Source: Candidatus Calescibacterium sp. | GTDB taxonomy: Bacteria > Calescibacteriota > Calescibacteriia > Calescibacteriales > Calescibacteriaceae | DNA: 33,761 nt | Direction of reading: 5' to 3' | Assembly (NCBI GenBank): GCA_032249135.1 | Contig: JAVVGL010000021.1 | Span: forward strand, 1-33,761 | Part shown: in pieces, positions 1 to 33,761 of the stretch | Layout of the letters: every line of letters starts with the position of its first letter | Numbering within the stretch: position 1 is the first letter of the stretch | Program-made: the position numbers and the translations under genes | The notes under the pieces: model-generated | The model's input: the letters and a program-made list of their open reading frames with translations, nothing else | What the model was told of the DNA's origin: nothing | Databases searched by the model: none

Positions 1-2
1 AA

Positions 3-3000
3 AAAGGAAGGGTTTCTGAGGTTCAAGATCCCAAAGGAAGACCTTTTAGAATTGAGCATTTTGAAGGAAGTGGGAACCAGATTTTTGTTAAGGTTTCAAC
101 AAGGCTTGGTTATTCTCTGGAATATACAGTAGATGAACAGTTTGTTTCAACTTTGGCAGTAAAAGATGAGATAGGAGCTGAAAGAAATTACTCATACGAT
201 GAGAGAGGGAATATAACAAAGTATAAAGATGCAAGAGGGAATGAGTGGAGATATGAATATGATGAAAGTGGAAACCTTGCAAAGATAGAAGATCCTATGG
301 GTTATACTGAGAAGTTTTTCTATGATTTTTCAGATCTTCTCACAGCGCAAGTGAGGAAAGATGGAAATATAGAAAGGTACTTTTACGATAGAGGAAACCT
401 TGTGAGGAAAGTAGATGCTATGGGATTTGAGTGGAGAGGCGAATACAATAACTTGGGACTTTTAGTAAAAGAGGTTTTACCGACGGGTTCTGAGATAAGG
501 TACGAATATGACTCTTTTGGGCATATAAGAAGGAAAATAGATGCACTTGGTAATGTTTGGAAATACGAATACGATGTTTTAGGAAAGCTTGTTTTGGAGG
601 AAGACCCAGCAGGAAACAGAACAAGATATGAATATGATATGTTAGGTAGGATGACAAAGAAAATTGATGCTGTGGGAGGAGTATTAGAATTCAGATATGA
701 TGCTTTTGGGAACCTTGTTGAACAAAAAGACCCTCTTGGGAACACGAAAAAATACTACTACGACTTTTTGGGGAATTTGACAGCAGAGGTAGATCAGGTT
801 GGTAATGTGGCTTTGAAAGAATACGATGCGGAGGGTCAGAAGATAAGGGAGACGGATTTTAAAGGAAATTCTGTTTTGTTTGAATATGATGGAGCGGGAA
901 GACTTGTAAGATATGGCAATCAGCTCGGAGGAGAGACACTGAACGAATACGACAAAGAAGGAAATCGTGTGAGAGTAAGACATCCTTCTGGATTGATAGA
1001 GGAGTCTCAATATGATGCTCTCGGAAGAGTTATTTTCACAAAAGTGTTTGATCCCGGAACTGGGATTTCATACGAGGCAAGATATGAGTATGATGCACAA
1101 GGGAACACAATAAAGATAGAATCAGGAGGGCTTGTGTCAAGATACTTTTATGATGCATTAGGTAGGGTTGTGAAGGAGATAGACCCTGCCGGAAATGAGA
1201 GAACTTATGAATACGATCCTGTAGGTAGGTTGGTAAGGAAAGTAGAGGCAGATGGAACAGAGGTAAGGTATGAATATGATGCGAACGGAAACCTTGTTAA
1301 GGTTGTGAATCAAGATGGAACAGAGGTAAGATATGAATATGATGCAGTGGGAAGACTTATAGCTTTCATAGATGAGGCGGGAGGGAGGACAGAATATGGA
1401 TATGATGGAGTAGGCAGAATAATTTTTATCAAAGACCCATCGGGGGCAATAACAAGGTATGAGTATGATATTGCTGGGAGGTTGATAGCGGTTCAAGATG
1501 GAGAGGGGAACATAACAAGATATGAGTATGATGCAAGGGGGAATGTGATAGCGGTGATAGGACCTGAGGGAGAGAGAACAGAGTTCAAACTTGATGAGAA
1601 TGGTAATGTGGTGGAGATTTTAGACCCTGAGGGGAATATAACAAGATTTGAATATAACAGCATGGGGCTTTTGAGCGCGCAGGTGAGTCCAGAGGGATCA
1701 AGGACAGAATACTTTTACGATAGTGTGGGAAGGTTGATAAAGACGGTATATCCGAATGGTAGTACAGAGTGGTTTGTGTATGATGGATTTGGTAGGGTGA
1801 TATTGAAGGGAGATGCGGAAGGGAGAGTTGTGGGATATGAGTATGATAGCTTTGGGAATCTTGTGAAGGTGATATATCAAGATGGGGTTGTAAATATGTT
1901 TTACGACAATTTAGGAAGGCTTACAAGGAAGGTGTATCCAGATGGGAAGGAAGTAGAATATGGATATGACAGGCTGGGGAGGTTGATTTTTGTGAGAGGG
2001 AGTGGAGCAGAAATAGAGAACGAATATGATGTTATGGGGAGGTTGAAGATGAGGACATTCAAGATTAGGGGAATTTTGCCGGTATCAGTTGAGTATGGAT
2101 ATGATGAGGCTGGGAGGAAGGTTTTAGTTAAGGATTTGTGGGGAGAGACAAGATTTATTTACGATAAAGCAGGAAGGGTAAGATCTATACAATCTGAAGG
2201 CATTAAGACTGATCTTTTCTATGATAAAATAGGCAGAAAAGTTCTAATTAGGTACCCGAATAAGGTAGATGTAAGGTATGAGTATGCAGGCACATGTAAT
2301 AATGGTTGTGAAAAGGCTCGTATCAAAAGTATAGAGATTGTGAAAGGATCAGAAACGTTATGGTACGCAAAATATTTATATGATAGGAGAGGACTTATAA
2401 CCGAAATAGATGAAATAAAAAGAAAAATAACGAATATTTACGATAATTCAGGTCGGCTCACAAAATCAGAAGTTTTTGACAAAGAAAATCCCAAGAAAAG
2501 TTATGCATTTACTTTCAGTTATGATGAGTTAGGAAATAGGAAATTTTTTGAACTTTACTCGCAGGTTGAGGGACTTTTTGACCCAAGATTTCCTCATCCA
2601 AAAGATAAGGAGCCAGTCCTGAAGCATCCTGTGAAAATCAATTATACATACAATAAAGCAGGTAAAATATTGGAGCTTTTATCAGTTAGAACAAAAAATA
2701 ATAAGTTTTGGTACAAAGTAGAGTTTAGCTATAACTTGCGTGGGAAAATCACAGAAAAAAGGGTATTTTTAGATGAAAATATATATGCGACGCGATATAA
2801 TTACGATTTTGAGAACAATTTGGTAGATGTTCTATTTCCTGATGGTCAAAAGATGGAGTTTCTAGTTTTAGAAGGATATATTCTCAAAAGGAGATATATT
2901 GATAAAGACGGAAAGGGAAAGGTATTGTATTTGATATACGATGATGATAAAGTTCTTTTGGAATTGGATGAAGGAGGAAAACCGGTAAAAAGATATGTTC

Positions 3001-3797
3001 TGACAGATTTAGGAGAGATTTTATGGGTAAGAAAATTTAGGGATGAAGGATGTGAGGAGAAAGGGGGCAAGGGAAAGGGAGATAATGATAGGGGAAATAA
3101 TGAAGTTTGTGAAAATAGACGGGAATATGTGTTTTATCATTATGACCATTTTGGTTCAGCGGTTATTCTTACGGATTCTTCAGGTGGGATAGTGGCAGAG
3201 TATGAATACTCGCCGGGAGGAGACATTCTTCGAGCTCAGGGACCTAAAGCTAAAAAGAACTTATATACTTTCAAAGGGAAGGAGTATATTCCTGACCTTG
3301 GGATGTACATTCACAAAAATGCATTATTATACGATCCAAGGATAGGAAAAAAATATAAAGAATGTGAAGATCCCAAGATACCAATTAGTATTGATTGCAA
3401 GACAATAAAGAAAGGCGAAAGAGATGAAAGGATAACGAGGTTTTGTATTCTAACAAGGGAAGCATATGAAAGATTAATACAAGAGATTTCAAAGCCACCA
3501 TATCGTAATAAATGGAGGACTTATGACATTCAAACTTTTAATGAAATTATGCGGCGTAAATATTGGGAACAGAAGATAATGATAAGATTTGAAGAAGTAA
3601 AAAATATGGTTTATGAAGTTTTTGAAAGGGCTGGTTTTGAGTTTAAGGTTGAGCCGTTGCGTAAAAACGGTTGTGCTATTTGGATAGAGATCGTAGAAAA
3701 ACCTTTCTTTAAAACAAACTTACCATGTTTACCTTTTGTTGGATGTCGTGTATTGGTTTGTTACAGAATCACAATAGGTCCTATAACAATTAGATAA
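3..3797 (+). CDS. Rhs/YD-repeat protein (5'-partial) with degenerate core end and ~150-aa variable C-terminal tip
   Basis: Dozens of YD repeats (YEYDxxGxL). The frame is open from base 3 (KGRVSEVQDPKGRP...), so the 153 TTG is not the real start. Rhs core motifs YHYDHFGS...AEYEYSPGG...YDPRIG. Confidence 0.93.
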   Translation, partial: KGRVSEVQDPKGRPFRIEHFEGSGNQIFVKVSTRLGYSLEYTVDEQFVSTLAVKDEIGAERNYSYDERGNITKYKDARGNEWRYEYDESGNLAKIEDPMGYTEKFFYDFSDLLTAQVRKDGNIERYFYDRGNLVRKVDAMGFEWRGEYNNLGLLVKEVLPTGSEIRYEYDSFGHIRRKIDALGNVWKYEYDVLGKLVLEEDPAGNRTRYEYDMLGRMTKKIDAVGGVLEFRYDAFGNLVEQKDPLGNTKKYYYDFLGNLTAEVDQVGNVALKEYDAEGQKIRETDFKGNSVLFEYDGAGRLVRYGNQLGGETLNEYDKEGNRVRVRHPSGLIEESQYDALGRVIFTKVFDPGTGISYEARYEYDAQGNTIKIESGGLVSRYFYDALGRVVKEIDPAGNERTYEYDPVGRLVRKVEADGTEVRYEYDANGNLVKVVNQDGTEVRYEYDAVGRLIAFIDEAGGRTEYGYDGVGRIIFIKDPSGAITRYEYDIAGRLIAVQDGEGNITRYEYDARGNVIAVIGPEGERTEFKLDENGNVVEILDPEGNITRFEYNSMGLLSAQVSPEGSRTEYFYDSVGRLIKTVYPNGSTEWFVYDGFGRVILKGDAEGRVVGYEYDSFGNLVKVIYQDGVVNMFYDNLGRLTRKVYPDGKEVEYGYDRLGRLIFVRGSGAEIENEYDVMGRLKMRTFKIRGILPVSVEYGYDEAGRKVLVKDLWGETRFIYDKAGRVRSIQSEGIKTDLFYDKIGRKVLIRYPNKVDVRYEYAGTCNNGCEKARIKSIEIVKGSETLWYAKYLYDRRGLITEIDEIKRKITNIYDNSGRLTKSEVFDKENPKKSYAFTFSYDELGNRKFFELYSQVEGLFDPRFPHPKDKEPVLKHPVKINYTYNKAGKILELLSVRTKNNKFWYKVEFSYNLRGKITEKRVFLDENIYATRYNYDFENNLVDVLFPDGQKMEFLVLEGYILKRRYIDKDGKGKVLYLIYDDDKVLLELDEGGKPVKRYVLTDLGEILWVRKFRDEGCEEKGGKGKGDNDRGNNEVCENRREYVFYHYDHFGSAVILTDSSGGIVAEYEYSPGGDILRAQGPKAKKNLYTFKGKEYIPDLGMYIHKNALLYDPRIGKKYKECEDPKIPISIDCKTIKKGERDERITRFCILTREAYERLIQEISKPPYRNKWRTYDIQTFNEIMRRKYWEQKIMIRFEEVKNMVYEVFERAGFEFKVEPLRKNGCAIWIEIVEKPFFKTNLPCLPFVGCRVLVCYRITIGPITIR
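1250..1345 (+). repeat. Near-perfect internal duplication of a YD unit (DGTEVRYEYDA x2, 63-nt period)
   Basis: agatggaacagaggtaagRtatgaatatgatgc at 1250-1282 and 1313-1345, one mismatch. Confidence 0.9.
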
Positions 3798-3812
3798 ATA
3801 AAAACAGAAAAA

Positions 3813-4481
3813 ATGAGAAAAATGAAAAAAATCATGGTTTTCACAGTGATCTTATTCTTTGCCCCATCCAAAGTGATAGGAGCAGAAATATTAAGTCCAT
3901 ATAATGCATATTTAATTGAAAAAGGTGAAATAGCATTTGGATTCATCAAATATCCATTAACTTTAGGAATACACGAAAGACTTAATTTATTCCTCTTCCC
4001 CCTAATTTTTCCTTTCGTCAAAATGGCTGGCTTTGGAATGAAAATAAAATTATTTGAGAAAGGAAGTTTTTTCTCATCAGGAGAAATTGCTTACTATCGT
4101 GACTTTACATTACCTGAATCGGGTATGGGAATAATTTCAATTACATCTTATAAGATAAAAGAGGGTAGAATTTTATCGTTTGGGATATTCTTTGCATCTT
4201 TTAAAACCCTTTCTGAAAGTTACAAATTTGAGCATACATATACTTTTGGTGTTGTACCATTTGTACTTGAGATAAAAATCATCAAACAATTAGCTTTTAC
4301 GATCAAATCTTCGGCTCAGATTTCTCCACTTGGAAGCAGATTATCTCGTGGAGAAACTTCTCTAATATCTTCTTTAGTTGTAATATCAGATTTTATGCAA
4401 TTTGAAATAGGACCTGAAATACATAACTTTAAAGAGATTATGGCATATTTTGACCTTGTTTTCAGGTTCAAGATTTTTTAG
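3813..4481 (+). CDS. Exported, probable outer-membrane beta-barrel protein in the immunity-gene position after Rhs tip 1
   Basis: Signal peptide (MKKIMVFTVILFFAPSKVIGA; start may be ATG 3822), alternating hydrophobic strands, aromatic C-terminus YFDLVFRFKIF. Confidence 0.6.
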   Translation: MRKMKKIMVFTVILFFAPSKVIGAEILSPYNAYLIEKGEIAFGFIKYPLTLGIHERLNLFLFPLIFPFVKMAGFGMKIKLFEKGSFFSSGEIAYYRDFTLPESGMGIISITSYKIKEGRILSFGIFFASFKTLSESYKFEHTYTFGVVPFVLEIKIIKQLAFTIKSSAQISPLGSRLSRGETSLISSLVVISDFMQFEIGPEIHNFKEIMAYFDLVFRFKIF

Positions 4482-4486
4482 AAAAA

Positions 4487-5326
4487 ATGAATTTAGAACA
4501 CAAAATTTATGAGATTTTCTCGAGCTCAGCTCAGATTTTTTACGATAGAGCCGGAAGGAGAATACTTTTGAGGTATCCGAATGGTGTAGAAACAAGGTAT
4601 GTCTATGGAGGAAATGGAGGGAATTGCAACGGGAATGGATGCCGAAATCCAAAACTTACAAAAATTGAAATTACATCAGGTGATGGAAAAGTGATCTGGA
4701 ACACAAAATACTCATACTCAAAAGGAGGATTTATAGTTGAGGAAGATCAGATCAAAAAGAAAATAAGATATGAATATGACAAAGATGGACAAATCAAAAA
4801 GGCAGATGTTTTTGTGAAGGAGAATCCAAAAAGAAGCTATGGATTTTTGTTTGAGTATGACAGGGTGGGTAACAGGGTAGCGATGGAGCTTTACTCCCAA
4901 GTTGATGGTTTATTTGACCCACGCTTTCCAAGACCAAAAGACAAAGAACCAGCTTTAAAGCATCCTATAAGATTTGAATACGCATATAACAGAGCAGGAG
5001 AGATTTTAGGATTTGTAGCAAGAAGAACAAAAGATGGATCATTTTGGTATTCAGCAGAGTTCAAGCATGATTTGAGAGGGAACGTTTCGCAAAAGAGAGT
5101 AATTTTGAGTGATGGAAATTCATACACAACAAATTACCTTCATGATTTTGAAAACAGGCTTTGGAAAATTTTATTCCCAGGAGGCGAAGAAAGTGAGTTT
5201 TTGATACTTGAAGGGTTAGTTTTGAAGCGGAGATATCAAGATGAAGAAGGGAAGACGAAAGAGATAAACTTGATTTATGATGGAGATCAAGTTTTGTTAG
5301 AGTTAGATGAGAAGGGGGGCCAATAA
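4487..5326 (+). pseudogene. Orphan Rhs module, 5' fragment (frameshifted at G6 run 5314-5319)
   Basis: Colinear with the Rhs1 distal core (YSQVDGLFDPRFPRPKDKEPALKHP vs YSQVEGLFDPRFPHPKDKEPVLKHP). One extra base restores LDEKGGPIKRYVL, matching Rhs1 LDEGGKPVKRYVL. Confidence 0.85.
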
Positions 5327-5337
5327 AGAGGTATGTT

Positions 5338-6696
5338 TTGGGAGTTGAAAGAGATGAGATATTGTGGGTGAAGAAGATAAGGCAAGATGATGAAGATGGG
5401 GAAGGAGTAGGAGACAAAGGCAAGGGTAAGGGTAAAGGCAAAGGAAAAGGAGGTGAGAGAAGAGATTATATTTTCTACCATTATGATCATGGAGGGAATG
5501 TGGTGATTTTGACAGATTTTTCAGGGGATGTGGTAGCGGAGTATGAGTATTCACCGTTTGGAGAGGTGTTAGAGGCGCAGGAACCCGAGGCAAAAAAGAA
5601 TAGGTTTTTGTTTGCGGGGAGATACTACATATCAGAGGGAGGGATATATGATTTTAGGGCGAGGATGTTGGATGGGAAGCTTGGGAGATTTTTGGAAAGA
5701 GAGCCCTTAGTAGGAGAGAGGATGGGGTTTTTATCTTTATATTCATATGCGAGGAACAACCCAGTAAATTTCAAAGACACAACAGGACTTTATTTTGAAA
5801 GTGTGAGAAATTGGGCAGAAGATACATTTCGGCACTGTTTAACTGCTTACTTAAATTCAGTTGCACTGAATGGTATACCATGTATGGATCATAGAATAAG
5901 TTGGGCTCCCGCTGGTGTGGGGGATGCATTCAGATTATTGCGAAATGTAGCGCGTTCTTTTCATCCTCTTCCCGATAACATATGGAAGGGAAATGGGCTC
6001 GGTGTAATAGCAAAAAATAGATTCTGGAGCCAATTTCTCCCCAGGCTAAAAGATAGCATGATAAGAATGGTAAATGAGGAAAGAGGCAGATTCAAAAGAG
6101 CTATTGACAGATGGTGGATACCATCATCTACCATAAATAGAATTACTAATGAATACGTTTTCAATAATATTGAAAGAGTTATTCGCAATTTACCTCGTAG
6201 AACAGATATTATTCTTCCAAGTAGCAAAAAAGAAGAAATGAAAGCAGGATTAATAGGAGGGCTATTAGGAGGTGGAGCAGGTGCTGCAATTGCTGGGGCA
6301 TTATCGTTATCCCCACCACTATTTATTGTAGCTACAATTTGGAGTTTTATGATAGGTGAAGTAATAGGGAAAGCGATTTATAGGTGGCTTGCAAAAGAAG
6401 TTGAGAGGATAGCGCGTCGGGAGGCGGACAAACTTCAAAAAGATTTACTTTCCCTTATTGTAGGAAATTATAGAGTTAAAGTTATTGCACTTTGTTTCAG
6501 GGGATGGAATACAGAATGTATACCCATAGAGATTCCTGGTCTTGGTCCTTTATCATCTTCTTTTGTTGCTTACTTTGATATTCTACCCTTCCATCCAACT
6601 AACTATATTTATCACTATTCCGCAAAAGTTCTCTTCGGTGTAGAAGCTCTTAACTTTTACAATACACTAAGATATGAATGGGGGTTATCATGGTAA
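5338..6696 (+). CDS. Orphan Rhs module, 3' fragment: Rhs-associated core plus ~300-aa tip with glycine-zipper hydrophobic hairpin (putative membrane-active toxin)
   Basis: YHYDHGGN, YEYSPFGE, GRFLEREP, YSYARNNPVNFKDTTGL. Tip contains AGLIGGLLGGGAGAAIAGALSLSPPLFIVATIWSFMIG. Confidence 0.85.
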   Translation: MGVERDEILWVKKIRQDDEDGEGVGDKGKGKGKGKGKGGERRDYIFYHYDHGGNVVILTDFSGDVVAEYEYSPFGEVLEAQEPEAKKNRFLFAGRYYISEGGIYDFRARMLDGKLGRFLEREPLVGERMGFLSLYSYARNNPVNFKDTTGLYFESVRNWAEDTFRHCLTAYLNSVALNGIPCMDHRISWAPAGVGDAFRLLRNVARSFHPLPDNIWKGNGLGVIAKNRFWSQFLPRLKDSMIRMVNEERGRFKRAIDRWWIPSSTINRITNEYVFNNIERVIRNLPRRTDIILPSSKKEEMKAGLIGGLLGGGAGAAIAGALSLSPPLFIVATIWSFMIGEVIGKAIYRWLAKEVERIARREADKLQKDLLSLIVGNYRVKVIALCFRGWNTECIPIEIPGLGPLSSSFVAYFDILPFHPTNYIYHYSAKVLFGVEALNFYNTLRYEWGLSW

Positions 6697-7433
6697 GGTT
6701 TGCTTTTTTGCTAAAATCCGTTATTCTTCTGGCTTTCCCTATTTTTTCTCATATTAGAGCAGAAATGAAAGGAGATCCTTTTACCGATGTTATAGTGGCT
6801 GGAGTAGAATCTGCCGTTGCAGATTTTCTTATACCAAAATTCAAACCTGTAAGATTACTAAGTCTTCATAGAGGATATTTTTTACCGGGATGGGAGGAAG
6901 GAAAATCTTTGACAATAGGTTATTCATTTGCTATTGGTGCGGAAGGTTCTCATCCATTTCTTTTCTCTGTTTCCTTCAACAGAACTTATGAAAGAGTAAA
7001 TCTTGAATTTTCGGTTTGGCCTATTTCTTTCCAGTTTTTGCCAAAATTCAGACTCATCCGTATAGGTAACATAGGAGGGCTTGCTTTTGGAGCAGGTCCA
7101 ATTTTAAGCTTCTCAAAATTCCCGATATCAGGAGAATTTTCTTTGGATTTGATTTTGAAATCAAGATCCCCAGGAGTAGTTGTATTTTTTGGTCTTCGCT
7201 TTATGGATAATTTGATTGAAGTAAATGAAAGTGTAATTACTCCTTACGTTCCAATATACAATCTCAGAATAATATTAGGTTATGCCCTCAGTATTAAAGA
7301 TAAGTATAAGAGATATTTTTCTGATAAATTCATCTTAGATAAGTTTATTCTTGAGCAGCAGCTTTTAGGGTTTGGAGAAAGTGGAGTGTTTATGCTTTTT
7401 GGATTCGCATTCAATATACGCTTTACTGATTAA
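6690..7433 (+). CDS. Exported, probable outer-membrane beta-barrel protein in the immunity-gene position after Rhs tip 2
   Basis: Overlaps the Rhs2 stop; GGGGG precedes ATG 6690 (alternative ATG 6678). Signal peptide MVRFAFLLKSVILLAFPIFSHIRA, amphipathic strands, ends FGFAFNIRFTD. Confidence 0.55.
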   Translation: MVRFAFLLKSVILLAFPIFSHIRAEMKGDPFTDVIVAGVESAVADFLIPKFKPVRLLSLHRGYFLPGWEEGKSLTIGYSFAIGAEGSHPFLFSVSFNRTYERVNLEFSVWPISFQFLPKFRLIRIGNIGGLAFGAGPILSFSKFPISGEFSLDLILKSRSPGVVVFFGLRFMDNLIEVNESVITPYVPIYNLRIILGYALSIKDKYKRYFSDKFILDKFILEQQLLGFGESGVFMLFGFAFNIRFTD

Positions 7434-7462
7434 TTATTAGAGAATAAAAGAAAATTTTTATT

Positions 7463-8119
7463 ATGAAGGCTAAAAAATCAAAATTTGTAATGGTAACCTA
7501 CTTTATCATTCAGATCACAGTTTTTGTATCTGCGATAATATTATTCTCATGTGCGGCAAGTAGAGAAGAGTTAATCGAACAATATGAAAGAAAGGAAATA
7601 AGAGAGGAAAGTTGCGATGGAAAAGATGAAAATGAAAATGGGTTGATAGATGAAGGATGTCTCTTGTGGTATTACGAATTCCAATCGAGAAATTGGTTAT
7701 ATTCACCGAAAATTTGTTCAAATAGAACAATAGTACTATTTTCTTGTTCTCCTTCTTACAGCAATGAATATGTTTCCTCAGTAACAGTTTATGGATTAAG
7801 ATTAGATGATGGAAAGATAGCATGGCAATATAGTATTAGGGTTAAAGATTGTTTTTTGCCACTATCTTATGATCATCCATTAGAAGTTTCAGATTTATAT
7901 GGTGATGGGAAGGATGAAGTAATAATCAGTTATGGTCAAGAAAAAGCTTTAGATGTAATAAGTTGTGACGATGGAAAGCTTCTTTGGTCCTTCAAGGAAG
8001 ATGGGCAAAAAGAAAATCATCCATTTATCTTCTTCAACGGTCCTTATGTAGAAGATATAGATTATGATGGAAAAATTGAGATAGTAGTAAAGAGAGCAAA
8101 CATAATAGGATGGAGATAA
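7463..8119 (+). CDS. Lipoprotein with MopE-like metal-binding motif and PQQ/FG-GAP propeller blades, N-terminal fragment of a split gene
   Basis: Lipobox ILFSC; EESCDGKDENENGLIDEGC; DLYGDGKDEV and DIDYDGKIEI; DGKIAWQY and DGKLLWSF. Confidence 0.7.
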   Translation: MKAKKSKFVMVTYFIIQITVFVSAIILFSCAASREELIEQYERKEIREESCDGKDENENGLIDEGCLLWYYEFQSRNWLYSPKICSNRTIVLFSCSPSYSNEYVSSVTVYGLRLDDGKIAWQYSIRVKDCFLPLSYDHPLEVSDLYGDGKDEVIISYGQEKALDVISCDDGKLLWSFKEDGQKENHPFIFFNGPYVEDIDYDGKIEIVVKRANIIGWR

Positions 8120-8129
8120 GCTCTATATC

Positions 8130-8891
8130 TTGAGCTGGAATGGACAGATAAAAGAGGTCTATAGTATAAATTTAACCAATTTCATTATCTTACCTATCTT
8201 TAAACCTTTAGGCGGAGATATTGACGGAGATGGTAAAAAGGAGATAATTCTTTTGGGGTTTTTTCAAAAAAGTACTACTAACGAGATTACAGAAACCTTA
8301 AAAGACAAAATCTATGTAATTGGTAATAATATTGTTGCAATTGATATTAGTCATATAACTGGTGATTTTCATGCACCACCAGTAGCGGAAGATATAAATT
8401 TTGATAGGAAGGATGAAATAATAATTCCATTTTTGGTGGAAATATATGTTATTGATGGAAAAGGAAATGTAATTTGGAACTTTGATAAGGTGGGAGGAGA
8501 AATTTTAAGTCAACCTGTGGTTTCAGATATTGATTCAGATGGGAAACCCGAAATACTTTTTATCTCTCGTGATGGAAAGATAAAAGTTCTGAATGGAGAA
8601 GGAAAATTGATTTCCGAATATGAAGTTTGGAAGAGGGATGAGATAGTAGAGGTAGGAGCTTCATCTTTGGCATTAGTTGATATTGATTTTGATGGCAGAA
8701 AAGAGATTATAGGTTGGACAGATGAAGTTTTTATGATAAGGAATGGAGTTAAGGTATGGAACTTTATAGTTGGTGGTCCTAAAGGAGATTTTGAACCCCC
8801 TCTTGTTGTGAATGATGATGGAGATTTTAAGATTGTTGTAACATTTGCAAACAGAATTTATACTCTAAAAGCAGGAAAAGTGAAAAAATGA
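8130..8891 (+). CDS. FG-GAP/PQQ-like beta-propeller, C-terminal fragment of the same split gene
   Basis: DIDGDGKKEI, DINFDRKDEI, DIDSDGKPEI, DIDFDGRKEI. The frame is open back to 8109 (DGDKLYILSWNG). Confidence 0.7.
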   Translation: MSWNGQIKEVYSINLTNFIILPIFKPLGGDIDGDGKKEIILLGFFQKSTTNEITETLKDKIYVIGNNIVAIDISHITGDFHAPPVAEDINFDRKDEIIIPFLVEIYVIDGKGNVIWNFDKVGGEILSQPVVSDIDSDGKPEILFISRDGKIKVLNGEGKLISEYEVWKRDEIVEVGASSLALVDIDFDGRKEIIGWTDEVFMIRNGVKVWNFIVGGPKGDFEPPLVVNDDGDFKIVVTFANRIYTLKAGKVKK

Positions 8892-8910
8892 ATAACAAAC
8901 TTGGGCTATT

Positions 8911-9864
8911 TTATTTTGTTTCTGTTTTCGGATAATTTGAAAAAAATGAATTTTTTTGAGCTGATGGAATAAGAATTAAAACCTGGGTTCCTTTATTCTG
9001 TTCAGATTTTATTTCTATTTTTCCTTTGTGTAATTCAATTATTTTCTTTGCTGTGCTCATGCCAAGTCCCATACCTTTTGGTTTTGTTGTGAAGAAAGGA
9101 ATAAAAATTTTGTTGAGGTTTTCAGGTGGAATTCCACATCCTGAATCCTCTATTTCACATCTTATAAACCCATCTTCCGTGTCAGTGGTTCTGACTAATA
9201 TTTTTTTCTCCTTTGAGTTTTCAAGGCTTTCTGCCGAGTTTGTAATTATATTCAAGAAAGCTCTTTTGAGCAGGAACCTATCCCCTATGACGAAAACTCT
9301 ATCTGAATTATACTCTCTTTTTATTTCAAAATCGTAATGAAATACATAACCTTTTAACTCTTCAATTTCAGATATAGCATCTTCTATTATTGATTCTATA
9401 TTTTCGGGGTTTCCCACAATTTCTCTGCCTTTTATAAATATTGTGACATTATCTATTATTGTCTCTATTCGTAAGAGAAGGGACTTTATAATTTTCATGT
9501 TCTCATCTTTTATTTGAGATGATAAAATCGCATTTTTCAGAGCAAAAAATGGATTTTTTATTTCGTGAATTATAAATGCTAACATCTCTTGCATACCCTT
9601 ATATCTTTCCTCTAAAAACAAATCCTCAAATTTTTCTCTGATTATTTTCAGAAGCTCGTCATAGCTTACAAAAAGTTTCAAATTTTTTCCCTCGTCTTTT
9701 ATCAGGAAAACAAGGTTTTTGGGATCCGATATATCCAAGAATACTTTTTCAGAAGGAAAAGAAACAAGAAAATCTTTTTCTTTTTTTTTCGTATTTTCCA
9801 TTCTATTTCTTTTTCTTCCTGTAAAGCTTGGTTTTTTCTCTCTATAAAATTTTAAAATTTTCAC
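8911..9864 (-). CDS. Soluble sensor histidine kinase (HisKA + HATPase_c)
   Basis: H box IIHEIKNPF, N box FLNIITNSAES, G1 IEDSGCGIP, F box IFIPFFTTK, G2 GMGLG. No TM segment. Start may be ATG 9801. Confidence 0.92.
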   Translation of the reverse strand: MKILKFYREKKPSFTGRKRNRMENTKKKEKDFLVSFPSEKVFLDISDPKNLVFLIKDEGKNLKLFVSYDELLKIIREKFEDLFLEERYKGMQEMLAFIIHEIKNPFFALKNAILSSQIKDENMKIIKSLLLRIETIIDNVTIFIKGREIVGNPENIESIIEDAISEIEELKGYVFHYDFEIKREYNSDRVFVIGDRFLLKRAFLNIITNSAESLENSKEKKILVRTTDTEDGFIRCEIEDSGCGIPPENLNKIFIPFFTTKPKGMGLGMSTAKKIIELHKGKIEIKSEQNKGTQVLILIPSAQKNSFFSNYPKTETK

Positions 9865-9879
9865 AGATTTATCTGAAAT

Positions 9880-10953
9880 TTAACGAGCAAAACTGATCTT
9901 TTTGATTTGCTTCTGAAAAATTCTCTTTACTCTTCCAAGTAAAAATCTTCCAAACATTATGTACTTTTCAATTTTTGCTATTGTAGGATTTATTCCTGCT
10001 GTTTTTATTTTCGCTCTTTCTGCCTCTGTAAGTCCGACCAAAGGTTTTCTCCTACTTATTCCTTCTCCACTCATTATAACCGTTATATCATCCAAAAATG
10101 CTGTTCTGAGTTCGCTTTTTTTTCTGAGCAAAAGCTCATAGTCTCCTGCGATTTTATAATTTGTGTCAAAAAGTCCTATTTCTTTGAAAAGGTCTCTCCT
10201 GTGGAGGGAGCCGGGATGAGCAACTGTCATCCATCTTTTGAATTCTTTCCATTTCCACTCTTTCCCGTATATTTCTTCAATTTTATCTTTAAATTTCCAT
10301 ATTTTTGCTTCCCATACTATCATCATCTTTGATGATGCAAAATCTATTTTCTGATTTGTTATTTTTTCTTTTTCTAATATGAGGCGTAGATATTTTTCTA
10401 TTGCATAGGGTAAAATAAAATCATCTGATCCAAGGAAAAATATCCATTCTCCGCAAGAAAGCATCACACCTTTATTTAAAGCATCATATATACCATTATC
10501 TTTCTCGCTTATCCAATAATCTACATCAGAACTCTCAAGGATTTTAATTGTTTTATCTTCGCTTTCTCCATCTACAACTATTATTTCTATGTTTGGGTAT
10601 GTTTGGTTTTTTACACTTTCAATTGCTCTCCTTATGCTTTTTTCACTATTTTTTGATGCCATCACACAAGATACAAGAGGTAATCTTTCAAATCTCCAAT
10701 TACTCTCTTTGATGTAATTTTCAATTTCAAATTGGATTTTTGGAGGTGCAGGTCTTGATTTTTGAGAATCTGTATCACATATAAACCAAGTTTTACCTTC
10801 TTTTATATATGAATGTTTGAAAAAGCCTTTTTTTCTCATTCCCCCCTGTTTTCCAGATTTCCAAAAAAGATAAGTTTCAAATTTGTATTCAGGATTATTT
10901 ATAACTTTCGGCTTTATTTTTGTGACAAAAGCCATTACAATCAATTTAGCCAT
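9880..10953 (-). CDS. Glycosyltransferase family 2 (WcaE-like) with N-terminal extension
   Basis: SVKNQTYPNIEIIVVDGESEDKT, SEKDNGIYDALNKG, FLGSDD, FDTNYKIAGDYELLLR. Confidence 0.92.
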   Translation of the reverse strand: MAKLIVMAFVTKIKPKVINNPEYKFETYLFWKSGKQGGMRKKGFFKHSYIKEGKTWFICDTDSQKSRPAPPKIQFEIENYIKESNWRFERLPLVSCVMASKNSEKSIRRAIESVKNQTYPNIEIIVVDGESEDKTIKILESSDVDYWISEKDNGIYDALNKGVMLSCGEWIFFLGSDDFILPYAIEKYLRLILEKEKITNQKIDFASSKMMIVWEAKIWKFKDKIEEIYGKEWKWKEFKRWMTVAHPGSLHRRDLFKEIGLFDTNYKIAGDYELLLRKKSELRTAFLDDITVIMSGEGISRRKPLVGLTEAERAKIKTAGINPTIAKIEKYIMFGRFLLGRVKRIFQKQIKKISFAR

Positions 10954-11040
10954 TTATAGAATCTTTTCAAAAGTTAGAGCATAAATTTTGCACAAAAGCG
11001 CTTGTTTTCGTAAAAATCACAAAAATACTTATGATAACAT

Positions 11041-12621
11041 ATGGGCAAAATTTCATACAACAAATTTTTTATTCTCTTTCTTTTGCTTTCTTTTTTGCTC
11101 TTTTACTATTACTCTTGCTCTTCTTCTTATAAAGGTGGAACTCGTGAGAAGGTTTTAAGATTTGCAATTTCAACTGAACCTCCTACACTTGATCCTAACC
11201 TTGCAACTGATTCTGTCTCTCACCTTCTTATAAATAATTTGCAATGTGGACTTACAAGGTTTGATACAGAAAAGTTAAAACCAGTTCCTTGTCTTGCTGA
11301 AAGTTTTGAATATCAAGATGGAGGAACAAAGGTGGTTTTCAAGCTCAAAAAAGCTTTCTGGTCAGATGGTAAACCTCTTTCCGCTTATGATTTTGTTTAT
11401 TCTTGGAGAAGATTGCTTTCACCTGAAACAGGAGCGGAATATGCTTATTTTCTTTATGACATTGTCGGAGCTTATGAGTTCAACACCGGAAAAATCTCTT
11501 ATTTCCCGGGAGTCACTGCTGAAAGTGATGATACTCTTGTTGTGTATCTGAAAAGACCAATAGCTTACTTGCCATCTATTGTATCTTTTATGGTGACATT
11601 TCCTATAAGGCAAGATGTGATTGAAAGATGCAAAGAAAAGTGGACCGAACCTGAATGCTATCCTGAAATAGGACCATTTATACTTTCAGAATGGAAGCAC
11701 GAATATAAAATTGTTTTGAAACCTAATCCATACTGGATAGGGGAAAAACCAAAAGTTGAGAGAGTGGAGTTATTTGTTGTATCAGATGCAGCGACGGCTC
11801 TGAATTTATATAGGTCTAATTTTATTTACGCGGTTGGATTATTCCCTCTTGCTATAAGAAAATTCCGAAATTCACCTGAGTTTATAACTAACCCTGGTAT
11901 GAGAGGATTTTATGTGGGTTTTAATGTGACCAAAAAACCTTTTGATAATGTGCATGTGAGACGCGCTTTCGCTTATGCTACAAATAGAGAAGCAGTTGTT
12001 AGAGTTCTCGGAGGAATTCAAATACCAGCAACATCTTGGATACCTCCCGGTATGCTTGCTCACAACCCAAATATTGGTCTCCCTTTTGACCCTCAAAAGG
12101 CAAAGGAAGAGCTGAAAAAAGCCGGTTATCCTGATGGTAAAGGATTTCCGGAAGTCAGGTTATTTTTTAATCATTCACCAGAAAACAGAAAAATATCAGA
12201 AGTTCTCAAAGAAACTTGGAGGAGCGTTCTTGGAATAGATGTAAAACTTGAAAGTATGGAGTGGAAGATGTTTCTTTCAACTCTCGTGAATCAGAAGCCA
12301 GAACTTTTTAGATTAGGTTGGGGTGCTGACTTTCCTGATCCACATAACTTTATGGACCTTTTCACATCTCAATCTGGGAACAATCACACGGGTTTTGCAA
12401 ATAAAAGATATGATGAACTTATAATGCTGGCATCTGAGGAGTTGAATGAGGAAAAAAGAATTCAACTTTATAATGAAGCTCAAAAGATTTTGCTTGAAGA
12501 AGAAGTTGCCATAATCCCTCTCTTTTGGGGAGTAAGTGCAATTTTGAAAAAACCATTCATCAAAATCAAGTTCAATCCACTTGATATAATATACTACGAC
12601 GAGGTTGAATTTATTGAGTAA
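11041..12621 (+). CDS. oppA: Oligopeptide ABC transporter substrate-binding lipoprotein
   Basis: EPPTLDP, WSDGKPLSAYDFVYSWRRL, GPFILSEW, RLGWGADFPDPHNF; lipoprotein Cys26. Confidence 0.9.
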   Translation: MGKISYNKFFILFLLLSFLLFYYYSCSSSYKGGTREKVLRFAISTEPPTLDPNLATDSVSHLLINNLQCGLTRFDTEKLKPVPCLAESFEYQDGGTKVVFKLKKAFWSDGKPLSAYDFVYSWRRLLSPETGAEYAYFLYDIVGAYEFNTGKISYFPGVTAESDDTLVVYLKRPIAYLPSIVSFMVTFPIRQDVIERCKEKWTEPECYPEIGPFILSEWKHEYKIVLKPNPYWIGEKPKVERVELFVVSDAATALNLYRSNFIYAVGLFPLAIRKFRNSPEFITNPGMRGFYVGFNVTKKPFDNVHVRRAFAYATNREAVVRVLGGIQIPATSWIPPGMLAHNPNIGLPFDPQKAKEELKKAGYPDGKGFPEVRLFFNHSPENRKISEVLKETWRSVLGIDVKLESMEWKMFLSTLVNQKPELFRLGWGADFPDPHNFMDLFTSQSGNNHTGFANKRYDELIMLASEELNEEKRIQLYNEAQKILLEEEVAIIPLFWGVSAILKKPFIKIKFNPLDIIYYDEVEFIE

Positions 12622-12714
12622 ATTCTATTGGTGATAGAGAAACTTGAATTTTTATTGAAGAAACAAAAAAGATGAGAATTACAAAAAAGATGAAGTTTGA
12701 TTAAATTTGATTTT

Positions 12715-13185
12715 ATGAAACTGCAAAACCTTAAAAGCTTAAAGTCTGAGGAGCTTGATAAACTTTTTATAGAGGGAGTAGCTCCATCACAAGATGAACT
12801 TCAAGGTTTTTTTGCCGGAATAGCTCTACCTCAGACCACAAAAACTTTTCTCCCAAGAGCCTTTGAAAAATTCGCTATTTTCGTAGGAGATAAAATATGG
12901 AAAGGAAAGGTTTTTATGAAAATAGATGGTGAGATAAGAGGAGCGAATATATTAACTGACTTTAAAATCCCTGCTTTTCCTTTTAAAGTTGAAGAGAGTA
13001 TTTCTTTTCTTGATGGAAAACCCTGTTTTGTTCTTAATTACCGTGTCTTTCCTAATCCTTTTCCAGTTGTTTTCATAAGGGATGAGGTAAGAAAAATAGG
13101 AGAAAGACTTTATCTTGGTGTTATGTTCTTTTACCCGGTGGTTTTGAAAATTCCTTCAATTTATTTCGGACTTGAGAAGATTTAA
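12715..13185 (+). CDS. Hypothetical protein
   Basis: Clean ORF (ATG 12715; the track starts at TTG 12697) with WKGKVF and LNY...NP...IRDEVR...LYLG motifs that look like a conserved uncharacterised family. Confidence 0.6.
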   Translation: MKLQNLKSLKSEELDKLFIEGVAPSQDELQGFFAGIALPQTTKTFLPRAFEKFAIFVGDKIWKGKVFMKIDGEIRGANILTDFKIPAFPFKVEESISFLDGKPCFVLNYRVFPNPFPVVFIRDEVRKIGERLYLGVMFFYPVVLKIPSIYFGLEKI

Positions 13186-14233
13186 AGATAGGGAACAAGA
13201 TGAAGGCGTACAAAAAGGTAAAGGTAGCATTCAGAAAGGTTTAATTTTGGAATTAGCAACAAAGTTATATTTTGAAGATAAATTCCCATCGGCTAATATC
13301 AATTTCTGGAAAGATTGGGCAAAATCAAGAGGTTTTGAACATCGGGATATAGGAGTTGATCTTGAAATAGAAATAAATGGTGATTTATGGGCTGTCCAAA
13401 CCAAAAATTGGAAAAATAAAGTGGATTTGAGTGATATAGGAACGTTTTTAGCGTGTCTATCGGATAAGGATTTTAATTTTAAAAGAGGAATTTTGGTTAC
13501 TACATCCGGTCTAGCTAATAAAGCAAGAGAGCGATTACCTAACATTAATCTGCAAAATAGGGATATTATTGTACTAGAAATCGTTTGTTGTCTATCTGAT
13601 TTCACAGTGGATAATATAGATATACCGGCAAAAAATATATGGAAAATAAAAAGTTTGGATTTCCATAAATATCTTGAAAAGGCAAAAGAGTTATTAAAAA
13701 TACAAGGCTCAAAGGAAGATATATTTGGCCCATTATCAAATACTTATGATGAAACAACTTTTAATATTCAATTGCTTCACTTGAAGAGTATATTTAACGA
13801 ACTACGGATAATGATAGAACATGAGAAAAAGGAAAAAGTTGAAATAGGATTGGTTTTACAGAAGCTTAAACAGAAGTTTGACCATTTTAGGCATTTAGAT
13901 GACAGGACAGTAAAAGTTGTTTTATGCGATGATATGCTTTATTATACATCGGCGAGAAAGTATCACTATAACTTTACAAAAGCAAATGTCTTTTTTTATT
14001 TGACACAAAAGAATTTGACAAATATAGATTTAGAAGTGATTATAAGTGCCTGGAACAAGAAAAGGAAAGATTTAGAATCCTTGAGAAAAATGAGAATTGA
14101 TAAGAAAATGGAGATTGTAAGGCTGTGGTATGGCCTTTTAGAAGACTTTTCATCTCGTTTTATGAGAATCCCCGAAAGGGTTAGGGAAAAAATTCAAAAT
14201 TTATCCCAAATTGGTAAGGAAGATTTCGAGTAA
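13172..14233 (+). CDS. Mrr-like (PD-(D/Q)xK) restriction endonuclease domain fused to an unrecognised helical C-terminal domain
   Basis: FWKDW...RDIGVDLEIE...WAVQTKNW...DIGTFLA...GILVTTS matches the Mrr_cat_2-type motif (DxGIDL...AIQxK). No helicase or methyltransferase motifs follow. Confidence 0.75.
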   Translation: MRRFKDREQDEGVQKGKGSIQKGLILELATKLYFEDKFPSANINFWKDWAKSRGFEHRDIGVDLEIEINGDLWAVQTKNWKNKVDLSDIGTFLACLSDKDFNFKRGILVTTSGLANKARERLPNINLQNRDIIVLEIVCCLSDFTVDNIDIPAKNIWKIKSLDFHKYLEKAKELLKIQGSKEDIFGPLSNTYDETTFNIQLLHLKSIFNELRIMIEHEKKEKVEIGLVLQKLKQKFDHFRHLDDRTVKVVLCDDMLYYTSARKYHYNFTKANVFFYLTQKNLTNIDLEVIISAWNKKRKDLESLRKMRIDKKMEIVRLWYGLLEDFSSRFMRIPERVREKIQNLSQIGKEDFE

Positions 14234-14329
14234 GAGAATGTAAATTTTTTATTTCTTCTTTTTTCACCTCGTTTTTCTTTTTCCTGCTTATTGGTTTTTT
14301 GAAATATCATTTTATAATATTTCGGTAGT

Positions 14330-15352
14330 ATGGGAAGTGTAAAAGATCTTGTAATTATTGAGAATCCACAAGGGGAAAAGCCAGGAGTTGGTAAGTTCAT
14401 TTTTTCAGATAGGTTTTCTGTTTTTGATTGGGGAAGCATGCCAGATACAATTCCGAACAAGGGCAAAGCGATTTGCATAATGGGAGCTTTCTTTTTTGAA
14501 AAATTAGAAAATGAGGGAATAAAAACTCATTACATGGGGATTGTAGATGGGGAAAAAATTACAAAGCTTTCTGATGCGAAAAATCCACCGGATGAGATGG
14601 TAATAAAGCTCGTGAGGGTTCTCAAACCTGAATTGAAGAACGGGAAATACGATTATTCCATTTACAAAAAAGAAAAGGTAAATTTTCTCATTCCGCTTGA
14701 AGTTATATACAGAAACTCTTTACCCGAAGGTTCAAGCGTTTTCAAAAGGTTAAAAGAGGGAAAAATAAAACCACAAGATTTGGGACTTGACTTCTATCCT
14801 CAACCTGGGCAAAAACTTCCAAGAACAATAGTAGATATTTCTACAAAACTTGAAAGTATGGATAGATACATTTTATGGGATGAAGCTATGGAAATTTCGG
14901 GACTTTCGGAAAATGAGGCGGACAAAATCAAAGAACTAACTATTTTTGCTGCCAACATGATAACTTCTCAAACAGAAAAGAAAGGAATAAGTAATGAAGA
15001 TGGGAAATTTGAGTTTGCTTTTGATGAGAAAAGAAATATTATGTTTGTTGATGTTCTCGGAACACCTGATGAGTGTAGGTTCATTCTTGATGGATTCCAC
15101 ATAAGTAAAGAGGTTCTGAGGAAATTTTACAGAAAAACATCTTGGTATGAGGAAATAGAAGAAGCAAAAAAGAAGGATCCTGTTATGTGGAGAAATTTTG
15201 TAAAAACTCCACCGCCCAGCTTACCAGAGAATCTCAAAAACCTTGTTTCACAGCTTTACATGTCTTGCTGCAATGAGATTACAGAAAGAGAATGGTTCAA
15301 ATCTCCGCCTTTGAGTGATGTTGTCAAAAGTCTAAAAAGTCTTCTCGGTTAG
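14330..15352 (+). CDS. purC: SAICAR synthetase, long archaeal-type form
   Basis: MGSVKDL, FSDRFSVFDWG, LIPLEVIYRN, STKLE, DGKFEF, VDVLGTPDECRF, SKEVLR. Confidence 0.95.
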   Translation: MGSVKDLVIIENPQGEKPGVGKFIFSDRFSVFDWGSMPDTIPNKGKAICIMGAFFFEKLENEGIKTHYMGIVDGEKITKLSDAKNPPDEMVIKLVRVLKPELKNGKYDYSIYKKEKVNFLIPLEVIYRNSLPEGSSVFKRLKEGKIKPQDLGLDFYPQPGQKLPRTIVDISTKLESMDRYILWDEAMEISGLSENEADKIKELTIFAANMITSQTEKKGISNEDGKFEFAFDEKRNIMFVDVLGTPDECRFILDGFHISKEVLRKFYRKTSWYEEIEEAKKKDPVMWRNFVKTPPPSLPENLKNLVSQLYMSCCNEITEREWFKSPPLSDVVKSLKSLLG

Positions 15353-15363
15353 TCATTAGATAA

Positions 15364-16359
15364 TCATAAAAAGTGAGAGATTGTAAGTCCTATAATATAA
15401 GATAAGGCGAAATCTGTATTGAAAATGAAAGCTCCTCCAACATACCACATGGGCCAGAACTCACGAGGATAAAATTCGGGTAGCTCATTTTCTGAATTTG
15501 GTTTTGGCAAAGTTATTGCATTAAATATTCTCAAAGCTCGTGGAAAAGAAATGAAAGTAAAAATTAATCCCCACTTTTTAGTAAGCAATACGCCTAAAAC
15601 AACAAAAAAGTAAGGTAGTAAGATAAGAATTTTGCAGAGATTTTTCGTTTTTTCCTCTCCTAAAATTACGGGGAGTGTTTTTACACCCTTTTTCTCATCT
15701 TCTTTGATTTTATCAAGGTGTTTTCCAAACAAAATCAAAGAAGCCGTTATTCCATAGGGGAAAGATAAAATTATAACTTCGGGATTTATCTTAGAAGTTA
15801 TAACCCAAAAACCACCTGCTATCATCAAAGGTCCCCAAACCAAAAATACAATAAGTTCTCCCAAACCTCTGTATTTGAACTTAAAAGGAGGTCCCGAGTA
15901 AGAAAAAAGGAAAATGAATCCCAAAACTGCAAGAACAAGAACAAATATTCCTCTTTCAAGAAAAAGATAAAGTCCACACAAAAAGGCTAAAAGCAAAACG
16001 AGAAATCCTAAAATCCAGGTTTTTCTCTCACCGAAAAGATAAACAGGGTGAACACTATATACATTTCTGAAATAGTCAGGAAGATCTATTTTGTTTTTGT
16101 AGTCCCAAAGGTCGTTGAAAATATTGCTTGCAGCGTGTGCCAATAGCAAACCAAAAGAACATACTAAAAATAGATTCCACTCAAAAAGACCATACAAAGA
16201 TGCTAAAAGTCCGGAAATTAAGCAAGAAAAAAGAGTTATGGGTAAAGATACAACTCTCAAAATTCCAAGTATTGGTATATTTTCAAAACCTGAAACTCTT
16301 TTGAGAAAATTTGTCCAAATTTTCGCTTCAAATTCGTCAAACTTTGAAAAATAATTCAT
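15364..16359 (-). CDS. menA: UbiA-family prenyltransferase, MenA-like
   Basis: NIFNDLWDYKNKID, YSGPPFKFKYRGLGE, LDKIKEDEKKGVKTL, multiple TM helices. Confidence 0.8.
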   Translation of the reverse strand: MNYFSKFDEFEAKIWTNFLKRVSGFENIPILGILRVVSLPITLFSCLISGLLASLYGLFEWNLFLVCSFGLLLAHAASNIFNDLWDYKNKIDLPDYFRNVYSVHPVYLFGERKTWILGFLVLLLAFLCGLYLFLERGIFVLVLAVLGFIFLFSYSGPPFKFKYRGLGELIVFLVWGPLMIAGGFWVITSKINPEVIILSFPYGITASLILFGKHLDKIKEDEKKGVKTLPVILGEEKTKNLCKILILLPYFFVVLGVLLTKKWGLIFTFISFPRALRIFNAITLPKPNSENELPEFYPREFWPMWYVGGAFIFNTDFALSYIIGLTISHFL

Positions 16360-16415
16360 TTAAGCAAATTCAGATACTCCTTTTAATAAATTTTTTAATT
16401 AACAGAAACTTATTT

Positions 16416-16739
16416 TTAATTAGTTGGAACTTCTATTTTTTCAACTTTGAAGATTGAATAAAGTTGTCTGTGACCATATTTTCTTCTATATCTTTTTTTT
16501 CTTTTGAACTTGAACACAATTATTTTCTTTCCTTTGCCGTCTTCAATTTTTCTGAGTTTTACCGTAGCTCCCTCAACTTGTGGTTTTCCTAAAATAAATT
16601 TGTCGTCAAAAAAAACTGCAAGTACATCTTTCGTTTCAAGAACTTCTCCTACTCCAACTCCATGAATTCTTTCTGTTCTTATAAGATCTCCTTCTTTTAC
16701 TTTATATTGTTTTCCCCCAACTCTTATTACCGCATACAT
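16416..16739 (-). CDS. rplU: 50S ribosomal protein L21
   Basis: MYAVIRVGGKQYKVKEGD...KIIVFKFKRKKRYRRKYGHRQ. Confidence 0.98.
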   Translation of the reverse strand: MYAVIRVGGKQYKVKEGDLIRTERIHGVGVGEVLETKDVLAVFFDDKFILGKPQVEGATVKLRKIEDGKGKKIIVFKFKRKKRYRRKYGHRQLYSIFKVEKIEVPTN

Positions 16740-16869
16740 AAATCATTTATTTTATGATAGGAAAAAGTTTAAAAATAAAATTCAGAAATATTCATGAAAC
16801 TAAAAGTGAACGGGGAAAAAAATTTTCAATCTAAAACTAAAAACATTTTTTCAGTATAACTTTTCTTTT

Positions 16870-17229
16870 ATGGAAAAGATATTCTTTGTGGCTTTGTATC
16901 TTCTGATAGCCCTTGCGGTAGGATTAGGAATAGTGATTTTACATATTTTGCTTTCTGAAAAACCAAAATCTTCTCCAAAGGAAAAATATTTGCCTTTTGA
17001 GAGTGGTATGGTTCCTTTTCATGATGCAAGAGGGAGATTGCCTGTTAAGTTTTACATTTTTGCTCTTGCATTCCTGATTTTTGATATAGAAGTCGCTTTG
17101 CTTTTTCCATATGTTCCGCTTGTAAAAGAACTTGGAAAATTTGGTCTTGTGGAGATTCTCTTTTTCTTCACAATTTTATTTCTCGCTTATATATATATAA
17201 GACAAACTGCATTGAAAGAATGGAAATAA
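16870..17229 (+). CDS. nuoA: NADH-quinone oxidoreductase subunit A
   Basis: KYLPFESG, FYIFALAFLIFDIEVALLFP, three TM helices, 119 aa. Confidence 0.95.
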   Translation: MEKIFFVALYLLIALAVGLGIVILHILLSEKPKSSPKEKYLPFESGMVPFHDARGRLPVKFYIFALAFLIFDIEVALLFPYVPLVKELGKFGLVEILFFFTILFLAYIYIRQTALKEWK

Positions 17230-17254
17230 ATAACAAAAATAAAGTAGAAAAGCT

Positions 17255-19954
17255 GTGCTGAGAAAAAAAACTGTATCGGCAGATGTTGTATTAGTTGATG
17301 GTTCATCGCAATTTTTTCGGGCTTTTTTTCAGCTCAGAACACTTATAAACTCAAAAGGTTTCCCAACAGGAGCTATATATGGCTTTACAAACATAATCAG
17401 AAAAATAATCAAAGAATTTTCTCCTCGCTATGTGGCAATAGCATGGGACTCGCACAAAAAAATAAGAGCAGAAAAATTCAAAGATTACAAAGCTACAAGG
17501 AGAGAAACTCCAGATGACCTCAAAGTCCAAATTCCATACATAAAAAAGATAATAGACGCTTATGGTTTTGCAAACTTTGAAATAGAAGGTCTTGAAGCAG
17601 ATGATATAATAGCAACCTTAAAAAATAAAATACACCAGCAAAATCCAGACCTGAAAATCATAATCATAACATCAGACAAAGATATAATGCAAATAGTAGA
17701 TGAGAAAACTTATGTTTATGATCCACGAGCAGAAGAAAACGGAGATCCTCTTTTTACCCCGGAGAAGGTAAAGGAAAAATTTGGAGTAAGACCCGAACAA
17801 ATTCCTGATTATCTTGCATTAGTGGGAGATCAGATAGATAACATTCCCGGAATAAAGGGAATAGGACCAGAAGGAGCAAAAAAGCTCCTTGAGAAATTCA
17901 ATTCAGTTGAGCAAATTTTTGAAAGATTAGGAGAAGTAGATTTAAAATGGCGAAGGTTACTTTTTGGAGAGAGACAGAATGCTCTTTTATACAAAGAATT
18001 AGCAAAACTCAAAATAGTAGATATTGAAATTGATATTGAATCTTTGAAACCAAGAACACCAAAAATAGAAACATTAATTGAAATTTTCAAGGAACTTGAA
18101 TTCTCATCTTACTTGAAAGAGTTAGCGCAGGAGTTCCCAGCTTTATTTGATAAGTTTGACAAGAGCAAATATTTTCTTGTTGATTCAGAACAAAAGTTCA
18201 AAGAACTTATTGATAAGATAGAAAAAGAAAAATTTTTCGCTTTTGATACCGAAACCTCTTCTCTGGACATTGAAGAGGCAAAAATTTTAGGAATATCTTT
18301 TGCATTCAAGGATTCAACATCATATTATATTGACCTCACAGAGAACACAGAAAAAATTCTTGAGGCTCTGAAAAAATACCTTGAAGATGAAAACTACAAA
18401 AAAGTCGGGCAGAACATAAAGTTTGACATAAGAATACTAAAAAAATACGGAATAGAGGTGAAAGGTATAGATGGTGATTCAATGATAGCAGCTTGGATGC
18501 TCAATCCTGACAGAACAAAAATAGGTCTTGATGAACTATCTTTGATATATCTTGGACACAAAACAACTTCTTACAAAGAACTTACAGCAGATGGAAAAAT
18601 TCGCTTTCAAAATGTAAGCAAAGAAAAGGCGAAAGACTATTGCTGTGAAGACTCTCTGGTTGCCCTTACTCTTCATGAGAAACTTTTTGAGCTGATGAGG
18701 GAGAAAGAATTGTTAGAACCGTACAAAAATATTGAACTGAAAATAATTCCCATTCTCGCAGATATGGAAAGCGCAGGAGTAAAAGTAGATAGAGAGTTTT
18801 TCGCAAAGTTCGGAGAAGAAGTAAAAAGTCAGATAGATCAAATATCAAAAAGAATTTATGAAATAGCCGGAACAAGATTTAATATAGATTCAACTCAGCA
18901 GTTGGGTTATATTCTTTTTGAAAAGCTCAAAATAGAACTTGAAGAAATAAAGAGGACGAAAAAAACAAAAGCATACTCAACAGATAATGAAGTCTTGCAA
19001 GAAATAGCCTCAGCAGGATATGAAATAGGAGAATTGCTCTTAAAATACAGAGCATTAAAAAAATTGTTATCAACATACATATTACCAATACCTCAACTTG
19101 TAAGCAGAAAAACTGGCAGAATTCATACATCATTCAACCAGACAAAAACGGCTACTGGCAGACTTTCCTCATCTGACCCTAATTTACAAAATATACCAGC
19201 AAAAGGAGAAGAGGGAAGCAAAATAAGAGAAGGTTTTATTGCAGATGAGGGAAATGTTTTTGTATCAGCAGACTACTCGCAAATTGAGCTGAGGGTTCTT
19301 GCTCACATCACACAAGACCCAGAACTCATAAGAGCATTCAAAGAAGGGGAAGATATACACTCTGAGGTTGCGTCTTTTCTATTTCAGGTTCCAAAATCAG
19401 AAGTCACAAAAGATATGAGAAGGATTGCAAAAATTGTAAATTTCGGAATAATTTACGGAATAAGCGCTCACGGACTTAAAACTCAGGCAAAACTCCCATC
19501 AAGACACGACGCCCAAAAACTCATAGATTCTTACCTCCAAAGGTTCAAAGTAGTAAAAGAGTGGAGAGAAAATATAATAAAAGAAACAGAAAAAAAAGGT
19601 TTCGTAAGAACGATTTTCGGAAGATTAAGATATATTCCTGAACTCAAATCAGAAGACAAAAATATAAGAGCAGAAGGAGAAAGAAGGGCTATAAACACTC
19701 CAATACAAGGCTCAGCAGCTGATATAATGAAGATAGCTATGATATCAGTATGGAATAGACTGAAAAAAGAGGTTCCAGAAGCAAAAATTATAATACAAGT
19801 TCATGATGAGCTCATAGTTGAATGTCCAGAAGAAAAATCTGATAAGGTAAAAGAAATACTTGAAGAAGAAATGAGACTTGAAGAAAAACTGAAATTTTCT
19901 GTTCCTCTGAAAGTGAGTGTCAAGATAGGCAAAAAATGGTCAGAACTTGATTAG
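17255..19954 (+). CDS. polA: DNA polymerase I with 5'-3' exonuclease, intact 3'-5' exonuclease motifs and polymerase domain
   Basis: LVDGSS...RAFF, EADDIIA; Exo I DTET, Exo II NIKFD, Exo III YCCED; TGRLSSSDPNLQNIP, ADYSQIELR, QVHDEL. Confidence 0.98.
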   Translation: MLRKKTVSADVVLVDGSSQFFRAFFQLRTLINSKGFPTGAIYGFTNIIRKIIKEFSPRYVAIAWDSHKKIRAEKFKDYKATRRETPDDLKVQIPYIKKIIDAYGFANFEIEGLEADDIIATLKNKIHQQNPDLKIIIITSDKDIMQIVDEKTYVYDPRAEENGDPLFTPEKVKEKFGVRPEQIPDYLALVGDQIDNIPGIKGIGPEGAKKLLEKFNSVEQIFERLGEVDLKWRRLLFGERQNALLYKELAKLKIVDIEIDIESLKPRTPKIETLIEIFKELEFSSYLKELAQEFPALFDKFDKSKYFLVDSEQKFKELIDKIEKEKFFAFDTETSSLDIEEAKILGISFAFKDSTSYYIDLTENTEKILEALKKYLEDENYKKVGQNIKFDIRILKKYGIEVKGIDGDSMIAAWMLNPDRTKIGLDELSLIYLGHKTTSYKELTADGKIRFQNVSKEKAKDYCCEDSLVALTLHEKLFELMREKELLEPYKNIELKIIPILADMESAGVKVDREFFAKFGEEVKSQIDQISKRIYEIAGTRFNIDSTQQLGYILFEKLKIELEEIKRTKKTKAYSTDNEVLQEIASAGYEIGELLLKYRALKKLLSTYILPIPQLVSRKTGRIHTSFNQTKTATGRLSSSDPNLQNIPAKGEEGSKIREGFIADEGNVFVSADYSQIELRVLAHITQDPELIRAFKEGEDIHSEVASFLFQVPKSEVTKDMRRIAKIVNFGIIYGISAHGLKTQAKLPSRHDAQKLIDSYLQRFKVVKEWRENIIKETEKKGFVRTIFGRLRYIPELKSEDKNIRAEGERRAINTPIQGSAADIMKIAMISVWNRLKKEVPEAKIIIQVHDELIVECPEEKSDKVKEILEEEMRLEEKLKFSVPLKVSVKIGKKWSELD

Positions 19955-20005
19955 GGAAAAAATTAAGAAAAACAAAAATCTCAGGAAAATTATTAAAGAT
20001 TTTTT

Positions 20006-20752
20006 ATGGCTGAATTCCTTCAAGGAGAGCTAATAGAAAGAGTTGATTTCTCAGAAGACCTTGGAATGTTCAAATTCCGTATAATAGATGGTGAGATTCC
20101 TCCTTTCATACCGGGGCAATATGCAACTTTGGGACTTGAAGGAGACGATGGTAAAATAATATGGAGACCGTATTCAATAGTCTCATCTCCATACGAAAAA
20201 TTTTTAGAGTTTTATATTGAGCTCGTTCCTCACGGCAAACTTACTCCAAGAATATGGAAAATGAAAGTTGGAGATAAGATTTGGATAAGACCAAGAATAG
20301 TTGGCAAGTTCACATTGAACAAAGAAACGAAAAAACATCTTATGGTATGCACTGTGACGGGATTAGCTCCTTTTTTGAGTATGGTAAGGACGCAAAAATA
20401 TGAACTTGAAATGGGTAAATTAGATTCTCCTCACAAATTCCTCATTTTACATGGAGCTTCAAAATCTTGGGAACTTGGAATATATAAAGATGAACTTACA
20501 GAGCTTTCAAAAAAAGTAGATTGGCTGATTTATGTTCCAACTGTTTCAAGACCTTGGGAAGATCCCAACTGGAAGGGAGAGACAGGAAGAGTAGATGAAC
20601 TCGTGAGGAAATATGCAGATAATTATAATTTTACTTATGAAGACACAACAGGATATGCTTGCGGGAATCCAGATATGATAAAGCATGTGAAAGAAATACT
20701 GAAAAGAGCAAAATTTCCTGAAAACCGAATAAAAGAAGAAAAGTATTATTGA
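20006..20752 (+). CDS. fpr: Ferredoxin/flavodoxin--NADP+ reductase
   Basis: FIPGQY, RPYSIVS, GKLTP, TVTGLAPFLSM, YACGNPDMI, C-terminal EKYY. Confidence 0.9.
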   Translation: MAEFLQGELIERVDFSEDLGMFKFRIIDGEIPPFIPGQYATLGLEGDDGKIIWRPYSIVSSPYEKFLEFYIELVPHGKLTPRIWKMKVGDKIWIRPRIVGKFTLNKETKKHLMVCTVTGLAPFLSMVRTQKYELEMGKLDSPHKFLILHGASKSWELGIYKDELTELSKKVDWLIYVPTVSRPWEDPNWKGETGRVDELVRKYADNYNFTYEDTTGYACGNPDMIKHVKEILKRAKFPENRIKEEKYY

Positions 20753-20767
20753 TGTCATAATGTTGTA

Positions 20768-21772
20768 ATGAAAGTTCTCGTAACAGGAGGAGCAGGCTTT
20801 ATAGGTTCTAATTTAGTTCATTATCTTGTTAAAAATTATCCTTCCTGGAAAGTAATAGTTTTAGATGCACTAACTTACGCTGGGAATCCTGAAAATCTCC
20901 TACCAGTAAAAGATAAAATAGAATTCATAAAAGGAGATATATGTGATGAGCAGGTAGTAGATGATATAATGAAAAGAGGGATAGATATTGTATTTCATCT
21001 TGCAGCAGAATCTCATGTAGATAGATCAATTTATGAGCCTCCAAAATTTTTGAGAACAAATGTTTTCGGAACTTATAACTTGCTTGAAATCGCAAGGAAA
21101 CGAGGAGTTGGAGTGTTCGTTCATGTATCAACAGACGAAGTATATGGTTCAATAAAGAAAGGGTTTTTTACAGAAAAATCTCCGATGAACCCCTCATCAC
21201 CTTATTCTGCATCAAAAGCAGGTGGAGACCTTATAGCGCAAGCCTATTGGAGAATGTTCGGAGTACCAGTTATAATTGTAAGACCGTCAAATAACTATGG
21301 TCCATACCAGTATCCTGAAAAATTTATTCCTCTTTGCATAACGAATGCTCTTGAAGATAAACCGATACCAATTTACGGTAAGGGTTTGAATGTAAGGGAT
21401 TGGCTGTATGTAGAAGATTGTGCGGAAGGATTAGTTTTGTGTGCTCTCAGAGGTAAAAAAGGGGAAATCTACAACATGGGAGCAGGTCAAGAGAAAAGGA
21501 ATATAGATGTAGCAAAAACAATTTTGAAAAAACTTGGAAAACCTCTCAAACTCATCACCTTCGTAAAAGATAGACCAGCCCATGATTTCAGGTACGCGAT
21601 GAAGTCAGAAAAAATAAAAAAAGAGGTAAAATTTAAACCTAAAACAAAATTTGAAGAAGGGATAGAAAAAACAATAAAGTGGTATATTGAAAACCAAAAT
21701 ATATGGAGAAAAATAAAGAACTCTCCGGAATTTGAGGAACACAAAAGAAGAATCTATGGAGACCTATTTTAG
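20768..21772 (+). CDS. rfbB: dTDP-glucose 4,6-dehydratase
   Basis: TGGAGFIGS, DALTYAGN, AAESHVDRSI, VSTDEVYG, YSASKA, DRPAHDFRY. Confidence 0.97.
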   Translation: MKVLVTGGAGFIGSNLVHYLVKNYPSWKVIVLDALTYAGNPENLLPVKDKIEFIKGDICDEQVVDDIMKRGIDIVFHLAAESHVDRSIYEPPKFLRTNVFGTYNLLEIARKRGVGVFVHVSTDEVYGSIKKGFFTEKSPMNPSSPYSASKAGGDLIAQAYWRMFGVPVIIVRPSNNYGPYQYPEKFIPLCITNALEDKPIPIYGKGLNVRDWLYVEDCAEGLVLCALRGKKGEIYNMGAGQEKRNIDVAKTILKKLGKPLKLITFVKDRPAHDFRYAMKSEKIKKEVKFKPKTKFEEGIEKTIKWYIENQNIWRKIKNSPEFEEHKRRIYGDLF

Positions 21773-24700
21773 TTTGTATTTGTGATTTCGGTTATTACGC
21801 AGGATACTCCATAAAAAGAGTAAGATAAAAATATGAAACACAAAGGCTAACAGAGAAACAGAACAACCTACCGGTTTTGAACCAAAACCTGTACTATCTT
21901 GAAATTCTGAAAAGATTTTATCTGCAATACCTCCTTTTTCAGTATCAGCAAATCGCGGAGCAGGTGCTGTCGTCTTCCTTATAAAAGAGAAAATACAAAA
22001 CTGGGTCGATGGGTAATTCGTATCAATATATGTAAGAACAACATCAGTAAATCCATCTTGATTTACATCTGAAACTTCTATATCTGGCAATCCAATCGGT
22101 CCAAAGTTGAAAGGTAAGCCCGAATGATAAGATGAGGTTTCTCTTGCGTAACCATTAGAGCCAGAAATAGTTGATGGGTCTCCAAAGCTGAGATCAAAAA
22201 ATTCTGCTCCACCATAAGAACCGAAAGCGGTCCAAATTATATCAGGAACACCATCTGAATTCATATCTTCAACTTCAAGGGAAATATTGTTCAAAGGTGA
22301 TATTATTTGAGCATTCGCAGTTGATTGAAGAGCAAACGATAAATTCGCAGGTGTTGAATTATTCTTATAAAGATAAAGTATTTGGTCTTTTGATATAACT
22401 ACTATGTCATCTTTCCCGTCGCCGTCAAAATCAGCTGTATCTAATGAGGCAGGAGTTATAGAGTTCGGCAGAGTAAATGTTACGGCAGAAGCAAAACCAG
22501 AAGAAGTTCCGAGCTTAACAAAGAAATAAAGGAAATCAAGATTTACACCTACTATATCTAATTTCCCATCTTTATCTAAATCAACAAATTTAGCCCTTCT
22601 TACCCAACCTTCAATTTCAGGAAATGTTATAGTACCAGAGAATGTTCCATTACCATTACCGTATGCGAAAAAGCTAAGACCGGAGCAACCAACAAGAATA
22701 TCTTTTTTACCATCTTGATTTACATCAGCTGATTGAATATCATAAGGGAAGCAGTAATCTGAGCCTAAATTGATTTGCGATGAAGCAGAAAAACTGAAAC
22801 TTGAACCAGAATTTTTGTAAAAGTAGATATAGGTTTCTATTCCTGAGGCACCAAAAAAGACACCAGAAAGAACAACATCCTTTTTCCCATCTCCATCAAA
22901 ATCATCAATTGCGAATCCAGATTCTATACTATGACCCGGAATAGCAGAATAAGAGGCGCTGAACTGAAATGTTCCCGAAAGTGTTCCTGAGTTTCCGTAA
23001 AACACAAAGAAAGACTGCTTTGGCATAGATGTAATTACAATATCTCGTATCCCATCGCCATTAACATCAGCAACCTTAAATCTATCATCATTTATAAACT
23101 TAAATGTAGTTCCATCGTTAGGGAAGCAGGTTGATATAGGAGTAAAGTAATCAGCTGAGTGATATTGCCGAGCTACATATATTTGAACCTGCGCAGTAGC
23201 ATAGTTAGAATTACCACAGCTATTTACAACTTGAACTCTTGCTGTAACTTGCTTTGAATAAGAAGAATAATATGTATATTGAGTTGTGTTAGATGGAGTT
23301 GTTTTATCTATAATACCGTCTCCGTCAAAATCCCATCTATATTCAGAAATTGGGAAGAGAGATGTAGCAGTAGCTTGTAAAGTTACGGTCAAAGGAGCAT
23401 AACCTGATGTTGGGTTTGCGTAAAGAGAGACTTGCGGTATATCACATTCTGGTTGAGCCAAAATAACTATTCTTAAAGTTTTCGTATCTGTATCTCCATC
23501 TGAATCGTAAATCGTGATGCTTGCTGCATATTCTCCTGCTGATGAATATCTGTGGGTTATAGATGGTGATGTTGTTTCCTCTTTGTATCCATCTCCAAAA
23601 ACCCAGACATATTTTGAAACTTCAAAATCATCTTCTGCGATTACAGATAAAGTGACATCAAAAGGAGCTACGCCAGATGTAGCTGATGCCGAAAAGCTCA
23701 AAATACGAGGTGGTGAATTCAGAACCTGAATCGCTATGGGTTGCGATACTATTTCAGAACCTATATCTGTTATAACCGAAACTTTTGGATAAAATGTTCC
23801 AGCAAATCTTGGGTTATAAAAGTGGGTGACTGAGTTTTGAGTTGTTTCCGTTCCTGATAAATCACCAAATCTCCATCTATATTTCAAAGGTGTAGAGGAT
23901 GTTGAGACTTCAAACTTTACAACTTCTTTTCTTTTCACTTGTGTTTTATCGGCAGAAAAAGATATTATTTTGAATTCAGGGAAAACCTTTATATTTACCG
24001 AGTCGCTTGCTTCTATTCCGTCCTCACTTTTCACTTTTGCAGTAATTTTGAAATCTCCTTGCTCTTTGAGTTCAACCACAACATAATTTGAGTATGTTTT
24101 TATATCTTCTTTGCCGTCTCCGTTTGTATCAAGAGATATAAAACCTGCGAAATCTTTTGCGTCTATTCTCAGTCCCACCTTCAAAGGAGCGTGTCCGCTT
24201 ACCTTATCAGGATATATTTTCACATAAGGTGTTATTGGATTATTTTTGACCTTTATATTTATTTTCTTTTGAACACAGTTCCAGTCCCCATCACACACGC
24301 TAAAATTAACATAAGATAGTGTATCTTGATTTACTCTACCTGTGTATAAAATCGGAGAAAGAGAGTAAATATTGGAAAGAGAAAAGGAATAATTATTCTT
24401 ATAATCACTAATCCAAGCTGAAAATCTCAATTCTTCTGGTGATGAATCCGGGTCAGAGACTTTTATCTCGAACGGCACATAAGTCTTTTCATCAAATTCA
24501 TAATCAACCCCTTCTTTGAGCTCCTCACCTTTTGCGAATATAGATATAGAAGGTTTCTCTGTTATAACCTGAACAAATTTACATCGTGAGTCGGATGAAA
24601 AATCATCAGAAACATAAACACATATATATGAGCTTCTTTTGAGTGTAAAATCTATGCTATCACCTTGACCTATATCTTTGGAGTAGGAAAAATAAGAACC

Positions 24701-27700
24701 CTCTTTCCACAGAACTTTTGGATTTTTTCCTCCTGTATATGAAACGGAAAGTTTAGCTTTTTCATTTTTCTTCAGAGAATCTGGTACCGAAAAGTTAGTA
24801 ATACGGATAGGAATTTGCAGAACTATTTCTCCTAAATCTAACTCTCCGGAGCTAAGATCAGACGGCAAAGACACAACTTTTGGAGAGCTTAATCCATAAG
24901 CTGATATAGTAATTTCTTTTTCCGCCTTAAAATTTACCTGCCAAGACACTGAGAAAGTTCCATCTTGGGAAGAGGAAATGCATTTTCCTTGGGCAGAAGT
25001 CCATAAACATACCAACTCGTCAGGTATAGGTTTTTTAGCTTCATCTACTAATTTTCCTTTTATTTTTAATGTTTTTATTGGTAAGACGACTTTTCCGATA
25101 TAAAGATAGGGCTTTTTCACTTCTTTTGACCAACCATAAAGTTCGTAATGAGATGAAGATGATTCAACAGGAGAAGGAATATCTAATAGGTTAAAGCCCA
25201 AAGATGTTTTCAGGTCCAGCGCCTGACCGTTTACAAGTATCTTTGACCTTGTTTCACCTCCGACCCTTATTCCGGGAGCTGGGACATAAGCTATTATGCG
25301 TGAAGATGTTTCTACATATTGAACTTTTTCGTTGCTTTTTGGAGTGCAGACATACTTTGAAATCTCCTGCGAAAAAGAGCAGTCCATAGGATTTTCAGAG
25401 TTTGAACATACATAGTAATTTTTATCTTGAATGAAAGAACATCTCACAGCCCACAATCTTTCGCCAAAATATGAAGAACCTCCCTTTACTATTTCATCCA
25501 TTTTGAAAACAAAATCAACAAAAGAACTCAACATTTTAAAGAAGGTTGTAATATCATCTGCATAAACATCTAATGTGGTAGTTCCCGATGTAGATGTCTG
25601 CTTTGGCTGAACTCGTGGCAAGCTAAAAACTTGATAAGATAATTGAGCTTTTGGGGCAGCAGATGGTTGAGGTCCCATAGGAAACGGGAAAAATGGAGCA
25701 AATAAATCTTTACACTGAATAGGCACAACATTTTGAGCTCTTAAAAATGCATTGAAATCTTTATGGAATCTATCTATATAAGGTTGAATGGTTTCCCAAG
25801 CCTTTGCTGATTTCCATTCCCTATGCTCTCCCCAGGCTTGAATAGCCTGAGCTCCGAACATACCAGCCGTCTGAGCAAGGAAAGCTAAGCTACCAAAAGT
25901 TTTTTCTGCAACTCCTTTCAAAAGCCCTCCTATTGCTGAGCCTGCCGATCCTAAACATTCAAGAGTTTCCTTACTAATGAGGAGATCAGTAGTTTTATAT
26001 ATGATGTTTTGAATAATATTTTCCGGGTTTGTAAATTGCGCGGCTAATGCCTCGGCAGGATCTTCTCCTTTCGCAATAGCAGCTGCGGCATTAGACATAA
26101 AATCCTTAAAAGCTCCTAAACCAACAAATTCATTTATGGCTGCTATGGCTGCCCTTCCACAATTAGAAAAAACACCGCTCTCAACAGCCTTGCTTATGGG
26201 ACCCCAAAGCACACCGTATATATCATCAACTATAAGAGATACGAGCTGTGCTTTTGCTTCCTTACCTATTTCATCCCATCTCTCATAGAATATTTGGTCT
26301 GATGAAGCTCTGCCTATGGGTTCAAGTCCTTTTTGCACAGCCTTTATATATCCTAGAGCATTCTTAAAATCTTCTTTGATATTTCCACTACCAAAATCAA
26401 GCGCTGCTGATGCCTTACTCAAGGCATTCCTATGAATGGTATATGTATTCCCGTCTATTAACCCGTTCAAATAAAGGTTAAAAAGAGCATCTTTCATAGC
26501 CTCAATATCACGTGAAAGAATACTTCTGTAATTATTTATTATATCGTTGCAGTTCACACCACCTCCACTAGGATCTCCGTCTGGCGGAATTTTATCTGGA
26601 ATACCGTTGAGGTAATCATCATAAGGACCAAACATTTTTCCTTTTGATGGATTATCATGAACGGGATCGCTCTTTTTTACATCTACGCCGGCAATTCCAT
26701 TATTATCTGTGGATGACCCCCAATCGCCACCGCCATAAGTATTTCCTTGTGAAGATATGCGAAGACCAGAGACAGGGTTTCCATCACTATCAACAAATTG
26801 TGCAACCACAGATGCGTGAGACGAAACAGGGTAATCAACATTCCAAGATGAAAAATGTTCAACTTTTGCATAGACATAAAGCTTTTTGGTTTCTTTTCCT
26901 AAAACTATTTTTGCAAGCTCTGTAGGCTTTATTGCGTTCCCGTTTTCATCTTGTAAAATTCCAAGCTCCTCTCCTTGAATCCATACACCTTTTATTTCAT
27001 CGTAGTACCACATCGGAACTTCAACTAAATCTGTGGTTTCATTAACATAGTCATAAAGTGTGTGATATACATCTTCTGGGATTTTCATTCTCAAAGTCGG
27101 TTTTTTGACTTCTGCTTGTTTTCCCTTCAACCTTGCTATTTTTGGTGCGAAAGTTGATATAATCTCACCTTTTTCATCTTGGAGCTGAATAGATAAGAAT
27201 CCAGCAGATGATAATGTTATAAAACCTTTTTCTGAATCGGGTTTATATGCCAAAAACGAACCCAGCATAAGTTCAGGTTGAGAAGCAGGATTGACAAATG
27301 CTACACTTCCGGAAATTTCTTTATAGTCTGAAACGAGCTCCGGTGGTATTGATACCTCTGCTATGACTTCTCCACCTTCTTGTTTTGCGAAAATTCTTGA
27401 GTTCTTTGCGTCTTTATCTGCAAGAAGAATTGGAGCTCTACCTGGAACTGAAACCAAGGAAAACTGTGCACCATCTTTTAAGCTTGAATCTTTTTGCATA
27501 GCAGCTTTTGAAAGCTTTATATCTCGGAAGCCAGGACCATCCAAATGTAATGAGTTTTTAGCAAATCCTTCTTTTGTAACATCAACCTGAATTCTACCTG
27601 TAATTATCCTACCTGTTATCATTCGTCCGGTTAGCATTTCTGATTGGGTTTGAGATAGCCTTGCTGTTATCAATTTAGAATCTATGAAGAAAAATCCGCT

Positions 27701-27964
27701 TTTGTTAGTCACGGTAGAGAATGTTTCATCTGGGGAGAAAATATTATCGCCGTTGAAATCAATCTTAACTGAAACAATAGCAGATTCAACAGGATTTCCC
27801 TCATCATCTTTTACAACGCCTGCGAAATTGAGGTCTTGGATTTGAAGTTGTTCGGTTTCCGGTTCTTCCTTTTTGCCACAACCGCATCCTTTTGTACAAG
27901 AAGAATATAGAACAAAGAATAACCCCAAAGAAAGATAAAACCAAAGATATTTTTTGATTATCAT
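21764..27964 (-). CDS. 2066-aa surface protein: lipoprotein signal, carboxypeptidase-regulatory/Ig-like domains, HFS-motif domain, helical region, PKD domains, FG-GAP propeller, C-terminal GC-TM-basic sorting tail
   Basis: LYSSC lipobox; GVVKDDEGNPVESAIVSV; VEHFSSWNVD; SGxAPxxV...WxFGDG PKD repeats; multiple DxNxDGxxD loops; GCSVSLLAFVFHIFILLFLWSILRNNRNHKYKLK. Confidence 0.85.
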   Translation of the reverse strand: MIIKKYLWFYLSLGLFFVLYSSCTKGCGCGKKEEPETEQLQIQDLNFAGVVKDDEGNPVESAIVSVKIDFNGDNIFSPDETFSTVTNKSGFFFIDSKLITARLSQTQSEMLTGRMITGRIITGRIQVDVTKEGFAKNSLHLDGPGFRDIKLSKAAMQKDSSLKDGAQFSLVSVPGRAPILLADKDAKNSRIFAKQEGGEVIAEVSIPPELVSDYKEISGSVAFVNPASQPELMLGSFLAYKPDSEKGFITLSSAGFLSIQLQDEKGEIISTFAPKIARLKGKQAEVKKPTLRMKIPEDVYHTLYDYVNETTDLVEVPMWYYDEIKGVWIQGEELGILQDENGNAIKPTELAKIVLGKETKKLYVYAKVEHFSSWNVDYPVSSHASVVAQFVDSDGNPVSGLRISSQGNTYGGGDWGSSTDNNGIAGVDVKKSDPVHDNPSKGKMFGPYDDYLNGIPDKIPPDGDPSGGGVNCNDIINNYRSILSRDIEAMKDALFNLYLNGLIDGNTYTIHRNALSKASAALDFGSGNIKEDFKNALGYIKAVQKGLEPIGRASSDQIFYERWDEIGKEAKAQLVSLIVDDIYGVLWGPISKAVESGVFSNCGRAAIAAINEFVGLGAFKDFMSNAAAAIAKGEDPAEALAAQFTNPENIIQNIIYKTTDLLISKETLECLGSAGSAIGGLLKGVAEKTFGSLAFLAQTAGMFGAQAIQAWGEHREWKSAKAWETIQPYIDRFHKDFNAFLRAQNVVPIQCKDLFAPFFPFPMGPQPSAAPKAQLSYQVFSLPRVQPKQTSTSGTTTLDVYADDITTFFKMLSSFVDFVFKMDEIVKGGSSYFGERLWAVRCSFIQDKNYYVCSNSENPMDCSFSQEISKYVCTPKSNEKVQYVETSSRIIAYVPAPGIRVGGETRSKILVNGQALDLKTSLGFNLLDIPSPVESSSSHYELYGWSKEVKKPYLYIGKVVLPIKTLKIKGKLVDEAKKPIPDELVCLWTSAQGKCISSSQDGTFSVSWQVNFKAEKEITISAYGLSSPKVVSLPSDLSSGELDLGEIVLQIPIRITNFSVPDSLKKNEKAKLSVSYTGGKNPKVLWKEGSYFSYSKDIGQGDSIDFTLKRSSYICVYVSDDFSSDSRCKFVQVITEKPSISIFAKGEELKEGVDYEFDEKTYVPFEIKVSDPDSSPEELRFSAWISDYKNNYSFSLSNIYSLSPILYTGRVNQDTLSYVNFSVCDGDWNCVQKKINIKVKNNPITPYVKIYPDKVSGHAPLKVGLRIDAKDFAGFISLDTNGDGKEDIKTYSNYVVVELKEQGDFKITAKVKSEDGIEASDSVNIKVFPEFKIISFSADKTQVKRKEVVKFEVSTSSTPLKYRWRFGDLSGTETTQNSVTHFYNPRFAGTFYPKVSVITDIGSEIVSQPIAIQVLNSPPRILSFSASATSGVAPFDVTLSVIAEDDFEVSKYVWVFGDGYKEETTSPSITHRYSSAGEYAASITIYDSDGDTDTKTLRIVILAQPECDIPQVSLYANPTSGYAPLTVTLQATATSLFPISEYRWDFDGDGIIDKTTPSNTTQYTYYSSYSKQVTARVQVVNSCGNSNYATAQVQIYVARQYHSADYFTPISTCFPNDGTTFKFINDDRFKVADVNGDGIRDIVITSMPKQSFFVFYGNSGTLSGTFQFSASYSAIPGHSIESGFAIDDFDGDGKKDVVLSGVFFGASGIETYIYFYKNSGSSFSFSASSQINLGSDYCFPYDIQSADVNQDGKKDILVGCSGLSFFAYGNGNGTFSGTITFPEIEGWVRRAKFVDLDKDGKLDIVGVNLDFLYFFVKLGTSSGFASAVTFTLPNSITPASLDTADFDGDGKDDIVVISKDQILYLYKNNSTPANLSFALQSTANAQIISPLNNISLEVEDMNSDGVPDIIWTAFGSYGGAEFFDLSFGDPSTISGSNGYARETSSYHSGLPFNFGPIGLPDIEVSDVNQDGFTDVVLTYIDTNYPSTQFCIFSFIRKTTAPAPRFADTEKGGIADKIFSEFQDSTGFGSKPVGCSVSLLAFVFHIFILLFLWSILRNNRNHKYKLK
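27593..27637 (-). repeat. Tandem pentapeptide repeat (MLTGR-MITGR-IITGR)
   Basis: Three 15-nt units in frame within the giant gene. Confidence 0.8.
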
Positions 27965-27990
27965 TTGTTTTGAACCTCCCTTTTTGCTTT

Positions 27991-28055
27991 TCTGCAGAGA
28001 TAGAATCCCCAGTCTAACCTGTGTATTAGACTAAAAAGATTTCTACCTCCGCAGA
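27991..28055 (-). promoter_or_regulatory. Long RNA hairpin in the leader of the giant surface-protein gene
   Basis: UCUGCGGAGGUAGAA..UAGUCUAA pairs with UUAGACUGGGGAUUCUAUCUCUGCAGA (~27 bp, several G-U). It lies just upstream of a GGGAGG RBS. Confidence 0.65.
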
Positions 28056-28126
28056 TTTTCTTTTCCTGTTCAAACTTATTTTTTTTGCGTTGTCAAAAAA
28101 TTTTTTCAAGAAATTTTCTTTACAAA

Positions 28127-28537
28127 TTACCAGATTTTTGCTATTACTTCGCCGCCGACATTCATCTTTTTTGCTTTTACACTGCTCAAAATTCCTTTTG
28201 GTGTTGAGAGCAAGAGAATTCCCGTTCCACCAAATACTGGCTGAATATCTTTTGCTTTGATATAAACCCTTCTACCCGGTTTTGAGATTCTCTGAATTCC
28301 TCTTATTACTGAAACTTTAACACGTGGTTCGGGATAAAAATATTTGAGAATTATTTTTAGCTTCCCACTTTTGTTGTCTGGTATTATTTCGTAATCTTTA
28401 ATAAAACCTTCTTCTTTAAGCACTGCGGCAATTTGTATTTTCATTCTTGAGGCAGGTAGTACTACCTCGTCTTTCCTTACAGCAATTGCATTCCTTATTC
28501 TTGTAAGCATATCTGCAATAGGATCTGTCATTCCCAT
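28127..28537 (-). CDS. rpsH: 30S ribosomal protein S8
   Basis: MTDPIADMLTRIRNA, RISKPGRRVY, STPKG, GGEVIAKIW. Start ATG 28537 follows AAAGGGGG; the track extends to 28570. Confidence 0.98.
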   Translation of the reverse strand: MGMTDPIADMLTRIRNAIAVRKDEVVLPASRMKIQIAAVLKEEGFIKDYEIIPDNKSGKLKIILKYFYPEPRVKVSVIRGIQRISKPGRRVYIKAKDIQPVFGGTGILLLSTPKGILSSVKAKKMNVGGEVIAKIW

Positions 28538-28563
28538 ATTAATTTTCCCCCCTTTAATAAGTA

Positions 28564-28749
28564 TTACCAAGAAGCTTTTCTCACTCCGGGGAGGTCTCCC
28601 CGCAAAGCTAATTCCCTAAAACATCTCCTACATAGTTTAAAAAATCTTATAAAACCTCTTGGGTGTCCACATCTGAGGCACCTATTTCTCTTCCTTACTT
28701 TGAATTTTGGAACTTTATATATCTGTTGTCTGTCAGCAGCGGTTGCCAT
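28564..28749 (-). CDS. rpsN: 30S ribosomal protein S14, 61-aa zinc-binding (type Z) form
   Basis: RNRCLRCG...[10 protein letters not shown]...PGVRKASW. Confidence 0.97.
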
Positions 28750-28846
28750 ATTTTTTCAAAATAAAGAGATTAAATTTCAATTTCTATTTTTTCAGATTTT
28801 TTCCCGTTCTACAAAAACTATACAAAAAAATCTAAATTCCAATTAT

Positions 28847-29242
28847 ATGGAAAAATTAAATTTGGTAAGGGAAGCAGAAGGAATCTTCCAAATTATCATA
28901 GATAAAATAAAGAAAATAAGCGAGAAAATTGATGAGGATATTTTCTCACCAGATATAAATGAAAATTTCAAGGAGATTTCAAACTATATCCCAAAGCTTC
29001 AAACACTTATTTCTGAGATACTTTCAGGACTTGATCGTGGAGAATTGAAACCTGCTGAGGTAGAAAAGCTCATAACTTTGTCTGGTATAGTAAGTGATGC
29101 ATTTGAAAAGTTAGAGAATAAGCTCCGAATATTTGCTGATGCTGATGCAAAAAGAATAGAATTCCTCACAAGGATATATAATCAAATAAAATCTGCTATG
29201 TCTTACTCATCAAAAGGGAAAAGCATAAAAAAGAAGACATAA
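28847..29242 (+). CDS. Hypothetical all-helical protein
   Basis: ATG 28847 avoids overlap with rpsN; heptad-like pattern; no family recognised with confidence. Confidence 0.6.
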   Translation: MEKLNLVREAEGIFQIIIDKIKKISEKIDEDIFSPDINENFKEISNYIPKLQTLISEILSGLDRGELKPAEVEKLITLSGIVSDAFEKLENKLRIFADADAKRIEFLTRIYNQIKSAMSYSSKGKSIKKKT

Positions 29243-29317
29243 AGGGGAAAAAAGAAAAGAAAAAATAAATTTCAAAAAGTGAAAAATTTGCGGAAAAATA
29301 AAATTTTCTTTGAAAAT

Positions 29318-30085
29318 ATGAGGAGGAATATAATTGTTCAGAAGTTCGGTGGAACATCTGTGGCAAATATTGAAAGGATGCGCAGGGCTTGCTACCACAT
29401 TGAAAGAGAATACAGGAAGGGAAATATGGTCGTTGTCGTAGTCTCAGCTATGGCAGGAGAAACAGATAGACTTATTAATCTGGCTAAATCTATATGTGAG
29501 TTCCCCCCGGAAGATGAGCTTGATGTACTTCTATCAACGGGTGAAACCACATCAGTTGCTCTCCTATCAATGATATTGAGAAATATCGGAATAAAAGCAA
29601 AATCTTATCTTGGATTTCAGGTAAGAATAATAACAGATGATAATTTCTCAAACGCAAGAATAATAGAGATTGAAACCGATAAACTTTTGCGGGATTTATC
29701 AAGAGGAATCGTGCCAGTTGTGGCAGGATTTCAAGGTGTAACTCGGGATGGCAGAATAACAACTTTGGGCAGAGGAGGATCAGATACAACCGCTGTCGCT
29801 CTTGCTGCATCTCTCAAGGCAAAAGTTTGTGAAATATACACAGATGTTCCCGGCGTTTTTACTACCGATCCCAATATAGAGCCAAGGGCAAAAAAAATTG
29901 ATTTTGTATCATATGAGGAGATGATGGAACTCGCTTCCTTGGGTGCAAAGGTTCTACAAATAAGAAGTGTTGAAATAGGAGCAAGATTTAATGTCCCAAT
30001 TCATGTGAGAAGTACATTTTCAGATGAACCCGGAACAATAGTGGCAGAAAGCAGAAAATACTTAAAAAAAATTCTCTCTTATTGA
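29318..30085 (+). CDS. lysC: Aspartate kinase, catalytic domain only (no ACT domains)
   Basis: VQKFGGTSV, VVVSAM, TTLGRGGSDTTA, IYTDVPGVFTTDP, GAKVL. Stops just after GT at the end of the kinase domain. Likely start ATG 29318. Confidence 0.92.
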   Translation: MRRNIIVQKFGGTSVANIERMRRACYHIEREYRKGNMVVVVVSAMAGETDRLINLAKSICEFPPEDELDVLLSTGETTSVALLSMILRNIGIKAKSYLGFQVRIITDDNFSNARIIEIETDKLLRDLSRGIVPVVAGFQGVTRDGRITTLGRGGSDTTAVALAASLKAKVCEIYTDVPGVFTTDPNIEPRAKKIDFVSYEEMMELASLGAKVLQIRSVEIGARFNVPIHVRSTFSDEPGTIVAESRKYLKKILSY

Positions 30086-30139
30086 GTTTTTCTTTATTTT
30101 TTCTGCAAGTTTAAAATTAAAAAAAGGAGGTATTGATTT

Positions 30140-32164
30140 ATGTCAAATCAAGAAGCAACAATTTTAGGGGAACTTTTACCTTATGAGGAAAAAATAGGTG
30201 AAGCTGGAGATTTTACTTTTGTTGATGTAAAAGAATATATTGAAGCTCACAAGAAAACATTAGATAATTATGAAAAGTTCTGGGAAGAAATTGCTTTGGA
30301 GTTAGATTGGTTCAAAAAACCTCAAAAAGTTTTAGAAAGCGGAGAAAAACCATATATTTATAAGTGGTTTTCTGGGGGTTTGATCAATATATCATATCTT
30401 GCTTTGGATAAACATGTAAAGAGTATCAGGAAAAATAAAATTGCTTACATATGGGAAGGAGAACCAGTTGATAAAGATGGGAATCCAAAAGAGATAAGAA
30501 AATTAACATACTATGATCTTTGGAGAGAAGTAAATAGAGCTGCCTATATTCTAAAAAGTAAATTCGGTCTGAAAAAAGGAGATAAGATAGGAATATACTT
30601 GCCTATGATCCCAGAGCTTCCTATATTTATGTTGGCTGCTGCTCGGATAGGAGTAATTTTTACCGTTGTTTTTGCAGGATTTACCGCTGAAAACCTTGCT
30701 ACAAGACTTAACGATATAAAAGCTACATTACTCATAACTGCTGATGGATTTTACAGAAGAGGAAAAATAATCAGGCTAAAAGATATTGCTGATAAGGCTC
30801 TTACTCTATCTCCATCTGTGAAAAATGTAATAGTTGTAAGAAGACTTGGACTTGAAGACTTGAACATGGTTCAAGGTAGGGATTATTTTTTTGATGAACT
30901 TTCAAAGAATGTGAATCCTGGTGTATATGTTGAACCGGAAAAACTTGAAAGTAATGAAACTCTGTATGTTCTCTATACATCTGGAACGACAGGAAAACCG
31001 AAAGGGATAATGCACGATCACGGTGGATATTCTGTTCTCCTTCACGCTACGATGAAATGGGTTTTTGATATAAAAGATGAAGATATACATTTTTGTACGG
31101 CTGATATAGGTTGGGTTACAGGACATAGCTACATAGTTTTTGGGCCGTTAATTGAAGGAGCAACTTCTATTATGTATGAAGGTGCACCAGATTATCCTCA
31201 TCCTGATAGAATATGGTCAATAGTTGAAAGATATGGAGCTACAATCCTTTACACATCTCCTACGCTCGTGAGAATGCTTATGAAATTTGGGGAAGAATGG
31301 GTGAAAAAACATGACCGATCTACTTTGAGAATTATACATTCTGTTGGAGAACCTATAAATCCGGCTGCGTGGAGATGGCTTTATGAGATTGTCGGAGAGA
31401 GGAGATGTCCTGTTGGTTCGACTTGGTGGATGACAGAAACGGGAGGAATAATGATAAGTCATACGCCGGGATTTAAGTTGGTTCATTTGAAACCCGGAAC
31501 TAATGCTTTGCCTTTGCCCGGTATAGATGTTGATGTGGTGGATGAGAAAGGAAATTCTATGGAACCTGGTAAAAAAGGATTTTTAGTTATAAGAAAACCT
31601 TGGCCTGGGATGCCATCTTGGCCCGATGGTATATGGGAAGATTATCAAAGGTATGTTCAGGTTTATTGGGATAAGATCAAAGGGCTATTTTTTACGGGAG
31701 ACTGGGCTATTCGTGATCAAGATGGATATATATGGGTCCTGGGTAGGGCAGATGAGGTTTTAAAAGTTGCAGGGCACAGAATAGGAACTTATGAACTTGA
31801 ATCAACTTTGGTATCTCATAAAGCAGTTGCAGAGTCAGCAGTCGTTGGGTATCCAGATGAGATAAAAGGTGAGGTTCCTGTTGCTTTTGTTAGTTTGAAA
31901 GCTGGATTTTCTCCTTCTGCGGAACTTGAGGAGGAGTTAAAAGGCTGGATAAGGCGGGAGTTTGGACCAATAGCTGTTCCATCTCAGATTTTCTTTGTTT
32001 CTCGTTTGCCGAAGACAAGGAGCGGTAAGATAATGAGAAGGCTTTTGCGAGCGGTATTAGAAAACAAACCCTTGGGGGACATAACTACATTAGAAGATGA
32101 AGCCGCTGTGGAGGAGATAAAAGAAGCTTATGAGCATATTTCAAAAGAAATAAAGCGCACCTGA
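30140..32164 (+). CDS. acs: AMP-forming acetyl-CoA synthetase
   Basis: YTSGTTGKPKG, ADIGWVTGHSY, SVGEPINP, TWWMTETGG, PKTRSGKIMRR; AAGGAGG RBS. Confidence 0.96.
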   Translation: MSNQEATILGELLPYEEKIGEAGDFTFVDVKEYIEAHKKTLDNYEKFWEEIALELDWFKKPQKVLESGEKPYIYKWFSGGLINISYLALDKHVKSIRKNKIAYIWEGEPVDKDGNPKEIRKLTYYDLWREVNRAAYILKSKFGLKKGDKIGIYLPMIPELPIFMLAAARIGVIFTVVFAGFTAENLATRLNDIKATLLITADGFYRRGKIIRLKDIADKALTLSPSVKNVIVVRRLGLEDLNMVQGRDYFFDELSKNVNPGVYVEPEKLESNETLYVLYTSGTTGKPKGIMHDHGGYSVLLHATMKWVFDIKDEDIHFCTADIGWVTGHSYIVFGPLIEGATSIMYEGAPDYPHPDRIWSIVERYGATILYTSPTLVRMLMKFGEEWVKKHDRSTLRIIHSVGEPINPAAWRWLYEIVGERRCPVGSTWWMTETGGIMISHTPGFKLVHLKPGTNALPLPGIDVDVVDEKGNSMEPGKKGFLVIRKPWPGMPSWPDGIWEDYQRYVQVYWDKIKGLFFTGDWAIRDQDGYIWVLGRADEVLKVAGHRIGTYELESTLVSHKAVAESAVVGYPDEIKGEVPVAFVSLKAGFSPSAELEEELKGWIRREFGPIAVPSQIFFVSRLPKTRSGKIMRRLLRAVLENKPLGDITTLEDEAAVEEIKEAYEHISKEIKRT

Positions 32165-32287
32165 AAATTTATTTTATGGCAATGCCTTGTCGCAATCATC
32201 TAAAATTATAATTTCTTCCCTAAATTCAAAAATTTTGCAAAATTCCGTTTTAAGCTAAATTCAATTATTACAATTTGTTTAATTTAT

Positions 32288-33761
32288 ATGTTCATAACTA
32301 CAAGCTTTAAACTCGTTGTAAGTAAAGATGAGAAAGAACAAATTCTCAAACTTATGAGGAATTTCTCTTCTGCTGTAAGATTCTCTTACAAAAGACTCCT
32401 TGAGGGTTTCACCACTTTGCAAACTTACACAATAACAAGACAGAAATTCCCAGAACTCAATTCTCATTATGTGAATTGCGCAGTTGAGAAAGCAAGAGAA
32501 ATTTTTCAAAGTTGCAAAGCAAGAGGACAGAATCCAAAAAAGCTCATATTTGGTGGTAGAACCTTATTTGAAAAGCTCAAAAAGAATCATCTTCAAGGAA
32601 AAAGATTAAAGGAACTAAAAAGAAAATGGAAAGAAAAGAGGCAGGGAACTCTGATAAGCATAGGCGCAAAGCACATAACTCACAAAGGTAACCTTAATTT
32701 AAGATTTATCCCTGCTGAAAAAGGTAAAAACAATCTTCTGTTAAGAATAGCTTTGAAGAACAGGAAATTTATATTAGCAAAGGTAAAGAGAGATTTGAGC
32801 GGAAAATCAGATAAATGGGCTTTATTCTTGGCAAAAATCTTATCTGGGGAGCAATTCCCTTACACCGTTGAGCTAAAATTAAAAGATAGTCAAATCTATG
32901 GATTTGTCAGGTTCTCATTAGATGTTCCTCCACAAACAATTACAAAATCAAAAGGAGTTATAGGGATAGATGTGAATGCAAGACCTTTTCATCTTGCTCT
33001 TGCAGAGGTTTCTCCCGATGGAAATTTACAAAGCTATAAATCAATTTATCTTTCCCATCTTTTGAAATGCAAAAGCAGAAACAGAAAAGAGTATGAGGAG
33101 TGGTTGATAGCTCATGAGGTTATAAAATTTGCGAAAGAGAAAGGAAAAGCTATTGCAATTGAGGATATAAAAAATCTTCCAAAAGGAAAAAGAGGAGATG
33201 GTAAAGCAAAGATCAGAAAAATCTTGCAATTTTTCTCTTATAGGAGGATACTGAAAAAGATAGAGAGTTTAGCAAATCAGGAGGGTATAGAAATAGTAAA
33301 GGTAAATCCAGCATTTACATCTTTAATAGGTATGATGAAATATTGTCCGCAGTATTTTATAGATAAAGATGTGGCAGGAGCGTATGTTATAGGTAGGAAA
33401 GCATTAGGGTTTCAAGAGAAAATTCCAGAGAACTACAAAAAGCTTCTAAAAAGCCAGATTTACATTCAATATGCACTATGGAGATTAGGGAAAATGGAGG
33501 AGGAATTGAAAAATAAGTTGAATCAAGAGAAAAACAAATACAAGGTAAATGGAATAAAGAGAGATTTGAGGAGGTTAAAGAGGGAGAGGAAATTTTTGGA
33601 GAGATTTTTGGTTGAAACCAATAGAAAAGAAAGCTCTCAGAGTGAGCCAGAGACCCAAAAGCAGGGGAACCTGAGGAAGGAACCTGTGAGGGGTCCGGAA
33701 AGCGGGCAAAAACTCTGGCGAGTTCTGAGGGTAGCCTTCGCTATACCTCTCCTTGGGAGGT
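32288..33761 (+). CDS. tnpB: IS200/IS605-family TnpB-related RuvC nuclease (3'-partial, at least 491 codons), not in the ORF track
   Basis: Hand translation from ATG 32288 is open to the window end: MFITTSFKL...LMRNFSSAVRFSYKRL...IFGGR...KGNLNLR...GVIGIDVN (D228)...IAIED (E292)...VNPAFTS...DKDVAGAYVIGR (D361). Confidence 0.9.
   Translation, partial: MFITTSFKLVVSKDEKEQILKLMRNFSSAVRFSYKRLLEGFTTLQTYTITRQKFPELNSHYVNCAVEKAREIFQSCKARGQNPKKLIFGGRTLFEKLKKNHLQGKRLKELKRKWKEKRQGTLISIGAKHITHKGNLNLRFIPAEKGKNNLLLRIALKNRKFILAKVKRDLSGKSDKWALFLAKILSGEQFPYTVELKLKDSQIYGFVRFSLDVPPQTITKSKGVIGIDVNARPFHLALAEVSPDGNLQSYKSIYLSHLLKCKSRNRKEYEEWLIAHEVIKFAKEKGKAIAIEDIKNLPKGKRGDGKAKIRKILQFFSYRRILKKIESLANQEGIEIVKVNPAFTSLIGMMKYCPQYFIDKDVAGAYVIGRKALGFQEKIPENYKKLLKSQIYIQYALWRLGKMEEELKNKLNQEKNKYKVNGIKRDLRRLKRERKFLERFLVETNRKESSQSEPETQKQGNLRKEPVRGPESGQKLWRVLRVAFAIPLLGR
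33633..33761 (+). ncRNA. Structured RNA overlapping the tnpB 3' end (candidate omega/reRNA scaffold, partial)
   Basis: 33633-33652 pairs with 33713-33732 (18 bp with a tandem GA internal loop), enclosing two GNRA-capped hairpins. Two further hairpins follow. Confidence 0.65.

Follow-up and report, generated by a model that had tools for sequence, protein, structure and literature searches.

The window, a stretch of 33,761 nucleotides from Candidatus Calescibacterium sp. (GCA_032249135.1 JAVVGL010000021.1:1-33761), begins inside a large Rhs gene, and all of the features described here lie on its + strand. This main gene (Rhs1, 3..3797) lacks its 5' part at the window edge and has a repeat shell with strong profile matches (RHS_repeat PF05593, E 4.5e-134, 19 stretches; YD_repeat TIGR01643, E 3.2e-113). 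The full-length protein of 2035 aa can be read from an identical metagenome locus (L008), where the N-terminus carries a lipoprotein-type leader (...LFLIFSC followed by QKESKS), then a propeller-like region and then DUF6531 (E 9.7e-8 in the full-length Rhs). At its other end the Rhs1 core stops at YDPRIGK and the PxxxxDPxGL core end is absent; the Rhs core model TIGR03696 has no match in Rhs1, and the Rhs1 core is likewise absent from the genome-wide matches to that model. Directly after the core lies Tip1 (3351..3797), which consists of 148 aa, 34.5% of them charged, and has no family match in profile searches.

Behind the main Rhs gene, 16 nt separating its end at 3797 from the start at 3813, comes ORF A (3813..4481, 222 aa), which has a signal peptide and ends in FRFKIF; its probable start is the second ATG, at 3822, where homology with other strains begins. 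It is followed by a displaced, orphan Rhs module whose leaderless shell part (4487..5326) shares 55% identity with the matching part of Rhs1 and whose continuation beyond a frameshift (5338..6696) contains a canonical Rhs core and then a second tip, Tip2. Alignment shows that the frameshift comes from a 1-nt deletion within a G run near 5317, and the counterpart of the module at locus L014 is a single 742-aa ORF. The orphan core scores 62.1 bits against TIGR03696 (cut-off 32.5) and carries the boundary motif ...NNPVNFKDTTGLYFES (DPxGL-type) just before the tip, while PDB sequence matches of the 5338..6696 ORF are limited to residues 38-166, which are the core. The immunity slot of Tip2 is occupied by ORF B (6678..7433, 251 aa), again with a signal peptide and ending in FGFAFNIRFTD. 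Its overlap with the end of the orphan module (6696) is 19 nt long, or 7 nt (ATGGTAA) should translation start at the fifth codon, and ORF B is translationally coupled to Tip2. As an earlier note on this DNA had described, an ORF of 220-250 aa with a signal peptide stands right behind each of the two Rhs tips. Next comes a gene for an FG-GAP beta-propeller lipoprotein (7463..8891, leader ...ILFSC), which in the window falls into two parts, 7463-8119 and 8130-8891, through a frameshift.

Tip2 (5794..6696, 300 aa) varies in its N-terminal half, contains a hydrophobic stretch rich in Gly and Ala, and has a conserved C-terminal domain of ~110 aa, in which a Cys pair and two His are kept in all seven aligned tips; it has no Pfam, NCBIfam or PDB match. 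The hydrophobic stretch (6244..6372, tip residues about 151-193) is ~45 residues long, with room for a helical hairpin, and its Kyte-Doolittle 19-residue mean is at least 1.6 in six of the seven tip variants; the seventh, a partial tip, reaches at most 1.56. Between strains the orphan shell and core are 81-97% identical, compared with 35-95% for Tip2 and values down to 59% or less for ORF B, and dN/dS is 0.28-0.73 for Tip2 and 0.28-0.72 for ORF B against 0.14 for the orphan shell. The edges of the cassette lie at the Rhs core on one side and just before the FG-GAP gene at the other. The Tip2 family is also found on full-length Rhs genes of other strains (L020), which shows that modules are switched.

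The reading frame of ORF B is open in 18 further copies (49-94% identity). Identities of Tip2 and ORF B rise together across cassettes (Spearman 0.70, Pearson 0.82; 21 pairs from 7 cassettes, the pairs not being independent), although linkage of the adjacent genes may by itself be the source of this co-variation. In the neighbourhoods surveyed, ORF B follows a Tip2-type tip in only 7 arrangements (the window, L012, L014, L017, L020 twice and L022), follows a truncated Rhs shell in L013 and in the L018 type, and at three loci (L011, L015 and L023) stands after a DegP-like gene with no Rhs. L011 and L013 each have two ORF B genes in tandem that belong to different types and are not separated by a tip, and an ORF B-to-ORF B joint is contained in one RNA-library contig; the window's own assembly also holds two ORF B types (contigs C21 and C46), and strains may be mixed in this assembly. 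The earlier note had offered immunity, receptor and export or anchoring as possible roles of a barrel in this position, and the tip-less tandem genes favour the first of these over the other two. ORF B thus varies with its tip and is also found as an orphan, as expected of the downstream gene of a cassette, and with its fast evolution and its tip-less tandem arrays it appears, at the level of sequence, to behave as a cognate immunity gene. The part of the earlier proposal that saw here a polymorphic Rhs system with exported partners, ORF B being the cassette partner of Tip2, is upheld by this co-variation and by the fast dN/dS.

ORF A evolves differently, and the idea of one repeated cassette type of tip plus outer-membrane protein has to be given up. 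The two ORFs, which had been thought distantly related, are unrelated by our comparisons (best BLASTP E 4.3; hhalign probability 0.12%), and ORF A recurs with 98.6% identity in L014 and L022, there behind a tip of HExxH type and a 430-aa ORF. Its copy in L014 differs by 16 nucleotide changes and only 2 residue changes, and the resulting dN/dS of 0.04 is unlike that of a polymorphic immunity gene; no relatives below 77% identity were found. From this low dN/dS, and from the open frame of ORF B in its further copies, we conclude that both are real genes. Since ORF A is conserved behind an unrelated tip it does not vary with the tip as an immunity partner would, and it is tied to the orphan module downstream and not to the tip upstream. 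It may be an immunity gene that was left behind, or else a shared helper.

The FG-GAP gene or a piece of it ends the ORF B array in all ten arrangements with downstream DNA, and the link of ORF B to FG-GAP is tighter than that of ORF B to the tip. The gene is intact on contig C46 (489 aa, FG-GAP_3 E 4.3e-21), L010 has the same frame, and the 1-nt deletion, at 8108, is present in contigs from 3 RNA libraries. FG-GAP type does not track ORF B type, an ORF B of 94% identity standing beside an FG-GAP of 55% and one of 71% beside an FG-GAP of 96%. The chromosomal settings number at least three, the FG-GAP gene being followed by HK/GT in the window, by RtcB in L011 and by other genes in C46 and L018, and none of the genome's other Rhs loci has an FG-GAP gene downstream.

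With regard to delivery, a search of the genome, which is 87% complete, gave no gene for the type VI sheath VipB/TssC, and the Rhs N-terminus has a lipoprotein leader and no PAAR domain; both speak against a type VI-delivered Rhs effector. The genome's five other Rhs loci all have signal-peptide ORFs behind them, so that every tip has an exported partner; the partners at these other loci are propeller-like and apparently soluble. The premise that exported proteins do not occur in the immunity slot was too narrow given these five loci, and secreted and TM immunity proteins have already been published (PMC3482391). A third family, unrelated to ORF A and ORF B, comprises 11 small, barrel-like signal-peptide proteins ending in LGLYLGYSW. 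They stand behind orphan Rhs tips that form arrays on contigs C8 and C3, and in these arrays tip and partner identities are uncorrelated (Spearman -0.16, 21 pairs). An action in the envelope fits the Rhs lipoprotein, the lack of a detected type VI sheath gene, the Cys pair in 7/7 tips and the 45-residue hydrophobic stretch.

An outer-membrane barrel fold of ORF A and ORF B is likely. Read by eye, both signal peptides open with charged residues, continue into a hydrophobic segment and close with a small -3/-1 pair (IGA before E in ORF A, IRA before E in ORF B), and Kyte-Doolittle 19-residue windows of at least 1.6 are confined to the first 9 start positions, so that the mature proteins have no membrane helix. 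The mature part of ORF A is beta-rich-looking with 13.4% Phe and that of ORF B has 12.6% Phe, both without Cys. Aromatic content (17.7% in ORF A, 17.2% in ORF B) and charged content (19.8% and 19.5%) are close to those of the genome's BamA barrel (18.4% and 20.4%) and unlike those of its soluble beta proteins, and one-face hydrophobic coverage is 0.51 for ORF A and 0.45 for ORF B, whereas the FG-GAP protein has 0.22, the 382-aa partner 0.09 and the solute-binding protein 0.26. The C-terminal beta-signal of outer-membrane barrels ends in an aromatic residue. The FRFKIF terminus of ORF A resembles the ends of the genome's other putative outer-membrane proteins (...SYLKF, ...YIKRF, ...SHRF), while most copies of ORF B end in ...FNIRF plus TD or PD, two residues after the last Phe, so the aromatic C-termini previously claimed for both hold for ORF A and in ORF B are displaced to the third position from the end. 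The host has a barrel assembly machine (Omp85/BamA E 3.8e-45 in an 802-aa frame, and a second Omp85).

The AlphaFold2 model of ORF B is all-beta, with 11 strands past the signal peptide and one further N-terminal helix, at a mean pLDDT of only 36, and the ESM Atlas places ORF A nearest to clusters named outer-membrane beta-barrel (0.96) and ORF B nearest to unnamed clusters (0.92) and at 0.88 to an OMP_b-brl cluster, scores of at least 0.9 being reached also by 4-10 of 100 shuffled proteins on the tool's own figures. The period-2 hydrophobic moment is matched by shuffles of the same composition in 40/300 cases for ORF A and 45/300 for ORF B; this test has little power, as the BamA barrel itself is marginal (11/300). 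Alternating hydrophobic coverage within composition is matched by 59/1000 and 119/1000 shuffles respectively. The amphipathic strands of the earlier note are therefore weakly borne out, by the modelled strands of ORF B and not by the period-2 moment. Sequence searches of Pfam, NCBIfam and PDB gave no match for either ORF even at E 10; PF13505 has zero matches anywhere in the genome, indicating that the family library barely covers this lineage, to which ORF A and ORF B are confined.

Taken together, we read this stretch as the 3' end of an envelope-acting Rhs polymorphic-toxin locus in which Tip2 has ORF B as its cognate immunity protein, exported and a probable small outer-membrane beta-barrel, a reading to which we give about an even chance of being right in full; ORF A is probably an outer-membrane barrel too. 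The arrangement resembles that of Rhs and CdiA cassettes with orphan modules in its YD-repeat shell, conserved core, variable tip and small gene directly downstream, in the orphan core-tip-partner module behind the main gene, in the presence of the tip family on full-length genes elsewhere and in partner genes without tips (Poole et al. 2011, PMC3150448; Zhang et al. 2012, PMC3482391). Unlike in those cassettes, the Rhs here is made as a Sec lipoprotein and lacks a PAAR domain, the search for a type VI sheath gene found none, and the window's main Rhs core is truncated. It is possible, if rather unlikely, that ORF B and perhaps ORF A are exported immunity proteins of another kind, soluble or membrane-attached periplasmic beta proteins that bind the tip. 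All of the cassette evidence is equally compatible with this, the fold model is of low confidence, no OMP family is matched, the alternation lies within composition, and the genome's other Rhs loci use apparently soluble partners; periplasmic immunity proteins of envelope-acting effectors have been described with several folds (BamE-like, jelly-roll, 4-TM; Burroughs et al. 2025, PMC12419801), which resemble the present case in being exported or membrane-attached partners of toxins acting outside the cytoplasm. Against it, composition and one-face coverage match the BamA barrel and not soluble beta proteins, Phe is about 13% with no Cys, the C-termini are aromatic and the clusters nearest to ORF A in the ESM Atlas bear the name of outer-membrane barrels. 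The immunity folds described in the available part of Burroughs et al. do not include an outer-membrane barrel.

A precedent for a barrel beside a lipoprotein toxin is SitBAI of Myxococcus (Vassallo et al. 2017, PMC5562445), which comprises a lipoprotein polymorphic toxin SitA, its immunity protein SitI and an accessory SitB, which carries a type I signal sequence, is predicted to form a transmembrane beta-barrel, is encoded by a gene overlapping the toxin gene and raises toxin delivery. Both systems have a lipoprotein toxin without a dedicated injection machine and a small signal-peptide predicted barrel in the same overlapping operon. On this model, which we consider unlikely, the barrels would not be immunity proteins but helpers by which the lipoprotein toxin is retained, displayed or handed on; ORF A would suit it better than ORF B, as its dN/dS is 0.04 while the upstream tip changes, a conservation behind different tips that is its one SitB-like trait, and there is no other immunity candidate gene between Tip2 and ORF B. 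SitB, compared here by its description, is however encoded upstream and is a conserved accessory, homologous across cassettes with unrelated toxins, with a separate cytoplasmic SitI protecting against nuclease tips (PMC5562445), whereas ORF A and ORF B both lie downstream and ORF B, in the immunity slot, is polymorphic, co-varies with the tip and evolves fast. Tandem ORF B genes that lack a tip, and ORF B loci that lack any Rhs, make no sense for a delivery helper, and ORF B as a helper would leave the cassette without any immunity gene. We regard as quite improbable the view that ORF B pairs with the FG-GAP lipoprotein in an independent outer-membrane module, made up of a barrel and a lipoprotein propeller and with a function unrelated to the toxin, beside which Rhs modules merely tend to insert. 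It would account for the constant FG-GAP gene after the last ORF B across chromosomal settings, for the three loci with DegP, ORF B and FG-GAP and no Rhs, and for the other Rhs loci without a downstream FG-GAP gene, but ORF B overlaps the stop codon of the tip, its type tracks tip type and not FG-GAP type, it is duplicated in tandem and FG-GAP is not, and the frameshifted FG-GAP gene in the window population shows that the pair is not essential.

A toxin gene adjoining a variant outer-membrane protein gene that decides sensitivity is also known from BSAP-1 of Bacteroides (Roelofs et al. 2016, PMC4999547), where that protein is the toxin receptor and one allele replaces the other. ORF B could by analogy be the outer-membrane target of Tip2-type toxins, a resistant allele travelling with the toxin; a polymorphic barrel-like gene does adjoin a polymorphic tip, and strains without the Rhs retain ORF B. 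We hold this to be very improbable, as a sensitive allele would be dominant and yet two ORF B types share a contig in L011 and L013 and two occur in the window's possibly strain-mixed assembly. The accumulation of alleles in tandem, with the two types in the window's assembly, speaks against a BSAP-type replacement of one allele by another. Pore-forming colicins and CdiA ionophores provide a likeness of a different sort, a hydrophobic, membrane-inserting toxin with a membrane-embedded partner directly downstream (PMC3482391, PMC11630599). Their immunity proteins are helical and located in the inner membrane, Imm-CdiI having two TM helices (PMC3482391), whereas ORF B has no membrane helix past the signal peptide.

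If ORF B is the exported cognate immunity protein of Tip2, probably a small beta-barrel of the outer membrane, it would encounter the membrane-active Tip2 in the envelope and keep it from inserting or passing through, whether the tip has leaked from the cell's own Rhs or arrived from a neighbour. Colicin immunity proteins work through contact inside the membrane, and the action of ORF B would parallel that of the helical immunity proteins of pore-forming colicins, one membrane further out. The cassettes of Candidatus Calescibacterium sp. appear to be of the Rhs toxin-immunity type with the cell envelope as their probable site of action, and this uncultured hot-spring bacterium has lipid-anchored Rhs toxins with swappable tips, behind each of which a small exported protein, probably of the outer membrane, takes the usual immunity slot.

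The window is contig C21 of an assembly of 2.1 Mb (87% complete), and its Rhs locus begins with the main Rhs gene, Rhs1, which enters from the 5' end and stops at 3797. ORF A (3813-4481, 222 aa) follows, and six bases past its stop begins a leaderless Rhs fragment (4487-5326 and 5338-6696), here called the orphan module. Relative to the metagenome loci L008 and L014, where the frame is open, a single nucleotide is missing from a G run near 5317 (5310-5325), which breaks the module in two; in L014 the fragment is a single 742-aa ORF, and the DNA sequencing run X2 agrees with the window on the deletion. ORF B (6678-7433, 251 aa) shares its first 19 nt with the end of the fragment, or 7 nt (ATGGTAA) if counted from its fifth codon, and lies upstream of an FG-GAP propeller gene with a lipoprotein-type leader. 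The latter is frameshift-split here (7463-8119 and 8130-8891), is unbroken (489 aa) on contig C46 of the same assembly and is in one frame in locus L010 too; run X2 shares the frameshift with the window, and contigs from three RNA libraries have one base fewer at 8108, a change that would restore the frame. A scan of 3300-9100 found no terminator-like site between the genes of the locus, and its count of promoter and terminator sites was below that of shuffled sequences. RNA-library contigs, which can contain DNA, span ORF A, the junction of ORF B with the variable end of the orphan module (Tip2) and the FG-GAP gene. Elsewhere in the window are a protein with an Mrr-type restriction endonuclease domain amid housekeeping genes (13172-14233) and, 13 kb from the Rhs locus, a 2066-aa protein on the minus strand (21764-27964) that combines FG-GAP repeats and PKD domains with a weak match to TcdB_toxin_midN.

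The complete Rhs1 is 2035 aa long in L008, which is identical to the window, and opens with a hydrophobic leader ending LIFSC|QKESKS, which we read as a putative lipobox, followed by a propeller-like region and DUF6531. The RHS-repeat model matched 19 stretches of Rhs1, and a repeat search of the locus found YD repeats alone. The full-length protein lacks a PAAR domain, the type VI sheath family VipB has no match in the 87%-complete genome, and BamA is present. In the 3003-3797 region the Rhs1 core stops at YDPRIGK, with no TIGR03696 match and no DPxGL-type end, before a variable C-terminus (Tip1) of 148 highly charged residues that belongs to no known family. Because the core is broken off and TIGR03696 fails, Tip1 is not a canonical, self-cleaving tip, and the truncated core with Tip1 might be the outcome of recombination and not a toxin that can be released. 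In a contig of one RNA library (run X17) the Rhs leader region is joined at window position 3734 to the last ~20 Rhs1 codons, before ORF A, which suggests strains with nearly all of Rhs1 deleted and ORF A retained. The orphan fragment carries a full Rhs core (62.1 bits, TIGR03696) followed by the 300-aa Tip2, and the solved structures that match it cover the core alone.

In order to place the cassette in context we compared 16 metagenome loci, three of them identical to the window, and a second copy in the window's own genome. Identity of the orphan shell and core stays at 81-97% across loci while Tip2 falls into three types with 35-42% identity between types, which marks Tip2 as an exchangeable module: in L020 a full-length Rhs terminates in a type II tip, and in L012 a leaderless Rhs fragment of 922 aa terminates in one of type I. 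Tip2 and ORF B identities correlate (Spearman 0.70, Pearson 0.82 for 21 non-independent pairs from seven cassettes), a relationship that linkage alone could explain. The type of FG-GAP gene does not track that of ORF B, with an ORF B of 94% identity adjoining an FG-GAP gene of 55/71% and one of 71% adjoining an FG-GAP gene of 96/93%. Ratios of dN/dS were 0.28-0.72 for ORF B, 0.28-0.73 for Tip2 and 0.14 for the orphan shell, and both ORF B and Tip2 evolve fast.

ORF B is also found outside the complete cassette. Two ORF B types stand in tandem and tip-less in L011 and L013, one RNA-library contig joins an ORF B end to an ORF B start, and in L013 and the L018/C46 type a truncated Rhs shell directly adjoins ORF B. 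This last arrangement is evidence against a strict ORF B-tip link, as are three Rhs-free loci (L011, L015, L023), in which a DegP-like protease gene is followed by one or two ORF B genes and then the FG-GAP gene. Wherever there is downstream DNA (10 of 10 arrangements, spread over three or more chromosomal settings), the ORF B array ends in a complete or partial FG-GAP gene. The N-terminal half of the FG-GAP protein is the more variable (50-57% against 68-71% identity), and L011 has an RtcB-like gene on the opposite strand beyond FG-GAP.

Within Tip2 the conserved part is the last ~110 residues, and a Cys pair, two His and the motifs EKLQKDL and LGPLS are kept in all seven sequences. A Gly/Ala-rich hydrophobic stretch at tip residues ~151-193 lies above the 1.6 hydropathy threshold in six of the seven variants. 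The retained Cys pair suggests that Tip2 acts outside the cytoplasm. Two naturally occurring short versions have a lipoprotein leader attached straight to the tip's C-terminal half. In L020 (7824-8579) an FG-GAP leader plus 125 residues is fused to a type III half-tip with a type III ORF B next, and in three RNA libraries from three studies (runs X16, X17 and X18) contigs open with 28 bases of the Rhs leader region (L008 166-190) and resume in frame at window position 6252, tip residue 153 by our count, again with ORF B following. These fusions may be shell-less mini-toxins or recombination scars, and we infer that the C-terminal half of Tip2 is the working toxin unit.

ORF A has a different history. 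Its copies in both L014 and L022 match that of the window at 98.6% identity. The Rhs ahead of them is another one, whose shell is 39% identical and which has a canonical core and an HExxH-type tip, with a 430-aa exported ORF also preceding ORF A; homology to the window begins precisely at the second ATG of ORF A. Together with a dN/dS of 0.04 this makes ORF A part of a conserved block with the downstream orphan module, and a cognate relationship of ORF A to Tip1 is at most putative.

The earlier note regarded ORF A and ORF B as distantly related. This did not hold up, as the two are unrelated by BLASTP (best E 4.3) and by hhalign (probability 0.12%). Neither ORF nor either tip had a match in Pfam (E up to 10), NCBIfam or PADLOC; PHROGs gave nothing for ORF A, ORF B and Tip1 and two weak matches of unknown function for Tip2 (E 7e-4 and 2.7e-3). 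Sequence and profile searches of the PDB matched neither ORF A nor ORF B, nor the third partner family described below, and matched Tip2 nowhere outside the Rhs core. Genome-collection scans with 56 pattern stretches of ORF B and 53 of Tip2 returned no confirmed relatives. The relatives of ORF A are near-identical copies or fragments only (three in 5.8 billion proteins and three real ones in 1.84 billion representatives), and those of ORF B form 15 clusters at 49-98% identity. One candidate relative of ORF A, the repeat protein P0020 (820 aa, E 7e-4), matched over 31 residues and was judged a chance match. Among the seven species-level phylum genomes compared, each 82-87% complete, ORF A, ORF B and Tip2 each occur in one, the window's own.

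Other Rhs loci of the organism show comparable arrangements. TIGR03696 cores above cut-off number ten in this genome and one in one relative, with none in the other five. On contigs C5 and C1 the Rhs tips are of HExxH type, and behind each lie two exported ORFs of propeller-like appearance (382-443 aa); the C39 Rhs has a 474-aa exported ORF downstream. A ~380-aa exported family (L012:386-1522, C46:2752-3144, C5:4277-6625) is found behind HExxH-type Rhs tips, and its copies or remnants are scattered behind FG-GAP genes elsewhere, as expected of orphan immunity genes. Arrays of orphan units occupy the contig ends C8:1-6312 (L024) and C3:117594-126892 (L025), each unit being an Rhs core plus a Cys-rich tip, together 300-495 aa. 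All five tips tested (four from the arrays and that of C39) gave weak, sub-cut-off VWA7_N matches, and the motif HxxQDxxxHSN in the tips read (one array tip and C39) resembles the Het-C signature HxxxDxxxH (PMC3482391). The C8, C3 and C39 tips may be Het-C-like on the basis of these matches, a 20-residue motif present in five of five tips and our own reading of HxxQDxxxHSN; the Het-C Pfam model had no match in the genome, but its control matched nowhere either, so that this negative carries no weight.

Each array unit is followed by a signal-peptide protein of 158-203 aa ending LGLYLGYSW or LGLYLGYSF, overlapping it where checked, and further tip-less copies lie among the units. This third family comprises 11 copies at ~40-77% identity, with a further full copy and a broken one in a congeneric genome, and is unrelated to ORF B and ORF A (hhalign probability 0.5% and 0.4%). 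In the arrays tip and partner identities are uncorrelated (Spearman -0.16). Taken together, an Rhs tip with a small, barrel-like exported protein drawn from unrelated partner families is a recurrent design in this organism.

Whether the partners are outer-membrane barrels was assessed by several approaches. The signal peptides seen by the earlier note stood, as both ORFs have signal-peptide-like N-termini and no hydrophobic helix further on. The mature parts contain ~13% Phe and no Cys, and their content of aromatic (ORF A 17.7%, ORF B 17.2%) and charged residues (19.8% and 19.5%) is close to that of the organism's own BamA barrel (18.4% and 20.4%). Hydrophobic coverage of one face put ORF A (0.51) above and ORF B (0.45) level with the BamA barrel (0.45), and both above a solute-binding protein (0.26), the FG-GAP propeller (0.22) and the 382-aa exported partner of another Rhs (0.09), and our barrel heuristic ranked the two at the 99.3 and 98.5 percentile among 895 ORFs. 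However, shuffled sequences reached the observed values at appreciable rates, both for coverage (59/1000 for ORF A, 119/1000 for ORF B) and for the period-2 moment (40/300 and 45/300, with 11/300 for BamA itself), so that these scores and ranks mostly reflect composition. The third family differs from ORF A and ORF B in that its alternating pattern goes beyond shuffles (2-9 of 300). As Pfam recognised few of seven high-scoring small signal-peptide proteins used as controls (one weak OMP_b-brl match, E 5e-4, and one DUF3996), BamA is the sole secure control for the heuristic.

The amphipathic strands noted earlier found weak confirmation: an AlphaFold2 model of ORF B, built with 15 close relatives, has 11 strands in hairpins after the signal peptide and one further N-terminal helix, but at a mean pLDDT of 36, too low to establish the fold. 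The C-terminus of ORF A is FRFKIF, resembling other putative outer-membrane proteins of the genome, and ORF B has FNIRF followed by two more residues. In ESM Atlas the neighbours of ORF A, at 0.96, are clusters that bear the name outer-membrane beta-barrel (PF13505 is present in 19% of one of them), and those of ORF B are unnamed clusters at 0.92 and an OMP_b-brl cluster at 0.88; these placements are leads only. On this evidence we lean modestly towards ORF A being an outer-membrane barrel, and for ORF B consider the chances about even.

We propose that ORF B confers cognate immunity: it would be exported, would probably sit as a barrel in the outer membrane, and would stop a membrane-active tip within the envelope. 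Established components of this scheme are the lipoprotein-type leader, module switching, the orphan arrays, and a Tip2 and ORF B that are coupled and vary together. The earlier note, whose observations were largely right apart from the kinship of the ORFs, had offered immunity, receptor and export or anchor roles for the barrel and was right in part. Of these, a protective role that is dominant fits best with ORF B genes that stand in tandem or lack a tip, because a delivery helper would be useless without its tip and a sensitive receptor allele would be dominant. The main rival keeps the immunity role and drops the outer-membrane location. A wider reading, which we hold only tentatively and consider rather unlikely, is a new immunity class of this deep-branching lineage of hot springs, in which lipoprotein Rhs toxins with membrane- or lipid-directed tips are neutralised in the outer membrane by polymorphic small beta-barrels. 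The slot would then have recruited barrels from three or more unrelated families (ORF A, ORF B and the LGLYLGYSW family), the working toxin unit would be small enough to act as a bare lipoprotein with the leader fused to the C-terminal half of Tip2 (as in L020 and the three RNA libraries), and the system would be a thermophile counterpart of outer-membrane-borne kin-discrimination toxins.

To our knowledge polymorphic-toxin immunity has been described almost wholly as cytoplasmic binding, with a few periplasmic, lipoprotein or helical inner-membrane cases. The anatomy of the locus is that of Rhs/CdiA cassettes with orphan modules, from which it differs in its lipoprotein Rhs and its exported, barrel-like partners. 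Zhang et al. (PMC3482391) describe immunity proteins as mostly cytoplasmic, with a few transmembrane, secreted or lipoprotein cases. The nearest precedent for a barrel beside a lipoprotein toxin is SitB, a predicted barrel that lies upstream of the toxin and is conserved and accessory (PMC5562445), and the BSAP-1 toxin gene adjoins a variant outer-membrane target (PMC4999547). No outer-membrane barrel acting as an immunity protein was found in the open-access literature searched.

The tip-partner families of the locus, three in number, unrelated and tightly defined, come with cognate and non-cognate alleles from nature and are directly testable in E. coli. Should the partners be soluble periplasmic proteins, the finding would shrink to new immunity families for envelope-acting Rhs tips. 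The system would become notable if they were confirmed as protective outer-membrane barrels. In that case the outer membrane would become a site of specific toxin neutralisation, and Rhs proteins would prove able to function as Sec-exported lipoproteins that need no injection machine, in a lineage represented by seven species-level genomes.

Follow-up and report, generated by a model that had tools for sequence, protein, structure and literature searches.

The window, i.e. the whole stretch of 33,761 nt analysed here, ends inside a tnpB-like gene. Its open reading frame (ORF) starts at position 32288 of the plus strand, comprises 491 codons (32288..33760) and is still open at the last base of the window (32288..33761). 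The window contig (C21) shares its last 54 nt, without a single difference, with the end of contig C14; followed by script across this overlap, the reading frame continues into an intact ORF of 525 codons, of which the window holds codons 1–491. A complete paralog of 527 aa is carried by contig C4 of the same genome. The tnpB-like gene is the sole ORF of a multi-copy 1.7-kb element with sharp ends. About four copies of this element exist in the genome; their tnpB genes are 87–94% alike (6–13% different), and the copy on C41 is broken by stop codons. A single-protein query of the genome contigs found no relative, and the relatives were recovered by a contig profile search with a 9-sequence alignment, the 42-sequence alignment being too diverse.

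The three acidic residues of the RuvC triad are located in the window part of the ORF. Asp228 (RuvC-I, GIDVN; codon 32969..32971, +) is Asp in 42/42 full-length family representatives, and Glu292 (RuvC-II, AIEDI; 33161..33163, +) is Glu in 40 and Asp in two of the 42. The third residue, Asp361 at the RuvC-III position (33368..33370, +), is Asp in the window protein and its near subclade, and across the 42 representatives this position holds His in 31, Asp in ten and Gln in one. All three residues are invariant in 15/15 close relatives. The intact triad sets the window protein apart from TldR and other nuclease-dead proteins, which have lost RuvC catalytic residues. The reading of at least 491 codons with D228, E292 and D361 in the initial annotation therefore stands, with an ORF that extends to 525 codons and a conserved triad.

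At the position of the canonical TnpB C4 zinc finger, the window protein has a linker (T344–I358; 33317..33361, +), and a CxxC between the 'TS' motif and RuvC-III is found in 0/42 family representatives. The Pfam Cas12f1-like TNB model (PF07282) matches over positions 1–29 of its 60 at 19.5 bits, below the cut-off of 26.3, and in the PDB profile search the stretch aligned with Cas12f and TnpB ends at the 'TS' motif. The absence of the CxxC..CxxC finger, read earlier from this one sequence, is thereby borne out. Among other profiles, TIGR01766 (4.1e-13) and TIGR01765 (1.4e-11) match, while the NCBIfam 'guided_TnpB' model (NF040570) reaches 48–52 bits over the whole protein against a cut-off of 100, and the Cas12f model (NF049972) 38.7 bits against 450. 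The PDB profile search matched Cas12f1 at 7e-12 and TnpB as well. In the AlphaFold model of the C4 paralog (pLDDT 88.6, pTM 0.83), the predicted structure has the WED-REC-RuvC fold of TnpB and Cas12f. Foldseek with this model returned AsCas12f as the best match (E 7.7e-11, TM 0.47/0.57, ~470 columns), and a probability of 1.00 for Cas12f, Cas12k, TnpB (ISFba1 and ISDra2) and Fanzor2. That the window protein is a TnpB-family protein with the TnpB/Cas12f fold is practically certain.

The long C-terminal extension described in the initial annotation is real. There are 130 residues after Asp361 in the window and 164 (about 165) in the full protein, and the predicted structure contains long helices at residues 390–413 and 417–450. 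These helices form a coiled-coil-like insert (residues 390–450; 33455..33637, +) that is subclade-specific, being confined to the nearer relatives in alignment A2 and absent from most of the distant ones. Another part of the extension is coding overlap with the guide-RNA scaffold. For residues 472–517, mere read-through of the RNA region is rejected because this segment is predicted with high confidence, W479 is present in 35/42 representatives, and the G000 and G001 tails differ by synonymous changes; by the authors' own reading, the tail compared with the same-genus homolog (51% identity) shows synonymous third-position changes, e.g. in the PLLG codons. The final ~10–45 residues are variable and absent from the Caldanaerobacter relatives, and on this sequence pattern may therefore be incidental.

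The element is bounded on the left by a terminal inverted repeat (32183..32199, +). Its left end reads TGCCTTGTCGCAA, and the inverse of this sequence forms the right end; the 13-nt inverted repeat proper spans 32183–32195. Directly outside the left end is one copy of a 9-bp target-site duplication, TTATGGCAA (32174..32182, +), and the other copy is located on C14 just beyond the right end. A metagenome locus with the same flanks as the window copy (L195) has the same 9-bp repeat. Inside the left end, the untranslated region before the start codon (32200..32287, +) is conserved between copies and presumably includes the promoter. The alignment of genomic copies proposed in the initial annotation defined the ends, with the 13-nt inverted repeat and the 9-bp duplication, and the flanks of metagenome copies yielded a candidate transposon-adjacent motif (TAM), TTTAT. 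Among metagenome loci, the inverted repeat is present on the left in 75/80 and on the right in 55/80, and 22 of 44 distinct insertions retain the duplication in the register of the window copy. Copies that have exchanged flanks (L171/L222, L035/L066) account for at least part of the missing duplications. Two metatranscriptome runs contain an element-free allele of the C4 locus, which reveals a presence/absence polymorphism. For the window insertion, an empty site was not obtained in the same-genus genome G001, which keeps the 3' end of the acetyl-CoA synthetase gene at 90% identity and is not syntenic with the C14 flank downstream. Subterminal hairpins of the IS200/IS605 type were also considered as the ends and rejected, because the ends are true inverted repeats with duplications, and DDE elements have the same ends.

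The upstream neighbour of the window element is acetyl-CoA synthetase, in agreement with the earlier observation that no tnpA lies there. Moreover, the window's genome (87.5% complete) yielded neither a Y1 transposase (PF01797) nor a serine recombinase (PF00239). In two relatives (L058 and L029), a MerR+Resolvase TnpA is located directly upstream. The absence of tnpA does not make the window gene an orphan, as IS5-type inverted repeats and a target duplication enclose the element. The same genome contains an IS5-family DDE element (C24:2292-3340) with the same inverted repeat and a 9-bp duplication of its own; positions 32184–32199 of the window are identical to one end of this element at 16/16 nt. 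The C24 ORF matches NF033579 at 2.2e-24 and PF01609 at 2e-7. Relatives show the same partnership: in Thermocrinis and Hydrogenobacter genomes, a different inverted repeat and a 10-bp duplication are common to an element carrying only tnpB and to a PF01609 element of 934 bp. A DDE transposase of its own was found inside the tnpB element in 0 of about 100 copies examined. With terminal inverted repeats, a fixed-length duplication and ends shared with a DDE element, the tnpB element has the features of an IS5-type derivative, and it is probably a non-autonomous IS5-type element that would be moved in trans by an IS5-family transposase. C24 is the only full IS5-type partner in the genome; its ORF lacks about 70 N-terminal profile positions, the other partner copies are fragments, and a family search found no further full copies. 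Judged from these sequences, current mobility in this genome is doubtful.

The last ~265 nt of the element encode a structured RNA that overlaps the last ~77 codons of the ORF. The 5' half of this omega-RNA-like scaffold is located in the window (33633..33761, +; codons ~449–491) and comprises all of helix 1 and the beginnings of helices 2 and 4. The remainder, to which the right inverted repeat and the pseudoknot hairpin belong, is located on C14. The GC fraction is 0.55–0.60 in the scaffold region compared with 0.25–0.40 in the rest of the element, and the scaffold of the C4 copy folds with a z-score of -5.57. The consensus structure predicted by RNAalifold from 34 sequences has 44 pairs, and compensatory changes occur in 28 of them. 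Scaffold cells are paired at 98.1%, compared with 82.1% in shuffled and 39–55% in slid controls; in 233 cells both partners of the pair have changed, where 67 such cells are expected, and 0/500 shuffles reach the observed values of pairing and double changes. A search of Rfam with four copies at permissive thresholds returned a single chance-level match to an unrelated sRNA, and no described family covers the scaffold.

The loop of the scaffold hairpin pairs with the final 6–8 nt of the element, with at least 6 bp in 50/55 elements compared with 13/220 control windows. Five loop:terminus classes occur (CCUGGU:ACCAGG, CCAGGU:ACCUGG, GAGGCUG:CAGCCUC, GCUUUG:CAAAGC and GCCUUG:CAAGGC), and the pairing co-varies over these five end sequences in IS607-type and IS5-type elements alike. 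The guide-RNA scaffold very probably ends at the right element boundary. The RNA-guided mode suggested in the initial annotation is supported by a strongly covarying 3' RNA ending exactly at this boundary. In the case of the C4 copy, scaffold depth is roughly 10 to several hundred times that of the rest of the ORF in 4/4 hot-spring metatranscriptome runs, where depth is the summed depth of assembled contigs, from which strand, ends and true levels are not derivable, and where low contig depth in parts of the C4 stretch is not evidence of absence. Outside the C4 element, the summed contig depth is below 35. The pile-up over the RNA region is a hint of expression.

On the left flank, TTTAT (32168..32172, +) is located one base before the target duplication. 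Among distinct left flanks of metagenome insertions, TTAT occurs at -15..-12 in 41/59, against 0–7 at other offsets; the full TTTAT is present in 30/59, and T occupies -14 in 58/59. The right flanks contain no mirrored motif, and nothing is conserved there except a T at +1. In the related Aquificota elements with a clean duplication, GNCA directly precedes the duplication in 12/14. Aquificota elements without tnpB (DDE insertion sequences and miniature derivatives) are likewise situated 8–11 nt from a TGNCA-like motif, and at the IS5-type ends of the window genome (n = 4 only) TTAT is shifted by one base at one and absent at three. TTTAT may act as a TAM, given its fixed position on one flank; it could also be a target preference of the transposase.

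The loss of the C4 zinc finger and a His at RuvC-III define the major TnpB clade RIIIr-4 in the available text of Altae-Tran et al. 2023 (PNAS, PMC10691335). The window protein and its family share the loss of the finger, and the window protein has Asp361 at the position where 31/42 relatives have His. On these features the protein matches RIIIr-4, a clade already described, and its subclade appears to be an Asp-bearing branch of RIIIr-4 or a branch next to it, because Asp361 stands here against His in 31/42 relatives. The 'little-studied clade' of the initial annotation is thus a known one, although no bench characterisation of RIIIr-4 was found in the literature searched, and the proviso that the protein might fall in an already characterised clade is half realised, since the clade has been catalogued. 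The active rearranged ortholog named in the available text of Nety et al. 2023 (PMC10278001) comes from RII-r5, and RIII-r4 is unmentioned in that text. The best 120 database relatives are 87–94% identical and mostly 523–527 aa long. The close relatives carry the name 'IS605 OrfB family transposase' in one source. The relatives sit in Aquificota, Thermus, Caldanaerobacter and similar groups, and the DNA datasets containing the element are hot-spring metagenomes; by sequence kinship, the protein belongs to thermophile lineages.

The explanation that best accounts for these features is an RNA-guided nuclease module, with putative cleavage activity, riding on a non-autonomous IS5-type element, and as a whole chain this explanation is held with moderate confidence. 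The last ~265 nt of the element copy in which the window ends would be transcribed into an omega/reRNA scaffold, the hairpin loop of which pairs with the final 6–8 nt of the element. The RNA would then run past the right end into the flanking DNA, and therefore the guide would consist of the 9-bp target duplication and the sequence following it. Movement would take place without TnpA, presumably through the small IS5-family DDE transposase acting in trans. The ribonucleoprotein (RNP) would recognise TTTAT followed by a guide-matching sequence, i.e. the unoccupied allele, and cut it; repair from the occupied copy would reinstate or spread the element by restorative homing. Guide-dependent DNA cleavage by the protein itself is rated slightly better than even. 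The benefit of homing is less obvious here, because excision of a cut-and-paste DDE element produces a break in any case (review PMC13565253). At a somewhat less than even chance, the TnpB–omegaRNA module of this thermophile clade has passed from IS607-type elements to at least two different IS5-type transposons by re-tuning the 6–8-nt loop to the new right terminus, its TAM (TTTAT here, TGNCA in Aquificota) coinciding with an orientation-specific DDE target motif.

Among the alternatives, the one that survives best, although unlikely, is that the RNP is RNA-/TAM-guided without being a homing nuclease, and instead selects or orients the DDE insertion site, as Cas12k does in CAST, or is a DNA-binding regulator. 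The insertions are orientation-specific relative to an asymmetric motif at fixed distance, as seen in the TTAT counts at -15..-12 and in the GNCA of the clean Aquificota cases; a DDE transposase whose inverted repeats are nearly identical would not usually show such specificity, and Cas12k is among the good fold matches. However, the near clade retains the acidic triad without exception, unlike Cas12k or TldR-type dead proteins, and a new target cannot match the guide before insertion. The motif itself may belong to the transposase, because the Aquificota elements without tnpB also adjoin the TGNCA-like motif.

Somewhat less probable still is a decaying, functionless relic, in which chance, or a weak constraint exerted by the overlapping RNA, would have kept the frame open. 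The divergence between the genome copies, the stop codons on C41 and the degraded appearance of the partner transposase are in keeping with decay, but the near-uniform length and high identity of the best 120 database relatives, the invariant catalytic residues in the close relatives, the synonymous third-position changes that the authors read in the tail, and the polymorphic presence of the C4 copy argue against it. Finally, that the TnpB-like protein is itself the transposase, as an RNase-H-fold D-E-D enzyme making the inverted repeats and duplications, is highly improbable: it would suit the only ORF of a multi-copy element with such ends in a genome where TnpA was not found, but in three genomes genuine DDE (PF01609) elements have the same repeats at their ends, with equal duplication lengths, close relatives (46–50% identity) are situated in IS607-type elements with a MerR-resolvase TnpA and without inverted repeats, and the conserved 3' RNA with its terminus-pairing loop is a hallmark of guide-RNA systems.

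The locus brings together all parts of a testable system from a hot-spring source: a full-length, intact protein of 525 aa with the canonical RuvC-III Asp, a scaffold of ~265 nt whose 3' boundary is exactly defined, a 5-nt candidate TAM and defined transposon ends. New here are the only-ORF 1.7-kb element with IS5-type repeats, the sharing of these repeats with a small IS5-family DDE transposon of the genome, the covarying 3' RNA, the loop–terminus pairing, the candidate TAM on the left flank alone and the pile-up of metatranscriptome contigs over the RNA region. Simultaneously, the family offers a natural experiment on the switching of transposon partners, in which one protein clade occurs with IS607 ends as well as with IS5-type inverted repeats of two kinds, and the RNA loop tracks the terminus in each type of transposon end. 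If active at high temperature, the protein would be a candidate for a compact thermostable editor; should it prove not to cut, the insertion in one orientation beside a motif would point to a new role in DDE transposition. The transfer of the module between transposons, if true, would be a prokaryotic counterpart of Fanzor capture, and would mean that homing pays for cut-and-paste elements or that the RNP helps to choose and orient the DDE insertion site.

Compared with RIIIr-4 TnpB as described in the available text of PMC10691335, the window family shares the TnpB fold without a C4 finger between RuvC-II and RuvC-III, the His at RuvC-III in most representatives, and serine-recombinase associations within the same family. 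The window protein and its near subclade differ in having Asp rather than His at this position, and are set beside the clade by features. The largest RIIIr-4 group in that text is linked with RHH/MazE-like genes, none of which were seen here.

DDE-associated TnpBs with inverted repeats, and solo TnpBs with ends nearly identical to those of transposase-bearing elements, are described in the same text, and DDE-associated TnpB elements have been summarised as ISL2, IS630 and IS1031 (Kojima 2026, PMC13565253). As in the elements of PMC10691335, the tnpB of the window lies between inverted terminal repeats that match a DDE-transposase element, and its 3' end is within 250 bp of the transposon end; unlike in those elements, the DDE gene is never inside the element in the window lineage. 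Six DDE branches appear in PMC10691335, and its available text does not describe end-swapping within one protein clade with a matching change of the RNA loop.

Fanzor1 and Fanzor2* (Yoon et al. 2023, PMC10711439) resemble the window case, as far as the available text goes, in that a non-autonomous cut-and-paste element carries a TnpB homolog and no other gene, the terminal inverted repeat lies within the guide-RNA scaffold, and the guide starts at or after the duplication. The pseudoknot-like loop–terminus pairing, reported there as absent in Fanzor1, is kept in the window element. Furthermore, the window case is prokaryotic, with the RuvC-II Glu in the canonical place and no zinc finger.

The TnpBs of ISDra2 and ISFba1 (8exa, 8h1j, 8iaz) share with the window system the WED-REC-RuvC fold, a right-end guide RNA overlapping the ORF and a 5-nt AT-rich motif on the left flank. 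These proteins have ~400 aa and a C4 finger, and their elements use a Y1 TnpA and lack both inverted repeats and a duplication, whereas the window protein has 525 aa, the helical insert, and a conserved C-terminal helical module that replaces the finger. In the case of Cas12f (AsCas12f, 8j3r/8dzj), the structure is the best match of the C4 paralog model, and at the sequence level the two resemble each other only between RuvC-I and the 'TS' motif. In contrast to Cas12f, the window gene is transposon-borne and multi-copy, and is flanked by transposon ends and housekeeping genes.

The TnpB-like open frame (32288–33760, + strand) covers 491 codons and runs off the window, which is contig C21 of a 2.10-Mb genome (51 contigs, completeness 87.5%). 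The window's final 54 nt recur letter for letter at the end of contig C14, and the two contigs, joined by script over this overlap, give an intact ORF of 525 codons, confirming the large TnpB-like ORF of the initial annotation. A DNA search of the genome found a single complete paralog, on contig C4 (~90% nucleotide identity, 527 aa). Truncated copies at contig ends comprise 5′ parts of the tnpB element on C5 and C41 and 3′ parts on C51, C42, and C14; short end fragments lie elsewhere. A weak guided_TnpB match (2.9e-4) with three stops, at a contig end of the same genome (C20:15–983, L011), could represent a pseudogene from a different TnpB lineage. The motifs GIDVN (D228), AIEDI (E292), and DKD[IV]AGAYVIGR (D361) are invariant in 15/15 close relatives, in agreement with the acidic triad as first assigned. 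The missing zinc finger was likewise borne out: no CxxC follows the 'NPAFTS' motif in the window protein, and none lies between 'TS' and the D361 position in any of 42 full-length family representatives. These representatives carry D228 and N230 in all 42 and E292 in 40, and at the D361 position 31 have His, 10 have Asp, and one has Gln. The family is large: a representative search returned 1623 representatives with E ≤ 1e-3, of which 675 reach ≤ 1e-10 and 64 reach ≤ 1e-30.

The NCBIfam model TIGR01766 (TnpB-related domain) matches residues 263–345 (4.1e-13), and TIGR01765 matches residues 4–77 (1.4e-11, 44.2 bits), slightly below its cut-off of 47.25. The guided_TnpB model NF040570 gives 48.5 bits against a cut-off of 100, the Cas12f2 model 38.7 bits against 450, and the Pfam Cas12f1-like TNB model is matched only over its first 29 of 60 positions, below cut-off. 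Pfam DUF2192 ('uncharacterised protein conserved in archaea') matches residues 354–428 (window 33347–33571) above cut-off (4.3e-6), spanning RuvC-III and the helices after it; database relatives also bear a precomputed label, PF27229. Against the PDB, the 42-member family profile finds Cas12f1 (7e-12) and TnpB chains, with the match confined to the stretch that RuvC-I and the 'TS' motif delimit. The C4 paralog was modelled with AlphaFold2 on the 42-member alignment; the model is confident (pLDDT 88.6, pTM 0.83), with weak stretches at residues 303–305, 453–471, and 520–527. With its whole chain, Foldseek returns AsCas12f (E 7.7e-11, TM 0.47/0.57), and also other Cas12f, Cas12k, ISFba1 TnpB, ISDra2 TnpB, and Fanzor2.

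Copies of the element share a common block of ~1.69–1.72 kb, extending from 105 nt upstream of the ATG to 3–20 nt past the stop codon. The window copy begins with a left inverted repeat, TGCCTTGTCGCAA (32183–32195, + strand), ends with a right inverted repeat, TTGCGACAAAGC(T), and is flanked by a 9-bp duplication, TTATGGCAA, located at 32174–32182 on the left and just beyond the right end on C14. The same inverted repeat bounds a 1049-bp element on contig C24 (C24:2292–3340; L012:793–1841), which is identical in 16/16 nt at one end, carries its own 9-bp duplication, and contains an ORF for an IS5-family transposase (NF033579, 2.2e-24; PF01609, 2e-7). This 243-aa open frame is missing ~70 N-terminal profile positions, which no upstream frame supplies, and the other copies of the IS in the genome are fragments only, on C17, C34, C20, C1, and C40. 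A ~190-bp miniature at C37:4133–4310 (L015/L008), retaining the left end plus the terminal ~60 nt, right repeat included, but no gene, is a MITE-like deletion derivative of the tnpB element. Neither a Y1 transposase nor a serine recombinase was matched in the 87.5%-complete genome.

In a scan of species-representative genomes, relatives were confirmed in 157 of 187 candidate stretches; the best 80 of the 157 were retained, with hosts including Thermocrinis, Hydrogenobacter, Sulfurihydrogenibium, Thermus, Caldanaerobacter, Thermodesulfobacteriaceae, and others. In the first of three end types (type a; Thermocrinis, Hydrogenobacter, and the same-genus genome G001), the tnpB-like gene is the sole ORF of a 1.64-kb element with ~20-nt inverted repeats, GAGGCTGTTCTAAAAATCC, and duplications of 10–12 bp. 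Two genomes of 1.5 and 1.3 Mb carry 53 and 63 occurrences of this repeat, against one hit each for the reversed-pattern control, and the occurrences include ~300-bp miniature elements and a 934-bp element with a PF01609 ORF (1.6e-12) and a 10-bp duplication. The second (type b; other Aquificota, Thermus, and Caldanaerobacter) lacks inverted repeats and terminates on the right in a hairpin and then [TG]RACCAGG; at L058 and L029 a MerR-HTH and Resolvase-domain gene, an IS607-type TnpA, lies directly upstream. The third (type c) is that of the window, of which locus L028 carries a variant repeat. In a quick maximum-likelihood tree (59 rows, rows <470 aa omitted, SH-aLRT support, midpoint root), the inverted-repeat forms constitute one clade with a support of 100, nested among IS607-type rows; inside it, 23 type a rows and G001 are sister to the window's paralog and L028.

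Several loci show further arrangements. L028, which among named relatives is nearest to the window's protein clade, has an ORF frameshifted near its end and lies on a 3226-nt contig of a MAG labelled Aenigmatarchaeota; the presence of this short contig within an archaeal bin reflects either horizontal transfer or a binning artefact. In a Hydrogenobacter and a Thermocrinis genome (G041, G042; L031–L099, L119–L135), a single ~20-nt inverted repeat is common to two element families, namely a tnpB-only element with ~300-bp derivatives and a 934-bp DDE element with 100–300-bp derivatives. The DDE-type miniatures have cTTGACA 8–10 nt outside one end and, unlike the tnpB-type miniatures, no target duplication. 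On contig C128 of G001, the start of a second, decayed copy with its own left repeat lies directly downstream of the intact homolog (L017:561–790), and a second right-end RNA module follows further on; these insertions are tandem or nested.

At the right end, the last ~200 nt of the element have a G+C content of 55–60%, against 25–40% elsewhere, and for the last 281 nt of the C4 copy the folding energy is −130.4 kcal/mol (z = −5.57). In the window, this RNA scaffold starts near 33633 and continues past the end; no Rfam family covers it. An alignment of 34 3′ regions, picked from 55 usable ones to cut near-duplicates and covering the three end types, yields a consensus of 44 pairs in five helices, with compensatory changes at 28/44 pairs. 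Standard pairs fill 98.1% of cells, compared with 82.1% in shuffles and 39–55% when the partner is slid by 1–3 columns; cells changed on both sides number 233 against 67 expected, and the covariation score is 0.535 against 0.206. None of 500 shuffles attained any of these values. Since the alignment under test also supplied the structure, and its rows share ancestry, such counts are not probabilities, but they differ by a large margin.

A hairpin 3′ of the conserved RGGTTAG motif carries a loop complementary to the final 6–8 nt of the element, so the scaffold stops precisely where the transposon does, like the guide RNAs of TnpB and Fanzor. At least six contiguous pairs at a constant offset were found in 50/55 elements, against 13/220 control windows; the five misses comprise a mutated loop or terminus in L036, L106, and L080, and two 5-bp cases. 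Loop and terminus change together, being CCUGGU:ACCAGG and CCAGGU:ACCUGG at IS607-type ends, GAGGCUG:CAGCCUC and GAGGUUG:CAACCUC at Aquificota-type repeats, GCUUUG:CAAAGC in the window type, and GCCUUG:CAAGGC in L028. This is a clean demonstration that the RNA loop follows the transposon terminus across transposon superfamilies, and it raises the value of the finding. In Fanzors of TIR/TSD transposons, too, the TIR belongs to the guide-RNA scaffold (PMC10711439).

The C4 copy is present, always as contigs, in 20 public runs from 20 studies, all hot-spring or sediment metagenomes, including six metatranscriptomes. In four RNA runs, the summed contig word depth, from which strand, ends, and true level cannot be read, over the scaffold region (L002:1362–1609) and the rest of the ORF (1672–2973), respectively, is 3,600–7,800 and 49–900 (X15), 260–690 and 13–164 (X16), 39,000–58,700 and 56–1,860 (X17), and 2,300–3,900 and 14–477 (X18), and just beyond the right end (bin 1300–1361) it is <35. 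This contig depth hints at an abundant stable RNA from the scaffold region. In X17 and X18, one contig each joins the flanks of the C4 copy (L002:1366/3085), skipping the whole element with four other letters between, which shows that alleles free of the element exist. No target duplication surrounds the occupied C4 site, and in metagenome locus L171 the right flank of this site is paired with another left flank. RNA contigs at L002:1394–1401 show variant right ends, such as a GCCGGC-type terminus instead of CAAAGC, suggesting more repeat variants in the community.

Of 433 candidate stretches in a metagenome scan, 155 were confirmed; 80 of these loci (78–95% identity) were retained, 75 of them with the left end located and 55 with the right. 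Among 44 distinct insertions for which both flanks are available, 22 keep a duplication by our criteria; some duplication-less loci share a flank with another locus (e.g., L171, L222), pointing to exchange between copies. On two Hydrogenobacter sp. contigs (L035, L066), the left flank of each matches the right flank of the other, which implies recombination between two copies, probably an inversion, and explains the missing duplications. The insertion register reads TTTAT-N-[N9]-T|GCC...AGC|T-[N9]. In 59 distinct left flanks, T stands at −16 in 41, −15 in 55, −14 in 58, −12 in 44, and −1 in 58, and A at −13 in 47; TTAT at −15..−12 occurs in 41/59, against 0–7 at any other offset, and TTTAT in 30/59. 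The 41 distinct right flanks are conserved at +1 only (T in 40), and the mirrored ATAA is absent from them. In the window, the candidate TAM TTTAT occupies 32168–32172. Among 26 distinct Aquificota-type elements, left after dropping two rows that were the same miniatures matched in reverse, GNCA directly precedes the duplication in 12/14 with clean duplications. Aquificota-type elements without tnpB have a TGNCA-like motif 8–11 nt away as well; the flank motif may therefore be a transposase target, a nuclease TAM, or both, as in IS605.

Most likely, the element is a non-autonomous IS5-type transposon that a DDE transposase would move in trans. Its cargo would be a TnpB–omegaRNA module, with the right-flanking duplication and downstream sequence as guide. 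The RNP would recognise TTTAT and the guide-matching sequence in unoccupied alleles and cut them, and repair templated by the occupied copy would restore or spread the element. Three rivals are less likely. The TnpB-like protein could help the DDE transposase to target or orient its insertions, or could act by binding alone, a reading to be weighed beside the flank motif near tnpB-less elements and the intact triad. It could also be the transposase itself, to be set beside the IS5-family ORF within the same repeats. That the gene is a relic has to be set beside its invariant catalytic motifs. The locus supplies a full kit of parts for testing, of thermophilic origin, which raises the value of the finding.

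Compared with published clades, the window's family matches both features of RIIIr-4, loss of the C4 zinc finger and a His at the RuvC-III position; Altae-Tran et al. 2023 define this major TnpB clade and, on grounds of conservation, consider it probably active (PMC10691335). Nety et al. 2023 sampled RIIIr-4 among 59 orthologs tested at 37 °C and excluded TnpBs associated with other transposases; the sole active rearranged enzyme that they name is an RII-r5 ortholog (PMC10278001). In the literature searched, RIIIr-4 is thus a described clade for which no bench characterisation was found. A solo TnpB between DDE-type ends is a known kind of arrangement, because Altae-Tran et al. report DDE-associated TnpBs flanked by inverted repeats (PMC10691335) and Kojima 2026 lists ISL2, IS630, and IS1031 as DDE partners (PMC13565253). 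Clade and arrangement are both already catalogued; the initial annotation of a divergent nuclease from a little-studied clade is partly supported. Compared with the mostly His-bearing clade, the window's subclade is an Asp-bearing branch, and this active site raises the value of the finding.

Follow-up and report, generated by a model that had tools for sequence, protein, structure and literature searches.

Genomic setting of the element

The window, i.e. the whole 33,761-nt stretch of DNA that was analysed, is one complete contig (C21) of a Candidatus Calescibacterium sp. genome (G000). Its right end carries an ORF of the TnpB family inside a mobile element, together with the first part of a structured RNA (Table 1); the structured region is truncated because the contig ends there. 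As the original prediction stated, the ORF stays open up to the end of the window while the GC content rises abruptly, from 0.337 in the ORF upstream to 0.574 at positions 33633–33761.

The reverse end of contig C14 repeats the window's final 54 nt letter for letter. When the sequence is followed into C14, the GC-rich block goes on for 121 nt beyond the window and finishes with ATTGCGACAAAGC; the anticipated continuation of the RNA thus leads to the exact end of the element, whose last base is included in the RNA. The sequence TTTATGGCAA is found both to the left of the element and to the right of it on C14, which confirms the join of the two contigs and identifies a target-site duplication. 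The complete element is 1.7 kb long. A second full copy in the genome, on C4, shares 90.5% identity over 1,587 nt; C4, one of the two complete copies, has no target duplication. Two 5′ pieces of the element (C5 and C41) and three further 3′ ends (C51, C42 and C14, the last being the continuation of the window) were also detected.

In a sister copy the ORF has 527 codons, with the stop codon located about 15–30 nt before the right end. The structure is formed by the sense strand, and almost the whole RNA is at the same time coding sequence of the ORF, in line with the predicted dual coding at the 3′ end of a TnpB-family gene.

Table 1. Features of the tnpB element and of its structured RNA within the window
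Feature	Position	Strand	Comment
Left copy of the 10-bp target-site duplication, TTTATGGCAA	32173..32182	.	Right copy follows the right end of the element (C14, reverse strand)
Left terminal inverted repeat, GCCTTGTCGCAAT	32184..32196	+	Its inverse, ATTGCGACAAAGC, closes the element 121 nt past the window
TnpB-family ORF with RuvC motifs, no zinc finger	32288..33760	+	491 codons in the window, still open
Structured RNA, window part (domain 1 and start of domain 2)	33633..33761	+	Whole RNA is ~250 nt
P1, 5′ strand	33633..33643	+	Partner 33722–33732; 11 pairs with compensatory changes
P1b, 5′ strand	33646..33652	+	Partner 33713–33719, across a GA/GA internal loop
P2a, 5′ strand (CCC)	33654..33656	+	Partner GGG, 33690–33692
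P2b, 5′ strand (GCAGG)	33661..33665	+	Partner CCUGU, 33683–33687
Apical loop with conserved GGAAGGAA	33666..33682	+	Conserved columns 46–53 of the alignment
P3, variable hairpin (GUCCG-GAAAG-CGGGC)	33693..33707	+	By eye and minimum-energy fold
3′ strands of P1b and P1	33713..33732	+	Encode the conserved peptide W(R/Q)VL(R/K)VA
Long domain-2 helix, 5′ strand	33734..33752	+	Partner GGGAGGGGGUAGCG..GGUUA, beyond the window

The TnpB-family protein and its relatives

Of 8,000 candidates scored in the search for protein relatives, 1,639 were matches; the best 120 of these were all 87–94% identical and mostly metagenomic. In a protein library at 50% identity, 1,623 representatives matched with E of 0.001 or less. 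Of the seven genomes examined in the window's phylum, three (the window's genome included) had a match. A scan of one genome per species gave 269 relatives, the best 80 of which were analysed as loci. All 80 originated from thermophiles, among them Thermocrinis, Hydrogenobacter, Sulfurihydrogenibium, Thermodesulfobacteria, Caldanaerobacter, Fervidicola and Caldicoprobacter.

The protein scored 49.6 bits with TIGR01766 (cut-off 32); the scores with NCBIfam NF040570 guided_TnpB (48.5 bits) and Pfam Cas12f1-like_TNB (19.5) were under the respective cut-offs of 100 and 26.3. A profile of 44 sequences matched Cas12f/TnpB chains in the RuvC region (E = 3.5e-11). The AlphaFold model (pLDDT 86, pTM 0.76) has a WED-REC-RuvC fold. 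Its top Foldseek matches were to Cas12f (E about 1e-9, TM 0.42–0.55); ISFba1 TnpB (6.3e-6) and ISDra2 TnpB (8exa, 8e-6) were matched as well, and Fanzor2 appeared as a weak fold match (1.7e-4). The model also resembles Cas12k, and the similarities with Cas12f, Cas12k and the TnpBs span 410–475 columns.

RuvC motifs GIDVN, AIEDI and DKDIAG are present in the ORF of the window, and of the 59 loci whose frame reaches at least 480 aa, 55, 57 and 55 have motifs RuvC-I, -II and -III, respectively. Most TnpBs carry a zinc finger. A C4 zinc finger, sought here between RuvC-II and RuvC-III, is absent: only ~13 residues with a single Cys separate NPAFTS from DKD. Loss of the zinc finger is reported for some TnpB clades in PMC10691335.

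Downstream of RuvC-III the protein has a C-terminal extension of roughly 150 residues, encoded by the RNA region. The model places there two long helices, a disordered segment (residues 452–474) and three short helices. The disordered segment is encoded by the stretch from the P1 5′ strand through P3, and the three short helices by the 3′ strands of P1b and P1 together with domain 2. The extension contains the conserved peptide W(R/Q)VL(R/K)VA...RD(L/F)SPLK, with residues W479, D498, S500 and L502 invariant in 23 sequences.

A conserved RNA structure at the 3′ end of the gene

The 3′ end of tnpB encodes an RNA whose structure is conserved. For the covariation analysis we used 40 representatives, <90% identical in the region, chosen from 81 sequences (78 loci and three copies from the window's genome). 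The alignment was made by MAFFT without structure input and the consensus structure was derived by RNAalifold, which gave 49 pairs; compensatory changes occur at 31 of these. In the 40 sequences, 96.0% of the cells of this structure were paired vs 80.4% after shuffling. The covariation among homologous 3′ ends that had been proposed as a check was found, with a score of 0.523 vs 0.220 in shuffled alignments; none of the 500 shuffles reached it, and sliding the partners by 1–3 columns left a score of only 0.086–0.122. The folding of the whole RNA in the sister copy had z = −6.47 and that of the window part z = −3.56; in either case 0 of 200 shuffles were as stable.

The outer helix is the best-supported part of the structure. 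Predicted as GCUCUCAGAGU-GA-GCCAGAG paired with CUCUGGC-GA-GUUCUGAGGGU, it stands with its 11 + 7 pairs at the positions originally given and is kept in all 40 diverged homologues, where 98.9% of the cells of its 18 pairs are paired and 12 pairs have changed on both sides. The pair GCUCUCAGAGU/GUUCUGAGGGU is exchanged for ACCUUAACAGU/GUUGUUAAGGU in one lineage and for GUGGAAAGAGC/GUUCUUUCCAU in another. At three P1 pairs G-U predominates (in 32, 37 and 31 of the 40 sequences); since the other strand would have C-A at these places, it is the sense strand that carries the structure.

The inner branches of domain 1 were tested on the 19 homologues that align there column for column, and the two GNRA hairpins drawn originally did not hold up. 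For CAGG-GGAA-CCUG and GGAACCU-GUGA-GGGGUCC together, 46.4% of the cells were paired vs 44.3% after shuffling, and the covariation score of 0.079 vs 0.068 was reached by 78 of 500 shuffles; both hairpins can be drawn in the window sequence, the second with an A-G mismatch. In the same homologues P2a and P2b together had 91.2% of their cells paired and a covariation score of 0.404 vs 0.172, reached by none of 500 shuffles. P3 was seen, by eye and in the minimum-energy fold, as a hairpin in every homologue, each time with a different sequence. In the Thermocrinis type the interior of domain 1 looks slightly different, with two stacked helices beneath the same conserved loop (by eye only).

The hairpins UAGC-CUUC-GCUA and ACCUCUC..GGGAGGU, placed by the original prediction after the outer helix, also failed (51.6% of cells paired vs 53.5% after shuffling). 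The segment concerned includes one strand, the 5′ one, of a long-range helix that is completed only outside the window; in the complete RNA this long helix, which encloses two hairpins, makes up domain 2. The description of the RNA as more elaborate than is typical is therefore right as to its size, ~250 nt and three domains being large for a TnpB RNA, and mostly wrong as to the inner branches that had been drawn.

Constraint on the protein offers another explanation of the conservation, in which the C-terminal extension alone is selected, the helices are incidental and no functional RNA exists. The C-terminal peptide is indeed conserved, with its four invariant residues, and the extension is modelled as helices with pLDDT 65–92. 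Coding constraint, however, cannot yield paired changes about 90 nt apart, and the shuffle and slide controls of the covariation score contradict such an origin. The amino acids follow the changes of the helix (VLRVA, VVKVA, VLSIA and VAHAA), and the most variable hairpin coincides with the segment modelled as disordered (residues 452–474). We regard this explanation as extremely improbable. The shift of the peptide's residues with the helix means that the region serves both the protein and the RNA. Covariation driven by the RNA enters the protein alignment, and the confidence of the modelled C-terminal helices may be inflated.

We also compared the RNA with known families. At the gathering score of Rfam release 15 there were no matches in the window, either to HEARO, IS605-orfB, RAGATH-18 and group I introns (three of which had been suggested for the scan) or to other models, and none in 10 related loci; a permissive scan of a full copy returned noise only (E of 1.4 or more, up to 10). 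A limited literature search found no description of this RNA, and none of a TnpB with Thermocrinis. A multibranched, GC-rich RNA inside a tnpB element does bring to mind a self-splicing intron of IStron-like kind or another known ribozyme, but against these Rfam results the chance of such an identity is close to nil.

Pairing of the domain-3 loop with the terminus of the element

Domain 3 is a hairpin with apical bases complementary to the last 5–7 nt of the element. The complementarity was observed in 41 of 44 distinct rows (52 sequences), and wherever the terminus differs, the loop sequence changes in step. The loop/terminus pair is GCUUUG/CAAAGC in the window's type, GAGGCUG/CAGCCUC in the Thermocrinis type (GAGGUUG/CAACCUC in L023) and CYUGGU/ACCAGG in most other relatives; L065 and L070 have CCAGGUCA/UGACCUGG, while L073 has CCUGGUCA/UGACCAGG. 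The mean pairing of a loop with its own terminus was 6.5 nt vs 4.6 nt with termini of other end types; the support for a pseudoknot comes from about four sequence classes, with few independent changes. Judged from these sequences, the pairing is as would be expected of a pseudoknot immediately upstream of a guide. Minimum-energy folds of domain 3 alone draw part of the putative loop into the stem.

Two types of mobile elements

IS607 elements have a serine-recombinase tnpA, no inverted repeats and ends in GG. Most relatives of the window's element end in ...ACCAGG, often with an IS607 transposase gene upstream; the upstream ORF in L087 scored 230 bits with the IS607 transposase model (cut-off 110). 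In these relatives the right end is GG and GGAGG adjoins the element on the left. No inverted copy of the terminus was found at a plausible left end in the 32 IS607-type loci, where four stray matches lay at wrong distances. L087 and similar relatives thus show the features of IS607, and the RNA–nuclease family is of IS607 ancestry.

The window's own element is different, and the ordinary tnpB context assumed originally does not apply to it: the element has inverted terminal repeats and a target-site duplication. The inverted repeats are 13 bp long in the window's type (GCYTTGTCGCAAT) and 17 bp in the Thermocrinis type (GAGGCTGTTCTAAAAAT). Exact duplications of 9–12 bp were found around 9 of 22 full elements, and exact duplications occurred in 6 of 17 short elements. 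Among the elements without an exact duplication, L091 has a near-match, and the flanks of L027 and L067 are swapped between the two copies of one genome. IS200/IS605 and IS607 elements have neither inverted terminal repeats nor target-site duplication according to PMC13565253. An IS200/IS605 assignment of the window's element is ruled out by the 13-bp inverted repeat and the 10-bp duplication. Assignment to IS607 was rejected as well: inverted repeats are present, the terminus is AAAGC, not GG, and the element contains no tnpA of the IS607 kind and no Y1 transposase. With such ends and no transposase of either kind, the scheme of scarless excision followed by homing is not directly applicable.

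In both inverted-repeat lineages we found a separate element of about 0.93–1.05 kb with the same repeats and a DDE transposase. The companion in the window's genome (C24:2291–3341) shares the repeats, is flanked by a 10-bp duplication and encodes a DDE_Tnp_1 protein (2.2e-7); the companion in the Thermocrinis genome G007 (L102), which likewise agrees with its tnpB element in repeats and duplication length, has its best match to an IS5-family model (68 bits, below the cut-off). The two DDE transposases are 24% identical (E = 4e-6). Copies of the repeats are numerous in two Aquificota genomes (67 and 55 matches vs 2 and 1 in the reversed control). Miniature elements exist too, some retaining only the last 87 nt and others about 238 nt of the RNA region. 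The miniatures and the companion DDE elements with the same repeats indicate that the tnpB element probably travels as a passenger on transposase supplied in trans; the solo element of the window is probably mobilised by an IS5/IS4-like DDE transposase.

The exchange of ends bears on the possibility that the conserved pairings are DNA-level signals of transposition, either hairpins or sites bound by the transposase. The right terminal repeat coincides in part with the end of the RNA, the domain-3 loop of the inverted-repeat lineages equals the left terminus and might be a third binding site, and in IS607-type relatives a hairpin lies just ahead of the right end. Still, domains 1 and 2 have been retained despite the switch from IS607-type to DDE-type ends, G-U pairs prevail at several positions, L107 and L117 keep the last 87 nt only and yet have perfect 10-bp duplications, and the loop is complementary to the terminus even in IS607-type relatives, for which no inverted left-end copy was found. 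A role of the pairings at the DNA level is therefore very unlikely.

The DDE element inserts 9–12 bp downstream of an asymmetric TTGNCA-like motif located on the left side. In the strict form [GT][GTC]CA the motif was present on the left of 14 of 22 insertions vs 1 of 22 on the other side. We considered whether this motif could be the TAM of TnpB and set the idea aside as the less simple one: the motif also stands, as judged by eye, beside all five DDE-derived or miniature elements without tnpB, and is more simply read as reflecting the sites that the DDE transposase prefers as targets. By eye, the motif was likewise noted beside four of five unclassified short elements.

RNA data

Part of the stretch is contained in 24 metatranscriptome runs, none of which includes more than 46% of the sampled words. 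In four of the runs, from hot springs, there are contigs over the RNA region. Their word depth summed to 220–62,000 in the RNA region (bins 1338–1613 of L009), 0–1,770 in the rest of the ORF and 8–33 in the flank. Depth of contigs is no basis for ranking the parts of a gene, and RNA libraries may contain DNA; the higher depth over the RNA region is taken here as a weak hint of expression, and no weight is given to the gaps in contig cover along the ORF. The contigs cross the right end into various flanks, although ends of RNA cannot be seen in contigs. One run contains an empty-site contig with CATA between the flanks, with four letters different from the C4 copy.

Comparison with known systems

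A close analogy in arrangement is with ISDra2 TnpB of IS200/IS605, where the omega/reRNA is likewise a sense-strand RNA that shares sequence with the 3′ part of tnpB and extends to the right end of the element. The protein fold (8exa) is the same. The overlap of the ISDra2 RNA with the coding sequence is described in PMC11061315. In the system reported here, by contrast, the RNA is almost entirely dual-coded and the protein lacks the zinc finger and has the C-terminal extension of roughly 150 residues; the element, unlike IS200/IS605 elements as they are described in the review cited above, has inverted repeats and a duplication.

ISFba1 TnpB belongs to the IS607 family, and its RNA, like the RNA of the present family, is described with a pseudoknot (PMC11061315). 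The same source gives for it the motif AGGAG, which resembles the GGAGG beside the left end of the IS607-type relatives, and a reRNA derived from RAGATH-18 that is separate from the coding sequence, whereas the RNA here lies inside it. With no Rfam match, our RNA is not RAGATH-18.

Association of TnpB with DDE transposases has precedents. Altae-Tran et al. (2023; PMC10691335) report inverted terminal repeats around TnpB and six branches associated with DDE transposases, as well as solo TnpBs with ends matching those of transposase-carrying elements; the association with DDE transposases and solo TnpBs of this kind come up again in a 2026 review (PMC13565253). Like those branches, as they are presented there, the window's genome and the Thermocrinis genome have repeats of the tnpB element that also flank a DDE element; the difference is that the transposase here is encoded in another element, not in the same one.

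Cas12f with its sgRNA is the best structural match, and it uses a large, multi-stem guide RNA; unlike Cas12f, the present system has no CRISPR array and its RNA is part of the gene. Fanzor is comparable, being a TnpB homologue with a 3′ guide RNA that is carried in inverted-repeat DDE elements of eukaryotes with target duplications, as set out in PMC13565253. The system described here, on the other hand, is bacterial, belongs to a different protein clade and matches the Fanzor2 fold weakly (1.7e-4).

Proposed function of the RNA and evolution of the module

TnpB omega/reRNAs carry at the 3′ end about 16–20 nt of flanking DNA as a guide. We consider it likely that the RNA described here is a guide scaffold of this type, used by the TnpB-family nuclease encoded in the same DNA. 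It most likely constitutes an undescribed RNA family within the known arrangement of TnpB guide RNAs. The RNA takes up the last ~250 nt of the element on the sense strand of tnpB and has three domains, in the first of which the multibranch P1/P1b helix surrounds P2a/P2b and P3. As a guide scaffold it would be excised from the tnpB message or transcribed with it and bound by the TnpB-family protein; transcription beyond the right end would supply the flanking sequence as a guide, and the complex would cleave DNA matching the guide beside a short motif. The module may also have a role in homing.

The structure might alternatively act in cis, as a part of the tnpB message that affects stability, transcription termination or translation control, rather than as a guide RNA. 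The RNA is wholly inside the message, with the ORF spanning nearly all of it, and a GC-rich fold at the 3′ end could shield the message at high temperature. Three domains and a loop that tracks the terminus, however, far exceed the needs of stability; exactly such 3′ RNAs are used by members of the protein's family; and the miniatures L106, L116 and L118 have lost the gene but retain about 238 nt of the RNA region. Action in cis thus appears unlikely, and the guide scaffold remains our preferred interpretation.

Starting from a guide scaffold, one may speculate that a DDE insertion sequence captured the module and that the pseudoknot was re-tuned to the new inverted-repeat terminus, which would give a cut-and-paste DDE transposon with RNA-guided homing or retention and with the target motif of the transposase as its TAM. 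Such a scenario is doubtful at present. If it were true, guides would still be loaded and would now start with the 10-bp target duplication, the TTGNCA-like motif would be exactly at the TAM position of the empty site, and bacteria would have in this system an equivalent of the Fanzors that reside in DDE transposons of eukaryotes.

The results add a guide-RNA-like family that is supported by covariation and has no entry in Rfam 15; it belongs to a clade of TnpBs without a zinc finger that is widespread in thermophiles. A compact thermophilic nuclease with a defined scaffold may be of interest for genome editing if activity is shown. The gene is a clean case of dual coding, in which about 95 codons double as a protein segment and as RNA helices. 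One RNA–nuclease module is found in two transposon contexts, IS607 and DDE-type, and the pairing with the terminus switches together with the ends; this change is natural evidence on which features of the RNA matter.

Possible target motif and companion insertion sequence

In the Thermocrinis/Hydrogenobacter-type loci (L025-L093), a TTGNCA-like motif lies 9-12 bp upstream of the insertions, on the left flank only. Its CA was present in 19 of 22 left flanks; the stricter form, [GT][GTC]CA, occurred in 14/22 left flanks versus 1/22 right flanks. The reverse complement of the motif looks like a −35 box (TTGACA). Judged by eye, the motif also adjoins miniature elements of the DDE-only kind.

Outside the window, the same Candidatus Calescibacterium genome carries on contig C24 an insertion sequence of ∼1.05 kb whose terminal repeats are those of the tnpB element. 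It is flanked by a 10-bp duplication, AAAATGAATT, and contains an ORF for a DDE_Tnp_1/DUF772 transposase with an apparently broken N-terminus. Pieces of this insertion sequence were also observed on contigs C17 and C20.

Coordinates of the features discussed
Feature	Location	Strand
ORFs upstream of the tnpB element	window 29279-32164	
Companion DDE insertion sequence	G000 (genome of the window), C24:2291-3341	
Nested DDE insertion sequence (L102)	G007 (another genome), C50:35362-36295	
Miniature derivative	L007:500-790	minus

Judging from their translations, the upstream ORFs appear to include one resembling aspartate kinase and another resembling acetyl-CoA synthetase; the translation of the latter carries the AMP-binding motif YTSGTTGKPKG.

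Empty site, rearranged and nested copies

L009, the full copy on contig C4 of the same genome, lacks the target duplication. An empty-site contig for this locus is present in metatranscriptome run X9: it reads CATA, versus one A plus the element in the occupied site.

Two copies in one genome, L027 and L067, have exchanged flanks, the duplication half of either copy matching the other; this exchange indicates inversion or recombination between them. The nested DDE insertion sequence L102 interrupts the left end of L065, a tnpB element of the IS607 type on the same contig, and is flanked by the 10-bp duplication GCGAAACAGT. In the miniature derivative, which adjoins the full copy in genome G002, ∼60 nt from the start of the ORF are fused to the element's final ∼100 nt.

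Insertion sites of IS607-type relatives

Directly left of the IS607-type elements L053, L054, L060, L063, L052, L062, L092, L098 and others we observed a Shine-Dalgarno-like GGAGG, with an ATG located 5-15 nt to the right of the same elements. These elements therefore seem to have a ribosome-binding site on their left and a host gene's start codon on their right.
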